From the IMG/VR virus record IMGVR_UViG_2606217118_000001: a stretch of 44,417 nucleotides of DNA. One strand, written 5' to 3'. A program made the position numbers and the translations under genes. This document shows, piece by piece, positions 1 to 44,417 of the stretch. The notes beneath the pieces were generated by a model, which searched no databases, was not told the origin of the DNA, and saw only the letters and a list, made by a program, of their open reading frames with translations. How positions within the stretch are numbered: position 1 is the stretch's first letter; every line of letters starts with the position of its first letter. The DNA comes from a virus. Lineage: Duplodnaviria > Heunggongvirae > Uroviricota > Caudoviricetes.

Positions 1-276
1 TTACCGACTGCGGCCTGAGTTTTTTAAGTGACGTAAAATCGTGTTGAGGCCAACGCCCATAATGCGGGCAGTTGCCCGGCATCCAACGCCATTCATGGCC
101 ATATCAATGATTTTCTGGTGCGTACCGGGTTGAGAAGCGGTGTAAGTGAACTGCAGTTGCCATGTTTTACGGCAGTGAGAGCAGAGATAGCGCTGATGTC
201 CGGCGGTGCTTTTGCCGTTACGCACCACCCCGTCAGTAGCTGAACAGGAGGGACAGCTGATAGAAACAGAAGCCAC
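1..276 (-). CDS. insA: IS1 InsA transposition regulator
   Basis: 91 aa [40 protein letters not shown]... recognised as IS1 InsA. Confidence 0.9.
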
Positions 277-331
277 TGGAGCACCTCAAAAACACCATCA
301 TACACTAAATCAGTAAGTTGGCAGCATCACC
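1..331 (-). mobile_element. IS1 insertion sequence, partial (left terminal inverted repeat plus insA; element continues beyond window start)
   Basis: Reverse complement of 300-331 reads GGTGATGCTGCCAACTTACTGAT, the IS1 terminal inverted repeat; insA starts 55 nt inside the end as in IS1. Confidence 0.9.
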
Positions 332-965
332 AGCCTTCTTGAGGCTACCACCTGTTTTCAGGTGTCATTCAGACGTGATTTGCCCCAGATTGGGAAAGCA
401 CGCTTTTTTCTCAGCTATCGTCCTCTTATTTTGCCGTTACATTTCTTTTTGCACTCTAATGATTAATTTACAATAATAATATCGGTAATTATTGAGTAAT
501 AATAAATTGATTATTGCAAATGTAATTTAATTCCATCTTCGCGTTATATTCCAATCTTTAATCTCCGCATGGAACAAGTTGCATGCGTGACTATATTAAG
601 ACAACTTATAACCACCAAAACATTTGCTTTGCAAGCAAAAACAGTGACCATTGACTCTAAGAAAATTCCGATCTATTGTTAGGGTCATCAAAGTTACTTA
701 ACAGTATTCCGAAATGAAAATACAAAGCAAGCTAATTGTCTTATTAAACATTATTATTGCATTTATATTATTTGAGCTTTTAGCTCAAAAATTTGGTTTG
801 AGTACATTATTTTAAAGCAAGATAAACAATATCGGGCACTCTAGTTTTTATAATTAACAATTAAACGTCCATGAAATGTTATTTACTTTTCTTCGCTATT
901 GTCATATCTTAATATAGTGGCTTACGCCACTCTACTTTCATCACATTTTGTACGTTTATGTACTC

Positions 966-996
966 GCCATGAAGCTCTTTCATGGCGATTTTTTAT
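966..996 (+). terminator. Rho-independent terminator-like hairpin in AT-rich orphan region
   Basis: cgccatgaagctctttcatggcg stem-loop followed by TTTTTTATT. Confidence 0.4.
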
Positions 997-1080
997 TCTT
1001 AATCCAAGAACATACTCCCTACCTATAGCAAAATCACTTTTTTAACAAAAGAATAACGTATTTAGGTAATCATTACGAAT

Positions 1081-1662
1081 TTACCCTATAGGTGCTACTG
1101 GCCATTCAATATCCGGTGCAGTTGTTGTATTAACACGGTTCAGCAACACCCGATACTTCTTCCAGGCTTCCAGCAACGAGATTTCTTCCTCCGTTGCGAT
1201 TTCCAGATCTACAGCATCCTGAAGTGGCGCAATATGCTCACTGGCTACCTGCATCAGGCTGTTTTTTGTTTCTTCTGCCTCCCGGATCCGGAACAGTTTT
1301 TCTGCTTCCGTATCCTTCACCCAGGCTGTGCCGTTCCACTTCTGAAACTCCCCTTCCGGCGATAACCAGGTAACATTTTCCGCTAACGGACCGAGTTCAG
1401 AAATAAATAACGCGTCGCCGGAAGCCACGTCATAGACCGTTTTACCCCGATGGTCTTCAACGAGATGCCACGATGCCTCATCACTGTTGAAAACAGCCAC
1501 AAAGCCAGCCGGAATATCTGGCGGTGCAATATCGGTACTGTTTGCTGGCAGACCTGTATGAGGCGGAATATATGCGTCACCTTCACCAATAAATTCATTA
1601 GTTCCGGCCAGCAGATTATAAATTGTTATGGTCCGTGGTTGTTCACTCATTCTGAATGCCAT
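1081..1662 (-). CDS. tfa: Tail fiber assembly protein (lambda Tfa-like)
   Basis: 193 aa, [24 protein letters not shown]...; start overlaps stf stop. Confidence 0.9.
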
Positions 1663-4600
1663 TATGCAAGCCTCACAATATAGTTAAATGCGATGTTTTT
1701 GACGGTGTTTTCCGCGTTACCAGCAGCGTTAACGGTGATGGTGTGTCCATGTGAGCCAATCGCAACCGAGTGCGTATGAGCACCAATACCGACAGTATGT
1801 GCGTGTGCACCTGCGCTTGCAGCAGTGCCGGACAGTGAGTGGGTATGAGCACCATCTGATGATGTCTTCCCTGCATTACGAGTCTGGCCACTACCGCTTG
1901 TTGTGCTCATAATCCCCGCGCTTGGATTTGAAATCGCGGTATAACCATTAGGGAAAATGCTCGTGTTCGTGCCACCAAATGCACCGGAACTCTTGTGTTG
2001 GTGCGCACCGGCACTATTTGCGGTCCCGCTAATACTATGGGTATGCGCCCCGGTGTTATTCGTGGATTTGGTTCCGTAATCAAACGACGATGTGGTTTTC
2101 GTCCCCAAATCCGTACTGGATGCGCTGGCGCTGTGGGTATGCGATTTAATGCCGTCCTGTTCCTGAGACAATACGGCCCGACCACTGGCAGGTTTGCCCT
2201 TAATCGTCCAGCCACGCATATCAGGGATCACGCCTGACGGATAAGCCGCTGCAAGTTTCGGGTAGGCAGATTTGTCAAAAGCCTGCCCCTGCATCAGGGC
2301 ATAGCCAGACGGAACGGTATCTGATGGCCACGGGATTGGTGCGCCGACTGGGTAGCTTTCTGGTGGAAGATTTTTCGAGGTATAAACTTCTGCCCAGTCT
2401 TCCTCAAAACCATAGCCATCTCTTGAGGAACGGTAGAACAGACCTCCATTTCTGTAATGCGCCTTCATCTGCAGGGTCCGGCAACTTCCGACTCCGGTAT
2501 AGAAGTTAACCAGAATATAGCTGTCGCCAGAGCGGGTGACATTGTAAGCGCCTGATTCGGCATTCCAGGGAACGCCACCATCCGCATCGGCATATGTATC
2601 CGTTGCCCTTCTGGCAAAAGCAGCCACATGCGCGGCGGTTAAAGTAATATCTTTGGAACCATCAAACTCAACACCAGAAACCAGTCTTGGCGTTTGCAGC
2701 TTTGTTGCTGTTAATGCATTACCGTTCAGACTTGCGGACAGTTTGGTTCCAATAATCAGTTCGCCGGTTGCGTTATCAATAGCAAACGGTCTTAATGTAT
2801 TCCAGCCACCATAAACATCACCTTGATTGGTAAGCAGCAGGTAAGTTTTAGCGCCATCATTACGCCATAATGCACCATACTCCCCACCTATCATTCGAAT
2901 CTGATTACCACCACGCGCTACAATTTCGTCTGTGGCAAAAAGTTTTTTGCACGACAAGTTATCGTTAACGATTAACGAATGAGACTCATAAAAACCACGC
3001 CCACTCTTAAAATCAAGGATAACGTCCGCCGCGATACATTCAGTCGCCGGATTTGTTGCCCCAAACTTATAGGTCGTATCATTAACAACGAGATCAGCAC
3101 CAGGTGCGGATATTGACAGGCCATCTTCGATAAACGCAAAAACAGGGAAAGCAGCGCCATCAACATAGAACACAGAGCGCAAATCATCGCCCTTATTACT
3201 CATCATTATTGAGTGGATGGCTCGTTCATTGTTTTGATATTGCCAGAACATTCCATAAGCATAACGCCCCCTGTCAGTCCAGCCACCAGGCATAACAAAT
3301 CCGTTAAACTCGCAGTTATTCATCGGATCGCCTGCGGTTCGCGTTGCCGTGGTGATAATGACCCTTGATGCCAGTTCGCTTACTGAGCCAGCAGAACGCA
3401 TAACAACAACAGGGTAATATTTTCCAGATGTTGCACCTGCAGGAGCGTTAACCCGCACATAACGCATACCACGCTTATCAGCAAAGTCTGTTTTACTGAC
3501 CGCGTTAATGTTGTTCAGGAAGCGTCCCTTATCGGGTATATCAGCGCCGTTCTGGTCTTTCTGCAGACGTTTCTCTGCATTGTCATAGGCTGATTTTACT
3601 GCCTTTGGCGTTGCCGCCAGCGTTTCAGACGTACTGTTGGTCGCACTGCTGAGCTGTACTACCCCCTTTTTCGTCGTGCTCGCATCCTCAAGCGCCACGG
3701 CGGATGCAATATCCTCTGCCCGTTTTGCCGCTGTCTCGGCGCGCGTTGCCGCGGATTCCGCCGTACTTTTGCTCTGTGCTGCCGCTGCCGCACTGCCAGC
3801 TGCCTCTGTCGCCTTCGTGGATGCTGTCGTGGCGCTGCCCTTCGCTGCTGACGCCTGTCTGGTCGCCTCATCTTTTGAAGCAGACGCCGATGATGCCGAT
3901 GACGCCGCCGAACTGGCTGACGATGCGGCAGCCGTTTTTGAGGATTCTGCGCTGGTTTCCGACGCTTTCGCGTTCGTTTCGGATGTCTTCGCTGCGGAAG
4001 CAGACCTCGCTGCTGCGCTGGCCTGTTCAGTGGCTTCGCCAGCCTTCGTTGTGGCTGTTGAAGCAGACGATGCGGCACTTTCTGCCGACTTTCCGGCAGC
4101 GGTGGCACTGGCTGAGGCCTGCCCGGCACTGGCTGAGGCCTGCCCGGCACTTGTTGACGCGGCGCTGGCAGACGACGCAGCCGCTGTTTTTGAGCCTGCC
4201 GCAGCTGAGGCACTCTGTCCCGCTGCCGTTTCAGAAGACTTAGCGTTCGTCTCGGACGTTTTGGCCGCCTTCGCAGAATTTGCTGTCGCCGTTGCCGAGG
4301 AAGCTGCGCTGCTGGCGCTCGAGGCTGCGCTCGTTTCTGATGATTTTGCCGCCTCTTTTGAAGCTGACGCATCCCGGGCTGAGGTGGCAGCTTCTGACGC
4401 TTTCGTGGTCGCGGTGGATGCAGAAGTGGCTGCTGATTGTTGTGACGCTGCCGCATTCGTTTCTGACGTTTTCGCCGCAGCGGCACTGGTGGCCGCCGCG
4501 CTTTTTGAGGACTCTGCAGCGGCAGCACTTTTTTCCGCTTCAGTGGCCTTTGTTGATGCCGTTCCTGCGCTGGAAGACGCTGACTGAGCCGACGACGCGG

Positions 4601-5084
4601 CCTGTCCGGCTGACGTGCTGGCTGCGCGTGCTGAGCCTGCAGCATCAGTCGCATGGGTTGCCGCCTCACGGGCTGATGTGCCGGCATCGCTGGCTGACTT
4701 CTTCGCGGCTGCCGTGTTCTGTGCCACCGCGGACGCGTTACGCGCCACCTCTTCCACCATCAGTTCAAAACGGCGCAGAGCCTCAGGACGGGCATCATCC
4801 TCTGTCATGGCACCGAGAAAATCATTCAGCGTACCGGGTTGAGAATCTTCATACACGGTAATGGTCCCGGCATGTGATGGCGGGAATCCCTCCACCAACA
4901 GACTGACGCTGTACTGACCATACTCGACGTCCATTGTGTAACGCCCGGCTTCATCCGGGTTTTCTGAGGCCACTGTGTTCACCACCACCGTGGTGCTGTT
5001 GCGCCTGGCCTTTAGCTGAATGGTGCAGTTTTGTATCGGCTTACCTGCGCCATCTTTCAGTACACCTGAAATCCGTACTGCCAT
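1662..5084 (-). CDS. stf: Side tail fiber protein (Stf-like), 1140 aa with long Ala/Ser-rich low-complexity region and C-terminal His-rich GAHTHS motifs
   Basis: N-terminus [31 protein letters not shown]... resembles lambda Stf; SD GGGGGG upstream; internal tandem repeats. Confidence 0.85.
4108..4149. repeat. Perfect 21-bp tandem duplication (ctggctgaggcctgcccggca x2) inside stf low-complexity region
   Basis: Two identical adjacent 21-mers at 4108-4128 and 4129-4149; encodes repeated SAGQASA heptad. Confidence 0.9.
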
Positions 5085-5094
5085 ATTCCCCCCA

Positions 5095-5123
5095 CAAAAA
5101 AGCCCGCCTGAACCGGCGGGCTG
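5095..5123 (-). terminator. Rho-independent terminator downstream of lom
   Basis: Minus strand agcccgcc-ggttca-ggcgggct hairpin followed by TTTTTT. Confidence 0.7.
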
Positions 5124-5148
5124 TCATAACACTGTGTTACCTGGCTAA

Positions 5149-5748
5149 TCAGAATTTATAACCGACACCAACGATGAAACTGTTGGTACGCCAGTCACCG
5201 CTGCCGGAGCCTTCATAAGCAATATCAATGGCCACGGATTCGGTCGGGTTAAACTGCACGCCAGCTCCCCACGCCAGAGACGTGTTGCTGTGGCGACCGT
5301 CATCACTTCCGGTCAGCACGTCGTGCGTTTTCCCCTTGTTGTCAGTTACGCGGAGATAATCCCCGGAGAAAGTCGACACACGGCTGTAAGCCACACCCGC
5401 CATCGCATACGCGCTGAACCATTCATTCACGCGCACAGACGGCCCCGCCATCACGCTGAACCAGCGGTTACGAACGGAATCTTCATGCCAGCGGGTATCG
5501 CTGTAACGGGTAAGCTGGCGATTCTTGTCTCCTGCATAGCTGAATGACGTCACCATCCCCAGTGTGTCCGTAAACTCATAACGGTATTTCACGTTAATCC
5601 CGTTCAGATCATCGCTGCCGGGAACGTTCGTCGAGGCATGAAGATACCCCGCGCTCAGCGTGGACTGATGTTCAGATGCCCATGCAGGCGCACCGGATAC
5701 GGCCAGACAAATGGCTGCGGACAAAATTGCTGCACAAACTTTACGCAT
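5149..5748 (-). CDS. lom: Outer membrane protein Lom (Ail/Lom/PagC family)
   Basis: 199 aa with signal peptide [24 protein letters not shown] and beta-barrel-like C-terminus ending GVGYKF. Confidence 0.9.
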
Positions 5749-5818
5749 AATTACCTCTCGCTTTTCTGCAATAAAAAAGGCGTCATTCCTGACGCCCTTT
5801 ATTGGGGTTATAACAATT

Positions 5819-8800
5819 TCAACGAATACTGATGCCGGAAGCGGCTTTTTTGGTCACAATCACCGTACAGTCGGTGATATTACCTGCCCACTGATTGCCT
5901 TTATGGAAAACCTTAAACTCCAGAGTGACGTTTCCCCTGCCACTCGGCATATCAATAACCGCACTGTAGCTACCGGGAATGGCCCCTTTAGTTTCTCTGG
6001 ATGCGATTAATACACCGTTTTTGCGAACTTCAAAACCATAACCCGTGTATCTTGTACTTCCCGGGTTATTACCACTTCCCGGATCGCTATACGCTATTCC
6101 GTTAAAGATAATGGGCGGAATAATGATTTGACGGTCAAAGTTATGATCATCGCTGATGGTGACTGTAACCGTCCCGTTTGGTGTTTCCGTATTACCCCAC
6201 GTACCAGCCTGTTTCGGGAATGATTTGGATACAGCTTTAACGAAGTCACCTCTGACCTGAGTCGCCTCCAGCATGCCCTTAATCGTACAGTTTTCATTTA
6301 CCGTGACATTGTTGAGCGTCCCGGCGTTCGCATTCACACTGCCACTGATATCCGCATTTTTAGCGGTCAGCTTTCCGTCCGGTGTCAGGGAAAATGCCGG
6401 TGGATTTCCACCGCTGGTAATGGTGGGGGCCGTCAGGCGTTTCAGGAACACGTCGTTCATGAATATCTGATCGCCCTGACCAACAAACATCGGTTTTGTG
6501 TTGCCATTCGCAGGATTAACCATCGCAATCCTGTCCGCCGCCAGCAGCACCTGACTCTGCATGCCGTCAGGGGTGTTCTCAATACCGGCACCAATACCCG
6601 CGATATAAAGGCGTCCGTCCTGCATCTGCTGCAGCTTCACAGCCCACATGCTGTTCAGGTTATTATTTGTATCAACCTGAACTTTCTGTATCTGCTGGAT
6701 TGCCGCACTCTGGTCTTCCAGTTTTTTATTGACGGTCTGCGTGATTTCATTGCTGACATTCGTAATGGACGTCCTGATTTCAGCCAGGTCCGGCGCAAGC
6801 TGACCGTTATCAATCTGCGTCCACAGCTCCTGGGCCAGATGTGTTTTCCCGATTTCTCCTTTGAAAAAATCCAGGTAACCTTCCGCATCATCGCTCGCCC
6901 GACCGACAGCCTCCACGAATGCCGATTTGCCAACAGTGTTCACACTGCGAACGTAAAAATAATAATCATGACCCGGCTTGATATTGATACTGGCAGCTAT
7001 CCAGTACAGCGCCGTGCCAAGATAGCGGGCTGTAGTTTCAACCTGCCTGATATCGGTAATCCGCTTTTCCGAGAACCAGAACTCAAACTGTACCGTCGGG
7101 TCATAAACGGCAAGATGCGGCGTTGCGGTTATCTGAAAATAGCCCGGCGTCAGTTCAATCCGCGACGGCGTCGCCGGTGCGGCAATCCGGAACAATACCG
7201 ACGCCGGATCGCCCTGCTGTCCCCACGCATTTACCGCCCGGACTGTCAGCCTGTAGTTTCCCAGCGCCAGCTGCCTGAAGCGGTATGTGGTTTCCGTCGT
7301 CCGGGCTGTGCTGACCAGCCGCTCACTGCCATCGTCCGCTGTCACGGTCAGGCGAAGCATAAAGCTCACCCCCTTCACCACCTTCGGTGTGTCCCAGCGC
7401 GCCAGCACCTGATATTCCCCGCTGTCTGCGGAGACTTCGGCTGTCAGGTGCTGTACCGCTGGCGGCGTGACACCATTCACCGTGCCGCTCAAATCGCCGT
7501 CAAAGTGCGCCCCGTTATCCACGATGGCCTCTTTTTCCGGTACATGCTGCACGGCAGTGATGGCATACGTGCCGTCATCGTTCTCACGGATACTCACACA
7601 GCGGAACAGGCGCTGGCGCAACGTCGGCAACTTCAGCCCCCATACGCTGTATCCGGCAACGCCGTCAGGAACACGGCTCACTTTTACCTTCACGCCGTCG
7701 GTGACGGACTGGACCTCCACGCTGACCGGATTGCCACTTCCGTCAACCAGGCTTATCAGCGTGGTGCCGGAAGATGGCAGCGTGATTTCACGGTCGAGCG
7801 TCAGCGTCCGGGTCTGGCTGTTCACCGCCAGCACGCGCCCGCCGGTGCTGATACCGGCATAGTCATCATCGCAGATTTCAATGACATCGCCCGGTACATG
7901 GCGAAGCCCTTCAGCACCCACGCTGAAGTCCACGGTCTGCGTTTCCAGCAGCTCCGTTTTAATCAGCCACAGCCCGGCTCGGTGTGCCTGCCCCCGGCTG
8001 GTACAGCCAAAGGCATCCATCTTCGTGACGTTACGACCATAACGGGCAATGGCCTGCGTGTCCTCCACAAGCTCTGTCGCCGTCTCCCAGCCGTTATCCG
8101 GGTCAATCCAGTTCACCTCAACGGCATTATGGCGGTCCTTGAGGGCGCTGAAGCTGTAGCGGAACGGCGCGCCATCATCCGGCATCACCACATTACTGCG
8201 GTTATAGGTCCACACCTTATCCGACGGTCGGTCCTGCACGAACGTCAGCGTCTGCCCGTTCCATACCGGCATACAGCGCATCGCCGAGCAGAAATCACTG
8301 AGCACATCCCACGCCTTGCGCTGTGTGGTCAGGTACGCATTACAGGTGATGCGCGGCTCCGTGCCGCCAAAGCCGTCCGGCACTGACTGGTCGCAGTACT
8401 GGCCGATGACATACAGCGCCCATTTGTCCACATCCGCCGCACCAAGACGTTTCCCCATGCCGTAGCGTGGGTGGGTCAGCATATCCCACAGACACCAGGC
8501 CATGTTATTGCTGTATGCTGGCTTAAACGTTCCGTCCCAGATACCGCTGTATTGCCGCGTCTGCGGGTTATAATTCGACGGCACCTGCAGAATACGCCCG
8601 CGCAGATGATAATTACGGCTCACCTGCTGGCTGCCGAACTGCTCCGAGTCCACCTGCACACCGACCAGTGCCGTGTTCGGGTAGCACTGTTTCACATCGA
8701 TGATTTCGGTGTATGACGACCAGAGCGTTTTGTTCTGCAGCTGGTCTGTGGTGCTGTCCGGCGTCATCCTGCGCATCCGTATACTGAACGGGCGCGGCGG

Positions 8801-9316
8801 CAGGTTATCCACCACCACCGAGGCCAGATACTGCGAGGTGGTTTTGCCCTTAATGGTGATGTCTTTTTCCGTCACCCAGCCACCGTTACGCTGTATCTGA
8901 ACCAGCAGGCGGACTTCCGACGGATTCCTGTCACCCTTTGAGGTGGTTTCCACCAGTGCCTGTACACCGAAGGTAAAGCGCAGACGGTCGATGTTTGCCG
9001 ACGTGATGGTCCGGGTGATCGGCGTGTCATATTTCACTTCCGTACCCAGCACCGTCTCGGAGCCGGAGGATTCAAATCCCTCCGGCGGTGACTGCTCCTG
9101 CTCACCGGCCCGGAACACCACCGTGACGCCGGATATATTGGTATTCCCCTCACTGTCCAGCACCGGCGTACTGTTCAGCAGCACGCTTTTTAATCCATCC
9201 ACCGGACCTTCAACCGGCCCTTCGCTGATGGCATCGATCACACTCAGCAGCTGCGTGGACTTCAGGTTGTCCTTCGCTTCGCGCGGGGTATGCCCCTTAC
9301 TGCTGCCTTTACCCAT
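5819..9316 (-). CDS. J: Tail tip host-specificity protein J (central fiber); C-terminal receptor-binding region differs from lambda J
   Basis: 1165 aa, N-terminus [34 protein letters not shown]... matches lambda J; C-terminal ~150 aa do not match recalled lambda sequence. Confidence 0.95.
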
Positions 9317-9376
9317 TCGTCATGCTCCATAAACGATAAAACCGCCCGGAGGCGGTTTCACATAAAACGTTTTTCA

Positions 9377-10018
9377 TCAGCGACCAATCACCACAACCTG
9401 ACCACCATCACCTTCATCTGCTGTGCTGATCTCCTGAGATACCACACGTGATCCCACGCGCATTTCACCGTACAGAACGGGCAGAACATTGCCCTGGGCA
9501 ACCATATTATCCAGTGAAGAAAAATAGGTGTTCTGTTTGCCGTTATCCGTTGTCTGTGTGCTGGGGGTTTTGGGTTTAGGGGCCAGCATCTGTGCAACAC
9601 CGCCAAGCGTCATACTGGCACCGAGAGAAAACAGCAGATTACTCGCCATAATTCCTCCCCCCGGCATCCATATAGCAACCGCCATAACAGCCGCCCCCAG
9701 CACAGCCTGAAACACACCGCCACTTTTGGCTCCTGCCAGACGCGGCACGATATGGATCACAGCACCATTTGCCAGCGGTTCATTAAGACGGGCTGATAAT
9801 TCCGTTTCACCTGTATCACGCCCGGCAATCCGTACCTGATACCAGCCGTCGCTCAGTTTCTGACGAAACGCCGGGAGCTGTGTGGCCAGCGCCCGGATGG
9901 CTTCAGCCCCCGTTTTCACACGAAGGTCGATGCGGCGACCAAATCGTTGTAAATCCCCGTAAAGGCAGATGCGCGCCATGCCCGGTGACGCCAGAGGGAG
10001 TGTGTGCGTCGCTGCCAT
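9377..10018 (-). CDS. I: Tail tip assembly protein I
   Basis: 213 aa, MAATHTLPLASPGMARICLYGDLQRFGRRIDLRVKTGAEAIRAL... Confidence 0.9.
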   Translation of the reverse strand: MAATHTLPLASPGMARICLYGDLQRFGRRIDLRVKTGAEAIRALATQLPAFRQKLSDGWYQVRIAGRDTGETELSARLNEPLANGAVIHIVPRLAGAKSGGVFQAVLGAAVMAVAIWMPGGGIMASNLLFSLGASMTLGGVAQMLAPKPKTPSTQTTDNGKQNTYFSSLDNMVAQGNVLPVLYGEMRVGSRVVSQEISTADEGDGGQVVVIGR

Positions 10019-10659
10019 TTGTCGGTATACCTCTCTCGTTTGCTCAGTTGTTCAGGAATATGGTGCAGCAGCTCGCCATCACCACAGTAAATGGCGGCAT
10101 GATTCGGCACCGATGAACCAAAACAGCACAGCAGCACATCGCCCGGTTGTGCTGATGACAACGGCACCTGATACAACCCTGTGGCCTCCAGATTATCCAG
10201 ATAGAGATTCTGACCGTGACGCCACCAGTCATCCTCGCGATGAAAATCCGGCATCTCAATCCCCGCCAGATGATAAGCATCCCGGAACAGCGTGTAACAG
10301 TCCGTCACCCCGTGCTCAAAGCGCCGCCCGGTGAGATGCGGCACACAGCGGAACTTATGAATCGTCCCCCGGCAGACCAGCCACCACGGCAAATCACTCT
10401 GCACCTGCAGCCGCCGGTCGGCCTCACTCAGCCAGGGCAGACCACCGGGGTGGCTGTGGACCAGCGCCACAATCTCACCCTGCATTTCTGCCTGCAGCCA
10501 GTCTTCCGGCGACATACGGAAATACGCCTCCGGCTCACCGGAGATATTCACGCAGGGGAAATATCTTTCCCCCTCCGGCGTGCTTACCACGAAGCCGCAC
10601 GACTCCGCTGGCGCACATCGCCGGGCGTGCGCCAGAATCGCTGATTCTGTCTGTGTCAT
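9916..10659 (-). CDS. K: Tail tip assembly protein K (MPN/JAMM plus NlpC/P60 domains)
   Basis: 247 aa ORF with HSHPGG...SEAD motif; lambda annotation uses the internal Met at 10515 (199 aa); start uncertain. Confidence 0.85.
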   Translation of the reverse strand: MTQTESAILAHARRCAPAESCGFVVSTPEGERYFPCVNISGEPEAYFRMSPEDWLQAEMQGEIVALVHSHPGGLPWLSEADRRLQVQSDLPWWLVCRGTIHKFRCVPHLTGRRFEHGVTDCYTLFRDAYHLAGIEMPDFHREDDWWRHGQNLYLDNLEATGLYQVPLSSAQPGDVLLCCFGSSVPNHAAIYCGDGELLHHIPEQLSKRERYTDKWQRRTHSLWRHRAWRASAFTGIYNDLVAASTFV

Positions 10660-10664
10660 GGGAT

Positions 10665-11363
10665 TTACTGCGAAAGTTTGTTAATGGAAAGGAAGCCGCC
10701 AAAGTTGCCGACGTTATTGCGAAACTTACAGCCACTCAGGCATTTGCTGCATTTATCCTTCGTGATATCGGACGTTGGCTGGTCATATTCATCCGCGACC
10801 GCCGGACCGTGATAACCGCACTCATCGCCGCGATAGGTCCAGGTGCAGGTGTTGGCCAGCATGATACGTCCCGGAAAAACAGCGCCATCCGTTTCCGTCG
10901 GCGTGGACAGTACAAAGGAGGCACTGACCGCGCTCAGTTCGCTGCACTGCTCGATGCGCCAGCGGCTGATCACCTCCTGCTCCGGATCGGCGTCGCTGTT
11001 TCCGTTGACGAAGTTCACCGCATCCAGAAAACGGGCGTAAACCTTACGCCGGACCACCGTTCCGCCGACCAGACTCTGCATATCTTCCGCCATCCCGGTG
11101 ACCATACCGTACAGGTTAGAAACCGTCAGCGTGGGGCGTGTACTGGTGCCTTTGCCATTCAGTTCAAAACCGCTCCCCTGAATGGGATACGGCTGATACT
11201 GTCGCCCCTGCCAGGTGACCGGCTCACCTTTTTCGTTCTGCTCATTACAGAAAAAATAACGTTCTCCACCGACCTCTGTCAGGTCGATTTCCCAGAGCAC
11301 CACGCTGGCCGACTGCTCCGCACGGGTGCATTCATTCAGTGTTTCCTGCCGGATATCCTGCAT
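10665..11363 (-). CDS. L: Tail tip protein L
   Basis: 232 aa, MQDIRQETLNECTRAEQSASVVLWEIDLTEVGGERYFFCNEQ... Confidence 0.95.
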   Translation of the reverse strand: MQDIRQETLNECTRAEQSASVVLWEIDLTEVGGERYFFCNEQNEKGEPVTWQGRQYQPYPIQGSGFELNGKGTSTRPTLTVSNLYGMVTGMAEDMQSLVGGTVVRRKVYARFLDAVNFVNGNSDADPEQEVISRWRIEQCSELSAVSASFVLSTPTETDGAVFPGRIMLANTCTWTYRGDECGYHGPAVADEYDQPTSDITKDKCSKCLSGCKFRNNVGNFGGFLSINKLSQ

Positions 11364-11692
11364 CAGTTCACCACCTGTTCAAACTCTGCGCTGAACTCAA
11401 CACGCAGCATACTGACCCGCGACGACCATTTTGCGCAGGTCACCTTTATCTGCCGCCACTCATAAGGCGGCGTCCACAGAAAGGCTTTCCAGCCCCCGTG
11501 CTCTTCCAGAAACGACTCCAGTACCGTGGCCTCCTCACGGGGGACAGAAAGCGTCACGCTGTACGTTTTCAGGTTGGCATTCAGCCCGGCAGGCGCTCGC
11601 TGGGAATAGCCATCACCAAAGCGCACCTTTCTTACAGAAGGGGCCGAAGCCACATCCATACCGGGTTTCACTTTCCAGCGGAAGGTTTTCAT
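11363..11692 (-). CDS. M: Tail tip protein M
   Basis: 109 aa, MKTFRWKVKPGMDVASAPSVRKVRFGDGYSQRAPAGLNANLKTYS... Confidence 0.95.
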   Translation of the reverse strand: MKTFRWKVKPGMDVASAPSVRKVRFGDGYSQRAPAGLNANLKTYSVTLSVPREEATVLESFLEEHGGWKAFLWTPPYEWRQIKVTCAKWSSRVSMLRVEFSAEFEQVVN

Positions 11693-14250
11693 CGTCCACC
11701 TCCGGAGAACAGGCCACCATCACGCATCTGTGTCTGAATTTCATCACGGGCACCCTTGCGGGCCATGTCATACACTGCCTTCATCATCTGTGGACCTGGC
11801 AGACCATTCGTACCGTCGTTCTGAATCACCACGTGATTGTTCTGATTAAAATTAATGCCTTCAGCCCGCCGCATCTGCGCCGGACTTCCGGCACCGCCCA
11901 CATAACCACCTTCCGCATAGCCCCGCATCAGGCGGTACAGGTTGCCGACACCAATCCGGCTGGTTGCCTCCTTCGTGAAGACAAATTCACCACGGTGAAC
12001 AATCCCCGCTGGCTCATATTTGCCGCCGGTTCCCGTAAATCCCCCGGTCGCAAAATGGAATTTCGCCGCAGCTGCCTGAATGGCTGTACCGCCTGACGCG
12101 GATGCGCCGCCACCAACAGCCCCGCCAATGGCGCTGCCGATACTCCCGACAATCCCCACCATTGCCTGCTTAAGCAGAATTTCTGTCATCATGGACAGCA
12201 CGGAACGGGTGAAGCTGCGCCAGTTCTGCTCACTGCCGGTCAGCATCGCCGCCATATTCTGTGCAATACCATCAAAGGTCTGCGTGGCAGCACTTTTAAC
12301 CTGCGACATACTGTCCGTGGCGCTCTCTTCCCACTCACTCCAGCCGGACTTCAGGCCTGCCATCCAGCTCCCGCGAAGCTGGTCTTCAGCCGCCCAGGTC
12401 TTTTTCTGCTCTGACATGACGTTATTCAGCGCCAGCGGATTATCGCCCTACTGTTCCTTCAGGCGCTGTTCCGTGGCTTCCCGTTCTGCCTGCCGGTCAG
12501 TCAGCCCCCGGCTTTTCGCATCAATGGCGGCCCGTTTTGCCCGTTGCTGCTGTGCGAATTTATCCGCCTGCTGCGCCAGCGCGTTCAGGCGCTCCTGATA
12601 CGTAACCTTGTCGCCAAGTGCAGCCAGCTGGCGTTTGTACTCCAGCGTCTCATCTTTATGCGCCAGCAGGGATTTCTCCTGTGCAGACAGCTGGCGACGT
12701 TGCGCCGCCTCCTCCAGTACCGCGAACTGACTCTCCGCCTTCCACAAATCCCGGCGCTGCTGGCTGATTTTCTCATTTGCTCCGGCATGCCTCTCCAGCG
12801 TCCGGAGTTCAGCCTGAAGCGTCAGCAGGGCAGCATGAGCACTGTCTTCCTGACGATCGCCCGCAGACACCTTCACGCCGGACTGTTTCGGCTTTTTCAG
12901 CGTCGCTTCATAGTCCTTTTTCGCCGCCGCCATCAGCGTGTTGTAATCTGCCTGCAGAATTTTCCCGTCCTTCAGTGCCTTGTTCAGTTCTTCCTGACGG
13001 GCGGTATATTTCTCCAGCGGCGTCTGCAGCCGTTCGTAAGCCTTCTGCGCCTCTTCGGTATATTTCAGCCGTGACGCTTCAGTATCGCTCTGCTGCTGCG
13101 CATTTGTGTCCTGTTGACTCTGCTGTTCAGCCTTCTTTCTCGCGGCTTCAAGCGCAAGACGGGCCTTTTCACGATCATCCCAGTAACGCGCCCGCGCTTC
13201 ATCGTTAACAAAATAATCATCCTTGCGCAGACTCCAGATGTCGTCCGCTTTCTTAAACGCAGCCTCTGCCTTAATCAGCATCTCCTGCGCGGTATCAGGA
13301 CGACCAATATCCAGCACCGCATCCCACATGGATTTGAATGCCCGCGCTGTCCTGTCTGCCCAGGTCTCCAGCGTACCCATGTTCTCTTTCAGGCGGCGGG
13401 TCTGGTCATCAAACCCTTTCGTCGCGGCCTCGTTCGCCGCCTGCAATGCCCCGGCTTCATCGCCGGAACGCTGCAACTGAGCAACATACGCAATCTGCTC
13501 CGCCGTCACGTTATGGAACTGGCGTGCCATCGCCGTCAACCCCGACGTCGGGTCTGTGGTCAGCTTCCCGAAGGCTTCAGCGACCTTGTCCACCTCCACA
13601 CCGGATGCAGAGGAGAAACGCGCCACACTCTGGCTGATGGACGCAATCTGAGCCTCACCGCTTACTCCCGCCTTAACCAGTGCGCTGAGTGACTCGCTGG
13701 TCTGGTTAAACGTCAGCCCTGCCACCTGCCCGGCTCTGGACAGGACCAGCATGCGATCTGCCGTCAGACCCGACTGATTGCCGGAAAGGACCAGCGTTTT
13801 GTTGAAATCGGACAGGGTTGAGTTGCCCTGATACCAGGCATACGCCAGCGCACCGGTCGCCACCGCCAGCGAGGTGGCCCCCACCATCGGCAGGTTGATC
13901 GCACCGGCAAGCCCCCTGAACATGGGGATCATCCCGCCGAAGGAGTCCTTAACCTGCCCCCCCTGTTGCAGCAGGATCAGCCACGGACTTTGCCCGCCTG
14001 CAAGCTGCGTGGCCACGTCGGTGAACTGTGCAGGCAGCATACGCATGGCGGCTTTATACTGTCCGACGGAAATCCCCGCTTTCTGTGCAGCCAGCGCCTG
14101 CCGGTTCATTGACTGTTCAACGACTGCCGCTGTTTTTTTCGCATCACTTTCCGTACCGGAAAAATGACGCCTGACTCTGGCCATCTGCTCGTCAAATCTG
14201 GCCGCATCCAGACTTAAATCAACGACCAGATCGCCTACCGGTTCAGCCAT
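11689..14250 (-). pseudogene. H: Tail tape measure gene H interrupted by an in-frame TAG (amber) codon at 12448-12450
   Basis: ORFs 12448..14250 (600 aa, MAEPVGDLVVDLSLDAARF...) and 11689..12417 (242 aa, ...MRDGGLFSGGGR) are in the same frame separated only by TAG; context ...RLKEQ*GDNPLALNNVMSEQKK. Confidence 0.9.
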
Positions 14251-14677
14251 ACCGGACTCCTCCTGCGATCCCTTCTGATACTGTCATCAGCATTACGTCA
14301 TCCTCCGTCATGTCCGCCACATCCGGGGAAGCGGGGATAACTTCATTCCCGTCCGGGCCAAAACGAACGCCTCCGGCAAGCCCTGCCGCTTTCTGCATCA
14401 GCACATCATCTTCAGGCTCTTCGTCAGCCTCGCGCCGGTTCAGCAGACTGAAATCCAGCGGATGCATCTCCGGATCGCTGAAAAACAGGCTGAGCACGGT
14501 GTACGTCAGCCCGGAAAAGTGCATATCCAGCAGAACATCATGAAAATAATGGGTACTGTAAAAGCGGTGCCAGTCGGCATACTCCGTGGATGACATCCCG
14601 GCAAGCATGGCGCGCCAGTCGGGTCGCCCCATCTCACGCGCCAGTTTCAGGGCAAAACTCAGCTCACCGTCGAACAC
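14243..14677 (-). CDS. T: Tail assembly chaperone T portion, expressed as G-T fusion by -1 frameshift
   Basis: 144 aa ORF in -1 frame overlapping 3' end of G; begins at slippery site. Confidence 0.9.
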   Translation of the reverse strand: MFDGELSFALKLAREMGRPDWRAMLAGMSSTEYADWHRFYSTHYFHDVLLDMHFSGLTYTVLSLFFSDPEMHPLDFSLLNRREADEEPEDDVLMQKAAGLAGGVRFGPDGNEVIPASPDVADMTEDDVMLMTVSEGIAGGVRYG

Positions 14678-15081
14678 TTTCCCGCAGAAACAGGCACTGC
14701 AGGCCCGGCGTCCTCTGCCTGTTCAGGAGCATCATTCACCACAAACTCATACATACCGGACAGCCGGTACACCACGTTTTCAGCATGAGAAATTGCCTCT
14801 GTGGGCCAGGTGGTAAGCACTTCCTGCTCAATCTGTTTAACGGCTTCATTCATGGAAGGCAGCTTTGTCTTCTGCGGATGGTTATGCCACAGGGACATCG
14901 CTACCACAAAAGCACCGGTTCTGATGGCGTCTTCCACAGTAAACTTCCGGTTGCTGTCTGACTCCGCCTGTTCTGCCTGCCGTTTCATCAGGTCGAGATG
15001 CTCAATACGCTGCAGGGCTGACAGTTCAGAAAGCGTGACGGTCACACCGTTATGTTCAAATGATTCGGTTTTCAGGAACAT
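14659..15081 (-). CDS. G: Tail assembly chaperone G
   Basis: 140 aa, MFLKTESFEHNGVTVTLSELSALQRIEHLDLMKRQAEQ... Confidence 0.95.
   Translation of the reverse strand: MFLKTESFEHNGVTVTLSELSALQRIEHLDLMKRQAEQAESDSNRKFTVEDAIRTGAFVVAMSLWHNHPQKTKLPSMNEAVKQIEQEVLTTWPTEAISHAENVVYRLSGMYEFVVNDAPEQAEDAGPAVPVSAGKCSTVS
14677..14683 (-). promoter_or_regulatory. Programmed -1 ribosomal frameshift slippery heptamer GGGAAAG (G to G-T)
   Basis: Minus-strand GGGAAAG located a few codons before G stop, exactly where the T frame opens. Confidence 0.85.
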
Positions 15082-15096
15082 CGCTGACTCTCCGGA

Positions 15097-15837
15097 TTAA
15101 CTGGCGGTGACGTTGATTTCTGCAACCGCAGCAAACTCACCATTACCAGATACGACCGGAATGTTGACCTTGCCTGCAGCAACACCTTTCACGGTGATGG
15201 TCATACCACTGACCGACACGGTGGCTTTTGTTTTATCCGCAGACACCGCACGGAAGCTCTTGTCGGTTGCGCCATCCGGCTGGAATGCCACGGTCAGCGT
15301 GGTGCTCTGCCCTTTCACTACGGAAGCACTGGCGGGTGTCACCGTCATGCCGGTCGTCGCCGTCACCGTGCTGCGATCTTCTGCCATCGACGGACGGCCC
15401 ACATTGGTGACCTTCACCGTGCGGGTAATCACTTCCTTCGCCGTCACCGCCTTACCGATACTGCTGACCCAGCCACGGAACACATCGACCGTGCCGTTCG
15501 GGAAGCGGATTTTATAGGCACGGGTATCACCTTCATTAAACCACGCCAGCAGCGCCTGCTGCCCCTGCTCTCCGGGCATCCACGCCAGCGTGAAGCTGGT
15601 ATCTCCGGCAGATTTCTGCCCCTGCCCGGTCGCAGTCCAGTCTGCATCTTCATCATCGAGATAGCTGTCGTCATAGGACTCAGCGGTCAGTTCGCCGGGC
15701 GTCAGGTCTTTAACTTTTGCCAGACGCGACCAGTCAACGTCTGAAAGCGGGTTCGCATAAGGGTCACCGCTCCCCTTATAAACCCACAGGGTGGTTCCGG
15801 CACCTTTCACCGGTATTGCTGGATTTGGTACAGGCAT
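15097..15837 (-). CDS. V: Major tail tube protein V
   Basis: Start taken at [22 protein letters not shown] (246 aa) inside the longer 256 aa ORF; C-terminal Ig-like domain. Confidence 0.95.
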
Positions 15838-15844
15838 ATCGTCC

Positions 15845-16240
15845 TCACATTTCATAGGTAATGACATACGTCAGATCGGCAGAACTCCACAAGCCCGCAT
15901 CATCGTCGCGCCGGTAGTCATAGCCACTGGCCACCATACTGGTGATCAAATCTGACAGTGCCGGGATATCGCTCATCACCGGATAAATCCGGGACTCCAT
16001 CCACGCATCCAGCTCTGAATCCGGCACCTGAGCAGGCAGGAAAACTTCAATATGCAGCTCCGCCTGCCAGGTATCGCTGTCCAGCTCTTCGCCCGTGTAT
16101 TCAGCGCCGGTGAGATAAACGGCAATTGCCGGAAAATCTTCCTCATCAAAAACAGCAGGGCGACCATCAAAAAACGTCGCCCCGGTGTCATGCTTCTCCA
16201 GTGCATCCAGTACGGCTGCACGGAGTTCAGTATGTTTCAT
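15845..16240 (-). CDS. U: Tail terminator protein U
   Basis: 131 aa, [43 protein letters not shown]... Confidence 0.95.
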
Positions 16241-16815
16241 CGCTTTATTACCATCCTCAGTTGATGCTGCAGCGCATAGCCCAGCTCTTTCGGAAGACGC
16301 TCACGCCGTATCCGCTCAATATTCTGTTTAAACGCCGTGGTCAGCGGCACCGCCATCGGGATTTTCACCACATCAATGGGGTAACGGTTTTTCCCGGCCA
16401 CACGCTGCATGACATGCCAGCGGCCATTTTTCAGTTGCTGAATAAACGCGCCGGGAATACGACGGTTTCCCACCACAAGCACGCTGCCGCCACCTTTCAG
16501 GGCTGAACGCTGCCCCTTTTTACGACGCCTGCGTCGGGACAGGACAATCCGCGCGTTACCCAGCTTTATTACGGGCAAATCCCCCCGGTTAACCTTGATT
16601 CTGGCCTGCGGATTTTTGACCGTGGCCCTTTTCAGCCAGGCCCTTTCCTTTACCAGTTTCCGGCGTACCTTTGTCTCACGGGCAACCTGTGACGCCGACT
16701 GCGATATCGCGGATGAAGCAACGCGGTTAATGGCCATTGCGGCGGCACCGGGCACCGCCGTTCTGCTGATACGGCTGAGGTTTTCAACGGCCTGCTCAAG
16801 ACCTTTTATGGCCAT
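16237..16815 (-). CDS. Z: Tail completion protein Z
   Basis: 192 aa, MAIKGLEQAVENLSRISRTAVPGAAAMAINRVASS... Confidence 0.95.
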   Translation of the reverse strand: MAIKGLEQAVENLSRISRTAVPGAAAMAINRVASSAISQSASQVARETKVRRKLVKERAWLKRATVKNPQARIKVNRGDLPVIKLGNARIVLSRRRRRKKGQRSALKGGGSVLVVGNRRIPGAFIQQLKNGRWHVMQRVAGKNRYPIDVVKIPMAVPLTTAFKQNIERIRRERLPKELGYALQHQLRMVIKR

Positions 16816-16826
16816 ACATCCCCCTT

Positions 16827-17180
16827 TCAGCGGCGACGGTTAACGGCAGGCGGTACGCCCCGCCCAAGCCAGAGATGACAGCTTCCGCCATCATCCGGCG
16901 AAATCCGGTCTATCCAGAAGTTTTCCTCACCGATGGTCAGCGTGTCGCCGCGCCGCAGCTGCCGCACATCATCAGTCCGGACAAACAGGGACGGGCTGGA
17001 GCCTTCAACGCGTACGCCCTGTCCGGCATAGCTGATATTTTCAGGGTCATCAAAAACACCACGTATTACTGCGCCGGACTGCTCACCGGATGTCATGGTG
17101 GCTGACGTTCCCATGTACCCGCGTATCGTTTCATCGGCGCGGGCAATGGCAGCATCGAACAGGTTATCGAAATCAGCCAC
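16827..17180 (-). CDS. FII: Head-tail joining protein FII
   Basis: 117 aa, MADFDNLFDAAIARADETIRGYMGTSATMTSGEQSGAVIRG... Confidence 0.95.
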   Translation of the reverse strand: MADFDNLFDAAIARADETIRGYMGTSATMTSGEQSGAVIRGVFDDPENISYAGQGVRVEGSSPSLFVRTDDVRQLRRGDTLTIGEENFWIDRISPDDGGSCHLWLGRGVPPAVNRRR

Positions 17181-17191
17181 AGCGCCTCCCG

Positions 17192-17587
17192 TTATTGCAT
17201 TCTGGCCAGGCCGCGCTCTGTCATTTCAGCTGCCACACCGGCAGAGACACGGAACGCCGTTCCCGGCAGCACAAATGCCACAGCCTCATCCCGCGTGGCG
17301 TGAAGTGCATCAGTATGCAGCGTCACCAGTGCCACAACCGTGACCAGATCAGCCGTATCAGTCACGGTATCCGGCTGCGCTGATACCACCTCATTTTCAT
17401 GTCCGGTCAGCGCATTTTCCGGGCTGACAGATGTGTCCTGACCGGCAGCGTCATCCGTGTCATCAAGCTCCTCTTCCAGCTCTGCCACACGGAGCGCCAG
17501 TTCTTCTTTCGTCCCCGTCAGGCTGACATCACGGTTCAGTTGTTCACCCAGCGAGCGGAGACGGGCAATCAGTTCATCTTTCGTCAT
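17192..17587 (-). CDS. FI: DNA packaging protein FI
   Basis: Start at MTKDELIARLRSLGEQLNRD with GGAGGAG SD; longer upstream ORF extension judged non-coding. Confidence 0.9.
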   Translation of the reverse strand: MTKDELIARLRSLGEQLNRDVSLTGTKEELALRVAELEEELDDTDDAAGQDTSVSPENALTGHENEVVSAQPDTVTDTADLVTVVALVTLHTDALHATRDEAVAFVLPGTAFRVSAGVAAEMTERGLARMQ

Positions 17588-17628
17588 GGACTCCTCCACA
17601 GAGAAACAATGGCCCCGAAGGGCCATGA

Positions 17629-18654
17629 TTACGCCAGTTGTACGGACACGAACTCATCAGGGTCAGCCAGCAGCATCAGCGGTGCTGACTGAATCATGGT
17701 GAACTCACGCGCCGGATCGCCGGTGGTCACCCAGTTTTTCGGGTAACGGGCAGAGGCGTTAATGCCTTCGCGCTGTGCGTCCGCATCCTGAATGCAGCCA
17801 TAGGTGCGCAGACCGCGTGCATGAGTGTTACCCAGCACCATCGTGTTGTCCGGCAGGAAGTTCTTTTTGACGCCGTTTTCCACGTACTGTCCGGAATACA
17901 CGACGATGGCCACATCGCCATACATCCCCTTATAGGACACCGCTTTACCCAGGTCTTTCACCGCTGTCTCCAGCTCGGAATGAGAGCCGCGACGGGTATC
18001 CAGCTTCTCCTTGACGGCGTTGAAGGAACGGAACAGCGCCCAGCCTTTCGGATCAAACACGATGATATTCACCACGCCGCTGGCGTTCAGCGCGTAGGCT
18101 TCGATATCGTCGGTCGGGTCATACGTGGACTTGTCACGCTTGCTCCACTCCGTGCCGCCGGACTGCGTGATGTTGTTCGCCGCACTGCGGCCCATATCCA
18201 CCTCAACCGGATCGAAGGCTTCACCGGTCATGGTGTATTTGCCCTTGAGCACGGCAGAAACTGCCTGCATCTCTTCGACCTGAGCAATGGCCAGCTCTTC
18301 GTCACGCATGTTCTGCAGGATGATGCGACGGCGGCGGTAAGCCGGGTCCGCCAGATTCTGCGGATCTTCATCCGGCAGGCGACGCAGGGTCATCTGCGGA
18401 TTCACTTCATGCTTGGGTTTGACATATCCCGGCGTAAATTCAGAGGTGGAGCCGCCACGGGAACGGATAACCTCACCGGAAACAATCGGCGAAACGTACA
18501 GCGCCATGTTTACCAGTCCCGGAATTTGTGAGAGATAGACTTTCTCCGTAGTGAAGGGATAGCTCTCACGGAAAAAGAGACGCAGAAACAGCGGATCAAA
18601 CTTAAATTTCTGCTCATTTGCCGCCAGCAGCTGGGCGGTTGTGTACATCGACAT
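17629..18654 (-). CDS. E: Major capsid protein E
   Basis: Start at MSMYTTAQLLAANEQKFKFDPLFLRLFFRESYPF; 341 aa. Confidence 0.95.
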   Translation of the reverse strand: MSMYTTAQLLAANEQKFKFDPLFLRLFFRESYPFTTEKVYLSQIPGLVNMALYVSPIVSGEVIRSRGGSTSEFTPGYVKPKHEVNPQMTLRRLPDEDPQNLADPAYRRRRIILQNMRDEELAIAQVEEMQAVSAVLKGKYTMTGEAFDPVEVDMGRSAANNITQSGGTEWSKRDKSTYDPTDDIEAYALNASGVVNIIVFDPKGWALFRSFNAVKEKLDTRRGSHSELETAVKDLGKAVSYKGMYGDVAIVVYSGQYVENGVKKNFLPDNTMVLGNTHARGLRTYGCIQDADAQREGINASARYPKNWVTTGDPAREFTMIQSAPLMLLADPDEFVSVQLA

Positions 18655-18709
18655 AAAAAAATCCCGTAAAAAAAGCCGCACAGGCGGCCTTTAGTGATGA
18701 AGGGTAAAG

Positions 18710-19042
18710 TTAAACGATGCTGATTGCCGTTCCGGCAAACGCGGTCCGTTTTTTCGTCTCGTCGCTGGCAGCCTCCGGCCAGAGCACATCCTCATAACGG
18801 AACGTGCCGGACTTGTAGAACGTCAGCGTGGTGCTGGTCTGGTCAGCATCAACCGCCAGAATGCCAACGGCAGCACCGTCGGTGGTGCCATCCCACGCAA
18901 CCAGCTTACGGGTGGAGGTATCCAGCATCAGCGGGGTCATTGCAGGCGCTTTCGCACTCAATCCGCCGGGCGCGGTTGCCGTATGTGCCGGGTCACTGTT
19001 GCCCAGCGGCTGGTAATGGGTAAAGGTTTCTTTGCTCGTCAT
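18710..19042 (-). CDS. D: Head decoration protein D
   Basis: Start at [33 protein letters not shown]; 110 aa. Confidence 0.95.
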
Positions 19043-19051
19043 AAACATCCC

Positions 19052-20351
19052 TTACACTGGTGTGTTCAGCAAATCGTTAACGGCATCAGATGCCGGGTTA
19101 CCTGCAGCCAGCGGTGCCGGTGCCCCCTGCATCAGACGATCCAGCGCAGTGTCACTGCGCGCCTGTGCACTCTGTGGTGCAGCTGCCAGAATGCGGCGGG
19201 CCGTTTCCACGGTCATACCGGGGGTTTCGGCCAGCACGCGTGCCTGTTCTTCGCGTCCGTGAGCCTCCTCACAGTTGAGGATCCCCATAATGCGACTGTT
19301 TTCTGCCGCAACCGCTGCGGTGATCTGCGCGTTCACGTCCGGCTGCGCCGCGCTGGCGTTCTCGCCCTCCGTCGCTTGCACCACGCCAGTAACGTCAGCC
19401 TGCGAAGCAGTGGCTGAAACAGTTGTTGATTGAGTCTCTTTGGTCATTCGCCCTCCTGAGAGACGGGATTTACGTGCATCCAGTGCATCACGCATGACGG
19501 TGATCGCATCGGTACTGTTAACAAGTTCATCAGCCAGTCCGGCATCAATGGCCTCCTGACCGCTGTACACTGCAGCCTCGGTATCCAGCACAGCCTGCAC
19601 GGACAGGCCGGTATATGCCGACACCTTCTGTGCAAACATCCGGCGGGTTGCATCCATCCGGGACTGCAGTGTTTCCCGGACATCATCCGGTAGATGGCTG
19701 TAGGGGTTGCCATCCACCTTATGGCTGCCGCTGTAAATCAGCGTGATTTCCACGCCCTGTTTCTCCAGCGCAGCACCGTAATTACTGTGAGCCATCATGA
19801 CGCCGATGGAGCCTGTCCGGGCGGTCTGCGTGACCAGACGTCGGGAGGCGGCGCTGGCAAGCAACTGACCTGCACTGCAGTTCATGTCGTTGGCCAGCGC
19901 CCATACCGGCTTTATGTCACGCACACGGGCGATGATGTCAGCGCAGTCAAATGCCCCTGCCACCATCCCGCCTGGCGTATCCATATCGAGCAGAATGCCG
20001 TCCACCATCGGGTCGCTGGCAGCCTGTTGCAGACGGGCGATAATGCCGTTGTAACCGGTCATCCCCGAATACGGCTGCAGCGCTCGCGTCCGACTGACCA
20101 GCGTGCCGGACACCGGCAGCACGGCGATGCCGTTCATGACCTGATAACTGCGGGCCTGTCGTGGTCCGTCATCATCAACGGATAACGCCAGCGCCGCGGG
20201 TGCCTCTCCGGCAGTCAGGCTGTCGCCGGATACCGCATCCGTCAGGCGGCTGATCCCAAGCTGGCCTGCAAGCGCACAAAAGAAAACCCGCGCATAGGCG
20301 GGTTCAAGCATCAGCGGCTCATTAAAGGCCATACTGGCAATATGCGGGAGA

Positions 20352-20371
<20 letters not shown>
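19052..20371 (-). CDS. C: Capsid assembly protease C (scaffold Nu3 is the in-frame C-terminal part)
   Basis: ...TAELRNLPHIASMAFNEPLMLEPAYARVFF; start placed at in-frame GTG 19 nt before B stop, matching lambda gene layout. Confidence 0.9.
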
Positions 20372-24052
<3,681 letters not shown>

Positions 24053-24078
<26 letters not shown>

Positions 24079-24598
24079 TCAGCAACCCCGGTATCAGTTC
24101 ATCCAGCGCGGCTGCTTTGTTCATGGCTTTGATGATATCCCGTTTCAGGAAATCAACATGTCGGTTTTCCAGTTCCGGAAAACGCCGCTGCACCGACAGG
24201 GGGATCCCGTCGAGAATACTGGCAATTTCACCTGCGATCCGCGACAGCACGAAAGTACAGAATGCGGTTTCCACCACTTCAGCGGAGTCTCTGGCATTTT
24301 TCAGCTCCTGTGCGTCGGCCTGCGCACGCGTAAGTCGATGGCGTTCGTACTCAATAGTCCCTGGCTGGAGATCTGTCTCGCTGGCCTGCCGCAGTTCTTC
24401 AACTTCCCGGCGCAGCTTTTCGTTCTCAATTTCAGCATCCCTTTCGGCATACCATTTTATGACGGCGGCAGAGTCATAAAGCACCTCATTACCCTTGCCA
24501 CCGCCTCGCAGAACGGGCATTCCCTGTTCCTGCCAGTTCTGAATGGTACGGATACTCGCACCGAAAATGTCAGCCAGCTGCTTTTTGTTGACTTCCAT
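24053..24598 (-). CDS. nu1: Terminase small subunit Nu1
   Basis: 181 aa, MEVNKKQLADIFGASIRTIQNWQEQGMPVLRGGGKGNEVLYDS... Confidence 0.95.
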
Positions 24599-24599
24599 T

Positions 24600-24830
24600 G
24601 TTCATTCCACGGCCAAAAACAGAGAAAGGAAACGACAGAGGCCCAAAAGCTCGTTTTCAGCACCTGTCGTTTCCTTTCTTTTCAGGGGGTATTTTAAATA
24701 AAAACATTAAGTTACGACGAAGAAGAACGGAAACGCCTTAAACCGGAAAATTTTCATAAATAGCGAAAACCCGCGAGGTCGCCGCCCCGTAACCTGTCGG
24801 ATCACCGGAAAGGACCCGTAAAGTGATAAT
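24600..24830 (-). other. cos: cos site (cosB, cosN, cosQ); cosN 12-nt cohesive end at 24775-24786
   Basis: Reverse complement of 24775-24786 is GGGCGGCGACCT; flanking sequence reads as lambda left end (Nu1 side) and right end (...CGTAACCTGTCGGATCACCGGAAAGG). Confidence 0.9.
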
Positions 24831-24986
24831 GATTATCATCTACATATCACAACGTGCGTGGAGGCCATCAAACCACGTCAAATAATCAATTATGACGCAG
24901 GTATCGTATTAATTGATCTGCATCAACTTAACGTAAAAACAACTTCAGACAATACAAATCAGCGACACTGAATACGGGGCAACCTC

Positions 24987-25220
24987 ATGTCAACGAAGAA
25001 CAGAACCCGCAGAACAACAACCCGCAACATCCGCTTTCCTAACCAAATGATTGAACAAATTAACATCGCTCTTGAGCAAAAAGGGTCCGGGAATTTCTCA
25101 GCCTGGGTCATTGAAGCCTGCCGCCGGAGACTGTGCTCAGAAAAAAGAGTTTCTTCTGAAGCAAACAAAGAAAAGAGTGACATTACTGAATTGCTCAGAA
25201 AACAGGTCAGACCAGATTGA
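24987..25220 (+). CDS. Small conserved prophage protein (YlcI/DUF3950-like)
   Basis: 77 aa, MSTKNRTRRTTTRNIRFPNQMIEQINIALEQKGSGNFSAWVIEACRRRL...; opposite strand to late operon. Confidence 0.6.
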   Translation: MSTKNRTRRTTTRNIRFPNQMIEQINIALEQKGSGNFSAWVIEACRRRLCSEKRVSSEANKEKSDITELLRKQVRPD

Positions 25221-25277
25221 AGCAATTTAGATAATCGTGCAGACTACGCCCCCTCATATCACATGGAAGGTTTATCT

Positions 25278-25688
25278 ATGGATCAGGTAGTCATTTTTAA
25301 ACAAATATTTGATAAAGTTCGAAACGATTTAAACTATCAATGGTTTTATTCTGAGCTAAAACGTCACAATGTCTCACATTACATTTACTATTTAGCCACA
25401 GAGAATGTTCATATTGTATTAAAAAATGATAATACAGTGTTATTAAAGGGCCTAAAAAACATTGTGTCTGTCAAATTTTCAAAGGATAGGCATCTTATAG
25501 AAACGACCTCTAATAAGCTGAAATCCAGAGAGATCACATTTCAGGAATACAGAAGAAACCTTGCTAAAGCAGGAGTTTTTCGGTGGGTTACAAATATCCA
25601 CGAACAAAAAAGATATTACTATACCTTTGATAATTCATTACTCTTTACTGAAAACATACAGAGCACATCACAAATGTTTCCACACTAA
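25278..25688 (+). CDS. Conserved prophage protein of unknown function (YbcV-like)
   Basis: 136 aa from ATG at 25278 preceded by GGAAGG; [38 protein letters not shown]... Confidence 0.6.
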
Positions 25689-25988
25689 ACCATAACGTCC
25701 GGTTTCTTCCACCATCGCACCGGAAAAGCGACTATGAGGGTAACCCTGCGTCTGTCAGCACAGTAAAATCCGGTGTGCATCGTTTTTGATTATTCCCGCA
25801 CACTCACGCAGAAGGAATTCCCCGTCGGGCTACGGTCATGGTTAATGCGGGAATACGGCGACGATACAGCGCATGATGTGTCAGGCTTGAATACCTTTAT
25901 CCGTTAAAAGGGATATCAGTTAAGTTATCCCGTGCAGGGTATAAGCCATTATCAAGCCCCCCCGTAGATAGGCTTTGTAATGACATCT

Positions 25989-26513
25989 TCAATTAATCAG
26001 CAGTTCAGGCTGTGTCACCTGCAAGATGTATTCATGCTCGACAGCCAGGACACGCTTCTCTTTCTTCCGTTCGTTCATTAACCGACTGCCGATCGTACCT
26101 TTCAGCTTTGAGCGTGTTTCTTTGATGGCGTAGCGGTGCTGCATTTCTTCGCCAATTGCCATGCGGCGGCTCAGTTGCTCTGCCATCCAGTTGAATGCTG
26201 CGATATAGCTCTCCTTGATTGCCGCAGCAGCTTTCCCGGTGAACCCCATCACAACCATGATCCAGCCATCTTTCGTCAGGCTGTACATCGGGCGAACCTT
26301 GCCCTGCTCATCGATATAATCAGCCGACGCAAAATTGCGTTGGCTAAACTCACGCGAGCAATCAGCCTTAACCTGCTCGATTTTCCTGAGAACATCACCG
26401 TGTCGCTTGCCGAAGTACTTGGCAATTTTTCTGGATGTGGTAACGACCTCTCCGTTTTTGGCTTGCACCATTTCTCGGAAGTCGAAGGCTGGAATAACTG
26501 AATGATTATTCAT
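25989..26513 (-). CDS. rha: Phage regulatory protein, Rha family
   Basis: Start at MNNHSVIPAFDFREMVQAKNGEVVTTSRKIAKYFGKRHGDVLRKIEQ (Rha-type motif); RBS AAGG upstream; longer ORF extension rejected. Confidence 0.7.
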   Translation of the reverse strand: MNNHSVIPAFDFREMVQAKNGEVVTTSRKIAKYFGKRHGDVLRKIEQVKADCSREFSQRNFASADYIDEQGKVRPMYSLTKDGWIMVVMGFTGKAAAAIKESYIAAFNWMAEQLSRRMAIGEEMQHRYAIKETRSKLKGTIGSRLMNERKKEKRVLAVEHEYILQVTQPELLIN

Positions 26514-26855
26514 AGCGTCTTTACCTTTTAGAAAGTGAGCCTGTCTCACAGAAAAGCCGCCCGAGAGAGGTCGCCACCTATAACGGCATTTCTCAGGCTC
26601 GCTTACTGAAAGGCTCTCGTTAATATGCGCGTGAGATGCGCTGTGAAATTCAGATATAAAAAGCCCCGCGAATGCGAGGCTAAATCCTGGTATTTGTAAT
26701 GAACTGGCTCTTATCTCAACGCAGCCCCTTACTGCGCGCCAGATGCTCAATATCAAGCATCAGCAATGAGATGTTTAATCTGGATTTACTCCAGAAGTGA
26801 TCACCACCCTGTCTACAGAGCCAGATGTGAAGGATGATGAGTAAAATTATCGCTA

Positions 26856-27323
26856 TCATCGAAGGCATTGCGTCCTAATGTATTCCTGAAGCGTTCTCAG
26901 TGCTGTTTGGTCGCGGATAATTCCGTCCCGGATATCGAGAACGTTTCGTCCAGCAACTGGAGAGAGTTCGACGGTGGCATCATTGCCCATGCCGGAGGCG
27001 CTGGAGGTTTCGGCTGAGGATGGCACAGGGCATTTTCCTTTGACGAGCACCCTGCCACCATTATCAAGCTTCCGCAGAAGAGCATCATTTTCAGCTTTCG
27101 CATCAGCTAACTCCTTCGTGTATTTTGCATCGAGCGCAGCAACATCACGCTGACGCATCTGCATGTCAGTAATTGCCGCGTTCGCCAGCTTCAGTTCTCT
27201 GACATTTTTGTCGCGCTGGGCTTTGTAGGTAATGGCGTTATCACGGTAATGATTAACAGCCCATGACAGGCAGACGATGATGCAGATAACCAGAGCGGAG
27301 ATAATCGCGGTTACTCTGCTCAT
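26856..27323 (-). CDS. Rz: Inner-membrane spanin Rz (i-spanin)
   Basis: Start [38 protein letters not shown] with GGGGGA SD; ATGA overlap with R stop; C-terminal half diverges from lambda Rz. Confidence 0.9.
26897..27103 (-). CDS. Rz1: Outer-membrane lipoprotein spanin Rz1 (o-spanin), embedded in Rz in +1 frame
   Basis: 68 aa with lipobox LIMVAGCSS and Pro-rich [16 protein letters not shown]. Confidence 0.8.
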
Positions 27324-27817
27324 TGTTTCCCCCACAAACAGACTTCACGCTCAATCTCACGGCGAGTCATCAGTCCTTTCCATTGATTACCGCCAGCGTA
27401 TGTCCAGCGCCGTAGCTGATCACATGCGCCTTTGATATCACCCTGGTTTATTTTGCGAAGAAGCGTCGATGTTCTGAAATTGCCAGCACCCACGTTGTAG
27501 ACGAACGAGTAAAGAGCGCCGCGCGTTGTTTCCGGTATATCGACTTTGATGTACGGGTTAATTTGTCTGGCGACAGTGGCAAGGTCTTTATTCAGGAGGG
27601 CTTTGCACTCTGCTTCGGTATACGTTTTACCGGGAATGATGTCTTTTCCTGTATGCCCGTAACATACAGTCCATACACCAACTATGTCTTTGTAAGGATT
27701 ATGTCTCACACCTTCCAGACCATCGTTACCACTTGGGCCAGTGATTAACACAGATGCTATAGCAATAGCCCCGCCACCAATAGCAGCAGCAACAGCTTTT
27801 CGTAATGATGGAGGCAT
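27320..27817 (-). CDS. R: SAR endolysin (T4-lysozyme-like, phage 21 R / DLP12 RrrD-like)
   Basis: 165 aa; N-terminal Gly/Ala-rich SAR segment [20 protein letters not shown]; E...D...T catalytic spacing; ATGA overlap with S stop. Confidence 0.9.
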
Positions 27818-28032
27818 TATCCACCTCTCGCAGCCTTGCGCTTATCTTCTTTAATCTTGAAATAAAGGTTTGTCAGGTACGTCAGCAGGCCAAATACCAG
27901 GCTACCCAGCACTCCAATTGCCGCCCACTGTGAGGGCGTGACTTTATCGAGCAGCTGTAAAAACCAGTACCCGGCACTACCTGCTGAGGTGCCATAGGCG
28001 ACACCCGTTGTTAACTTATCCATGGATTTCAT
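27817..28032 (-). CDS. S: Class II holin (pinholin, S21/EssD-like) with dual-start motif
   Basis: 71 aa [71 protein letters not shown]; two TMDs; Met1 and Met4. Confidence 0.9.
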
Positions 28033-28155
28033 AACCCCACCTCGCAGACAAAGCGGGTGTAAATTGAGGGAATACTACGAAACGTAACAGACTCGGAGTC
28101 AGTGAATAACTCAGGTATTGGGTTATCAGCTAATATCGAGACTCAAAAAATGGAA

Positions 28156-28190
28156 AAACCCGCTCGACGGCGGGTTTAAGCTGTGTGACG
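28156..28190 (-). terminator. Rho-independent terminator upstream of S (candidate tR' of short late leader transcript)
   Basis: Minus strand aaacccgc-cgtcga-gcgggttt perfect 8-bp stem followed by ttccatttttt. Confidence 0.6.
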
Positions 28191-28603
28191 AAGTAACCAC
28201 TCTTAACAGCATAACCAATTTTTTACGTACGTAAACCACTAAATGATATTTGCGAGAATGCTACCGAGTATTGAAAACACCACTACAAATACATAAGCAA
28301 ATCTCAACAAATAACCAACAAATAATTTCCAGCGTTATTTTTAGCTGGTTTAAATTGAATCTTCAAATTATAGAGCACTTATAAATAACAGCCATTAATA
28401 TAAATTGGCTAATAGATTTATTTTTATTCAGCCAAGAGCCATGAATAGGATTCGATAGAAAAAGTTCAGATAAAAATAGAGATCTACTTCACAAATCAAA
28501 TGAGAAACCAAAACTTACATCTTGAAATAATCACATTGATTAGATGAATATTTATCGCGCAGTGACATCATTTTTTAATAATAGTTCAAAAAAAGGGCTC
28601 ACG

Positions 28604-29686
28604 ATGAAAAAATTAACAGTGGCAATTTCTGCTGTAGCTGCATCAGTACTGATGGCGATGTCTGCTCAGGCAGCTGAAATTTATAATAAAGACAGTAACA
28701 AGCTGGATCTGTACGGGAAAGTTAATGCTAAGCACTACTTCTCCTCTAATGATGCAGATGATGGTGATACTACTTATGCCCGTCTTGGCTTCAAAGGTGA
28801 AACCCAAATCAACGATCAACTGACTGGTTTCGGTCAGTGGGAATATGAATTCAAAGGCAACCGCGCTGAATCTCAAGGTTCCTCCAAAGATAAAACCCGT
28901 CTTGCCTTCGCTGGCCTGAAATTCGGTGACTACGGCTCCATCGATTATGGCCGTAACTACGGTGTAGCATACGATATTGGTGCATGGACCGACGTTCTGC
29001 CAGAATTCGGTGGCGATACCTGGACCCAAACAGATGTATTCATGACTGGTCGCACCACAGGTGTTGCAACTTATCGTAACAATGACTTCTTTGGTCTGGT
29101 TGATGGTCTGAACTTTGCTGCTCAGTATCAGGGTAAAAATGACCGCACTGACGTAACTGAAGCTAATGGTGATGGTTTCGGTTTCTCCACTACTTATGAG
29201 TATGAAGGATTCGGTGTAGGTGCAACCTATGCTAAATCTGACCGCACTAATAATCAGGTTATCTACGGTAACAACAGCCTGAATGCATCTGGTCAAAATG
29301 CTGAAGTATGGGCAGCTGGTCTGAAATATGATGCGAACAACATCTATCTGGCTACCACCTATTCTGAAACCCAGAACATGACTGTTTTTGGTAATAACCA
29401 TATTGCCAACAAAGCACAAAACTTCGAAGTAGTTGCACAATATCAGTTCGACTTCGGTCTGCGTCCGTCCGTTGCTTACCTGCAATCTAAAGGAAAAGAC
29501 TTGGGTGCGTGGGGTGATCAGGACCTGGTTGAATATATTGATGTAGGTGCAACCTATTACTTCAACAAAAATATGTCCACTTTTGTTGATTACAAAATCA
29601 ACCTGATTGATAAGAGCGATTTCACGAAAGCATCTGGCGTTGCTACCGATGATATCGTTGCTGTAGGTATGGTTTACCAGTTCTAA
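28604..29686 (+). CDS. Outer membrane porin, OmpC/OmpF/PhoE family (phage-borne Lc/NmpC-like)
   Basis: Signal peptide [39 protein letters not shown]..., C-terminal ...VGMVYQF; AAGGG SD; longer upstream ORF extension rejected. Confidence 0.9.
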
Positions 29687-29711
29687 TTTGATTACTAAAA
29701 GATATGTTGCG

Positions 29712-29730
29712 GGAGGCTTTGCCTCCCCAA
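29712..29730 (+). other. Stem-loop (gggaggc-ttt-gcctccc) in porin 3' region
   Basis: Perfect 7-bp inverted repeat 26 nt after porin stop. Confidence 0.5.
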
Positions 29731-29821
29731 CATATAAGTGGCTCCCTCAAGCCACTTCCTTTAGGAGCACAACCTTGCTTCTAACTATATAAACCTTCTG
29801 TTATATATTACCCTTTATTTT

Positions 29822-29860
29822 TGGGGGCGTCTCAACGCCCCATTTTTAATAATTTTTAGT
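29822..29860 (+). terminator. Rho-independent terminator-like hairpin downstream of porin gene
   Basis: ggggcgtctcaacgcccc stem-loop followed by atttttaataattttt. Confidence 0.55.
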
Positions 29861-29874
29861 AAACAATTGGCATA

Positions 29875-30258
29875 TTAATTAGAGTTATTAACAACGATAT
29901 CCATCTCTAACCGGATATCTAATGCCATTAACATCCCTTCAATTATACCCTCAGCCTTCTGTAACCTTTTCCCGATATAACCATCAGAGCAGCAATGCTT
30001 ACCTGCCAGTGACATGAATGTCATACCGACTACATAATAATCTACTAATAAATCGTGCAAATCGCTGTTGTTCTTTTTCAGACGGGCCATGCACCCGCAA
30101 ATGATCATCGCGTCATCGTCACAACATTGCGGGCGAGATTTTACTTTTGAAGGAATTAATCCCTTAAAACCGGCGGCAATGGACGACCAGGTCACATCTT
30201 CATGATTATTAGCCGCCCACGCTCCCCAACGCTCAAGAACCATCTGAATATCACGCAT
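29875..30258 (-). CDS. Q: Late-gene antiterminator Q (DLP12 QuuD-like)
   Basis: Start at ATG giving [24 protein letters not shown]... (127 aa); track ORF begins at an upstream TTG. Confidence 0.85.
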
Positions 30259-30343
30259 CAACTTACTCCACAAAAATCAGACCAGAACGCTAATTACAAG
30301 CAAAAATCAACAAAACAGTATTAGTTGATTGTTATCTCTGACT

Positions 30344-30484
30344 TCATACTCCTGCTCCTGTCAGGGTTTTGGCGTAATTCTTCAGTATTCGGTAATCGGT
30401 CAAAACAGAACCGGGGAAACGATATAAGCGCAGACGCCCCCAGCGGTGGCGAAGACGCTCTGCCATATAAGACTCAAACATCAT
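30344..30484 (-). CDS. Small protein YlcG-like (46 aa)
   Basis: [46 protein letters not shown]; start ATGATG overlaps rusA stop. Confidence 0.55.
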
Positions 30485-30843
30485 TCATCTCCCAGTTCGG
30501 TGATGGTCAGTTCCAGCCTCCCACCTTTGGTAACAGGCATCTTCACAACGCGGTAATCAACGACCTGAGCATCATCCAGCCAGAAACCTGCTTTGGTGAG
30601 TGCGTCAAAAGCGGCCTTTTGCAGATTATCCAGGTCACGGCGACGGCGATCCGGCATGTGGCACTCAATGCGGATTTTCACAGGCATAGCCAGGCCGATA
30701 TCCAGCATTGCGTTTTTAATGATTCGGGCGACGTTATCGCGGTATGCCTGCCCCTCTGCGCTGATGTGCGTGCGCCCGCGATTATGGCGGTAATAGCGAT
30801 TATTGCTCGGAGGCCAGGGTAATGTGATGCTGTAGGTATTCAC
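30481..30843 (-). CDS. rusA: Holliday junction resolvase RusA
   Basis: 120 aa ...[40 protein letters not shown]...; GTG start. Confidence 0.9.
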
Positions 30844-30968
30844 GCCTTAATAACCCCCTCTTTCAGCCAGATAACCTGTGTTCTCGCCATACCTTCCAGC
30901 GCGCATTCTTTTGCATATGCAGCATCGACTTGCTTGGCATGCCCTTTACCGGCAATCTTCTGTATGCG
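30840..30968 (-). pseudogene. C-terminal remnant of a YbcO-like gene, closed upstream by two in-frame TAG codons
   Basis: Frame reads [42 protein letters not shown] with stop overlapping rusA start (GTGA); no start codon; identity from memory. Confidence 0.35.
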
Positions 30969-31049
30969 CTAAACCTAGATAGAATCCACTCTGTGCACAT
31001 TGAAGCCCGCTCTATGCTTCCTTTCAGGTATTGAAGGGATTGAGATGGG

Positions 31050-31397
31050 CTAAGCATTATTGGCCTCCTGCATCAGGAGAAAGACAATCATGGCGGCGCG
31101 GAGGGGTCTGGTATCAAATATTGGGCTTACGCCTTTTGCATCCACACACCATTCAGTTAACTGGTCTAAGATAGAAATCCTGTATTTCTCAATAATCGGC
31201 CATGAAGCGCTCGGATCATTGCAGTAGTCAGGCAAATGATTTAATGGCTCAAAAGTTGTATCAGCATTTCCGTAATACCATTTGTTGGTGTTATTCCCTG
31301 ATGTTTCCGGTTTACTTGCCCAAAGGCCTTTAAAAATTATGTCTCCTACCATTCTGTTAATTTCAAAATCACTTAACTGTGAATAATCCATTGTCAT
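31050..31397 (-). CDS. NinX-like phage protein (unknown function)
   Basis: Start [43 protein letters not shown]...; ATGA overlap with ninE stop. Confidence 0.6.
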
Positions 31398-31570
31398 TTC
31401 CTCGCACGATATCTTAGCCACCGGATATCCCACAGGTGAGCTGTGTAATTGAAGGTTTTTACGTCAGATTCTTTTGGGATTGGCTTGCGTTTATTTCTGG
31501 AGCGTTTCGTTGGAAGGTATTTGCAGTTTTCGCAGATGATGTCGGTGAAACTTCGTCGCTGTCGCCTCAT
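31394..31570 (-). CDS. ninE: NinE
   Basis: 58 aa [58 protein letters not shown]; ATGA overlap with upstream methyltransferase stop. Confidence 0.75.
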
Positions 31571-32094
31571 GCCGCCCTCCTGACGCCCTGCCCGATCGCC
31601 ATCAATGCCGCTTTGGATACGGTAGTAAACATCCGCCGAGGACTGATGAACGGTCGCCAAATCAGCAGCATGGAGCCTTTGCTGTTTCCCTTCTTCTCCA
31701 GCCCTGTCGATGGTTCGATAAAATTAATCCGTCCATCAGTGATAATGCGAACTTCGTCGACACTCTCCAGAGCCTTGCTGAACCATCCGACTGACATATC
31801 CTCTGGCACAAGCATAACTACCGTCTGTCGCTGTTGTATGCACTGCTCAGCGGCTTTTTCCACCCACGGCCTGATATTGCTGTACGGTGGGTTATTCCAG
31901 ATTGCACCGTGGCTTATCCACTCAGAATTTAGCGCGTCGTCGGCCTCAGTTAACCAGTGAGCGCACAGAGCATTTTTGTCGCTCGCTGCAGAATCCAGCC
32001 AGAATCCAAACTCAATATCCAGTGCATCAAAAAGCCAAAGCGGCGTTTGCCAGCAGTCCTTGTCGTGTGCTGGCGTATTTGATTTGATAGTCAT
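31567..32094 (-). CDS. Orphan DNA N6-adenine methyltransferase (phage Dam-like, NPPY motif)
   Basis: Start [41 protein letters not shown]...; catalytic NPPYS motif; ATGA overlap with ninB stop. Confidence 0.8.
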
Positions 32095-32531
32095 GCAGCC
32101 CGATCTCCCCATCTCGCTTTCCACTCCAGAGCCAGTCTCGCTTCGTCTGACCACTTAACGCCACGCTCTGTACCGAATGCCTGTATAAGCTCTAATAGCT
32201 CCGCAAATTCGCCTACACGCATCCTGCTGGTTGACTGGCCTATTACCACAAAGCCATTCCCGGCAAGGTTAGGAACAACATCCTGCTGCTTTAATGCTGC
32301 GGTAAACACACACTTCCAGCTTTCTGCATCCAGCCAGCGACCATGCCATTCAACCTGACGAGAGACGTCACCTAAGCAGGCCCATAGCTTCCTGTTTTGG
32401 TCTAAGCTGCGGTTGCGTTCCTGAATGGTTACTACGATTGGTTTGGTTGGGTCTGGAAGGATTTGCTGTACTGCGTGAATAGCGTTTTGCTGATGTGCTG
32501 GAGATCGAATTTCAAAGGTTAGTTTTTTCAT
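32091..32531 (-). CDS. ninB: NinB recombination protein
   Basis: Start MKKLTFEIRSPAHQQNAIHAVQQILPDPTKPIVVTIQERNRSLDQNRKLWA...; 146 aa. Confidence 0.9.
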   Translation of the reverse strand: MKKLTFEIRSPAHQQNAIHAVQQILPDPTKPIVVTIQERNRSLDQNRKLWACLGDVSRQVEWHGRWLDAESWKCVFTAALKQQDVVPNLAGNGFVVIGQSTSRMRVGEFAELLELIQAFGTERGVKWSDEARLALEWKARWGDRAA

Positions 32532-32604
32532 GACTTCCCTCTCCCCCAAATAAAAAGGCCTGCGATTACCAGCAGGCCTGTTATTAGCTCAGTAATGTAG
32601 ATGG

Positions 32605-32895
32605 TCATCTTTTAACTCCATATACCGCCAATACCCGTTTCATCGCGGCACTCTGGCGACACTCCTTAAAAATCAGGTTCGTGCTCATCTTTCCTTCCCG
32701 TTCTTCCCTGGTAGCAAACCGGTAATACACCGTTCGCCAGACCTTACCTTCGATAACCAGAAGACCTGCCCGTGCCATTTTAGCCGCGGCCTGATTTATG
32801 CTGGTTACTGTTGCGCCTGTTAGCGCGGCAACGTCCGGCGCACAGAAGCTATTATGCGTCCCCAGGTAATGAATAATTGCCTCTTTGCCCGTCAT
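32605..32895 (-). CDS. ren: Ren protein
   Basis: 96 aa MTGKEAIIHYLGTHNSFCAPDVAALTGATVTSINQAAAKMARAGLL... Confidence 0.9.
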   Translation of the reverse strand: MTGKEAIIHYLGTHNSFCAPDVAALTGATVTSINQAAAKMARAGLLVIEGKVWRTVYYRFATREEREGKMSTNLIFKECRQSAAMKRVLAVYGVKR

Positions 32896-33593
32896 ACACT
32901 TGCTCCTTTCAGTCCGAACTTAGCTTTAATTTCTGCGATCTTCGCCAGAGCCTGTGCACGATTTAGAGGTCTACCGCCCATGACAGGAAGTTGTTTTACT
33001 GGTTCAGGGATCGCCTCACCACGGTTAATTCTCGCAGTCATATGGACAAGCTCATCTGCGGCCTTACGGCGTAATTCCGCATCAGTAAGCGCATTGGCCC
33101 GCATGTTCTGATACAGGTTGGTAACCAGCCAGTAGTGCGCGTTTGATTTCCACGGATAAGACTCCGCATCCGGATACAGGCCTCGCTTCCGGCAATACTC
33201 GTAAACCATATCAACCAGCTCGCTGACGTTTGGCAGTCCGGCGGTAACGGATGCTTCTTCCCGGCACCATGCAACAAACTGCCCGGGTGATGGCAGAAAT
33301 GGTCGATTCTGCCGACGGGCTACGCGCATTCCTGCGTTAACCTGTTCCATCGTGGTGATCCCGTTTTCCCGAAAAGCCAGAACCCACTGGCGACGGATTT
33401 CGTTCACTTCGTTCTGGTCACGGTTAGCCAGGCTCGCCGGGAAAGTTGCCAGTAACTGGCTGAACACACCGTTGATGATCTGCGCTACCTGCTGTACCTG
33501 CGGCTTTTCGTCGTACTGTTCCGGCATGTTGTTGGCGATCCGACGCATCTGCTCACGGTCAAAGTTAACCATCTGTGCGGCGATGTTTTTCAT
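32892..33593 (-). CDS. P: Replication protein P (helicase loader)
   Basis: 233 aa MKNIAAQMVNFDREQMRRIANNMPEQYDEKPQVQQVAQIINGVFSQ... Confidence 0.95.
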   Translation of the reverse strand: MKNIAAQMVNFDREQMRRIANNMPEQYDEKPQVQQVAQIINGVFSQLLATFPASLANRDQNEVNEIRRQWVLAFRENGITTMEQVNAGMRVARRQNRPFLPSPGQFVAWCREEASVTAGLPNVSELVDMVYEYCRKRGLYPDAESYPWKSNAHYWLVTNLYQNMRANALTDAELRRKAADELVHMTARINRGEAIPEPVKQLPVMGGRPLNRAQALAKIAEIKAKFGLKGASV

Positions 33594-34489
33594 AGATCCA
33601 CCCCGTAAATCCAGTCTGTGTTTGTCAGGTCGAGTTTTGGTTTGCTGGCTGTCACGCCTGCCTGTTGCTTGTTACGGTTGATTTCGAGTTGGGTCCACTT
33701 ATCGCGGAGTTTGGCCGGGCTCAGCACGTTACCGGACCAGAAGTTGTCCTGGCATGCCCAGCGGAACAGCACACACATGTCGCGGTGGTTACGTCCGTCA
33801 CGTTCACGCATCAGGCGGATATCGTTAGCCCACCCAGCAAAATTCGGTTTTCTGGCTGATGGTGCGATAGTCTTCACCATGTCAAACATCCACTCTGCGG
33901 CGGTCAGGTCTTCTGCTGTCCCCCACTTGCTGCCGCTCTGAATTGCAGCATCCGGTTTCACCACAGAAAGGTCGTTTTCTGGCTGGTCAGAGGATTCGCC
34001 AGAATTCTCGGACGAATAATCTTTTCTTTTTTCTTTTGTAATAGTGTCTTTTGTGTCCCCCTGTTTTGAGGGATAGCAATCCCCCAATTTGAGGGATGTT
34101 TTATCCCTCGTTTTAGGGGATTTTCCCTCGTTTTGAGGGATACACCATTCTGAGATGTTTTTATTTGGTCCAAACATGCCGCCTTGCTGCTTGATAATAT
34201 TCATTCTGACGAGTTCTAACTTGGCTTCATTGCACCGTTTGACAGGTAACTTTGTAATCTCGCTAAGTTGAGAATCGGTGATTCTGTCCATTGGTTTATT
34301 CCACCCATAGGTTTTACGCAGAATGGCAAGCAGCACTTTAAACTGTCGCTTGGTCAGATCTGCGCCCGAATAAGCCTCAAGCAGCATATTTGATAGTCTG
34401 GCGTAACCATCATCGAGATCTGCCACATTACGCTCCTGTCCGGCAAAGTTACCTCTGCCGAAGTTGAGTATTTTTGCTGTATTTGTCAT
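33590..34489 (-). CDS. O: Replication initiator protein O
   Basis: 299 aa MTNTAKILNFGRGNFAGQERNVADLDDGYARLSNMLLEAYSG...; contains ori. Confidence 0.95.
   Translation of the reverse strand: MTNTAKILNFGRGNFAGQERNVADLDDGYARLSNMLLEAYSGADLTKRQFKVLLAILRKTYGWNKPMDRITDSQLSEITKLPVKRCNEAKLELVRMNIIKQQGGMFGPNKNISEWCIPQNEGKSPKTRDKTSLKLGDCYPSKQGDTKDTITKEKRKDYSSENSGESSDQPENDLSVVKPDAAIQSGSKWGTAEDLTAAEWMFDMVKTIAPSARKPNFAGWANDIRLMRERDGRNHRDMCVLFRWACQDNFWSGNVLSPAKLRDKWTQLEINRNKQQAGVTASKPKLDLTNTDWIYGVDL
34058..34142. repeat. ori: Replication origin: four iterons (O-binding sites) with adjacent AT-rich segment (about 34011-34056)
   Basis: ccccctgttttgaggga / atcccccaatttgaggga / atccctcgttttagggga / ttccctcgttttgaggga, each an inverted repeat; T-rich run alongside. 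Confidence 0.9.
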
Positions 34490-34566
34490 AATGACTCCTG
34501 TTGATAGATCCAGTAATGACCTCAGAACTCCATCTGGATTTGTTCAGAACGCTCGGTTGCCGCCGG
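34490..34566 (+). ncRNA. oop: oop antisense RNA (overlaps 3' end of cII) with its terminator
   Basis: Plus-strand hairpin cgctcggttgccgccgggcg followed by TTTTTTATT at 34541-34568, as recalled for the lambda oop terminator; 5' end approximate. Confidence 0.55.
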
Positions 34567-34818
34567 GCGTTTTTTATTGGTGAGTCCATCAAGCGCATAC
34601 TTAAAAGCCCTGCTAATCGGACTGATGTCTGATGCCATTCCGAAAGCACACAAGACCGAAGCAATAAATCTCCAGTCCGTTCTGCTTATCTTCGATTCAT
34701 GACAGCCAATCATCTTTGCCAGACCGCGCTGGGTAATAGCTGACAGATTGATAAGTAAATCTGTTTCTGCGCGATCAACGTCACGCTGTGATAGTTTGCT
34801 GTAACTTGTTCTTTCCAT
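34522..34818 (-). CDS. cII: Transcriptional activator CII, chimeric (non-lambda N-terminal region, lambda-like C-terminus)
   Basis: 98 aa; C-terminus ...LTNKKRPAATERSEQIQMEF matches lambda CII, N-terminal ~75 aa do not. Confidence 0.8.
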   Translation of the reverse strand: MERTSYSKLSQRDVDRAETDLLINLSAITQRGLAKMIGCHESKISRTDWRFIASVLCAFGMASDISPISRAFKYALDGLTNKKRPAATERSEQIQMEF

Positions 34819-34899
34819 TTCTTAAGATTTCCAATAGTGAATAGTTAGTTGAAAGGTATGCGTGGAAACGCATATGGCCTTAGTTGGTCAGATATCTTG

Positions 34900-34950
34900 G
34901 AACTCGCTTTTCAGCGACGTAGGACGAATGTCCGTTGTTACAAAGAGCGG
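34900..34950 (-). promoter_or_regulatory. nutR-like site (boxA plus boxB hairpin)
   Basis: Minus strand CGCTCTTTGTAACAA (boxA-like) followed by tcgctgaaaagcga hairpin, immediately downstream of cro. Confidence 0.6.
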
Positions 34951-34959
34951 ATCCGCTTA

Positions 34960-35175
34960 TTAAGCGGCTTTGTGTTCCGGCGGGAACACGTCATCAAGAC
35001 TGACTTTTGCGCCTAACTTGTTTAGGCACGCAACAAGAGCACGGCATGTTTTAAGGTCTGGGAAGCGACGACCAGATTCCCAATGTCCGATAGCTCCCTG
35101 TGTGCATCCAACTGCCTTAGCAAGTGTTGTTTGAGAGATATTCAGTGACTCTCGATATTTTCGTAGGTTGCTCAT
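34960..35175 (-). CDS. cro: Cro-like repressor (HTH, XRE family), non-lambda
   Basis: 71 aa MSNLRKYRESLNISQTTLAKAVGCTQGAIGHWESGRRFPDLKTCRALVACLNKLGAKVSLDDVFPPEHKAA; GGAGGG SD; longer upstream ORF extension rejected. Confidence 0.8.
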   Translation of the reverse strand: MSNLRKYRESLNISQTTLAKAVGCTQGAIGHWESGRRFPDLKTCRALVACLNKLGAKVSLDDVFPPEHKAA

Positions 35176-35286
35176 ATGCCCTCCATAGTAAACACGAATA
35201 AAAAAATACAATATGTACTTTACGAATACAAGTAAAAATACACATTGTGCATGGATGGTTCCAGTACAAAGCGTAATAATAAGGAC
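35176..35286. promoter_or_regulatory. Divergent cro/cI control region (putative OR operators, PR and PRM)
   Basis: AT-rich with repeated TACAA/TTGTA-type inverted half-sites (tacaatatgta, tacacattgtg, tacaagta); between divergent cro and cI. Confidence 0.55.
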
Positions 35287-35946
35287 ATGAAAATGAAATG
35301 GTATGAACTGGCTAGATCCAGAATGAAAGAGCTCGGCATAACTCAAGAGAAGTTAGCCGAAGAGCTAGGTATGACGCAGGGTGGGATTGGACACTGGTTG
35401 CGCGGATCTCGTCATCCATCTCTTAGTGATATTGGTGTGGTGTTTAAATACCTTGGTATTGATAACATATCATTCAACCACGACGGGACATTTTCACCTG
35501 TTGGCGAATACTCATCGGCCCCAGTTAAAAAACAATATGAGTACCCTGTTTTTTCTCATGTTCAGGCTGGGATGTTCTCTCCAGAACTCAGAACCTTTAC
35601 CAAAGGCGATGCGGAGAGATTGGTAAGCACAACCAAAAAAGCCAGTGACTCTGCATTCTGGCTTGAGGTTGAAGGTAACTCAATGACCGCACCAACAGGT
35701 TCCAAGCCCAGCTTTCCTGACGGGATGTTAATTCTGGTTGACCCTGAGCAGGCTGTTGAGCCAGGCGATTTCTGTATAGCCAGACTTGGTGGTGATGAGT
35801 TTACCTTCAAGAAACTGATCAGGGATAGCGGTCAGGTGTTTCTACAGCCACTAAACCCACAATACCCAATGATCCCATGCAATGAGAGTTGTTCCGTTGT
35901 GGGGAAAGTTATCGCTAGTCAGTGGCCTGAAGAGACGTTTGGGTGA
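35287..35946 (+). CDS. cI: CI repressor, chimeric: novel N-terminal HTH domain fused to lambda-like C-terminal S24/LexA-type domain
   Basis: [40 protein letters not shown]...; from [15 protein letters not shown] onward matches lambda CI; start could be 35293. Confidence 0.85.
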
Positions 35947-36012
35947 TATATGTGAAATGCATATATTGATATAAATGCAGCAATATCAAATAGTTAAAAG
36001 GTTATATTTTTA

Positions 36013-36393
36013 ATGAATGATCTTGATAAGAAAAAGTACGACCAAGTTATTGATTCTGTGAACTTCGCCCTTAGATCGTTGTCAGAGTTATTCGAAGCCC
36101 ATGGAATGCATGGGATGTATGATCTAACGAATCCAAGCCTTGATGAGCTAAAATTAGTGTTTACAAGGATGAAAAACGGAGTTGACTCTATTGCTCAAAG
36201 CTTTGAGCACATGGTAGAGACAGCAAAGGATATGGATGCCGCAAGTGCAAGCATAAATGTTATGAACATCAAGCAAGGATTGATGTATGCTGAATCACTA
36301 TTGCTTGCTGTAGAGAAATTAGACTATGATAAATGTGTGGAAGCAAATACGCAGATAAAAACCCACGATCTTCCACCAACCCAATGGCCTTAA
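36013..36393 (+). CDS. Hypothetical 126-aa protein in the immunity-region moron slot (rexAB position); unknown function
   Basis: ORF MNDLDKKKYDQVIDSVNFALRSLSELFEAHGMHGMYDLTNPSLDELK...; AT-rich codon usage unlike backbone; follows cI on same strand. Confidence 0.65.
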   Translation: MNDLDKKKYDQVIDSVNFALRSLSELFEAHGMHGMYDLTNPSLDELKLVFTRMKNGVDSIAQSFEHMVETAKDMDAASASINVMNIKQGLMYAESLLLAVEKLDYDKCVEANTQIKTHDLPPTQWP

Positions 36394-36462
36394 TAGTAAA
36401 TCAAGATTTCATATAGTCTATTTGAACTAGGCTAGTACCATAAAATAAACCGAGGAAACGCA

Positions 36463-36564
36463 ATGAAAACCATGTCCACTCTGCACAAAGATGCAATGAC
36501 CCTGAGATCTCTCATTAACGAGATTCTGGCTCGCTCGTCAGCACACACCAAAAAAGCTGCATAA
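36463..36564 (+). CDS. Hypothetical 33-aa protein downstream of the 126-aa moron gene
   Basis: MKTMSTLHKDAMTLRSLINEILARSSAHTKKAA with strong SD GAGGAAA 6 nt upstream; followed by terminator. Confidence 0.45.
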   Translation: MKTMSTLHKDAMTLRSLINEILARSSAHTKKAA

Positions 36565-36574
36565 TGCCTACATA

Positions 36575-36603
36575 ACCCGGCCTCAGCGCCGGGTTTTCTT
36601 TGC
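36575..36603 (+). terminator. Rho-independent terminator ending the cI-moron transcript
   Basis: acccggc-ctcagc-gccgggt hairpin followed by TTTTCTTT. Confidence 0.75.
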
Positions 36604-36739
36604 CTCACGATCGCCCCACCTAAAAACACATAACCAATTGTATTTATTGAAAAATAAATAGATGCAACCCACTAAACCACGCAATTCTGATCTCTCCTTA
36701 CATCGCCGAGGCAATACATCCACGCTAAAAAACAACACT

Positions 36740-36830
36740 ATTAAATACAAAGCGTTATAAAAAACCACGCCAACTTACAACAAATTGTATTGATCTTGTA
36801 AAGTACATATCGCACTATTTAACCGTCAGC
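36740..36830 (+). promoter_or_regulatory. Putative OL/PL region
   Basis: AT-rich segment upstream of nutL with operator-like motifs (acaaattgtattgatcttgtaaagtaca) resembling those between cro and cI. Confidence 0.4.
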
Positions 36831-36864
36831 AGGACGCTGGAAGCCAAATGGAACAGACTGGCAG

Positions 36865-36909
36865 GCTCTTTAAACAACGTCGACTCTCGACTACGTGGCT
36901 GAAAAGCCA
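36865..36909 (+). promoter_or_regulatory. nutL-like site (boxA GCTCTTTAAACAA plus boxB hairpin tggctgaaaagcca)
   Basis: boxA-like motif then GAAAA-loop hairpin closely matching the nutR hairpin; lies upstream of N. Confidence 0.6.
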
Positions 36910-37007
36910 GATCACCCAACCACATAAGCTGTGGGATGCAATGCCGAAGCAACCGTCTCAGGAGGAGCTTCGAGATTGCATCGCCAAAGTTTATTCGGGA
37001 GGAATCC

Positions 37008-37280
37008 ATGTCCAGAAAAACAGAATTTAAAGGCACCGCAGCTTCTCGCCGTAGAGCTCGTCGCGCAAATCTGCAAAGTCAGGAGGCGATCAGCTCCGAC
37101 ACGCTACACAGGCCAACCCCTTCACGAGTGGTCTTGCAATGCAAGCGCAAACCAGCAATGAGAGCAGAAGTGATAACTCTGACAACGTTGACCAGAAAAT
37201 ATGAAGGTTCAACTTGTCTTCCGAACGTAGCTCTTTACGCGGCAGGCTACCGGAAATCAAAACAACTGACGGCGAGATGA
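37008..37280 (+). CDS. N: Antitermination protein N (non-lambda; P22 gp24-like C-terminus) with N-terminal arginine-rich motif
   Basis: MSRKTEFKGTAASRRRARRANLQSQE...LPNVALYAAGYRKSKQLTAR; SD GGGAGGAA; longer track ORF starts upstream. Confidence 0.75.
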   Translation: MSRKTEFKGTAASRRRARRANLQSQEAISSDTLHRPTPSRVVLQCKRKPAMRAEVITLTTLTRKYEGSTCLPNVALYAAGYRKSKQLTAR

Positions 37281-37296
37281 TAAATTCATTTGCTAA

Positions 37297-37878
37297 TTAC
37301 TTGTTTTTGCCATGCTTATCCTGAGCGATAAGTTCATCCATAAGGCTGTCTGCCTTCCCGGCAAACCGAATGTAGCACTCATTTCTATAGCGTTCCGGGA
37401 TAACAAAACGGTCGATTTCAGGATATCCAGTAGCAGAAGGTATCCGAATAAGAAGCCCTTTTTCGAGCAATGAGATTGCTTCAGGGCTTCCCTTTTCTGT
37501 CTTTAGCTGGTTATTCGCGGCTACAGCGAATGCCAAATACGCTCTTTCTCCAAGAGTTAACGAATCAAACAAATCTTGCACATATTTTTCTTCTTTAGAT
37601 TTGCACTTCTGAGCAGCGGATACCTCAATTCTTTCAGTCACAGCGTGATAAGCGGAATTAACAACACCGTTAAGCACATAGCTAACGCAGAACAACAGGA
37701 TGTAATACATCCAATAATAAGGAAGGATTTCTGGATTATGCAGGTTTATCCATTCTTTTACGCTTACCGGCATAACAATAATCAATATGATCAGGATGAT
37801 TAGCATATGAATCAACTGTTTAAGTGTCATTCCTTGCAGGAAAAAATGCATTAGTTCCTGCCACCATGAGTTGTTCAT
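37297..37878 (-). CDS. sieB: Superinfection exclusion protein B (SieB-like) membrane protein, antisense to the PL operon
   Basis: 193 aa MNNSWWQELMHFFLQGMTLKQLIHMLIILIILIIVMPVSV... with two hydrophobic segments; convergent with N. Confidence 0.6.
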   Translation of the reverse strand: MNNSWWQELMHFFLQGMTLKQLIHMLIILIILIIVMPVSVKEWINLHNPEILPYYWMYYILLFCVSYVLNGVVNSAYHAVTERIEVSAAQKCKSKEEKYVQDLFDSLTLGERAYLAFAVAANNQLKTEKGSPEAISLLEKGLLIRIPSATGYPEIDRFVIPERYRNECYIRFAGKADSLMDELIAQDKHGKNK

Positions 37879-38022
37879 CGGCGTTTCTCTTTTGCTCTCT
37901 GTAGGGGTGAATAGAGTTTATCCGATTTCTCGCTGTAGGGGTACACGAGAACCACCGAGCCTGATGTGGTTAAAAGACAGGCACAATCTTTACTACCGCA
38001 ATCCACTATTTAAGGTGATATA

Positions 38023-38109
38023 TGGAAGAAGAATTTGAAGAGTTCGAAGAGCATCCTCAGGATGTGATGGAACAATACCAGGACTATCCGTATGACTACG
38101 ACTATTGAT
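38023..38109 (+). CDS. Small acidic ORF (lambda orf28-like)
   Basis: MEEEFEEFEEHPQDVMEQYQDYPYDYDY, 28 aa, overlapping start of ral. Confidence 0.35.
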
Positions 38110-38292
38110 AAAAATCAATGGTGTGGACAATTCAAGCGATGCAATGGATGCAAGCTGCAATCGGAATGCATGGTTAAGCCTGAAGAAATGTTTCCTGTAA
38201 TGGAAGATGGGAAATATGTCGATAAATGGGCAATACGAACGACGGCAATGATTGCCAGAGAACTTGGTAAACAGAACAACAAAGCTGCCTGA
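38092..38292 (+). CDS. ral: Restriction alleviation protein Ral
   Basis: 66 aa MTTTIDKNQWCGQFKRCNGCKLQSECMVKPEEMFPVMEDGKYVDKWAIRTTAMIARELGKQNNKAA. Confidence 0.85.
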   Translation: MTTTIDKNQWCGQFKRCNGCKLQSECMVKPEEMFPVMEDGKYVDKWAIRTTAMIARELGKQNNKAA

Positions 38293-38474
38293 TAGTGGCC
38301 TTTATTTTTGGCATAAATAACAGAATAAACACTGCACTGTGTATTCATTCCAACGAGTGAATACACGGAGCAATGTCGCTCGTAACTAAACAGGAGCCGA
38401 CTTGTTCTGATTATTGGAAATCTTCTTTGCCCTCCAGTGTGAGGGCGATTTTTTATCTATGAGGATATGAATAG

Positions 38475-38843
38475 ATGTCAAACATCAAAAAATACATCAT
38501 TGATTACGACTGGAAAGCATCAATAGAAATTGAAATCGATCATGACGTAATGACAGAGGAAAAACTTCACCAGATTAATAATTTCTGGTCAGACTCTGAA
38601 TACCGACTCAATAAACACGGCTCTGTATTAAATGCTGTATTAATCATGCTGGCGCAACATGCTCTGCTTATAGCAATTTCAAGCGACTTAAATGCATATG
38701 GTGTTGTGTGTGAGTTCGACTGGAATGATGGAAATGGTCAGGAAGGATGGCCTCCAATGGATGGTAGCGAAGGAATAAGAATTACCGATATCGATACATC
38801 AGGAATATTTGATCCAGATGATATGACTATCAAAGCCGCCTGA
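38475..38843 (+). CDS. ea10: Ea10-like early protein
   Basis: 122 aa MSNIKKYIIDYDWKASIEIEIDHDVMTEEKLHQINNFWSDSEYRLNKHG... Confidence 0.6.
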   Translation: MSNIKKYIIDYDWKASIEIEIDHDVMTEEKLHQINNFWSDSEYRLNKHGSVLNAVLIMLAQHALLIAISSDLNAYGVVCEFDWNDGNGQEGWPPMDGSEGIRITDIDTSGIFDPDDMTIKAA

Positions 38844-38916
38844 GCGCGGCGTTACCGCATACCAATAACGCTTCACTCGAGGCGTTTTTCGTTATGTATA
38901 AATAAGGAGCACACCA

Positions 38917-39054
38917 TGCAATATGCCATTGCAGGGTGGCCTGTTGCTGGCTGCCCTTCCGAATCTTTACTTGAACGAATCACCCGTAAATTACGTGACG
39001 GATGGAAACGCCTTATCGACATACTTAATCAGCCAGGAGTACCCAAAAATGGAT
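38917..39054 (+). CDS. cIII: CIII (FtsH/HflB inhibitor), 45 aa, C-terminally shorter than lambda CIII
   Basis: [46 protein letters not shown]; stop TAA overlaps kil start. Confidence 0.8.
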
Positions 39055-39192
39055 AAAAAACTTATGGCTATCCAGACAAAATTCACTATTGCCACTTTTA
39101 TTGGCGATGAAAAGATGTTTCGTGAGGCCGTCGACGCTTATAAAAAATGGATATTAATACTGAAACTGAGATCAAGCAAAAGCATTCACTAA
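39049..39192 (+). CDS. kil: Kil (host division inhibitor)
   Basis: 47 aa [47 protein letters not shown]; longer track ORF starts upstream. Confidence 0.7.
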
Positions 39193-39563
39193 CCCCCTTT
39201 CCTGTTTTCCTAATCAGCCCGGCATTTCGCGGGCGATATTTTCACAGCTATTTCAGGAGTTCGGCCATGAACGCTTATTACATTCAGGATCGTCTTGAGG
39301 CTCAGAGCTGGGCGCGTCACTACCAGCAGATAGCCCGTGAAGAGAAAGAGGCAGAACTGGCAGACGACATGGAAAAAGGCCTGCCCCAGCACCTGTTTGA
39401 ATCGCTATGCATCGATCATTTGCAACGCCACGGGGCCAGCAAAAAAGCCATTACCCGTGCGTTTGATGACGATGTTGAGTTTCAGGAGCGCATGGCAGAA
39501 CACATCCGGTACATGGTTGAAACCATTGCTCACCATCAGGTTGATATTGATTCAGAGGTATAA
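39147..39563 (+). CDS. gam: Gam (RecBCD inhibitor)
   Basis: 138 aa [61 protein letters not shown]... Confidence 0.95.
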
Positions 39564-39568
39564 AACGG

Positions 39569-40354
39569 ATGAGTACAGCACTCGCAACGCTGGCAGGGAA
39601 GCTGGCTGAACGTGTCGGCATGGATTCTGTCGACCCACAGGAACTGATCACCACTCTTCGCCAGACGGCATTTAAAGGCGATGCCAGCGATGCGCAGTTC
39701 ATCGCATTGTTGATCGTCGCCAACCAGTACGGCCTTAATCCGTGGACGAAAGAAATTTACGCCTTCCCTGACAAGCAGAACGGCATCGTTCCGGTGGTGG
39801 GCGTTGATGGCTGGTCCCGTATCATCAATGAAAACCAGCAGTTTGATGGCATGGACTTTGAGCAGGACAATGAATCATGTACATGCCGGATTTACCGCAA
39901 GGACCGTAATCATCCGATCTGCGTTACCGAGTGGATGGATGAATGCCGCCGCGAACCATTCAAAACCCGCGAAGGCAGAGAAATCACCGGACCGTGGCAG
40001 TCGCATCCCAAACGGATGTTACGGCATAAAGCCATGATTCAGTGTGCCCGTCTGGCCTTCGGATTTGCTGGTATCTATGACAAGGATGAAGCCGAGCGCA
40101 TTGTCGAAAATACCGCATACACTGCAGAACGTCAGCCGGAACGCGACATCACTCCGGTTAACGATGAAACCATGCAGGAGATTAACACTATGCTGATTGC
40201 CCTGGACAAAACATGGGATGACGACTTATTGCCGCTCTGTTCCCAGATATTTCGCCGCGACATTCGCGCATCGTCAGAACTGACACAGGCCGAAGCAATG
40301 AAAGCTCTTGGATTCCTGAAACAGAAAGCCTCTGAACAGAAGGTGGCTGCATGA
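39569..40354 (+). CDS. bet: Bet (Red-beta single-strand annealing protein)
   Basis: 261 aa [66 protein letters not shown]... Confidence 0.95.
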
Positions 40355-41031
40355 CACCGGACATTATCCTGCAGCGTACCGGGATCGACGTGAGAGCTGT
40401 CGAACAGGGGGATGATGCATGGCACAAATTACGGCTCGGCGTCATCACCGCTTCAGAAGTTCACAACGTGATAGCAAAGCCCCGCTCAGGAAAGAAGTGG
40501 CCTGACATGAAAATGTCCTACTTCCACACCCTGCTGGCTGAGGTTTGCACCGGTGTGGCTCCGGAAGTTAACGCTAAGGCGCTGGCCTGGGGAAAACAGT
40601 ACGAGAACGACGCCAGAACCCTCTTTGAGTTCACTTCCGGCGTTAATGTTACTGAATCCCCGATCATCTATCGCGACGAAAGTATGCGCACCGCCTGCTC
40701 TCCCGATGGTTTATGCAGTGACGGCAACGGCCTTGAACTGAAATGCCCGTTTACCTCCCGGGATTTCATGAAGTTCCGGCTCGGTGGTTTCGAGGCCATA
40801 AAATCGGCTTACATGGCCCAGGTGCAGTACAGCATGTGGGTGACGCGAAAAGATGCCTGGTACTTTGCCAACTATGACCCACGAATGAAGCGTGAAGGCC
40901 TGCATTATGTCGTGGTTGAGCGGGATGAAAATTACATGGCGAGTTTTGACGAGATGGTGCCGGAGTTCATCGAAAAAATGGACGAGGCACTGGCTGAAAT
41001 TGGTTTTGTATTTGGGGAGCAATGGCGATGA
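40351..41031 (+). CDS. exo: Exo (Red-alpha 5'-3' exonuclease)
   Basis: 226 aa [65 protein letters not shown]... Confidence 0.95.
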
Positions 41032-41210
41032 CGCATCCTCACGATAATATCCGGGTAGGCGCGATCACTTTCGTCTACTCCATTACAAAGCGAGGCTGGG
41101 TATTTCCCGGCCTTTCTGTTATCAGAAATCCCCTGAAAGCACAGCGGCTGGCTGAGGAGATAAATAATAAACGGGGAGCTGTATGCACAAAGCATCTCCC
41201 GTTGAGTTAA
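41022..41210 (+). CDS. Small early-left protein (lambda orf61-like)
   Basis: 62 aa [54 protein letters not shown]... Confidence 0.6.
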
Positions 41211-41374
41211 GAACGAGTATCGAGATGGCACATAGCCTCGCTCAAATTGGAGTCAGGTTTGTGCCAATACCAGTAGAAACAGACGAAGAATTTCATACGT
41301 TAGCCGCATCCCTTTCACAAAAGCTGGAAATGATGGTGGCGAAAGCAGAAGCAGATGAGAGAGACCAGGTATGA
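41183..41374 (+). CDS. Small early-left protein (lambda orf63-like)
   Basis: 63 aa [63 protein letters not shown]. Confidence 0.6.
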   Translation: MHKASPVELRTSIEMAHSLAQIGVRFVPIPVETDEEFHTLAASLSQKLEMMVAKAEADERDQV

Positions 41375-41450
41375 CAACCACTGAATGCATTTTTCTGGCA
41401 GCGGGCTTCATATTCTGTGTGCTTATGCTTGCCGACATGGGGCTTGTTCA

Positions 41451-41666
41451 ATGACACCTCAGCAAGAAAACGCCCTTCGCAGCATTGCCCGTCAGGCTAA
41501 TTCTGAAATCAAAAAAGCCAGACAGCAGTTTCCGGATAAAAACGTCGATGACATTTGCCGTAGCGTACTAAAGAAGCACCGCGAAACGGTAACGCTGATG
41601 GGATTCACACCGACTCATTTAAGCCTGGCGATCGGCATGTTGAACGGCGTCTTTAAGGAACGGTGA
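41451..41666 (+). CDS. Small early-left protein (lambda orf60a-like)
   Basis: Start MTPQQENALRSIARQANSEIKKARQQFPDKNVDDICRSVLKKHRETVTLMGF...; longer ORF extension rejected. Confidence 0.6.
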   Translation: MTPQQENALRSIARQANSEIKKARQQFPDKNVDDICRSVLKKHRETVTLMGFTPTHLSLAIGMLNGVFKER

Positions 41667-41764
41667 ACATGAAAAGCAAAATCATCAGGGAGCTACAGGC
41701 TCCTTTTTTATTATTCGCATTCACCCTCAAGCGTATTAACCAACAATTCAGGGATTAATGAAAG

Positions 41765-41986
41765 ATGGCAGACATCATTGATTCAGCATCAGAAATTGAA
41801 GAATTACAGCGCAACACAGCAATAAAAATGCGCCGCCTGAACCACCAGGCTATATCTGCCACTCATTGTTGTGAGTGTGGCGATCCGATAGATGAACGAA
41901 GACGCTTGGCCGTTCAGGGTTGTCGGACTTGTGCAAGTTGCCAGGAGGATCTGGAACTTATCAGTAAACAGAGAGGTTCGAAGTGA
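41765..41986 (+). CDS. TraR/DksA-family C4 zinc-finger protein (lambda orf73-like)
   Basis: 73 aa with CxxC-x17-CxxC (CCECGDPIDERRRLAVQGCRTCASC). Confidence 0.65.
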   Translation: MADIIDSASEIEELQRNTAIKMRRLNHQAISATHCCECGDPIDERRRLAVQGCRTCASCQEDLELISKQRGSK

Positions 41987-42531
41987 GCGAAATTAACTCT
42001 CAGGCACTGCGTGAGGCGGCAGTAGCAATTGAAACAGTAGCAACACCTCAAAAATTGCTGGCATTTCGTATGAAAGTCACACCTCAGGTTGTGCTGGCTC
42101 TACTGGATGAACGAGATGCATTAAATGAACGCCTAGCCGAACTGGAGGCTGATTTAGCAGGGCTGGCCGAAGACCACCAGAAAGCGACTGAGTCAATTAA
42201 GCAGGCTGATGCAGCTGTTAAGTTGGCACACGAGAAGTTTTCGGCGCTGGCGGCGGAGAATGAGCTGGCTCGTAAAGCAGTTCAGGAATTCTGCGATGTT
42301 GTTGGCGACAGCACCGAGGTTATCTGCGAGGAGATTGGGAGAGATGGTGTTCTGGTTATTTTGGAGGCCATGAAGGCAACAGGAAATATGCCAGCCACCG
42401 ATGCTTTCCTGGCTGAAGTACGGGCGCAGGGGGTGGAGATGATGCGCGAACATCCATCAATCAAACTTTGCTCTTTGACGCACATATGTGATGAGTTAGC
42501 CGCCCAGCTTCGCAAAGGAGGCAACCAGTGA
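41983..42531 (+). CDS. ea22: Ea22-like protein (coiled-coil), unknown function
   Basis: 182 aa MSEINSQALREAAVAIETVATPQKLLAFRMKVTPQVVLALLDERDALNERLAELEADLAG... Confidence 0.65.
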   Translation: MSEINSQALREAAVAIETVATPQKLLAFRMKVTPQVVLALLDERDALNERLAELEADLAGLAEDHQKATESIKQADAAVKLAHEKFSALAAENELARKAVQEFCDVVGDSTEVICEEIGRDGVLVILEAMKATGNMPATDAFLAEVRAQGVEMMREHPSIKLCSLTHICDELAAQLRKGGNQ

Positions 42532-42661
42532 CTGGACATGCAGCAATCCTCGACATGTGCTGTGGCAGTCGCATGTTCTGGTTAGATAAGAATGACGAAC
42601 GGGCGAGATAAGCGATCGGTTAAGTGCTATAGTAATGCGCTTTTGTATTTATGGAGTGAAT

Positions 42662-43360
42662 ATGAAAAATATCCTACTGGCATCATTGTTAGTGGCATCG
42701 CCGGGTGCATTTGCAGCCAGCTTTGACTGCCAAAAGGCTTCGACAGCAATCGAACATAAAATCTGCGATAACGAACGTCTGTCAAAATTAGACGAACAGC
42801 TTAGCTCTGCCTATTCTAGTGCCCTCAAAGGAAACCCAGAGAACGCAGACACCCTAAAAATGGTTCAACGTCAGTGGGTAAATATGCGTGGAAAACTCAC
42901 TGATAATAAGGCTCTGGAGCTGGCTTATCTTATCCAAATTAATGGCCTCAAAGGTTTGGGGAGTTCAGTCAGCGTAACAGCGGCCAATGACATACCCACG
43001 TCGGCGCAGAAACATTCTAAAGAGCAGGAAGATACAAGTAAGGCAGAAGCTAAGTCGGTCAAGAACGGCAATAAGCTAACCTTAGAGTCATTCCGAGCTA
43101 AATATGTAGAAGTAGATGGTGAGTATTACAGCACGACATCCATTCCTAGAGGCAGTTCGTTCTTGTTCACTTGCGCTAGTCGTATTGCTGATGACCAAGT
43201 GAATATTTGGAAGAAACAGGCAGCCAAAGAGGGCAAAATCGACCTATTCTTTGAGGTTGAGAATCACTTACACACGGCTATGTTGAACGCCAATTTTCAG
43301 AAGTTGAATTCAGACCCTGCCAAAAGAGGTATTTGTAATCTGATTAACGCAGTGCCGTAA
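42662..43360 (+). CDS. Secreted moron protein with N-terminal DUF1311/LprI-like domain (tentative)
   Basis: Signal peptide MKNILLASLLVASPGAFA then ASFDCQKASTAIEHKICDNERLSKLDEQLSSAY (paired-Cys motif); SD GGAGTG; AT-rich codon usage. Confidence 0.7.
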   Translation: MKNILLASLLVASPGAFAASFDCQKASTAIEHKICDNERLSKLDEQLSSAYSSALKGNPENADTLKMVQRQWVNMRGKLTDNKALELAYLIQINGLKGLGSSVSVTAANDIPTSAQKHSKEQEDTSKAEAKSVKNGNKLTLESFRAKYVEVDGEYYSTTSIPRGSSFLFTCASRIADDQVNIWKKQAAKEGKIDLFFEVENHLHTAMLNANFQKLNSDPAKRGICNLINAVP

Positions 43361-43559
43361 GTAAATTTAGGGCCACAGTTGTGACCTTAAATATTTTTTT
43401 CAGCCTTTTCTTATTTGTAATAAGCAGTACTTGGTAGTGCTTATAAAACAGAATAAAAAATATATGACTTTGGCGATTACCCAGTAAAGATATTCGAAAT
43501 AAATGTAAATATCGACAATGAATAACTATCCTCGCACTCGCGGGGATTTCTTTTATCTG

Positions 43560-43584
43560 AACTCGCTACGGCGAGTTTTTTTTA
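43560..43584 (+). terminator. Rho-independent terminator
   Basis: actcgc-tacg-gcgagt hairpin followed by TTTTTTTT. Confidence 0.65.
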
Positions 43585-43596
43585 TGGAGATGATAA

Positions 43597-43764
43597 ATGC
43601 ACTTCCGAGTCACAGGTGAATGGAATGGAGAACCATTCAACAGAGTTATCGAAGCCGAGAACATCAGCGACTGCTATGACCACTGGATGCTGTGGGCGCA
43701 GATAGCACATGCAGACGTAACCAATATTCGAATTGAAGAACTGAAAGAACACCAAGCCGCCTGA
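43597..43764 (+). CDS. Hypothetical small protein (55 aa)
   Basis: MHFRVTGEWNGEPFNRVIEAENISDCYDHWMLWAQIAHADVTNIRIEELKEHQAA; SD GGAGATGA; followed by terminator. Confidence 0.5.
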   Translation: MHFRVTGEWNGEPFNRVIEAENISDCYDHWMLWAQIAHADVTNIRIEELKEHQAA

Positions 43765-43778
43765 TGGCGGTTTTTTGT
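43754..43778 (+). terminator. Rho-independent terminator after small ORF
   Basis: gccgcc-tgat-ggcgg hairpin followed by TTTTTT. Confidence 0.7.
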
Positions 43779-43779
43779 G

Positions 43780-44417
43780 CACAGAAAACCCCCAGCTAGG
43801 CTGGGGGTTCCGGAAAGCTTTCAGCTTTGAGCCAGTTATTAAAACCCCTTTTGATTTGTTAAAACACCTTGCGGTCTGGCAACTGCAAGTGTCAAACAAG
43901 AAATCAAAAGGGGGTCCCAATGGGGAACGAAAAGAGCTTAGCGCACACCCGATGGAACTGTAAATATCACATAGTTTTTGCGCCAAAATACCGAAGACAA
44001 GTGTTCTACAGAGAGAAGCGTAGAGCAATAGGCAGTATTTTGAGAAAGCTGTGTGAGTGGAAAAGCGTACGGATTCTTGAAGCTGAATGCTGTGCAGATC
44101 ATATCCATATGCTTGTGGAGATCCCGCCCAAAATGAGTGTATCCGGCTTTATGGGATATCTGAAAGGGAAAAGCAGTCTGATGCTTTACGAGCAGTTTGG
44201 TGATTTGAAATTCAAATACAGGAACAGAGAGTTCTGGTGCAGAGGGTACTACGTCGATACGGTGGGTAAGAACACGGCGAAGATACAGGATTACATAAAG
44301 CACCAGCTTGAAGAGGATAAAATGGGAGAGCAGTTATCGATTCCCTATCCGGGCAGCCCGTTTACGGGCCGTAAGTAACGAAGTTGGATGCAAATGTCAG
44401 ATCGTGTGCGCCTGTTA
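43780..44417 (+). mobile_element. IS200-family insertion sequence, partial (left-end hairpins plus tnpA; right end beyond window)
   Basis: Left-end palindromes cccccagc-tag-gctggggg and gaaagctttc followed by an IS200-type TnpA ORF. Confidence 0.8.
43920..44378 (+). CDS. tnpA: IS200/IS605-family Y1 (HUH) transposase TnpA
   Basis: Start MGNEKSLAHTRWNCKYHIVFAPKYRRQVFYREKRRAIGSILRKLCEWKSVRILEAECCADHIHMLVEIPPK (152 aa). Confidence 0.9.
   Translation: MGNEKSLAHTRWNCKYHIVFAPKYRRQVFYREKRRAIGSILRKLCEWKSVRILEAECCADHIHMLVEIPPKMSVSGFMGYLKGKSSLMLYEQFGDLKFKYRNREFWCRGYYVDTVGKNTAKIQDYIKHQLEEDKMGEQLSIPYPGSPFTGRK

Follow-up and report, generated by a model that had tools for sequence, protein, structure and literature searches.

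The window, by which we mean the whole stretch of DNA analysed (44,417 nucleotides, IMG/VR record IMGVR_UViG_2606217118_000001, Caudoviricetes), carries a lambdoid immunity region in which cII, nutR and cro lie on one strand and cI, a cargo gene, nutL and N on the other (Table 1). The cargo gene, orf126, has no match in Pfam, PADLOC or NCBIfam and is conserved in Enterobacteriaceae at 66–100%. Its AlphaFold model (20 homologues) is a helical bundle of low confidence (pLDDT 68), for which a Foldseek search of the PDB gave no match at E ≤ 0.001, its weaker matches all being generic or designed helical bundles. The segment that follows orf126 matches the lambda terminator region downstream of rexB and corresponds to the feature that the VT2-Sakai record AP000422 annotates as the PRM transcript terminator; it is a third lambda-homologous island, absent from the preliminary description of this DNA. 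An Rfam scan of positions 33500–38500 at E ≤ 1 returned only two chance matches (rliG and snR191) and no nut or oop family.

Table 1. Features of the immunity region, with positions in the window and the basis of each assignment
Feature	Position	Strand	Basis
pO promoter of oop (promoter-like; TTGAGT-17-CATAAT with TG)	34464–34492	+	100% identical to lambda
oop antisense RNA gene with terminator tO	34500–34579	+	Terminator scan; mapped from lambda 38675–38599
cII, 98 aa	34522–34818	-	Pfam Phage_CII (PF05269), E 7e-34 over residues 1–92; three-way alignment
Putative CII-binding site, -35 of PRE (TTGC-N6-TTGT)	34796–34809	+	Inferred from sequence
nutR	34904–34949	-	RNA fold; AP000422 nutR annotation
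cro, 71 aa, all-helical HTH_3 type	34960–35175	-	Pfam HTH_3, E 4e-12
OR (OR1 35204–35220, OR2 35236–35252, OR3 35262–35278)	35204–35278		Mapped from AP000422 annotation
cI, 217 aa	35293–35946	+	Pfam HTH_3 and Peptidase_S24; lambda alignment; codon analysis
orf126, cargo gene in lambda rexA/rexB position	36013–36393	+	phrog_16322 only
Lambda-homologous island (91%) with immunity-operon terminator (stem 36574–36595)	36572–36696	+	Lambda alignment; terminator scan
OL (OL3 36743–36759, OL2 36776–36792, OL1 36801–36817) with PL	36743–36817		Mapped from AP000422
nutL	36865–36909	+	Local hairpins; AP000422 annotation
N antiterminator, 90 aa	37008–37280	+	Pfam N_peptide (PF25694), E 6e-32

The repressor, Cro and their operators

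The cI gene is composed of two parts, an N-terminal HTH domain of the VT2-Sakai type (35293–35535) and a hinge and C-terminal S24 domain of the lambda type (35536–35946; 135 of 136 residues). At the DNA level, positions 35536–35947 match lambda 37637–37226 at 94.9% (21 differences in 412 nucleotides). This match opens at the Tyr codon of YEYPVF and runs to the stop codon, and nothing upstream of it within cI can be aligned to lambda DNA. Twenty of the 21 differing codons are synonymous, the exception replacing W129 of lambda with leucine. The preliminary description had the lambda-type part begin with EYEYPVF, which is lambda's own sequence; the window has QYEYPVF. The N-terminal domain shares 16–23% identity with that of lambda CI and is identical in protein sequence to that of VT2-Sakai, from whose CI a single residue of 217 differs (S209G, in the C-terminal domain). 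The C-terminal domain is 96.1% identical to that of VT2-Sakai and identical to that of phage 2G7b. CI fits the LexA/CI family of self-cleaving repressors (Pfam HTH_3, E 2e-10; Peptidase_S24, E 1e-28), and cleavage is predicted; the QA-GMF (Ala-Gly site), GNSMT and FKKL (Ser/Lys catalytic dyad) motifs are the same as in lambda CI. RefSeq places the start of cI at an upstream ATG at 35251.

Cro, which had been described as a 71-aa HTH protein and is recognized as such by Pfam, is 100% identical to the Cro of VT2-Sakai and gave no BLASTP match to lambda Cro. The operators are annotation-level predictions, and the 17-mer form chosen for them follows AP000422. All six predicted 17-mers in OR and OL have the half-site A(A/G)TACAA and the core TACAA-N-TTGTA, in agreement with the earlier reading of TACAA/TTGTA-type operators unlike those of lambda, and lambda-type sites of the form TATCACCG..GGTA were found in neither OR nor OL. 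Across the window the pattern is not enriched (18 matches, 16.4 expected), and matches with at most two mismatches occur only in OR and OL. An alternative form, TACAA-N4-TTGTA, was rejected, having 10 matches where 15.5 were expected and fitting only OL2, OL3 and OR3, by coincidence. Divergent PR (-35 TTGTAT) and PRM promoters lie at OR; OR and OL share a 23-nt inverted repeat (OR1/PR with OL1/PL) and an 18-nt direct repeat (OR3 with OL3). Compared with the VT2-Sakai 17-mers, OR1, OR2 and OR3 have 0, 0 and 1 mismatches and OL1–3 have one each, and the OL–PL stretch is only 88% identical. Because four of the six operators differ by one nucleotide and the OL–PL stretch is this divergent, quantitative behavior could differ from that of VT2-Sakai. 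In electrophoretic mobility shift assays lambda CI binds VT2-Sakai operators only at 3.7–6.4 uM, compared with 0.2–0.35 uM for its own OR1/OL1 (PMC10742460). Our literature search found no binding or immunity study of a VT2-Sakai-type CI on its own operators, and no explicit description of the VT2-Sakai CI as chimeric.

Antitermination and the cII/oop segment

The preliminary description had assigned N an ARM motif and a C-terminus like that of P22 gp24, and both are present: RRRARRA occupies residues 14–20, and the last 24 residues are 79% identical to gp24, a similarity that is common to other N proteins as well. One residue of 90 differs from the N of VT2-Sakai (98.9% identity). With this motif and boxA/boxB nut sites in both early transcripts, N is predicted to be a lambdoid antiterminator. 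In nutR, boxA (CGCTCTTTG, 34949–34941) is followed by a spacer hairpin (GGAC-ATTC-GTCC, 34933–34922) and boxB (UCGCU-GAAA-AGCGA, 34917–34904); the corresponding elements of nutL are boxA (GCTCTTTA, 36865–36872), a spacer hairpin (GTCGA-CTC-TCGAC, 36879–36891) and boxB (UGGCU-GAAA-AGCCA, 36896–36909). Both boxB elements have a 5-bp stem and a GAAA tetraloop, and the stems differ by a compensatory change of C-G to G-C. The minimum free energy fold of nutL, which pairs boxA with boxB and has no boxB hairpin, was set aside in favor of the local hairpin and this compensatory change. The earlier reading of both nut sites as non-lambda is true of boxB and the spacer, while boxA is conserved.

Codons 1–78 of cII are of the VT2-Sakai type, and the last 20 codons with the stop codon (34522–34584) are 100% identical to lambda, the breakpoint at 34584/34585 being sharp; overall, CII shares 43% protein identity with lambda CII. 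From this tail the lambda identity continues through O, P and ren at 99.8%. Positions 34490–34584 are 100% identical to lambda and fit its oop (77-nt transcript, pO, tO and overlap with the 3′ end of cII), with the tO stem at 34546–34573 followed by a T run and an overlap with the last ~55 nt of cII. The breakpoint falls exactly where the oop antisense RNA and its terminator end (3′), not at a protein domain boundary, and the junction is best regarded as one edge of the oop/pO linker. Conservation of this linker is on record for 23 lambdoid phages; the CII tail that it encodes, the last 17 residues, is dispensable for CII activity (PMC3349717). The claim that recombination took place at domain boundaries inside cI and cII is borne out for the position of the breakpoints within both genes and fails for the cII junction as a boundary between protein domains. 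The site assigned to the -35 region of PRE is the same TTGC-N6-TTGT site that is labelled "CII protein binding site" in AP000422.

Immunity type and origin of the mosaic

The region is very probably an ordinary, previously described lambdoid immunity region of the VT2-Sakai (Sp5) type, residing in a lambda-like prophage that has lambda's own O and P. Its core DNA, composed of cro, OR and the N-terminal domain of cI, is 98.1–98.4% identical to that of VT2-Sakai, Stx2 II, the Stx1-converting phage, 2851 and YYZ-2008, and 99.3–99.7% identical to that of ev207, ev017 and 2G7b. The module is not new: AP000422 already annotates OR1–3, OL1–3, PR, PRM, PL, nutL, nutR, the terminator and the CII site at equivalent positions. 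The patchwork likeness to lambda is real, yet it is the familiar mosaic pattern of this family of phages. Alignment supports the preliminary division of the region, both in the lambda-like C-terminal domain of CI and tail of CII (94.9% for the cI DNA, 100% for the cII tail) and in the parts then called non-lambda (CI N-terminal domain, Cro, operators, most of CII, nut sites and N); at the sequence level lambda has nothing related to cII apart from its tail, to nutR, cro and OR, to the N-terminal part of cI, or to OL, nutL and N. The further claim that the chimera was newly created is rejected, the whole region fitting one known immunity type, an outcome that the preliminary description had itself named as refuting its reading.

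Non-lambda immunity can soundly be inferred because what sets specificity (the N-terminal domain of CI, Cro, the operators, N and boxB) is non-lambda, and none of the elements that would define lambda immunity (its CI N-terminal domain, its Cro and its TATCACCG-type operators) is present. On sequence grounds, the prophage and VT2-Sakai-type phages should be homoimmune, and the prophage and lambda heteroimmune. The switch would run as a standard CI/Cro system in which both proteins compete for three OR and three OL predicted 17-bp operators, the PR and PL transcripts would be antiterminated by N at nutR and nutL, and CII would activate PRE via the TTGC-N6-TTGT site, with the oop antisense RNA, supplied by the lambda-type replication module, overlapping the cII tail.

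The patchy similarity to lambda very probably arose by recombination at conserved linkers flanking exchangeable modules. These linkers are the C-terminal domain of cI together with its hinge, the terminator beyond the rex slot and the oop/pO segment over the 3′ end of cII, and the 3′ end of N is probably another. Judged from 120 CI homologues, the cI hinge breakpoint is old and family-wide, because at least five unrelated N-terminal domains meet a lambda-type C-terminal domain (at least 80%) at the same spot, their classes standing at 99%, 93%, ~45%, ~20% and ~65%; the N-terminal type of the window (77%) is in turn found fused to a 57% C-terminal domain, and the switch occurs at one shared hinge position across the homologues. 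The junction would also long predate the prophage, since the C-terminal domain is 5% off lambda DNA and O/P only 0.2%. The cII/oop junction, which joins VT2-Sakai-type immunity to the lambda replication module, is probably the more recent of the two; either the lambda tail was gained in the window or the HK022-type tail was gained in VT2-Sakai.

A very improbable alternative dispenses with recombination and takes the region as an ancestral lambda-like one whose specificity parts were driven apart very fast by diversifying selection, with the C-terminal domain and oop conserved. The CI N-terminal domains are indeed all HTH_3 and both CIIs are Phage_CII, and given the 43% identity to lambda CII, part of the CII difference is ordinary divergence. 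However, identity falls from 95–100% to unalignable within 1–3 nt, and an HTH_3 Cro has no detectable similarity to lambda Cro. Nor would divergence explain why one C-terminal domain is found on N-terminal domains that are ~20% identical, why one N-terminal type is found on a 57% C-terminal domain, or why P0103 has a second breakpoint inside the C-terminal domain. The window also changes at 34585 from VT2-Sakai-like to lambda-identical sequence, over a stretch where VT2-Sakai itself is at 78%.

Still less credible is the view taken in the preliminary description, that two recent intragenic crossovers with lambda gave this prophage a novel specificity. The sharp lambda breakpoints inside cI and cII and the 99.8% lambda identity of O/P would suit it, but an identical module is present in VT2-Sakai, sequenced around 2000, and in many other phages; the cro-OR-cI core occurs in 776 of 5426 complete E. 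coli genomes (14%). The almost exclusively synonymous changes in the cI C-terminal domain and its closer match to VT2-Sakai and 2G7b likewise speak against recent crossovers, and the matches to VT2-Sakai and its relatives refute them. Least probable of all, and refuted by independent occurrences, is an artefact of mis-assembly or a laboratory lambda-imm hybrid: lambda imm434 and imm21 hybrids have the same general design (discussed in PMC3349717), but the independently isolated phages 2G7b, ev017, ev207, PhiR11_1 and PhiR57_1 have the same junctions, as do 244 complete genomes of poultry, human and wildlife origin (those with a match spanning at least 80% of the 3.2-kb region), the full region is at 99.9% identity in E. 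coli genomes such as 2009C-3133, and the window matches the prophage of that strain at 100% and 99.97% over 28 kb.

As a discovery the region carries little weight: the VT2-Sakai annotation of some 25 years ago already included the module, the operators and the nut sites, and textbooks describe lambdoid phages as evolving by the exchange of modules at conserved linkers. The practical result is a typing, VT2-Sakai immunity with lambda replication, of an immunity type that is very common, as its share of complete E. coli genomes attests. The shared C-terminal domain raises the question of repressor mixing in polylysogens. We consider it possible, though rather unlikely, that the repressors of heteroimmune prophages in one cell form heterodimers or hetero-oligomers, because CI and lambda CI have a near-identical hinge and C-terminal domain on unrelated DNA-binding domains and, among enterobacterial prophages, this C-terminal domain is combined with five or more classes of N-terminal domain. 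If true, mixing would couple or mutually weaken repression and give a common RecA induction threshold, and prophage cross-talk, including that of Stx phages of the VT2-Sakai immunity type, would go beyond what immunity typing predicts.

Comparison with known systems

VT2-Sakai (AP000363/AP000422) has operators, nutL, nutR, PRE site and terminator at equivalent positions and a lambda-like C-terminal cI domain; Stx2 II, the Stx1-converting phage of strain Morioka V526, 2851 and YYZ-2008 group with it as the nearest immunity regions. The CI of this immunity group is "Clade I" of Stx phages (PMC8951638). The window differs from VT2-Sakai in the last ~20–21 CII residues and oop, and in O/P, all of which are of the lambda type in the window and of the HK022 type in VT2-Sakai (78% for the CII tail and oop), and in the cargo behind cI. 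Seven lambda-like phages (2G7b, ev017, ev207, 2B8, PhiR11_1, PhiR57_1 and PhiR63_2) have the same immunity module with lambda-type O/P, at 96–98% outside the rex slot; 2G7b, ev017, ev207 and PhiR11_1 show the combination in isolated phages. Between cI and the terminator, the seven have an 852-nt ORF, a DUF1828 protein or a NYN-domain protein, whereas the window has orf126.

The N proteins of H-19B, 933W and P22 (gp24) are all Pfam N_peptide, like that of the window, and the nutR of H-19B has the same architecture of spacer hairpin and boxB tetraloop (PMC3526286). The C-terminal 24 residues of HK140/HK630-type N are 92% identical to those of the window. The 933W N is longer (127 aa compared with 90 aa) and 40% identical, and the ARM and middle region of the window's N are of a distinct type.

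Lambda (NC_001416) shares with the window the gene order, the cI hinge and C-terminal domain, oop/pO, the CII tail, the terminator island and O/P; the CI DNA-binding domain, Cro (of another fold class), the six operators, most of CII, boxB, the nut spacers, N and sieB differ, and the window lacks rexAB. The laboratory hybrids lambda imm434 and lambda imm21, in which a lambda backbone received a foreign immunity block via homologous flanks, follow the same general design. Unlike these hybrids, the window is natural, and it differs from them in block boundaries (cI hinge not involved; cII/oop edge; beyond N) and in content.

Immunity type of the prophage

The window is a lambda-like prophage, reversed relative to the lambda map; its identity to lambda is about 96% in the structural genes, 99.8% in the ninB-ren-P-O-oop segment, and 97.6% from ral to exo. 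The same prophage lies between ybhC and a lambda-type int in E. coli 2009C-3133 (100% and 99.97% identity over 28 kb), where an additional IS3-family element interrupts ren (window 32738-32742 versus 17130-18439 of that prophage locus, L005); in contrast, ren in the window is intact and of the lambda type. The two prophages diverge past 43776, close to xis/int.

The core composed of cro, OR, and the N-terminal domain of cI is 98.1–98.4% identical to VT2-Sakai, Stx2 II, the Morioka V526 Stx1-converting phage, phage 2851, YYZ-2008, and the PA series, and 99.3–99.7% identical to the lambda-like phages ev207, ev017, 2G7b, and PhiR57_1. The Cro proteins of the prophage and of VT2-Sakai are identical, and single-residue differences separate the CI proteins (S209G, within the C-terminal domain) and the N proteins. 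Based on the identity of the core DNA and of these three proteins, the region is of the VT2-Sakai immunity type. This type is well known and very common: of 5426 complete E. coli genomes, 776 carry the 576-nt core, and in 244 genomes 80% or more of the 3.2-kb region is matched (best identity 99.9%). In a survey of Stx phages, "Clade I" holds CI proteins with 61% overall identity to lambda CI (PMC8951638), a figure that fits the CI described here. The preliminary description had interpreted the region as a chimeric module with non-lambda specificity, created by recombination within cI and cII; the mosaicism and the specificity stand, but the novelty and the proposed nature and age of the junctions do not.

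All regulators belong to the expected Pfam families, and the adjoining gene product is assigned to Pfam SieB. An alternative in-frame ATG upstream of cI, at 35251, is the RefSeq start. The 60-aa ORF is more likely a by-product of a conserved leader than a gene.

Features of the immunity region and their coordinates in the window
Feature	Coordinates	Strand	Remarks
pO promoter	34464-34492		
Island 1	34490-34584		O-cII spacer and last 20 cII codons; 100% to lambda, continuous with O/P
cII	34522-34818	-	Pfam Phage_CII
oop terminator stem	34546-34573	+	
nutR boxB	34904-34917	-	UCGCU-GAAA-AGCGA
cro	34960-35175	-	Pfam HTH_3
OR1	35204-35220		mapped from AP000422
OR2	35236-35252		mapped from AP000422
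OR3	35262-35278		mapped from AP000422
cI	35293-35946	+	Pfam HTH_3 and Peptidase_S24
Island 2	35536-35947		Tyr codon of YEYPVF to one base beyond cI stop; 94.9% to lambda
rex slot	35947-36571		cI stop to terminator island
orf126	36013-36393	+	no family match
33-aa ORF	36463-36564	+	MKTMSTLHKDAMTLRSLINEILARSSAHTKKAA; directly upstream of immunity terminator; no family match
Island 3	36572-36696		91% to lambda; contains terminator that follows rexB in lambda (stem 36574-36595)
Operator-like site	36631-36643		TAACCAATTGTAT; 3 mismatches
OL3	36743-36759		mapped from AP000422
OL2	36776-36792		mapped from AP000422
OL1	36801-36817		mapped from AP000422
60-aa ORF	36848-37030	+	phrog_3137, RefSeq hypothetical; spans nutL, overlaps N start
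nutL boxB	36896-36909	+	UGGCU-GAAA-AGCCA
N	37008-37280	+	Pfam N_peptide

Lambda-homologous islands and their junctions

Pairwise comparison with lambda reveals exactly three homologous islands within the immunity region, between which the DNA cannot be aligned to lambda, in agreement with the earlier reading of the CI C-terminal part and CII tail as lambda-like and the rest as non-lambda. CI is identical to lambda CI at 135 of 136 residues after the junction and at 16–23% before it, CII is 43% identical overall, N has only a weak local match (35%), and the protein comparison detected no similarity between Cro and its lambda counterpart. N contains the anticipated arginine-rich motif (RRRARRA), and its last 24 residues share 79% identity with P22 gp24. 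Based on the lambda comparison and these motifs, the original sequence statements are correct, the sole slip being a junction quoted as EYEYPVF that reads QYEYPVF. The third island was absent from the preliminary description; it starts where the rexB stop lies in lambda, includes the immunity-operon terminator, and is probably the left-hand linker for exchange of rex-slot cargo.

The two junctions had been ascribed to intragenic recombination at domain boundaries, which does not hold for the cII junction. In a three-way alignment, the window follows VT2-Sakai to 34585 and then lambda exactly; VT2-Sakai is homologous downstream of this break yet only 78% identical. The break lies a few bases past the terminator of oop, an antisense RNA that overlaps cII over its final ~55 nt; CII activity does not require its last 17 residues, and Stx2 II, the Stx1-converting phage, and VT2-Sakai are among the 23 lambdoid phages in which the oop/pO segment is conserved (Hayes et al., PMC3349717). 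The cII junction, therefore, is not a CII domain boundary but the point where a conserved, non-protein linker of the replication module ends.

The cI junction is located in the interdomain hinge, 10 residues ahead of the Ala-Gly cleavage site, which is intact together with the catalytic residues. The C-terminal domain of cI differs from lambda at 21 nt (19 at third codon positions; 20 synonymous and one nonsynonymous), whereas O/P differ by only 0.2%. Judged by this divergence, the cI junction appears to be old, having come with the immunity type, and the junction between the immunity and replication modules at oop appears to be younger.

Per-domain identities for 120 CI homologues show that the lambda-type C-terminal domain (at least 80% identical) pairs with several N-terminal types: lambda's own (99%), that of the window CI (93%), a type ~45% identical to the latter with an HTH region similar in DNA to that of the phage L repressor, a class unrelated to it (about 20%), and one sharing about 65% identity with the N-terminal domain of lambda. 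The reverse pairing also occurs, with a window-type N-terminal domain (77%) joined to a 57% C-terminal domain. Among aligned representatives, every class converges at one Y/F-x-Y-P-V/F-F-S-H-V-Q-A-G position. An E. coli LexA family regulator (P0103, 214 aa) shares its last ~100 residues with lambda CI without a difference, yet has an unrelated N-terminal domain and a different type of hinge and cleavage-site region, which puts a second recombination breakpoint within the C-terminal domain. The protein P0001, a 401-aa "Repressor protein CI [Bacillus thuringiensis Sbt003]" that includes lambda CI at 99% identity, is most likely a cloning-vector or contaminant sequence in its assembly. Domain-level exchanges within lambdoid genes have precedents, such as those in Erf and gp24 between phages L and P22 (PMC8022706).

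The cargo of the rex slot varies among relatives: lambda has rexAB, the window orf126, 2G7b an 852-nt ORF, VT2-Sakai H0093 and H0092, and other relatives DUF1828 or NYN-domain genes. The orf126 product is conserved (66–100%) across Enterobacteriaceae (E. coli, Klebsiella, Pectobacterium, Pantoea) and has no match in Pfam, PADLOC defence models, or NCBIfam, or by fold; orf126 is a candidate lysogen-expressed exclusion gene.

Operators, nut sites, and the predicted switch

In the VT2-Sakai GenBank record (AP000422), OR and OL each carry three annotated operators of 17 bp; PR, PRM, PL, nutL, nutR, the PRM-transcript terminator, and a CII-binding site are annotated as well. All six operators map to the window with 0–1 mismatch each, and their twelve half-sites yield the consensus A(A/G)TACAA, that is, a TACAA-N-TTGTA core, bearing out the half-sites proposed from the sequence. 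OR1/PR and OL1/PL share a 23-nt inverted repeat, OR3 and OL3 share an 18-nt direct repeat, and neither operator region contains a lambda-type operator. Across the window, ATACAANTTGTAT with at most three mismatches is not enriched (18 hits versus 16.4 expected), and only OR1 and OL2 match with at most two. A weak operator-like site ~100 bp upstream of OL3, within a lambda-homologous island, may be due to chance.

Operators, promoters, nut sites, the CII site, oop, and terminators are all in place. The region would function as a standard lambdoid switch. CI and Cro are predicted to bind the mapped operators and N to act at nutL and nutR; given that its C-terminal domain is lambda's, CI would resemble lambda CI in cooperativity and RecA sensitivity. 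The prophage is predicted to be homoimmune with VT2-Sakai-type phages and heteroimmune with lambda. In EMSA, lambda CI bound OR1 and OL1 of lambda at 0.2–0.35 uM but needed 3.7–6.4 uM for the six VT2-Sakai operators (PMC10742460), weak binding that is consistent with heteroimmunity; our literature search found no study of a VT2-Sakai-type CI on its own operators.

Each nut site is composed of a boxA (CGCTCTTTG in nutR, GCTCTTTA in nutL), a spacer hairpin whose sequence is unrelated between the two sites, and a boxB with a 5-bp stem. The second stem pair of boxB is altered on both sides between nutR and nutL, a compensatory change from C-G to G-C. In contrast to the pentaloop of lambda boxB, both boxB hairpins have a true GAAA tetraloop, and the two-hairpin architecture resembles that described for H-19B nutR, in which N binds a boxB tetraloop (PMC3526286).

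Follow-up and report, generated by a model that had tools for sequence, protein, structure and literature searches.

Layout of the cassette and its expression signals

We analysed a stretch of 44,417 nucleotides (the window), in which an E. coli prophage carries a cassette of two small genes and a terminator, i.e., ORF126 (36013-36393), ORF33 (36463-36564) and the terminator at 36574-36603. The cassette lies on the cI strand between cI and OL/PL, which is, by comparison with the lambda map, the slot of lambda rexAB. A preliminary description of the same DNA had proposed a two-gene unit in this slot, and both the ORF coordinates and the lambda map agree with it. The features of the locus are as follows.

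35293..35946, + strand: cI repressor, context (Peptidase_S24 1e-28, HTH_3 2e-10)
35966..35994, + strand: promoter-like site TTGATA-17-AATAGT from the consensus scan; possible own promoter/operator of the cassette
36013..36393, + strand: ORF126, acidic all-helical protein of 126 aa (ATG 36013 to TAA 36393)
36390..36417, + strand: promoter-like site TTAATA-16-TATAGT across the stop codon of ORF126 (consensus scan only)
36414..36434, + strand: weak intergenic hairpin between ORF126 and ORF33 (RNAfold -5.4 kcal/mol)
36452..36456, + strand: Shine-Dalgarno (SD) sequence GAGGA of ORF33 (anti-SD pairing -5.9 kcal/mol)
36463..36564, + strand: ORF33, basic amphipathic-helix peptide of 33 aa with a flexible tail ending in KKAA-COOH (ATG 36463 to TAA 36564)
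36574..36603, + strand: rho-independent terminator, identical to lambda tImm; right-hand boundary of the cargo slot (terminator scan, lambda identity)
36745..36820, no strand assigned: OL/PL operator region, context; here the cargo slot of the immunity region ends (operator-like repeats in common with OR)
37008..37280, + strand: N antiterminator, context (PF25694 N_peptide 6e-32)

The cI product is annotated by PGAP as a LexA family protein, and cro, cII, O and P are also found on this upstream side of the cassette. Downstream, operator-like repeats are followed by N and sieB. The repeats are shared between OR and OL/PL as one inverted pair (35201-35223 and 36798-36820) and one direct pair (35265-35282 and 36746-36763). 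With a GC content of 0.36-0.39, compared to 0.45-0.49 for cI and 0.48-0.53 for N, the cassette is AT-richer than its flanks, as had been described, though the difference is mild.

The terminator comprises a stem of 8 bp (6 G-C pairs) at 36574-36595 followed by TTTTCTTT. It is base-for-base identical to lambda tImm (AACCCGGCCTCAGCGCCGGGTTTTCTTTGCCTCACGATCGCCCC), the sequence downstream of lambda rexB, and backbone homology to lambda restarts a few bases before it. That is, the terminator is lambda's own tImm and thus a backbone element that is not specific for the cassette. The preliminary description was therefore right about the presence of a rho-independent terminator but not in assigning it to the two genes. 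The Pectobacterium copy of the cassette is followed by a tImm variant with the same GGGTTTTCTTTGCCTCA tail, and a terminator is located 3' of the pair in all loci.

Between the cI stop codon (35946) and the start of ORF126 (36013), the terminator scan finds no terminator-like site, such that PRM/PRE transcripts are expected to enter the same-strand cassette. The promoter-like site at 35966-35994 is overlapped by a perfect 7-bp inverted repeat that can be read off the sequence (TTGATAT at 35966-35972, N10, ATATCAA at 35983-35989), and both together are a possible promoter and operator of the cassette. With 9/12 consensus matches, this site is not above shuffle expectation. The same holds for the site at 36390-36417, which has a comparably placed counterpart in locus L008 and is a lead for a possible separate promoter of ORF33. 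In general, promoter-like matches at cassette loci reach 9/12 consensus positions and are no commoner than in shuffled sequences. An Rfam search of the cassette region yields no RNA family.

Translation signals differ between the two genes. The strong SD sequence that had been reported for ORF33 is indeed present (GAGGA), while the SD of ORF126 is weak (anti-SD pairing -3.4 kcal/mol). This asymmetry is found in 10/11 loci, where the SD of the small gene is the stronger one (-5.9 to -8.6 vs. -0.2 to -4.1 kcal/mol for the large gene). At the intergenic position of the weak hairpin, 6 other loci show stronger hairpins of unrelated sequence, one of which (L025, 5413-5431 plus TTTTT) passes the terminator scan.

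Properties and conservation of the two proteins

ORF126 (pI 4.81, net charge -8) matches phrog_16322 (8e-89), for which the function is given as unknown, and belongs to a tiny orphan family with 18 representatives among 1.84 billion proteins. It has no match in Pfam, NCBIfam, PADLOC or PDB. Neither a toxin domain nor a catalytic motif or membrane segment can be recognised in it, and sequence and fold searches return no significant relative. Searches of literature and supplements for the accession, the sequences and the PHROG id gave no result. A first AF2 model based on close homologues only (pLDDT 68) was replaced by one from a deeper alignment (pLDDT 88.6, pTM 0.81). Here, helices 3-38, 43-71 and 74-101 are predicted to form a long three-helix bundle, which is capped by a short fourth helix of 13 residues (105-117). 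The model is in line with the earlier view of a helical, soluble protein without catalytic motif. Within alignment A2, a face of small residues is conserved (D73, D75, A76, A77, A79, S80, G89), of which G89 alone persists in A3 and A4, the alignments of the whole family. HEPN and HPt readings of ORF126 were rejected on inspection of the alignment, as an Rx4-6H motif is missing and distant members do not conserve the His of HGMHGM.

ORF33 (pI 10.5) consists of a single helix plus tail and has neither a domain match nor a DNA-binding domain. Both proteins are charged and soluble; the mean hydrophobicity of ORF33 is below 0. Throughout the small-protein family, only Met1 and the terminal [K/E]-[A/V]-Ala-COOH are invariant, even where length and other sequence have diverged. 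That is, all 16 distinct small proteins aligned end in [K/E]-[A/V]-A and have a flexible tail with a free, non-polar [A/V]-Ala terminus, which resembles the ssrA tag and the C-motif-1 degrons of ClpX. For strong C-terminal degrons of E. coli, terminal Ala-Ala is the critical determinant, and a positive charge of the tag is tolerated (PMC10862746). The degron screen, on the other hand, favours Leu at position -3, and terminal Ala-Ala alone is sometimes insufficient for degradation (PMC10862746). The small proteins differ from these degrons in this respect, since position -3 is Lys or Glu and the preferred Leu or other hydrophobic residue thus has no counterpart.

Several candidate relationships were tried and discarded. 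Homology to RexA or RexB is not supported: hhalign gives a probability of 0.2% for alignment A4 vs. lambda RexA and of 0.1% for RexB, and PADLOC matches neither cassette protein to them, with lambda RexA (about 1e-110) and RexB (1e-61) recovered as positive controls. The preliminary statement that neither protein resembles RexA/RexB or a named family hence holds for Pfam, NCBIfam, PADLOC, PDB and hhalign. For ORF33, a role as CIII-type FtsH inhibitor was considered due to a visual likeness (RLIDIL vs. SLINEIL or GLIDDL) and rejected, given an hhalign probability of 0.4% for alignment A7 vs. the CIII of the window and no Pfam match.

Alternatively, ORF33 might be the active partner, binding a host regulator, a nucleoid protein or nucleic acid with ORF126 as its modulator or chaperone, either by reversed polarity or as a regulator pair of the Hha/TomB kind. 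Such a pair would tune host or element expression (lysogenic conversion, silencing) instead of serving defence. We regard this as quite unlikely. Kinship with TomB/Hha (YmoB/YmoA) is rejected at the sequence level, i.e., the hhalign probability is 0.7%, none of 27 members matches PF10757, and the fold match is generic. In contrast to TomB/Hha, the partner has 33 instead of 72 aa, bears no resemblance to Hha and is devoid of the target cysteine; among the small proteins, Cys is absent in 9/10 pairs and no Hha match is found.

The pairing of both genes is conserved. Each ORF126 relative examined (100% down to 26% identity) is followed 21-84 nt downstream by an ORF of 33-53 aa and then by a terminator, which answers the earlier suggestion to check the co-occurrence of the pair at other loci. 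The respective hosts comprise E. coli, Pectobacterium, Klebsiella, Cronobacter, Pantoea, Aeromonas phage AsXd-1, Providencia/Proteus prophages, metagenomic contigs and plasmids. Large and small proteins co-diverge (r=0.86 over 45 pairs) and are of opposite charge in 9/10 pairs (pI 4.6-5.5 vs. 9.3-10.5). Non-synonymous diversity is well below synonymous diversity for ORF126 (pN 0.09-0.19 vs. pS 0.72-1.0) as well as for ORF33 (pN 0.25-0.40 vs. pS 0.61-0.97). Since the two-ORF order recurs down to 26% identity with pN well below pS, the arrangement is beyond chance, and both ORFs are real genes under purifying selection.

This also concerns another alternative, in which ORF126 would be the only gene, an orphan, and the DNA between it and tImm an untranslated leader. 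What speaks for such a reading is that ORF33 is missing from the PGAP annotation and has a mere 33 codons. It is effectively refuted, given that other pipelines call the small gene, that its protein is conserved over at least 16 distinct sequences despite saturation of the DNA at synonymous sites, that a strong SD is present in every locus, and that the small ORF is kept in relatives of 26-40% identity and on plasmids.

Among the complete E. coli genomes, 32 have the cassette, and in each of them it is intact and single-copy. The only nonsense allele found (L024) hits ORF126 and leaves ORF33 intact; with one real nonsense allele, the asymmetric-disruption test (toxin broken, antitoxin intact) is underpowered. 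'Truncated' proteins of 67-75 aa (P0021-23, P0046) can mostly be traced to intact genes with a mis-called start, and one of them is a 7-aa in-frame deletion. A frameshifted small protein of 78 aa (P0056) is probably a sequencing artefact, since neighbouring genes of that assembly are also fragmented.

Distribution and genomic contexts

The cassette is present in 32/5426 genomes. Over all loci, the pair is located behind at least 5 different S24 cI repressors, behind a P22-type Mnt and at prophage ends, and it is the sole accessory module of Rep_3 + Mob plasmids of about 3-3.9 kb, where these plasmid cases are short assembly contigs. Searches of PLSDB (72,556 curated plasmids) recover neither a homologue of the E. 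coli protein nor DNA that matches the small plasmids, and the scan of GTDB species-representative genomes gives a single locus only.

The cI of the window is widespread in E. coli, and the prophages of ATCC 25922 and O157:H7 carry other cargo behind it. Even where Cro and CII are identical as proteins and the cI genes share 96-99% DNA identity, prophages carry other cargo in this slot. This polymorphism between near-identical backbones, along with the deviating base composition and the terminator (here tImm), identifies the cassette as a moron. The horizontal mobility that had been proposed is thus borne out by differing cI genes, Mnt, prophage ends and plasmids as contexts of the same cassette, as well as by the varying cargo. 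Within related E. coli and Proteus/Providencia prophages, in which the repressor is the same or a close relative, this slot is occupied by BstA, NYN-nuclease proteins and the PADLOC candidates PDC-S43 and PDC-M24. These are unrelated proteins, none of which has an Ala-Ala-tailed peptide partner. Together with the cI-N cargo hotspot described in PMC8585504, they support the earlier characterisation of the slot as a hotspot for defence genes. For the cassette itself, a defence role is suggested by guilt by association only.

The shared slot also fits a non-toxic exclusion system, in which the ORF126-ORF33 complex or ORF126 alone would directly bind and block a component of an incoming phage or foreign replicon, e.g., a protein for assembly, replication or injection. 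The host would survive, and the peptide would be a structural subunit or specificity factor. Lysogenic co-transcription with cI, which is predicted, and the ORF126 model as a protein-binding type of fold without catalytic site are in accordance with such a system, and pairing, charge complementarity and co-divergence suit any obligate complex. We nevertheless consider it unlikely, as it leaves the invariant [A/V]-Ala-COOH tail and the SD asymmetry unexplained and hardly accounts for the pair as only cargo of Rep/Mob plasmids of about 3 kb. Stability and TA (toxin-antitoxin) modules are typical of the sole-accessory position on such tiny plasmids. Given that the family is also found on them, it is not a phage-only exclusion device.

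Neighbouring genes suggest yet another role. The cassette is often next to S24 or SOS genes, i.e., five cI types, umuDC-like pairs (Klebsiella, Cronobacter) and DinI (Aeromonas phages). A UmuD-like reading of a partial ORF beside the cassette in L028 was dropped, as Pfam does not confirm it. The recurrent S24 and SOS neighbours and the resemblance of the ORF33 tail to C-terminal degrons of ClpX would suit a modulator of proteolysis and SOS response, and hence of prophage induction. Here, ORF33 would be a ClpXP decoy or adaptor similar to ssrA or a LexA fragment with ORF126 as its partner, and turnover of S24 proteins (cI, UmuD) or phage replication proteins would be tuned. RexB of lambda, encoded in the same slot, is reported to inhibit ClpP-dependent degradation, which also counts for this role. 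Nonetheless, Mnt, HTH-only and plasmid contexts of the pair come without S24 neighbour, morons in general are located next to cI and at prophage ends, and a single-copy peptide competes poorly for an abundant protease, such that we rate the modulator as highly improbable.

A candidate toxin-antitoxin-like module

As our preferred explanation, to which we give a little less than an even chance, ORF126 and ORF33 form a new TA-like module for abortive infection or addiction, in which the antidote is a protease-labile peptide. ORF126 is the proposed stable effector ('toxin') and ORF33, judging from its sequence, the putative labile antidote. We count for this explanation the pairing, the co-divergence plus selection, the SD asymmetry, the charge complementarity, the conserved tail, the room for a partner helix, the slot and plasmid contexts, and the cassette integrity. 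Counted against it are the lack of a toxin domain or motif in ORF126 and of a DNA-binding domain in ORF33, the imperfect degron, the absence from PLSDB and the single nonsense allele.

The pair would be a self-contained two-protein module with TA logic that is cargo of temperate phages and small plasmids. In a lysogen, both genes would be read with cI via PRM read-through and possibly also from an own promoter. ORF126 would be stable and act through binding of a target in the cell or the phage rather than as an enzyme, while the strong ribosome-binding site would supply ORF33 in excess. The amphipathic helix of ORF33 may then dock on the half of the bundle that is left open by the short fourth helix and thereby keep ORF126 inert. 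Its ssrA-like [A/V]-Ala-COOH tail would render ORF33 a constant substrate of ClpXP/ClpAP-type proteases. Once host expression is shut off (by phage infection or element loss), ORF33 would vanish first and the freed ORF126 would arrest the cell. The outcome would be abortive infection or exclusion in a lysogen and post-segregational addiction on a plasmid. That is, a physical complex, proteolytic instability of ORF33, toxicity, a trigger and any anti-phage phenotype are what we infer for the pair.

Two aspects of expression have to be reconciled with this TA model. The intergenic hairpins, seen in several loci and once terminator-like, would leave the proposed antidote less transcribed than the toxin, which counts against the model. 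In addition, induction shuts off PRM in the cI slot, such that the model requires an independent ORF33 promoter, for which there are only weak consensus matches.

The proposed module resembles toxin-first type II TA systems (higBA, hicAB, mqsRA) in several respects. Both comprise two small co-directional genes with the larger partner (here proposed to be the stable one) upstream, the small partner has the stronger translation signals and a candidate protease tag, and the unit is self-contained on prophages and small plasmids. In contrast to type II systems, neither protein shows homology to toxin or antitoxin families in Pfam, NCBIfam or PADLOC, no catalytic residues are found in the plain helical bundle of the putative toxin, and the putative antitoxin has only 33-53 aa and no DNA-binding domain. 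The usual type II autoregulation is therefore missing. To our knowledge, a peptide of 33-53 aa would rank among the smallest protein antitoxins.

Likeness to lambda RexA/RexB is one of arrangement: slot between cI and tImm/OL-PL, strand and terminator are all the same, and in both cases two genes are read with the repressor in the lysogen (predicted for the cassette). A promoter of the second gene is possible in both; rexB of lambda has its own, and for ORF33 there is a consensus match only. The systems differ in protein size (279 + 144 aa for the sensor RexA and the polytopic membrane protein RexB vs. 126 + 33 aa) and in that the cassette encodes no membrane protein. Furthermore, pairs of the ORF126/ORF33 type are also found on small plasmids, unlike rexAB.

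Taking the TA-like reading one step further, the pair may represent an unrecognised enzyme-free TA/abortive-infection family. Here, the peptide of 33-53 aa with its own Ala-Ala degron would be a proteolytic timer that completes the bundle of the effector, serving phage defence in the rexAB slot and providing the sole maintenance function of plasmids of about 3 kb. This generalisation is tentative and, in our view, rather doubtful. If the TA-like reading is true, the repertoire of prophage-encoded defence and addiction gains a new family of very compact build. Its antidote would be peptide-sized, with an instability encoded by the last two residues, and its effector would have to work via binding, not catalysis.

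Apart from its mode of action, the cassette replaces rexAB in the best-studied lambdoid cargo slot, and its position behind a widespread E. coli cI makes genetics easy (cassette swap, isogenic lysogen). It is also a concrete example of one module that is common to phage immunity regions and tiny mobilizable plasmids. Finally, standard annotation misses the partner gene ORF33, such that similar two-part systems may be under-counted.

Borders of the cI-N interval

The window is a lambdoid E. coli prophage in which cI and N read on the plus strand, in the order of lambda (cI-rexA-rexB-tImm-OL/PL-N). The preliminary description had placed two genes in the rexAB slot, and these are real: both ORFs (ORF126, 126 aa; ORF33, 33 aa), cI, N and the lambda-like order were all found. 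The immunity region comprises:

32892-33593, minus strand, P
33590-34489, minus strand, O
34522-34818, minus strand, cII
minus strand, cro
35293-35946, plus strand, cI (Peptidase_S24, 1e-28; HTH_3, 2e-10)
36013-36393, plus strand, ORF126, directly after cI
36463-36564, plus strand, ORF33, after ORF126
36574-36595 (stem), T-tract to 36603, terminator after ORF33
36745-36820, operator-like repeats also present at OR
37008-37280, plus strand, N (PF25694, 6e-32)
37297-37878, minus strand, sieB

The cassette is AT-rich as proposed (GC 0.36-0.39 vs. 0.45-0.49 for cI and 0.48-0.53 for N). The terminator credited to it is a real hairpin, but together with about 100 nt beyond it corresponds to the lambda tImm region (hairpin identical, about 92% over the full match), and lambda backbone homology picks up again a few bases 5' of the hairpin. 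That is, it marks the right-hand border of the slot and is not imported DNA. A terminator scan of the window found no terminator-like site between cI and ORF126. The promoter-like sites at 35966-35994 and 36390-36417 are consensus-level matches only; a perfect 7-bp inverted repeat (TTGATAT-N10-ATATCAA, 35966-35989) overlaps the -35 of the one 5' of ORF126 and, judged by its sequence, is a possible operator for some regulator.

Beyond the slot, a 60-aa ORF between PL and N (36848-37030; PGAP WP_000438342.1) overlaps the N start, is present in several prophages with the same immunity region (L001, L059, L060) and would be placed in the nutL leader. Rfam matches are Lambda_thermo, the cIII thermoregulator RNA element, at the cIII start (38903-38961, 88.5 bits) and, both above gathering score, IS009 within the prophage tail-fibre end (1121-1319, minus strand, 229 bits) and the Hfq-binding sRNA STnc490 near the other end (43787-43910, plus strand, 146 bits).

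Pairing and selection of the two genes

PGAP annotates ORF126 (hypothetical protein WP_021539111.1) and misses ORF33. Nevertheless, the co-occurrence check gave the small ORF after the ORF126 homologue in all relatives examined, i.e., IMG/VR contigs, NCBI assemblies of Pectobacterium, Klebsiella, Cronobacter and Pantoea, Providencia/Proteus prophages (36-37% identity), metagenomic contigs (26-32%) and plasmid contigs (32-40%). In every fetched relative, an ORF of 33-53 aa with its own Shine-Dalgarno lies 21-84 nt downstream, followed by a hairpin terminator. In Aeromonas phage AsXd-1, an annotated 36-aa ORF lies 25 nt downstream of the homologue (46% identical), and a terminator comes next.

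Among the enterobacterial copies, synonymous divergence has reached saturation and non-synonymous change remains limited, both for the large gene (pN 0.09-0.19 vs. pS 0.72-1.0) and the small one (pN 0.25-0.40 vs. pS 0.61-0.97). Furthermore, the two proteins co-vary in pairwise identity (r=0.86). We consider it extremely unlikely that ORF33 is not a gene.

Two copies carry a lesion in ORF126 with ORF33 intact: an in-frame 7-codon deletion (HMVETAK, residues 66-72) in one E. coli assembly (L054, 2345-2704) and a nonsense codon at residue 95 in locus L024.

Genomic contexts and other cargo

In the window the cassette lies behind cI and before tImm/N. The same placement is seen in prophages whose S24 repressor differs from the window's, with at least four such repressors represented (L025; L033, Phage_CI_repr type; L034 and L037, Providencia/Proteus). 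In L025 and L033, a duplicated lambda-type cI 3'-end remnant (GTGGCCTGATGAGACGTTTGGGTGA; about 4860-4890 and 4845-4870, respectively) lies between another, complete cI and the cassette, just 5' of the latter. The Pectobacterium copy retains a tImm-like terminator tail. Remnants and tail thus indicate that recombination within these conserved borders has moved the cassette; the remnant itself is a footprint of cargo exchange at the cI end.

Other copies follow an Mnt-like repressor in a P22-type ant-arc-mnt region (Pectobacterium) or a 113-aa HTH protein in IS1595-flanked loci, or sit at prophage ends adjoining umuDC-like genes (Klebsiella, Cronobacter) or dinI and tail-fibre genes (Aeromonas phages). 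The S24 and DinI neighbours point to a modulator of ClpXP/SOS, which we nonetheless regard as quite improbable. The pair also occurs on contigs of about 3.1-3.9 kb with iteron-like end repeats (L062, 1-3119; L065, 1-3908; also L063, L064, L066) whose only other coding content is Rep_3 plus mobilisation proteins (either Mob_Pre or a 519-aa protein together with a MobC-like one). One shows a 19-nt terminal overlap, and the Rep of these contigs shares about 60% identity with RepB from Enterobacterales plasmids of 4-7 kb. These contigs look like complete small plasmids; a PLSDB search gave no DNA match. Few complete E. coli genomes contain the cassette (32/5426); it is always whole, single-copy and chromosomal, and in 27/32 it is joined to the window-type cI.

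Other cargo fills the slot in prophages whose Cro and CII proteins are identical and whose cI DNA is 96-99% identical:

ATCC 25922: 185-aa + DUF1828 pair, like PADLOC candidate PDC-M24 (4.7e-10)
strain 150: PDC-S43-like fragment + 173-aa protein
strain CT30: NYN protein

Phage Brookers also has an NYN protein there, and Proteus phage vB_BPM-V3, whose region is 96% identical to L037 including cI, has BstA (6.7e-21). In the Providencia-type prophage L034, a DUF3024 protein (4357-4698; PADLOC candidate PDC-S43, 6e-38) lies between cI and the cassette, i.e., two cargo units are stacked in one slot. The suspected defence hotspot is thereby borne out, in agreement with the cI-n interval being described as a mosaic hotspot with rexAB and bstA, transcribed together with the repressor (PMC8585504). 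The cassette resembles rexAB and bstA in position and transcription but belongs to neither by sequence, as already stated for RexA/RexB. A non-toxic exclusion complex would suit this company; we rate it as rather unlikely.

SOS genes recur around the cassette: a umuD/umuC-like pair (Peptidase_S24 + IMS) meets it tail-to-tail at the edge of Klebsiella and Cronobacter prophages (L004/L048, 6936-8622; L052, 3088-4774), and the Aeromonas-phage DinI gene has a LexA-box-like CTGT-N8-ACAG upstream.

The proteins and a possible toxin-antitoxin switch

The only match of ORF126 is phrog_16322 (unknown function, 8e-89); Pfam, NCBIfam and PADLOC gave none. Its family is tiny (23 clusters at 90% identity among 5.8 billion proteins; 18 representatives at 50% among 1.84 billion), with complete members of 97-134 aa. 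The AlphaFold2 model (27-sequence alignment) is confident (pLDDT 88.6, pTM 0.81) and shows long helices 3-38, 43-71 and 74-101 and a short fourth helix 105-117; structure and sequence searches of PDB and BFVD returned generic bundles only. Conserved sites are G31, G34, P41 and L46 at the H1-H2 turn, N85/Q88/G89 in helix 3, and L96, D104 and C108. Part of the three-helix core is left uncovered by helix 4, and a small-residue face (DMDAA.AS...G) on helix 3 is conserved in close homologues. Going by the secondary-structure map of the model, a partner helix could pack here.

In the small protein, a polar Lys-rich tail comes after an amphipathic helix (L..L...A..L..LI..L). Only Met1 and the C-terminal Ala are invariant among 16 distinct sequences; position -2 is Ala or Val, position -3 Lys or Glu. 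This tail is like ssrA-type C-terminal degrons. When random tags were screened in E. coli, the 100 strongest ended in Ala-Ala in 91% of cases and positive charge up to +2 was tolerated, but Ala-Ala by itself was not always enough and Leu was favoured at -3 (PMC10862746). In 10/11 loci the ribosome-binding site of the small gene is the stronger one (-5.9 to -8.6 vs. -0.2 to -4.1 kcal/mol), and in 9/10 pairs an acidic large protein (pI 4.6-5.5) meets a basic small one (pI 9.3-10.5). Hairpins of unrelated sequence occur in 7/10 intergenic regions; the one of L025 alone passes the terminator scan.

A toxin-antitoxin-type switch is, tentatively, the best fit. Here, ORF126 would be a stable effector and ORF33 an over-produced, protease-labile antidote docking as a helix; interrupted gene expression (phage takeover or element loss) would release ORF126. 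Such a switch accounts for strict pairing, translation asymmetry, charge complementarity, invariant tail, lysogenic slots and plasmid niche. The genes, proteins and contexts described above are shown, whereas complex, ORF33 instability, ORF126 toxicity and trigger are what we infer. Toxin-first type II modules are closest in logic, yet the cassette lacks their family homology and DNA-binding antitoxin. Further weak points are the absence of a toxin-like motif, Lys instead of Leu at -3, intergenic hairpins that would reduce antidote transcription, and the need for ORF33 expression to outlast PRM shut-off at induction with promoters matched at consensus level only. Reversed polarity, or a regulatory pair like Hha/TomB, is unlikely. 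In gene sizes and fold class the cassette looks most like TomB/Hha, but profile comparison shows no relationship.

None of the papers searched mentions the two proteins. The family is new, its general kind (mobile-element cargo with TA/Abi logic) is known, and its partner peptide is unusually small, with a degron-like tail. The cassette is a well-supported, easily testable candidate and not a surprise of principle.

Finally, an antisense promoter-like TTCACA-16/18 site recurs within the ORF126 gene, in its 5' portion, at three divergent loci, which may be a by-product of conserved SVNF codons:

L025, 5050-5021, minus strand
L008, 6050-6023, minus strand
L004, 6050-6021, minus strand
window equivalent, about 36062-36033

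Follow-up and report, generated by a model that had tools for sequence, protein, structure and literature searches.

The DNA analysed here (the window; 44,417 nt) is, as a whole, a lambda-like prophage or phage; when 24 kb of it was compared, phages such as PhiR11_1 covered 81% at ~97% identity. Between the antiterminator gene N and ral it carries sieB, on the strand opposite to pL, together with an internal in-frame start for the product Esc, an upstream promoter and a homologue of the antisense RNA sas (Table 1). P22, lambda and HK140 have this arrangement of N, sieB and ral too, with sieB opposite pL, and sieB at this locus is already known and annotated in public genomes.

Table 1. Features of the sieB locus and its surroundings, in order of position in the window.
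Feature	Position	Strand	Basis and remarks
Operator-like repeats	36625-36795		Upstream of N; read from sequence
Putative pL	36790-36818	+	TTGATC-17-CACTAT; read from sequence
Putative nutL	boxA 36865-36877; boxB hairpin 36879-36891	+	Read from sequence
N antiterminator	37008-37280	+	Convergent with sieB; Pfam PF25694 (N_peptide), E=4e-32; PHROG 271; the 90-aa form in the RefSeq annotation of the identical locus
sieB coding sequence, P22-type allele	37297-37878	-	193 aa; ATG start; list of open reading frames
esc	37297-37806	-	In-frame from Met25 (ATG 37806-37804); N-terminally truncated product of 169 aa; P22 annotation and conservation
SieB-specific codons 1-24	37807-37878	-	Absent from Esc; nucleotide-level constraint
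sas antisense RNA homologue	37874-37999	+	Covers, in antisense, the start codon, 5' UTR and promoter of sieB
Direct repeat CTGTAGGGGT (ACCCCTACAG on the sieB strand)	37899-37908 and 37933-37942	+	Two copies
Equivalent of the mapped P22 sieB RNA start	37908	-	30 nt upstream of the ATG; transferred from P22 annotation
P_sieB promoter	37915-37945	-	31 nt; exact match to the promoter annotated in P22
Conserved hairpin inside the sas region	37959-37982	+	GCCTG/CAGGC stem; covariation in nine loci
ral	38092-38292	+	Next gene of the pL operon, divergent from sieB; Pfam PF11058, E=1.6e-48

The sieB reading frame lies on the minus strand where an earlier note, made from the sequence of the window, had placed it, and both its ATG start and the N-terminus quoted in that note are found in the list of open reading frames. 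The protein matches the Pfam family SieB (PF14163) over residues 24–164 with an E-value of 9.1e-25 and a score of 87.4 bits (cutoff 26), and PHROG 1301 over its full length (residues 1–193 of 193; E=9e-122); with this Pfam score and an end-to-end match to PHROG 1301, what would be expected of a chance reading frame is far exceeded. SieB of lambda and SieB of P22, used as controls, both match PF14163. Searches with the protein returned no match in NCBIfam, no match at E ≤ 0.01 in PADLOC-DB v2 (a library without a SieB model) and no significant match in a sequence-profile search of the PDB. The reading frame is full length, at 193 aa by comparison with 192–195 aa in homologues.

The window protein is identical to P22 SieB at 161 of 191 residues (84%; E=2e-114), whereas its identity to lambda SieB is 22% over 128 aa (E=3e-4), and the allele is therefore P22-type. 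The alignment with SieB that the earlier note had suggested as a check thus supports the assignment, both through P22 SieB and through PF14163; the likeness of the N-terminus to SieB of lambda and P22, which the same note had proposed, holds for P22 but not for lambda, which has a different N-terminus. Identity to the P22 protein is uneven along its length, with 96% for residues 1–24, 94% for residues 25–77 and 71–79% for the linker and C-terminal domain.

The N gene and sieB converge, as previously proposed; 16 nt separate the two stop codons, and no terminator was detected in the gap. The putative pL and nutL (36790–36891) would drive transcription running antisense through sieB; the pL-like hexamers, the operator-like repeats and nutL, all upstream of N with the hexamers and nutL on the plus strand, bear out the predicted placement of sieB opposite pL. 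On the other side, the ral–sieB intergenic region of 213 nt contains P_sieB and sas, and further plus-strand genes and elements follow downstream, namely DUF2528/ea10, the cIII thermoregulator element, gam and bet. A search for homologues of SieB returned 118, down to ~40% identity, all of them in PF14163 where domains were recorded. The surrounding DNA was available for eight distant homologues that are 37–59% identical to the window protein; since sieB is convergent with an N-family gene in all eight of these loci, antisense placement is a conserved feature of the family, and a cI-like repressor lies nearby wherever the contig reaches that far.

Several other features of the window were observed alongside. 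The cIII thermoregulator was matched by the Rfam family Lambda_thermo at 38903–38961 (plus strand) with 88.5 bits against a gathering score of 50, which confirms, at the level of sequence, that a cIII leader of the lambda type lies further along the pL operon. Two further Rfam matches scored above their gathering thresholds: STnc490, an Hfq-binding sRNA, at 43787–43910 (plus strand), close to the right-hand end of the window, and IS009 at 1121–1319 (minus strand) within a 193-aa minus-strand reading frame at the left end. A reading frame of 126 aa (36013–36393, plus strand) lies between the cI-like repressor and oL/pL, in the place that rexA/rexB take in lambda; PHROG 16322 ('unknown function') is its sole match, with none in Pfam, PADLOC or NCBIfam, and it is followed by a 33-aa reading frame (36463–36564) and then by a strong intrinsic terminator (36574–36595). 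This gene is a candidate for a moron or defence gene expressed in the lysogen.

The antisense orientation had been taken to imply a promoter of its own for sieB, and a likely one is present: the promoter feature of the P22 record is identical in the window at 31 of 31 nt, running from 37945 to 37915. The equivalent of the P22 RNA start could be placed because the flanking sequence is identical to that of P22. P_sieB is conserved in lambda and in the eight distant loci; it was not flagged by a generic sigma-70 scan. In 1993 Ranade and Poteete reportedly mapped the P22 sieB promoter by RNase protection and identified that of lambda by homology. Two copies of the direct repeat CTGTAGGGGT, 34 nt apart, overlap the -35 region and the +1 position of P_sieB; these boxes, which read ACCCCTACAG on the sieB strand, recur in lambda and throughout the nine diverse SieB loci, and the promoter core is conserved with them in the eight distant loci. 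The repeat may bind a protein or belong to the sas structure.

In the P22 record a second coding sequence, esc, begins at codon 25 of sieB, and sieB has been described as encoding both the exclusion protein and its inhibitor, Esc (PMC3224144; PMC10002423). The window has an ATG at the same codon, which answers the question raised in the earlier note of an internal Esc-like start; the methionine and the preceding 40 nt are conserved and identical to P22, and Met25 is retained in 24 of 25 aligned homologues. The sigma-70 scan around sieB flagged a single site, ATGACA-17-TATGCT (37830 to 37802, minus strand), inside the reading frame; its -10 element overlaps the Esc start codon and a transcript from it would begin after the Esc ATG, and it was given no weight because one site was found where 3.1 are expected by chance. 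We also observed that the annotated start of one 'SieB' homologue, the protein P0104 (Enterobacter hormaechei), falls exactly at the Esc methionine and that its C-terminus is longer and unrelated past ~residue 140; this protein may represent an Esc-only form or a variant with a swapped domain.

The third known component of the module, sas, was absent from the earlier note. The sequence of the P22 RNA (P22A-sas, 127 nt) was published in 2026 (PMC13397905), and the corresponding region of the window differs from it by three mismatches and one indel in 127 nt (~97% identical). In the described system, sas RNA shifts translation from SieB to Esc, by which means the phage escapes its own system (PMC12197685; PMC7067206). 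Neither scanning nor inspection of the plus strand upstream of 37874 gave a convincing -35/-10 pair for sas, which may have a promoter of its own or be processed from the pL transcript; no sas or sieB-leader family was found in Rfam, either at the E-value threshold for 36000–39000 or at the gathering threshold for the whole window; and the thermodynamic fold of sas alone was no more stable than that of shuffled sequences (z=-0.33). Comparison of nine diverse loci did reveal a hairpin inside the sas region, the five pairs of which are 100% paired across all nine with compensatory changes in two of them; its covariation score was reached by four of 500 shuffles and collapsed in slid controls. 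The hairpin has no clear U-run after it; it may form the sas 3' end, contribute to stability or serve as a tL1-like signal, and could act on either strand.

Among the matches listed in a megablast of the coding region the closest phage is HK140 (98.1% DNA identity), followed by lambda-like phages of E. coli at 94–97% and P22-like phages of Salmonella at ~90%. Copies with 100% identity occur among the complete E. coli genomes of RefSeq, where they are annotated as 'super-infection exclusion protein B'; a match was found in 1014 of these 5426 genomes. The DNA around sieB has a different affinity: lambda is ~99% identical to the window across ral and the whole ral–sieB intergenic region, including P_sieB, but this similarity ends near 37899, ~20 nt before the sieB ATG, beyond which the sequences are unrelated. 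On the far side, the cassette is bounded by the conserved 3' end of N (~37214–37280), which is common to many Stx phages that do not have this sieB. With conserved flanks on both sides of a divergent gene, we conclude that sieB alleles have been exchanged between these flanks. Such exchange of cassettes is usual in lambdoid phages.

Across the family, conservation is concentrated in the N-terminal part of the protein. In an alignment of 25 homologues residues 1–70 were nearly invariant and the C-terminal two-thirds strongly divergent, with C-terminal pairwise identities of 15–26% among nine diverse sequences. At the nucleotide level a further division was apparent within the invariant part. 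Where residues were the same, per-column codon identity was 0.75 for codons 1–24 by comparison with 0.42 for codons 25–70 and 0.40 beyond (Mann–Whitney p=4e-6 for the synonymous conservation of codons 1–24); residues 25–70 showed a codon identity of 0.38–0.46 at 67–79% amino-acid identity. Codons 1–24 correspond exactly to the stretch from the SieB start to the Esc start, and lie a short way upstream of the reported sas 5' end on the opposite strand; the constraint on them fits either a promoter or pairing region of sas embedded there, or a structured leader governing the two starts. In a consensus fold of the leader, the region of the SieB AUG is paired with the stretch that immediately precedes the Esc AUG; one compensatory pair was found (covariation term +0.92), and because the columns are almost invariant this fold is neither supported nor refuted. 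It is these family-level observations alone that exceed existing annotation, and they concern SieB generally rather than this window.

The earlier note had described two strongly hydrophobic segments in the protein. In Kyte–Doolittle analysis (19-residue window) the first, at ~17–45, is the strongest and peaks at 3.03 at residues 22–40, as described, but the second, at ~51–77, is only moderate (1.4–1.6). An AlphaFold2 model built with the 25-sequence alignment had a mean pLDDT of 79.8, with ~90 for residues ~95–190 and 56–68 (low confidence) for the membrane region. It predicts a short helix at residues 4–16, which is amphipathic (hydrophobic moment 0.43), a hydrophobic helix at 19–35, a further short helix at 38–47 and a very long one at 56–105, which opens with the second hydrophobic segment and is followed by a compact alpha/beta domain; the compact structural matches of the modelled C-terminal domain were winged-helix proteins. 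The predicted layout of SieB is thus a two-helix membrane module (~residues 1–77) leading through a long helix to a C-terminal cytoplasmic domain. An analysis of positive-inside charges gave no decision on topology.

Taken together, these features very probably represent a complete and intact sieB/esc/sas superinfection-exclusion (abortive-infection) module of the P22 type in a lambdoid E. coli prophage. Every component has been identified by sequence comparison with the characterised P22 system, from which the function would carry over by homology, and no sequence feature contradicting the sieB assignment was found. By comparison with P22 sieB/esc/sas (NP_059604, YP_063724; Ranade & Poteete, 1993), the window shares an 84%-identical protein, the 31-nt promoter, Met25, the sas sequence and the context of the transcription start, as well as the slot between ral and the N homologue (gene 24 in P22), opposite pL. 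It differs in that the window has E. coli as host and a lambda-like backbone (gam/bet/exo, lambda-type ral, ea10, cIII), and in that P22 SieB has 192 aa and a different C-terminal tail. The SieB alleles of HK140 (gp46) and of the E. coli phages 'Lambda_ev/1H12/2G7b' are separated from that of the window by few substitutions, with 94–98% nucleotide identity over the whole gene and the same neighbours, and belong to the same allele group.

SieB of P22 halts macromolecular synthesis midway in the lytic cycle of superinfecting P22-like phages, with P22 itself spared (PMC10883804). On this model, pL of the window would be repressed in the lysogen, and a weak constitutive P_sieB would transcribe sieB leftward against the silent pL operon. 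Two in-frame starts on the one mRNA would then yield SieB, responsible for lethal exclusion, and Esc, its antagonist; on entry of a sensitive heterologous phage, SieB would shut down macromolecular synthesis in mid-lytic-cycle and the infection would abort. During the phage's own lytic growth sas RNA would pair with the translation-initiation region of sieB, blocking the synthesis of SieB while that of Esc goes on, and so provide self-protection. SieB itself would be a two-helix inner-membrane protein in which the near-invariant N-terminal membrane module may be the effector, and the variable, putatively winged-helix-like cytoplasmic domain the part that confers specificity or acts as sensor. 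As the C-terminal region is 71–79% identical to that of P22, the spectrum of excluded phages may differ.

Esc, on the same model, would be an antiholin-like partner, and it probably acts as a dominant-negative in mixed oligomers: all that it lacks is the amphipathic helix with the opening residues of TM1, which would suit such a role. The analogy is with the lambda holin and antiholin S105/S107, in which one reading frame with two in-frame starts likewise gives a lethal membrane protein and an inhibitory isoform, an interaction that has been listed beside that of SieB and Esc (PMC3224144). It would be a functional analogy only. The longer form of S inhibits, whereas in SieB it is the shorter one, Esc; and SieB, with its large cytoplasmic domain, serves in defence rather than in lysis timing. 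Lambda RexAB and other prophage Abi systems resemble the module in being expressed from a prophage, in or near the immunity region, in being membrane-associated and in arresting the infected cell after phage entry. RexAB is, however, a two-protein system in the cI operon with no homology to SieB and with neither a self-antidote nor an antisense switch, both of which SieB has; the rex slot of the window is filled by the unrelated 126-aa reading frame.

We considered whether the locus might be better explained in other ways. It is scarcely tenable that the gene is a lambda-type SieB, orthologous to lambda sieB/git (NP_597779, lambdap48), even with a common PF14163 family, the same genomic slot and orientation, and ral and upstream promoter and intergenic DNA ~99% identical to lambda: the protein is nearer to P22 SieB by 84% against 22% (E=3e-4), the lambda DNA similarity stops ~20 nt before the ATG and lambda is absent from the best 30 matches of the coding-region megablast. 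Orthology with lambda was therefore rejected at the level of the allele, on the 22% identity and the break in the DNA before the ATG, and is true at the level of the family only. Lambda, too, has been reported to have an in-frame Esc (PMC3224144), but its SieB has another N-terminus and its coding DNA is unrelated, and a P22-type sas promoter or pairing region inside the reading frame is therefore not shared. We also think it very unlikely that sieB is an inactive remnant, no longer expressed or functional. Such a reading could appeal to the failure of the generic scan to detect P_sieB and to the finding that lambda can form plaques without sieB (PMC10695390), from which it follows that loss would be tolerated. 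It has to contend with a full-length reading frame, a promoter identical to the one mapped in P22, an intact Esc start and sas, copies with 100% identity in many independent E. coli genomes and, family-wide, a strong suppression of non-synonymous change in residues 1–70.

Two other proposals accept an active locus and assign it a different role. According to one, SieB would act like SieA and stop DNA injection at the inner membrane, instead of aborting the infection. It is a small prophage protein of inner-membrane type, as is P22 SieA (PMC10883804), and many annotations and reviews file SieB under 'superinfection exclusion' or injection blocking. This we find hardly credible, as the 84%-identical P22 protein is described as arresting macromolecular synthesis in mid-cycle, after entry (PMC10883804), and an intracellular antidote, Esc, with a sas switch needed in the phage's own vegetative growth, is sensible only for a lethal activity exerted after entry. 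The other would make the locus chiefly regulatory, with convergent transcription from P_sieB and the sas/sieB duplex tuning N and the pL operon and the protein of secondary importance; the 16 nt between the stops of sieB and N, the lack of a terminator there, and a promoter, 5' UTR and codons 1–24 that are conserved as nucleotides despite C-terminal divergence of the protein could all be read in this way. Against it, residues 25–70 are conserved as protein with normal synonymous drift (codon identity 0.38–0.46), indicating selection on the protein itself, and the C-terminal domain folds confidently in the AlphaFold2 model. The P22 phenotype is, moreover, said to have been assigned to the SieB protein by Ranade and Poteete in 1993 by means of amber mutants, which also speaks against a chiefly regulatory locus, and we regard that proposal as most unlikely. 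An abortive-infection module of the P22 type is thus the reading we prefer.

The family-level data lend themselves to a more general proposal, which we put forward tentatively as a possible but doubtful one. SieB proteins would combine a nearly invariant membrane effector with a variable, winged-helix-like phage-sensing domain, and codons 1–24 would serve in addition as an RNA control element. The tethered domain may sense nucleic acid or protein of the invader and so set the exclusion spectrum; the 72 nt of codons 1–24 may act as the promoter of sas, as the region where it pairs, or as a leader helix in which the SieB start is paired with the Esc start; and this RNA element may have been kept across phages of Enterobacterales with SieB proteins that are only 37–59% identical. 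The proposal was absent from the literature searched. If it is true, the target range of the window SieB would be unlike that of P22, the C-terminal domain being ~21% different and the linker ~29%.

A lysogen with this prophage would be expected, from the sequence homology, to abort infection by some heteroimmune lambdoid or P22-like phages, which bears on phage typing, on host range in phage therapy and on competition between prophages in E. coli, where about one-fifth of complete genomes have a related copy. Descriptions of SieB still call its molecular mechanism poorly understood, and the architecture seen here offers testable handles on it: a membrane module that is nearly invariant, a variable and possibly winged-helix-like domain, and a nucleotide constraint between the two starts.

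Follow-up and report, generated by a model that had tools for sequence, protein, structure and literature searches.

The window analysed here, a 44,417-nt stretch of viral DNA, contains the left arm of a lambda-type prophage, with the gene order N, cIII, kil, gam, bet, exo, ea22, an LprI-like gene and orf55, and ends inside an insertion sequence that directly follows orf55 (Table 1). The 232-aa LprI-like gene (42662-43360) lies between ea22 and orf55, the position at which lambda has ea8.5. Its G+C content of 0.44, compared with 0.51 for the window, and the terminator-containing spacer of 0.33 G+C that follows it give this gene the look of moron-type cargo. Elsewhere, the major capsid gene of the window is uninterrupted, whereas in a related prophage of E. 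coli strain 104 it is split by an 11.3-kb element (11020-22330 of the fetched locus; window 18410-18419). With an integrase, a primase, capsid and head-decoration genes of its own, this element looks like a satellite.

Table 1. Features at the 3' end of the window, with the evidence for each.
Feature	Position	Strand	Basis
Terminator-like hairpin with T-rich tail, 5' of orf55	43528..43556	+	fold; terminator scan; matches HK022 tL4
Second terminator-like hairpin, GAACTCGC-tacg-GCGAGTTT and T-run	43559..43585	+	fold; terminator scan
orf55 ribosome-binding site GGAG	43586..43589	+	sequence; 7 nt upstream of ATG
orf55 ORF, 55 aa	43597..43764	+	homologue of lambda lambdap35 (NP_597778)
orf55 intrinsic-terminator-like hairpin and T6	43754..43776	+	fold; identical in lambda and empty-site prophages
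IS200C, bases 1-641 of 711	43777..44417	+	0-1 mismatches vs five E. coli IS200C copies (RefSeq annotation)
IS200 left-end perfect hairpin	43787..43809	+	fold, -18.7 kcal/mol
Rfam STnc490 match	43787..43910		146.4 bits, E = 1.4e-31
5'UTR stem-loop	43845..43913	+	fold, -34.8 kcal/mol, z = -5.2
tnpA, intact 152-aa Y1 HUH transposase	43920..44378	+	PF01797, NF033573

The counterpart of orf55 in lambda is the ORF at 29118-29285 (lambdap35), the gene directly upstream of xis. The two translations share 96.4% identity, and 86 phage records match orf55. It also matches PHROG 676, a group annotated as of unknown function (5.5e-40), and is without a family match in Pfam or NCBIfam profile searches. Judged by these matches, orf55 is a conserved lambdoid ORF. 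Of the two terminator-like hairpins upstream of the gene, the first aligns with the annotated 'tL4 terminator' of the HK022 record X51962, while the second directly precedes the orf55 ribosome-binding site. A weak Rfam match to rsmX at 43469-43581 (19 bits, gathering score 56, E = 0.58) was put down to chance overlap with these two hairpins and discarded.

The 3' end of orf55 is embedded in a third hairpin of this kind. This hairpin (43754-43773) has the core CCGCC-tgat-GGCGG, with the TGA stop codon in the loop, and is associated with a T6 tract at 43771-43776. The RNA is predicted to fold with -13 to -15 kcal/mol (z = -3.6), and none of 200 shuffled sequences was as stable. The hairpin was not listed by a simple terminator scan of the + strand, probably owing to the extension of its stem into the T-run, and the assignment as a terminator is based on the fold and on its conservation in lambda.

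Members of the IS200/IS605 family encode a Y1 HUH transposase, transpose by a single-strand 'peel and paste' mechanism, insert 3' of a short target sequence without duplicating it, and have sub-terminal hairpins in place of terminal inverted repeats. By sequence, the element that follows orf55 is a standard IS200C, belonging to the IS200 group of this family. A megablast search returned 2,110 E. coli records that cover at least 80% of the IS query with 99.5-99.8% identity, and the matching records are annotated as 'IS200/IS605-like element IS200C family transposase'. Compared with five of these E. coli copies, the window copy shows 0 or 1 difference over 641 bases, and its tnpA has no nucleotide mismatch to two E. 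coli copies annotated as WP_000526135.1, one of which is that of strain D10. TnpA matches both Pfam PF01797 (Y1_Tnp, 3.8e-38) and the NCBIfam equivalog NF033573 (transpos_IS200, 1.9e-43) above cut-off, aligns to the solved TnpA structures PDB 2ec2, 2f5g, 2a6m and 2vjv, and keeps the DHIHM (HUH) motif and the tyrosine of QDYIKHQ. Together with the STnc490 match, these data confirm the original prediction of an IS200-family element. The other parts of that prediction, namely a 55-aa ORF with its own Shine-Dalgarno sequence and terminator, adjoined by the hairpin-rich left end of the element with a tnpA running to 44378, agree with the features in Table 1.

The STnc490 match exceeds its gathering score (146 versus 56 bits) on the + strand, i.e., in the tnpA sense, and its region spans the tnpA 5'UTR and the art200 antisense-RNA region. 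The STnc490/art200 RNA is antisense to the tnpA 5'UTR (PMC4513863), and a match on the + strand does not settle which strand yields the functional RNA. According to PMC4513863 and PMC5435999, bases 12-34 of IS200 form a bidirectional terminator that shields tnpA from outside transcription, and the former source additionally describes how the Shine-Dalgarno sequence of tnpA is hidden in a 5'UTR stem-loop. The left-end hairpin of the window copy corresponds to this terminator, and both the hairpin and the 5'UTR stem-loop fold as described for IS200 in PMC4513863.

Seven full IS200C copies found elsewhere are 711 bp long each. Alignment to other copies places the end of the window at IS base 641, 70 bp short of the right end, and predicts the IS to end at about 44487; the right-end hairpin seen in other IS200C copies belongs to the part that follows the window end. 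Aligning the IS to reference copies, which had been suggested as a way of defining its exact ends, fixed the left end at 43777 and placed the right end outside the window. Two of the E. coli copies, those at glnS and osmE, show no target duplication in comparison with K-12, just a one-T difference in a homopolymer run.

The insertion point can be read directly from three references with an empty site, i.e., lambda, E. coli strain 104 and a prophage of GCA_027278235. In all three, ...GGCGGTTTTTT is followed by CTTGCG, while in the window ...GGCGGTTTTTT is followed by GTGCACAG. In full, the IS-free references continue after ...GGCGGTTTTTT with CTTGCGTGTAATTGCGGAGACTTTGCG-ATG, the ATG being the start of xis. 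The first base of the IS adjoins the final T of the orf55 terminator, which is kept whole, and the element is oriented in the same direction as pL transcription. Since TT closes the flank as well as the IS, the IS ends are ambiguous by at most 2 nt. The left junction is clean with respect to all three empty sites, and the right junction lies beyond the window end.

The xis gene starts 40 nt after the orf55 stop codon in both lambda and the near-identical prophage of GCA_027278235, and the insertion falls within this 39-nt orf55-xis spacer. The relatives with an empty site are identical to lambda at every base of the terminator and the spacer. Downstream of the insertion point lie the CII box of the pI promoter at a distance of 1 nt, the GGAG of xis at 15 nt and the xis ATG at 27 nt. 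The CII box is the sequence TTGC-GTGTAA-TTGC of the empty-site spacer (lambda 29092-29105; also present in the GCA_027278235 prophage), which has the form TTGC-N6-TTGC. Its assignment to pI follows from the exact match to the lambda sequence and from established knowledge of this phage. In lambda, TTGCN6TTGC is the CII-binding repeat that flanks the -35 region of pI (PMC4651098). As far as can be judged by comparison with these references, no coding sequence and no known signal is cut by the insertion.

The position after a terminator is typical for this element. Each of the five E. coli copies lies directly after a hairpin with a T-tract and is co-oriented with its upstream gene, which is a prophage gene for a DUF6645-domain protein (just before the holin gene), atpC, ydcL, osmE or glnS. 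A search with the exact left end in species-representative genomes yielded 72 loci from many Enterobacterales; with the five E. coli copies added, this made 68 distinct left flanks. When a simple terminator rule was applied to these flanks, a hairpin and T-tract in the orientation of the element preceded the IS200C-like insertion in 62 of the 68 (91%), while the same rule was satisfied by just 11 of 2,000 random positions (0.55%) and by 756 of 7,575 T-rich positions (10%). The difference between 10% of T-rich sites and 91% of IS sites rules out that the association is a mere effect of T-runs. All flanks end in TT, and the consensus is TTT(T/A)TT followed by GTGCACAG. Thus, the IS adjoins the orf55 terminator because IS200C-type elements insert almost only after terminators. 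Selection against insertions elsewhere is a possible cause of the bias. A 2026 survey reported an enrichment of sequences resembling terminators immediately 5' of IS elements, with IS200/IS605 showing the strongest effect (PMC13548323), and the preference described here is support for this known pattern, not a discovery. As a separate observation, the ydcL terminator carries IS609 in K-12 and IS200C in strain D10 at one position, at most 1 nt apart, so that a single target after ydcL has served two different elements of the IS200/IS605 family.

Both IS hairpins are preceded by a tract of four to five A residues, and the right end finishes in TTTATT. In IS608, targets are recognised by a guide/cleavage-site logic, and by analogy the A-tracts and the TTTATT end of IS200C would fit such a logic. 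A more far-reaching proposal is that IS200C is a true terminator-seeking element, which recognises the single-stranded hairpin and T-tract of intrinsic terminators, reads the target TTT(T/A)TT by its A4-5 tracts, and settles in lambdoid phages at N-antiterminated terminators, its presence there being tolerated. The present copy, located ahead of xis and 1 nt from the CII box of pI, might then shift the control of integration and excision. This proposal is considered quite unlikely.

In a lambda-type prophage, xis, int and attL are expected on the orf55 side, and the gene order of lambda and of close relatives agrees with this expectation. As originally noted, none of the three is visible in the window. 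However, xis and int are unseen because the window stops 70 bp before the right end of the IS, and their absence therefore carries no information. The prophage of GCA_027278235 differs from window positions 26013-43776 by 3 mismatches in 17,764 nt (99.98% identity) and continues past the junction directly with xis, int and ybhC, the last of which borders the lambda attachment site on the gal side. An excisionase and an integrase gene are found directly 3' of orf55 in 10 of the 10 orf55 contexts listed, and the order orf55, xis/int, ybhC recurs in each of the 30 contigs read for the LprI-like protein, one displayed locus being without a called xis. The orf55-xis stretch is present in 1,719 of 5,426 complete E. 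coli genomes. From these empty-site relatives, we infer that xis and int very probably follow the IS in this genome as well. The window therefore gives no reason to class the prophage as defective or as lacking an integrase, since it ends inside the IS and xis and int are to be expected about 100 bases further on.

The suggestion that the IS had disrupted the integration module is not supported, the insertion being located in the 39-nt spacer, past the terminator and 27 nt short of the xis start codon. The alternative suggestion, a displaced module, probably holds only in the trivial sense that the module has been pushed 711 bp away, and nothing shows that xis or int is missing. Further occurrences of this junction were sought in several collections. 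By megablast, IS200C was found at the orf55-xis junction in none of the 5,426 complete E. coli genomes, and no junction-spanning record was found among 50,697 phage records. The exact 41-mer of the left junction had no match in viral contigs, species-representative genomes or JGI metagenome contigs, and a 35-mer of the predicted right junction had none in metagenome or viral contigs. Look-ups of orf55, of the LprI-like protein and of a 126-aa ORF beside cI, each covering 24 of thousands of index blocks, returned IS-free contexts only. The site is previously unrecorded but typical, and the element itself is known.

The data are best explained by a simple insertion. IS200C has inserted by single-strand 'peel and paste' at the base that follows the final T of the orf55 terminator, and the CII box of pI, the xis ribosome-binding site, xis, int and attL would be intact downstream, from about 71 bases beyond the end of the window. 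The right junction is predicted to read ...GGAGGATATTTATT followed by CTTGCGTGTAATTGCGGAGACTTTGCGATG, alternatively given as GGAGGATATTTATT followed by CTTGCGTGTAATTGCGGAGACTTTGCGATGTACTTG, and then xis (72 aa) and int (356 aa). As a whole, this explanation is held with high confidence. If the prophage resides at attB-lambda, as in its relatives, tnpA would face the replication fork (K-12 coordinates; ybhC on the - strand at 0.806 Mb), which is counted against the simple insertion; the four chromosomal copies checked (atpC, glnS, osmE and ydcL sites) run with the fork.

The same insertion could have polar consequences. Three stacked terminator-like hairpins, those of orf55, of the IS left end and of the IS right end, together with the new DNA upstream of pI, would then lower the levels of Xis and Int, reduce excision or integration and help to fix the prophage in place. 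The left-end hairpin is described as a strong terminator in both directions, at which about 85% of the transcripts arriving from upstream end in the absence of antitermination (PMC5435999), so some polarity on xis and int is possible. In the predicted structure, the DNA upstream of the CII box, which lies just 1 nt from the insertion, is replaced by the IS right end, and this could alter the strength of pI. However, pL transcripts are N-antiterminated and the prophage encodes N (PF25694, 4e-32); N-modified pL transcripts would read through the left-end terminator of the IS as they must through tL4 and the orf55 terminator. Moreover, the lambdoid phages Lambda_ev058 and PhiR63_2 carry the same IS immediately behind tR2, in the interval from ren to ninB and thus ahead of the essential Q gene, which suggests that N-modified polymerase reads through the element. 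In the predicted structure, the CII box, the xis ribosome-binding site and the coding sequences are also untouched. A polar effect is therefore regarded as unlikely; for the simple insertion, the effect on the prophage is expected to be small, with little change in excision.

Alternatively, the IS could mark a rearrangement, in which recombination with another IS200C copy inverted or deleted DNA, so that xis, int and attL are no longer beside orf55 and the prophage is locked in. The number of places occupied by IS200C per E. coli genome (median 1, highest 35) would allow for such an event in some genomes, the exact junction was seen in no other genome searched, and xis and int are absent from the window. 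The last point loses its weight with the position of the window end inside the IS. In addition, the left junction is that of a clean, simple insertion at a site typical of IS200C, and xis-int-ybhC is kept in all close relatives, making a rearrangement very unlikely. An assembly artefact, i.e., a contig end misjoined to a repeat copy of IS200C, would agree with a window that ends inside a repeated element and with a junction that is unique among the public sequences searched, but is extremely improbable, because a random misjoin would not produce a join exactly between the last T of a T-tract and IS base 1, the pattern of 62 of 68 insertions. Overall, the locus represents a common insertion sequence in a common prophage, which matters little and is of value mainly for annotation.

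In comparison with IS200C of E. coli, the window copy has the same left end, hairpins, tnpA and siting after a T-tract, with 0-1 mismatches over 641 bases, and is distinguished by its new location after orf55 (0 of 5,426 complete genomes). The layout also corresponds to that described for IS200 (PMC4513863), with Salmonella IS200 and Yersinia IS1541 as known counterparts: a terminator hairpin at about bases 12-34, a 5'UTR stem-loop hiding the ribosome-binding site, the STnc490/art200 region and a single tnpA. The Salmonella element is 707 bp long compared with 711 bp for the type found in the window, and the nucleotide identity to a Salmonella copy is about 91%. In comparison with lambda, in which lambdap35 is followed by xis, int and attP, orf55 is 96% identical and the spacer of the window is split by the IS. 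Lambda_ev058 (LR597651) and PhiR63_2 (PV340574) contain the same 711-bp element at 1508-2218 of each fetched locus, with the flank ...caggcctttttatt at tR2, while the tR2 site of the window itself (about 32588, - strand) is empty. In these two phages as in the window, the element is co-oriented with an N-dependent early operon and lies directly after a terminator T-tract, but it occupies tR2 of the pR operon in the phages and the orf55 terminator of the pL operon in the window.
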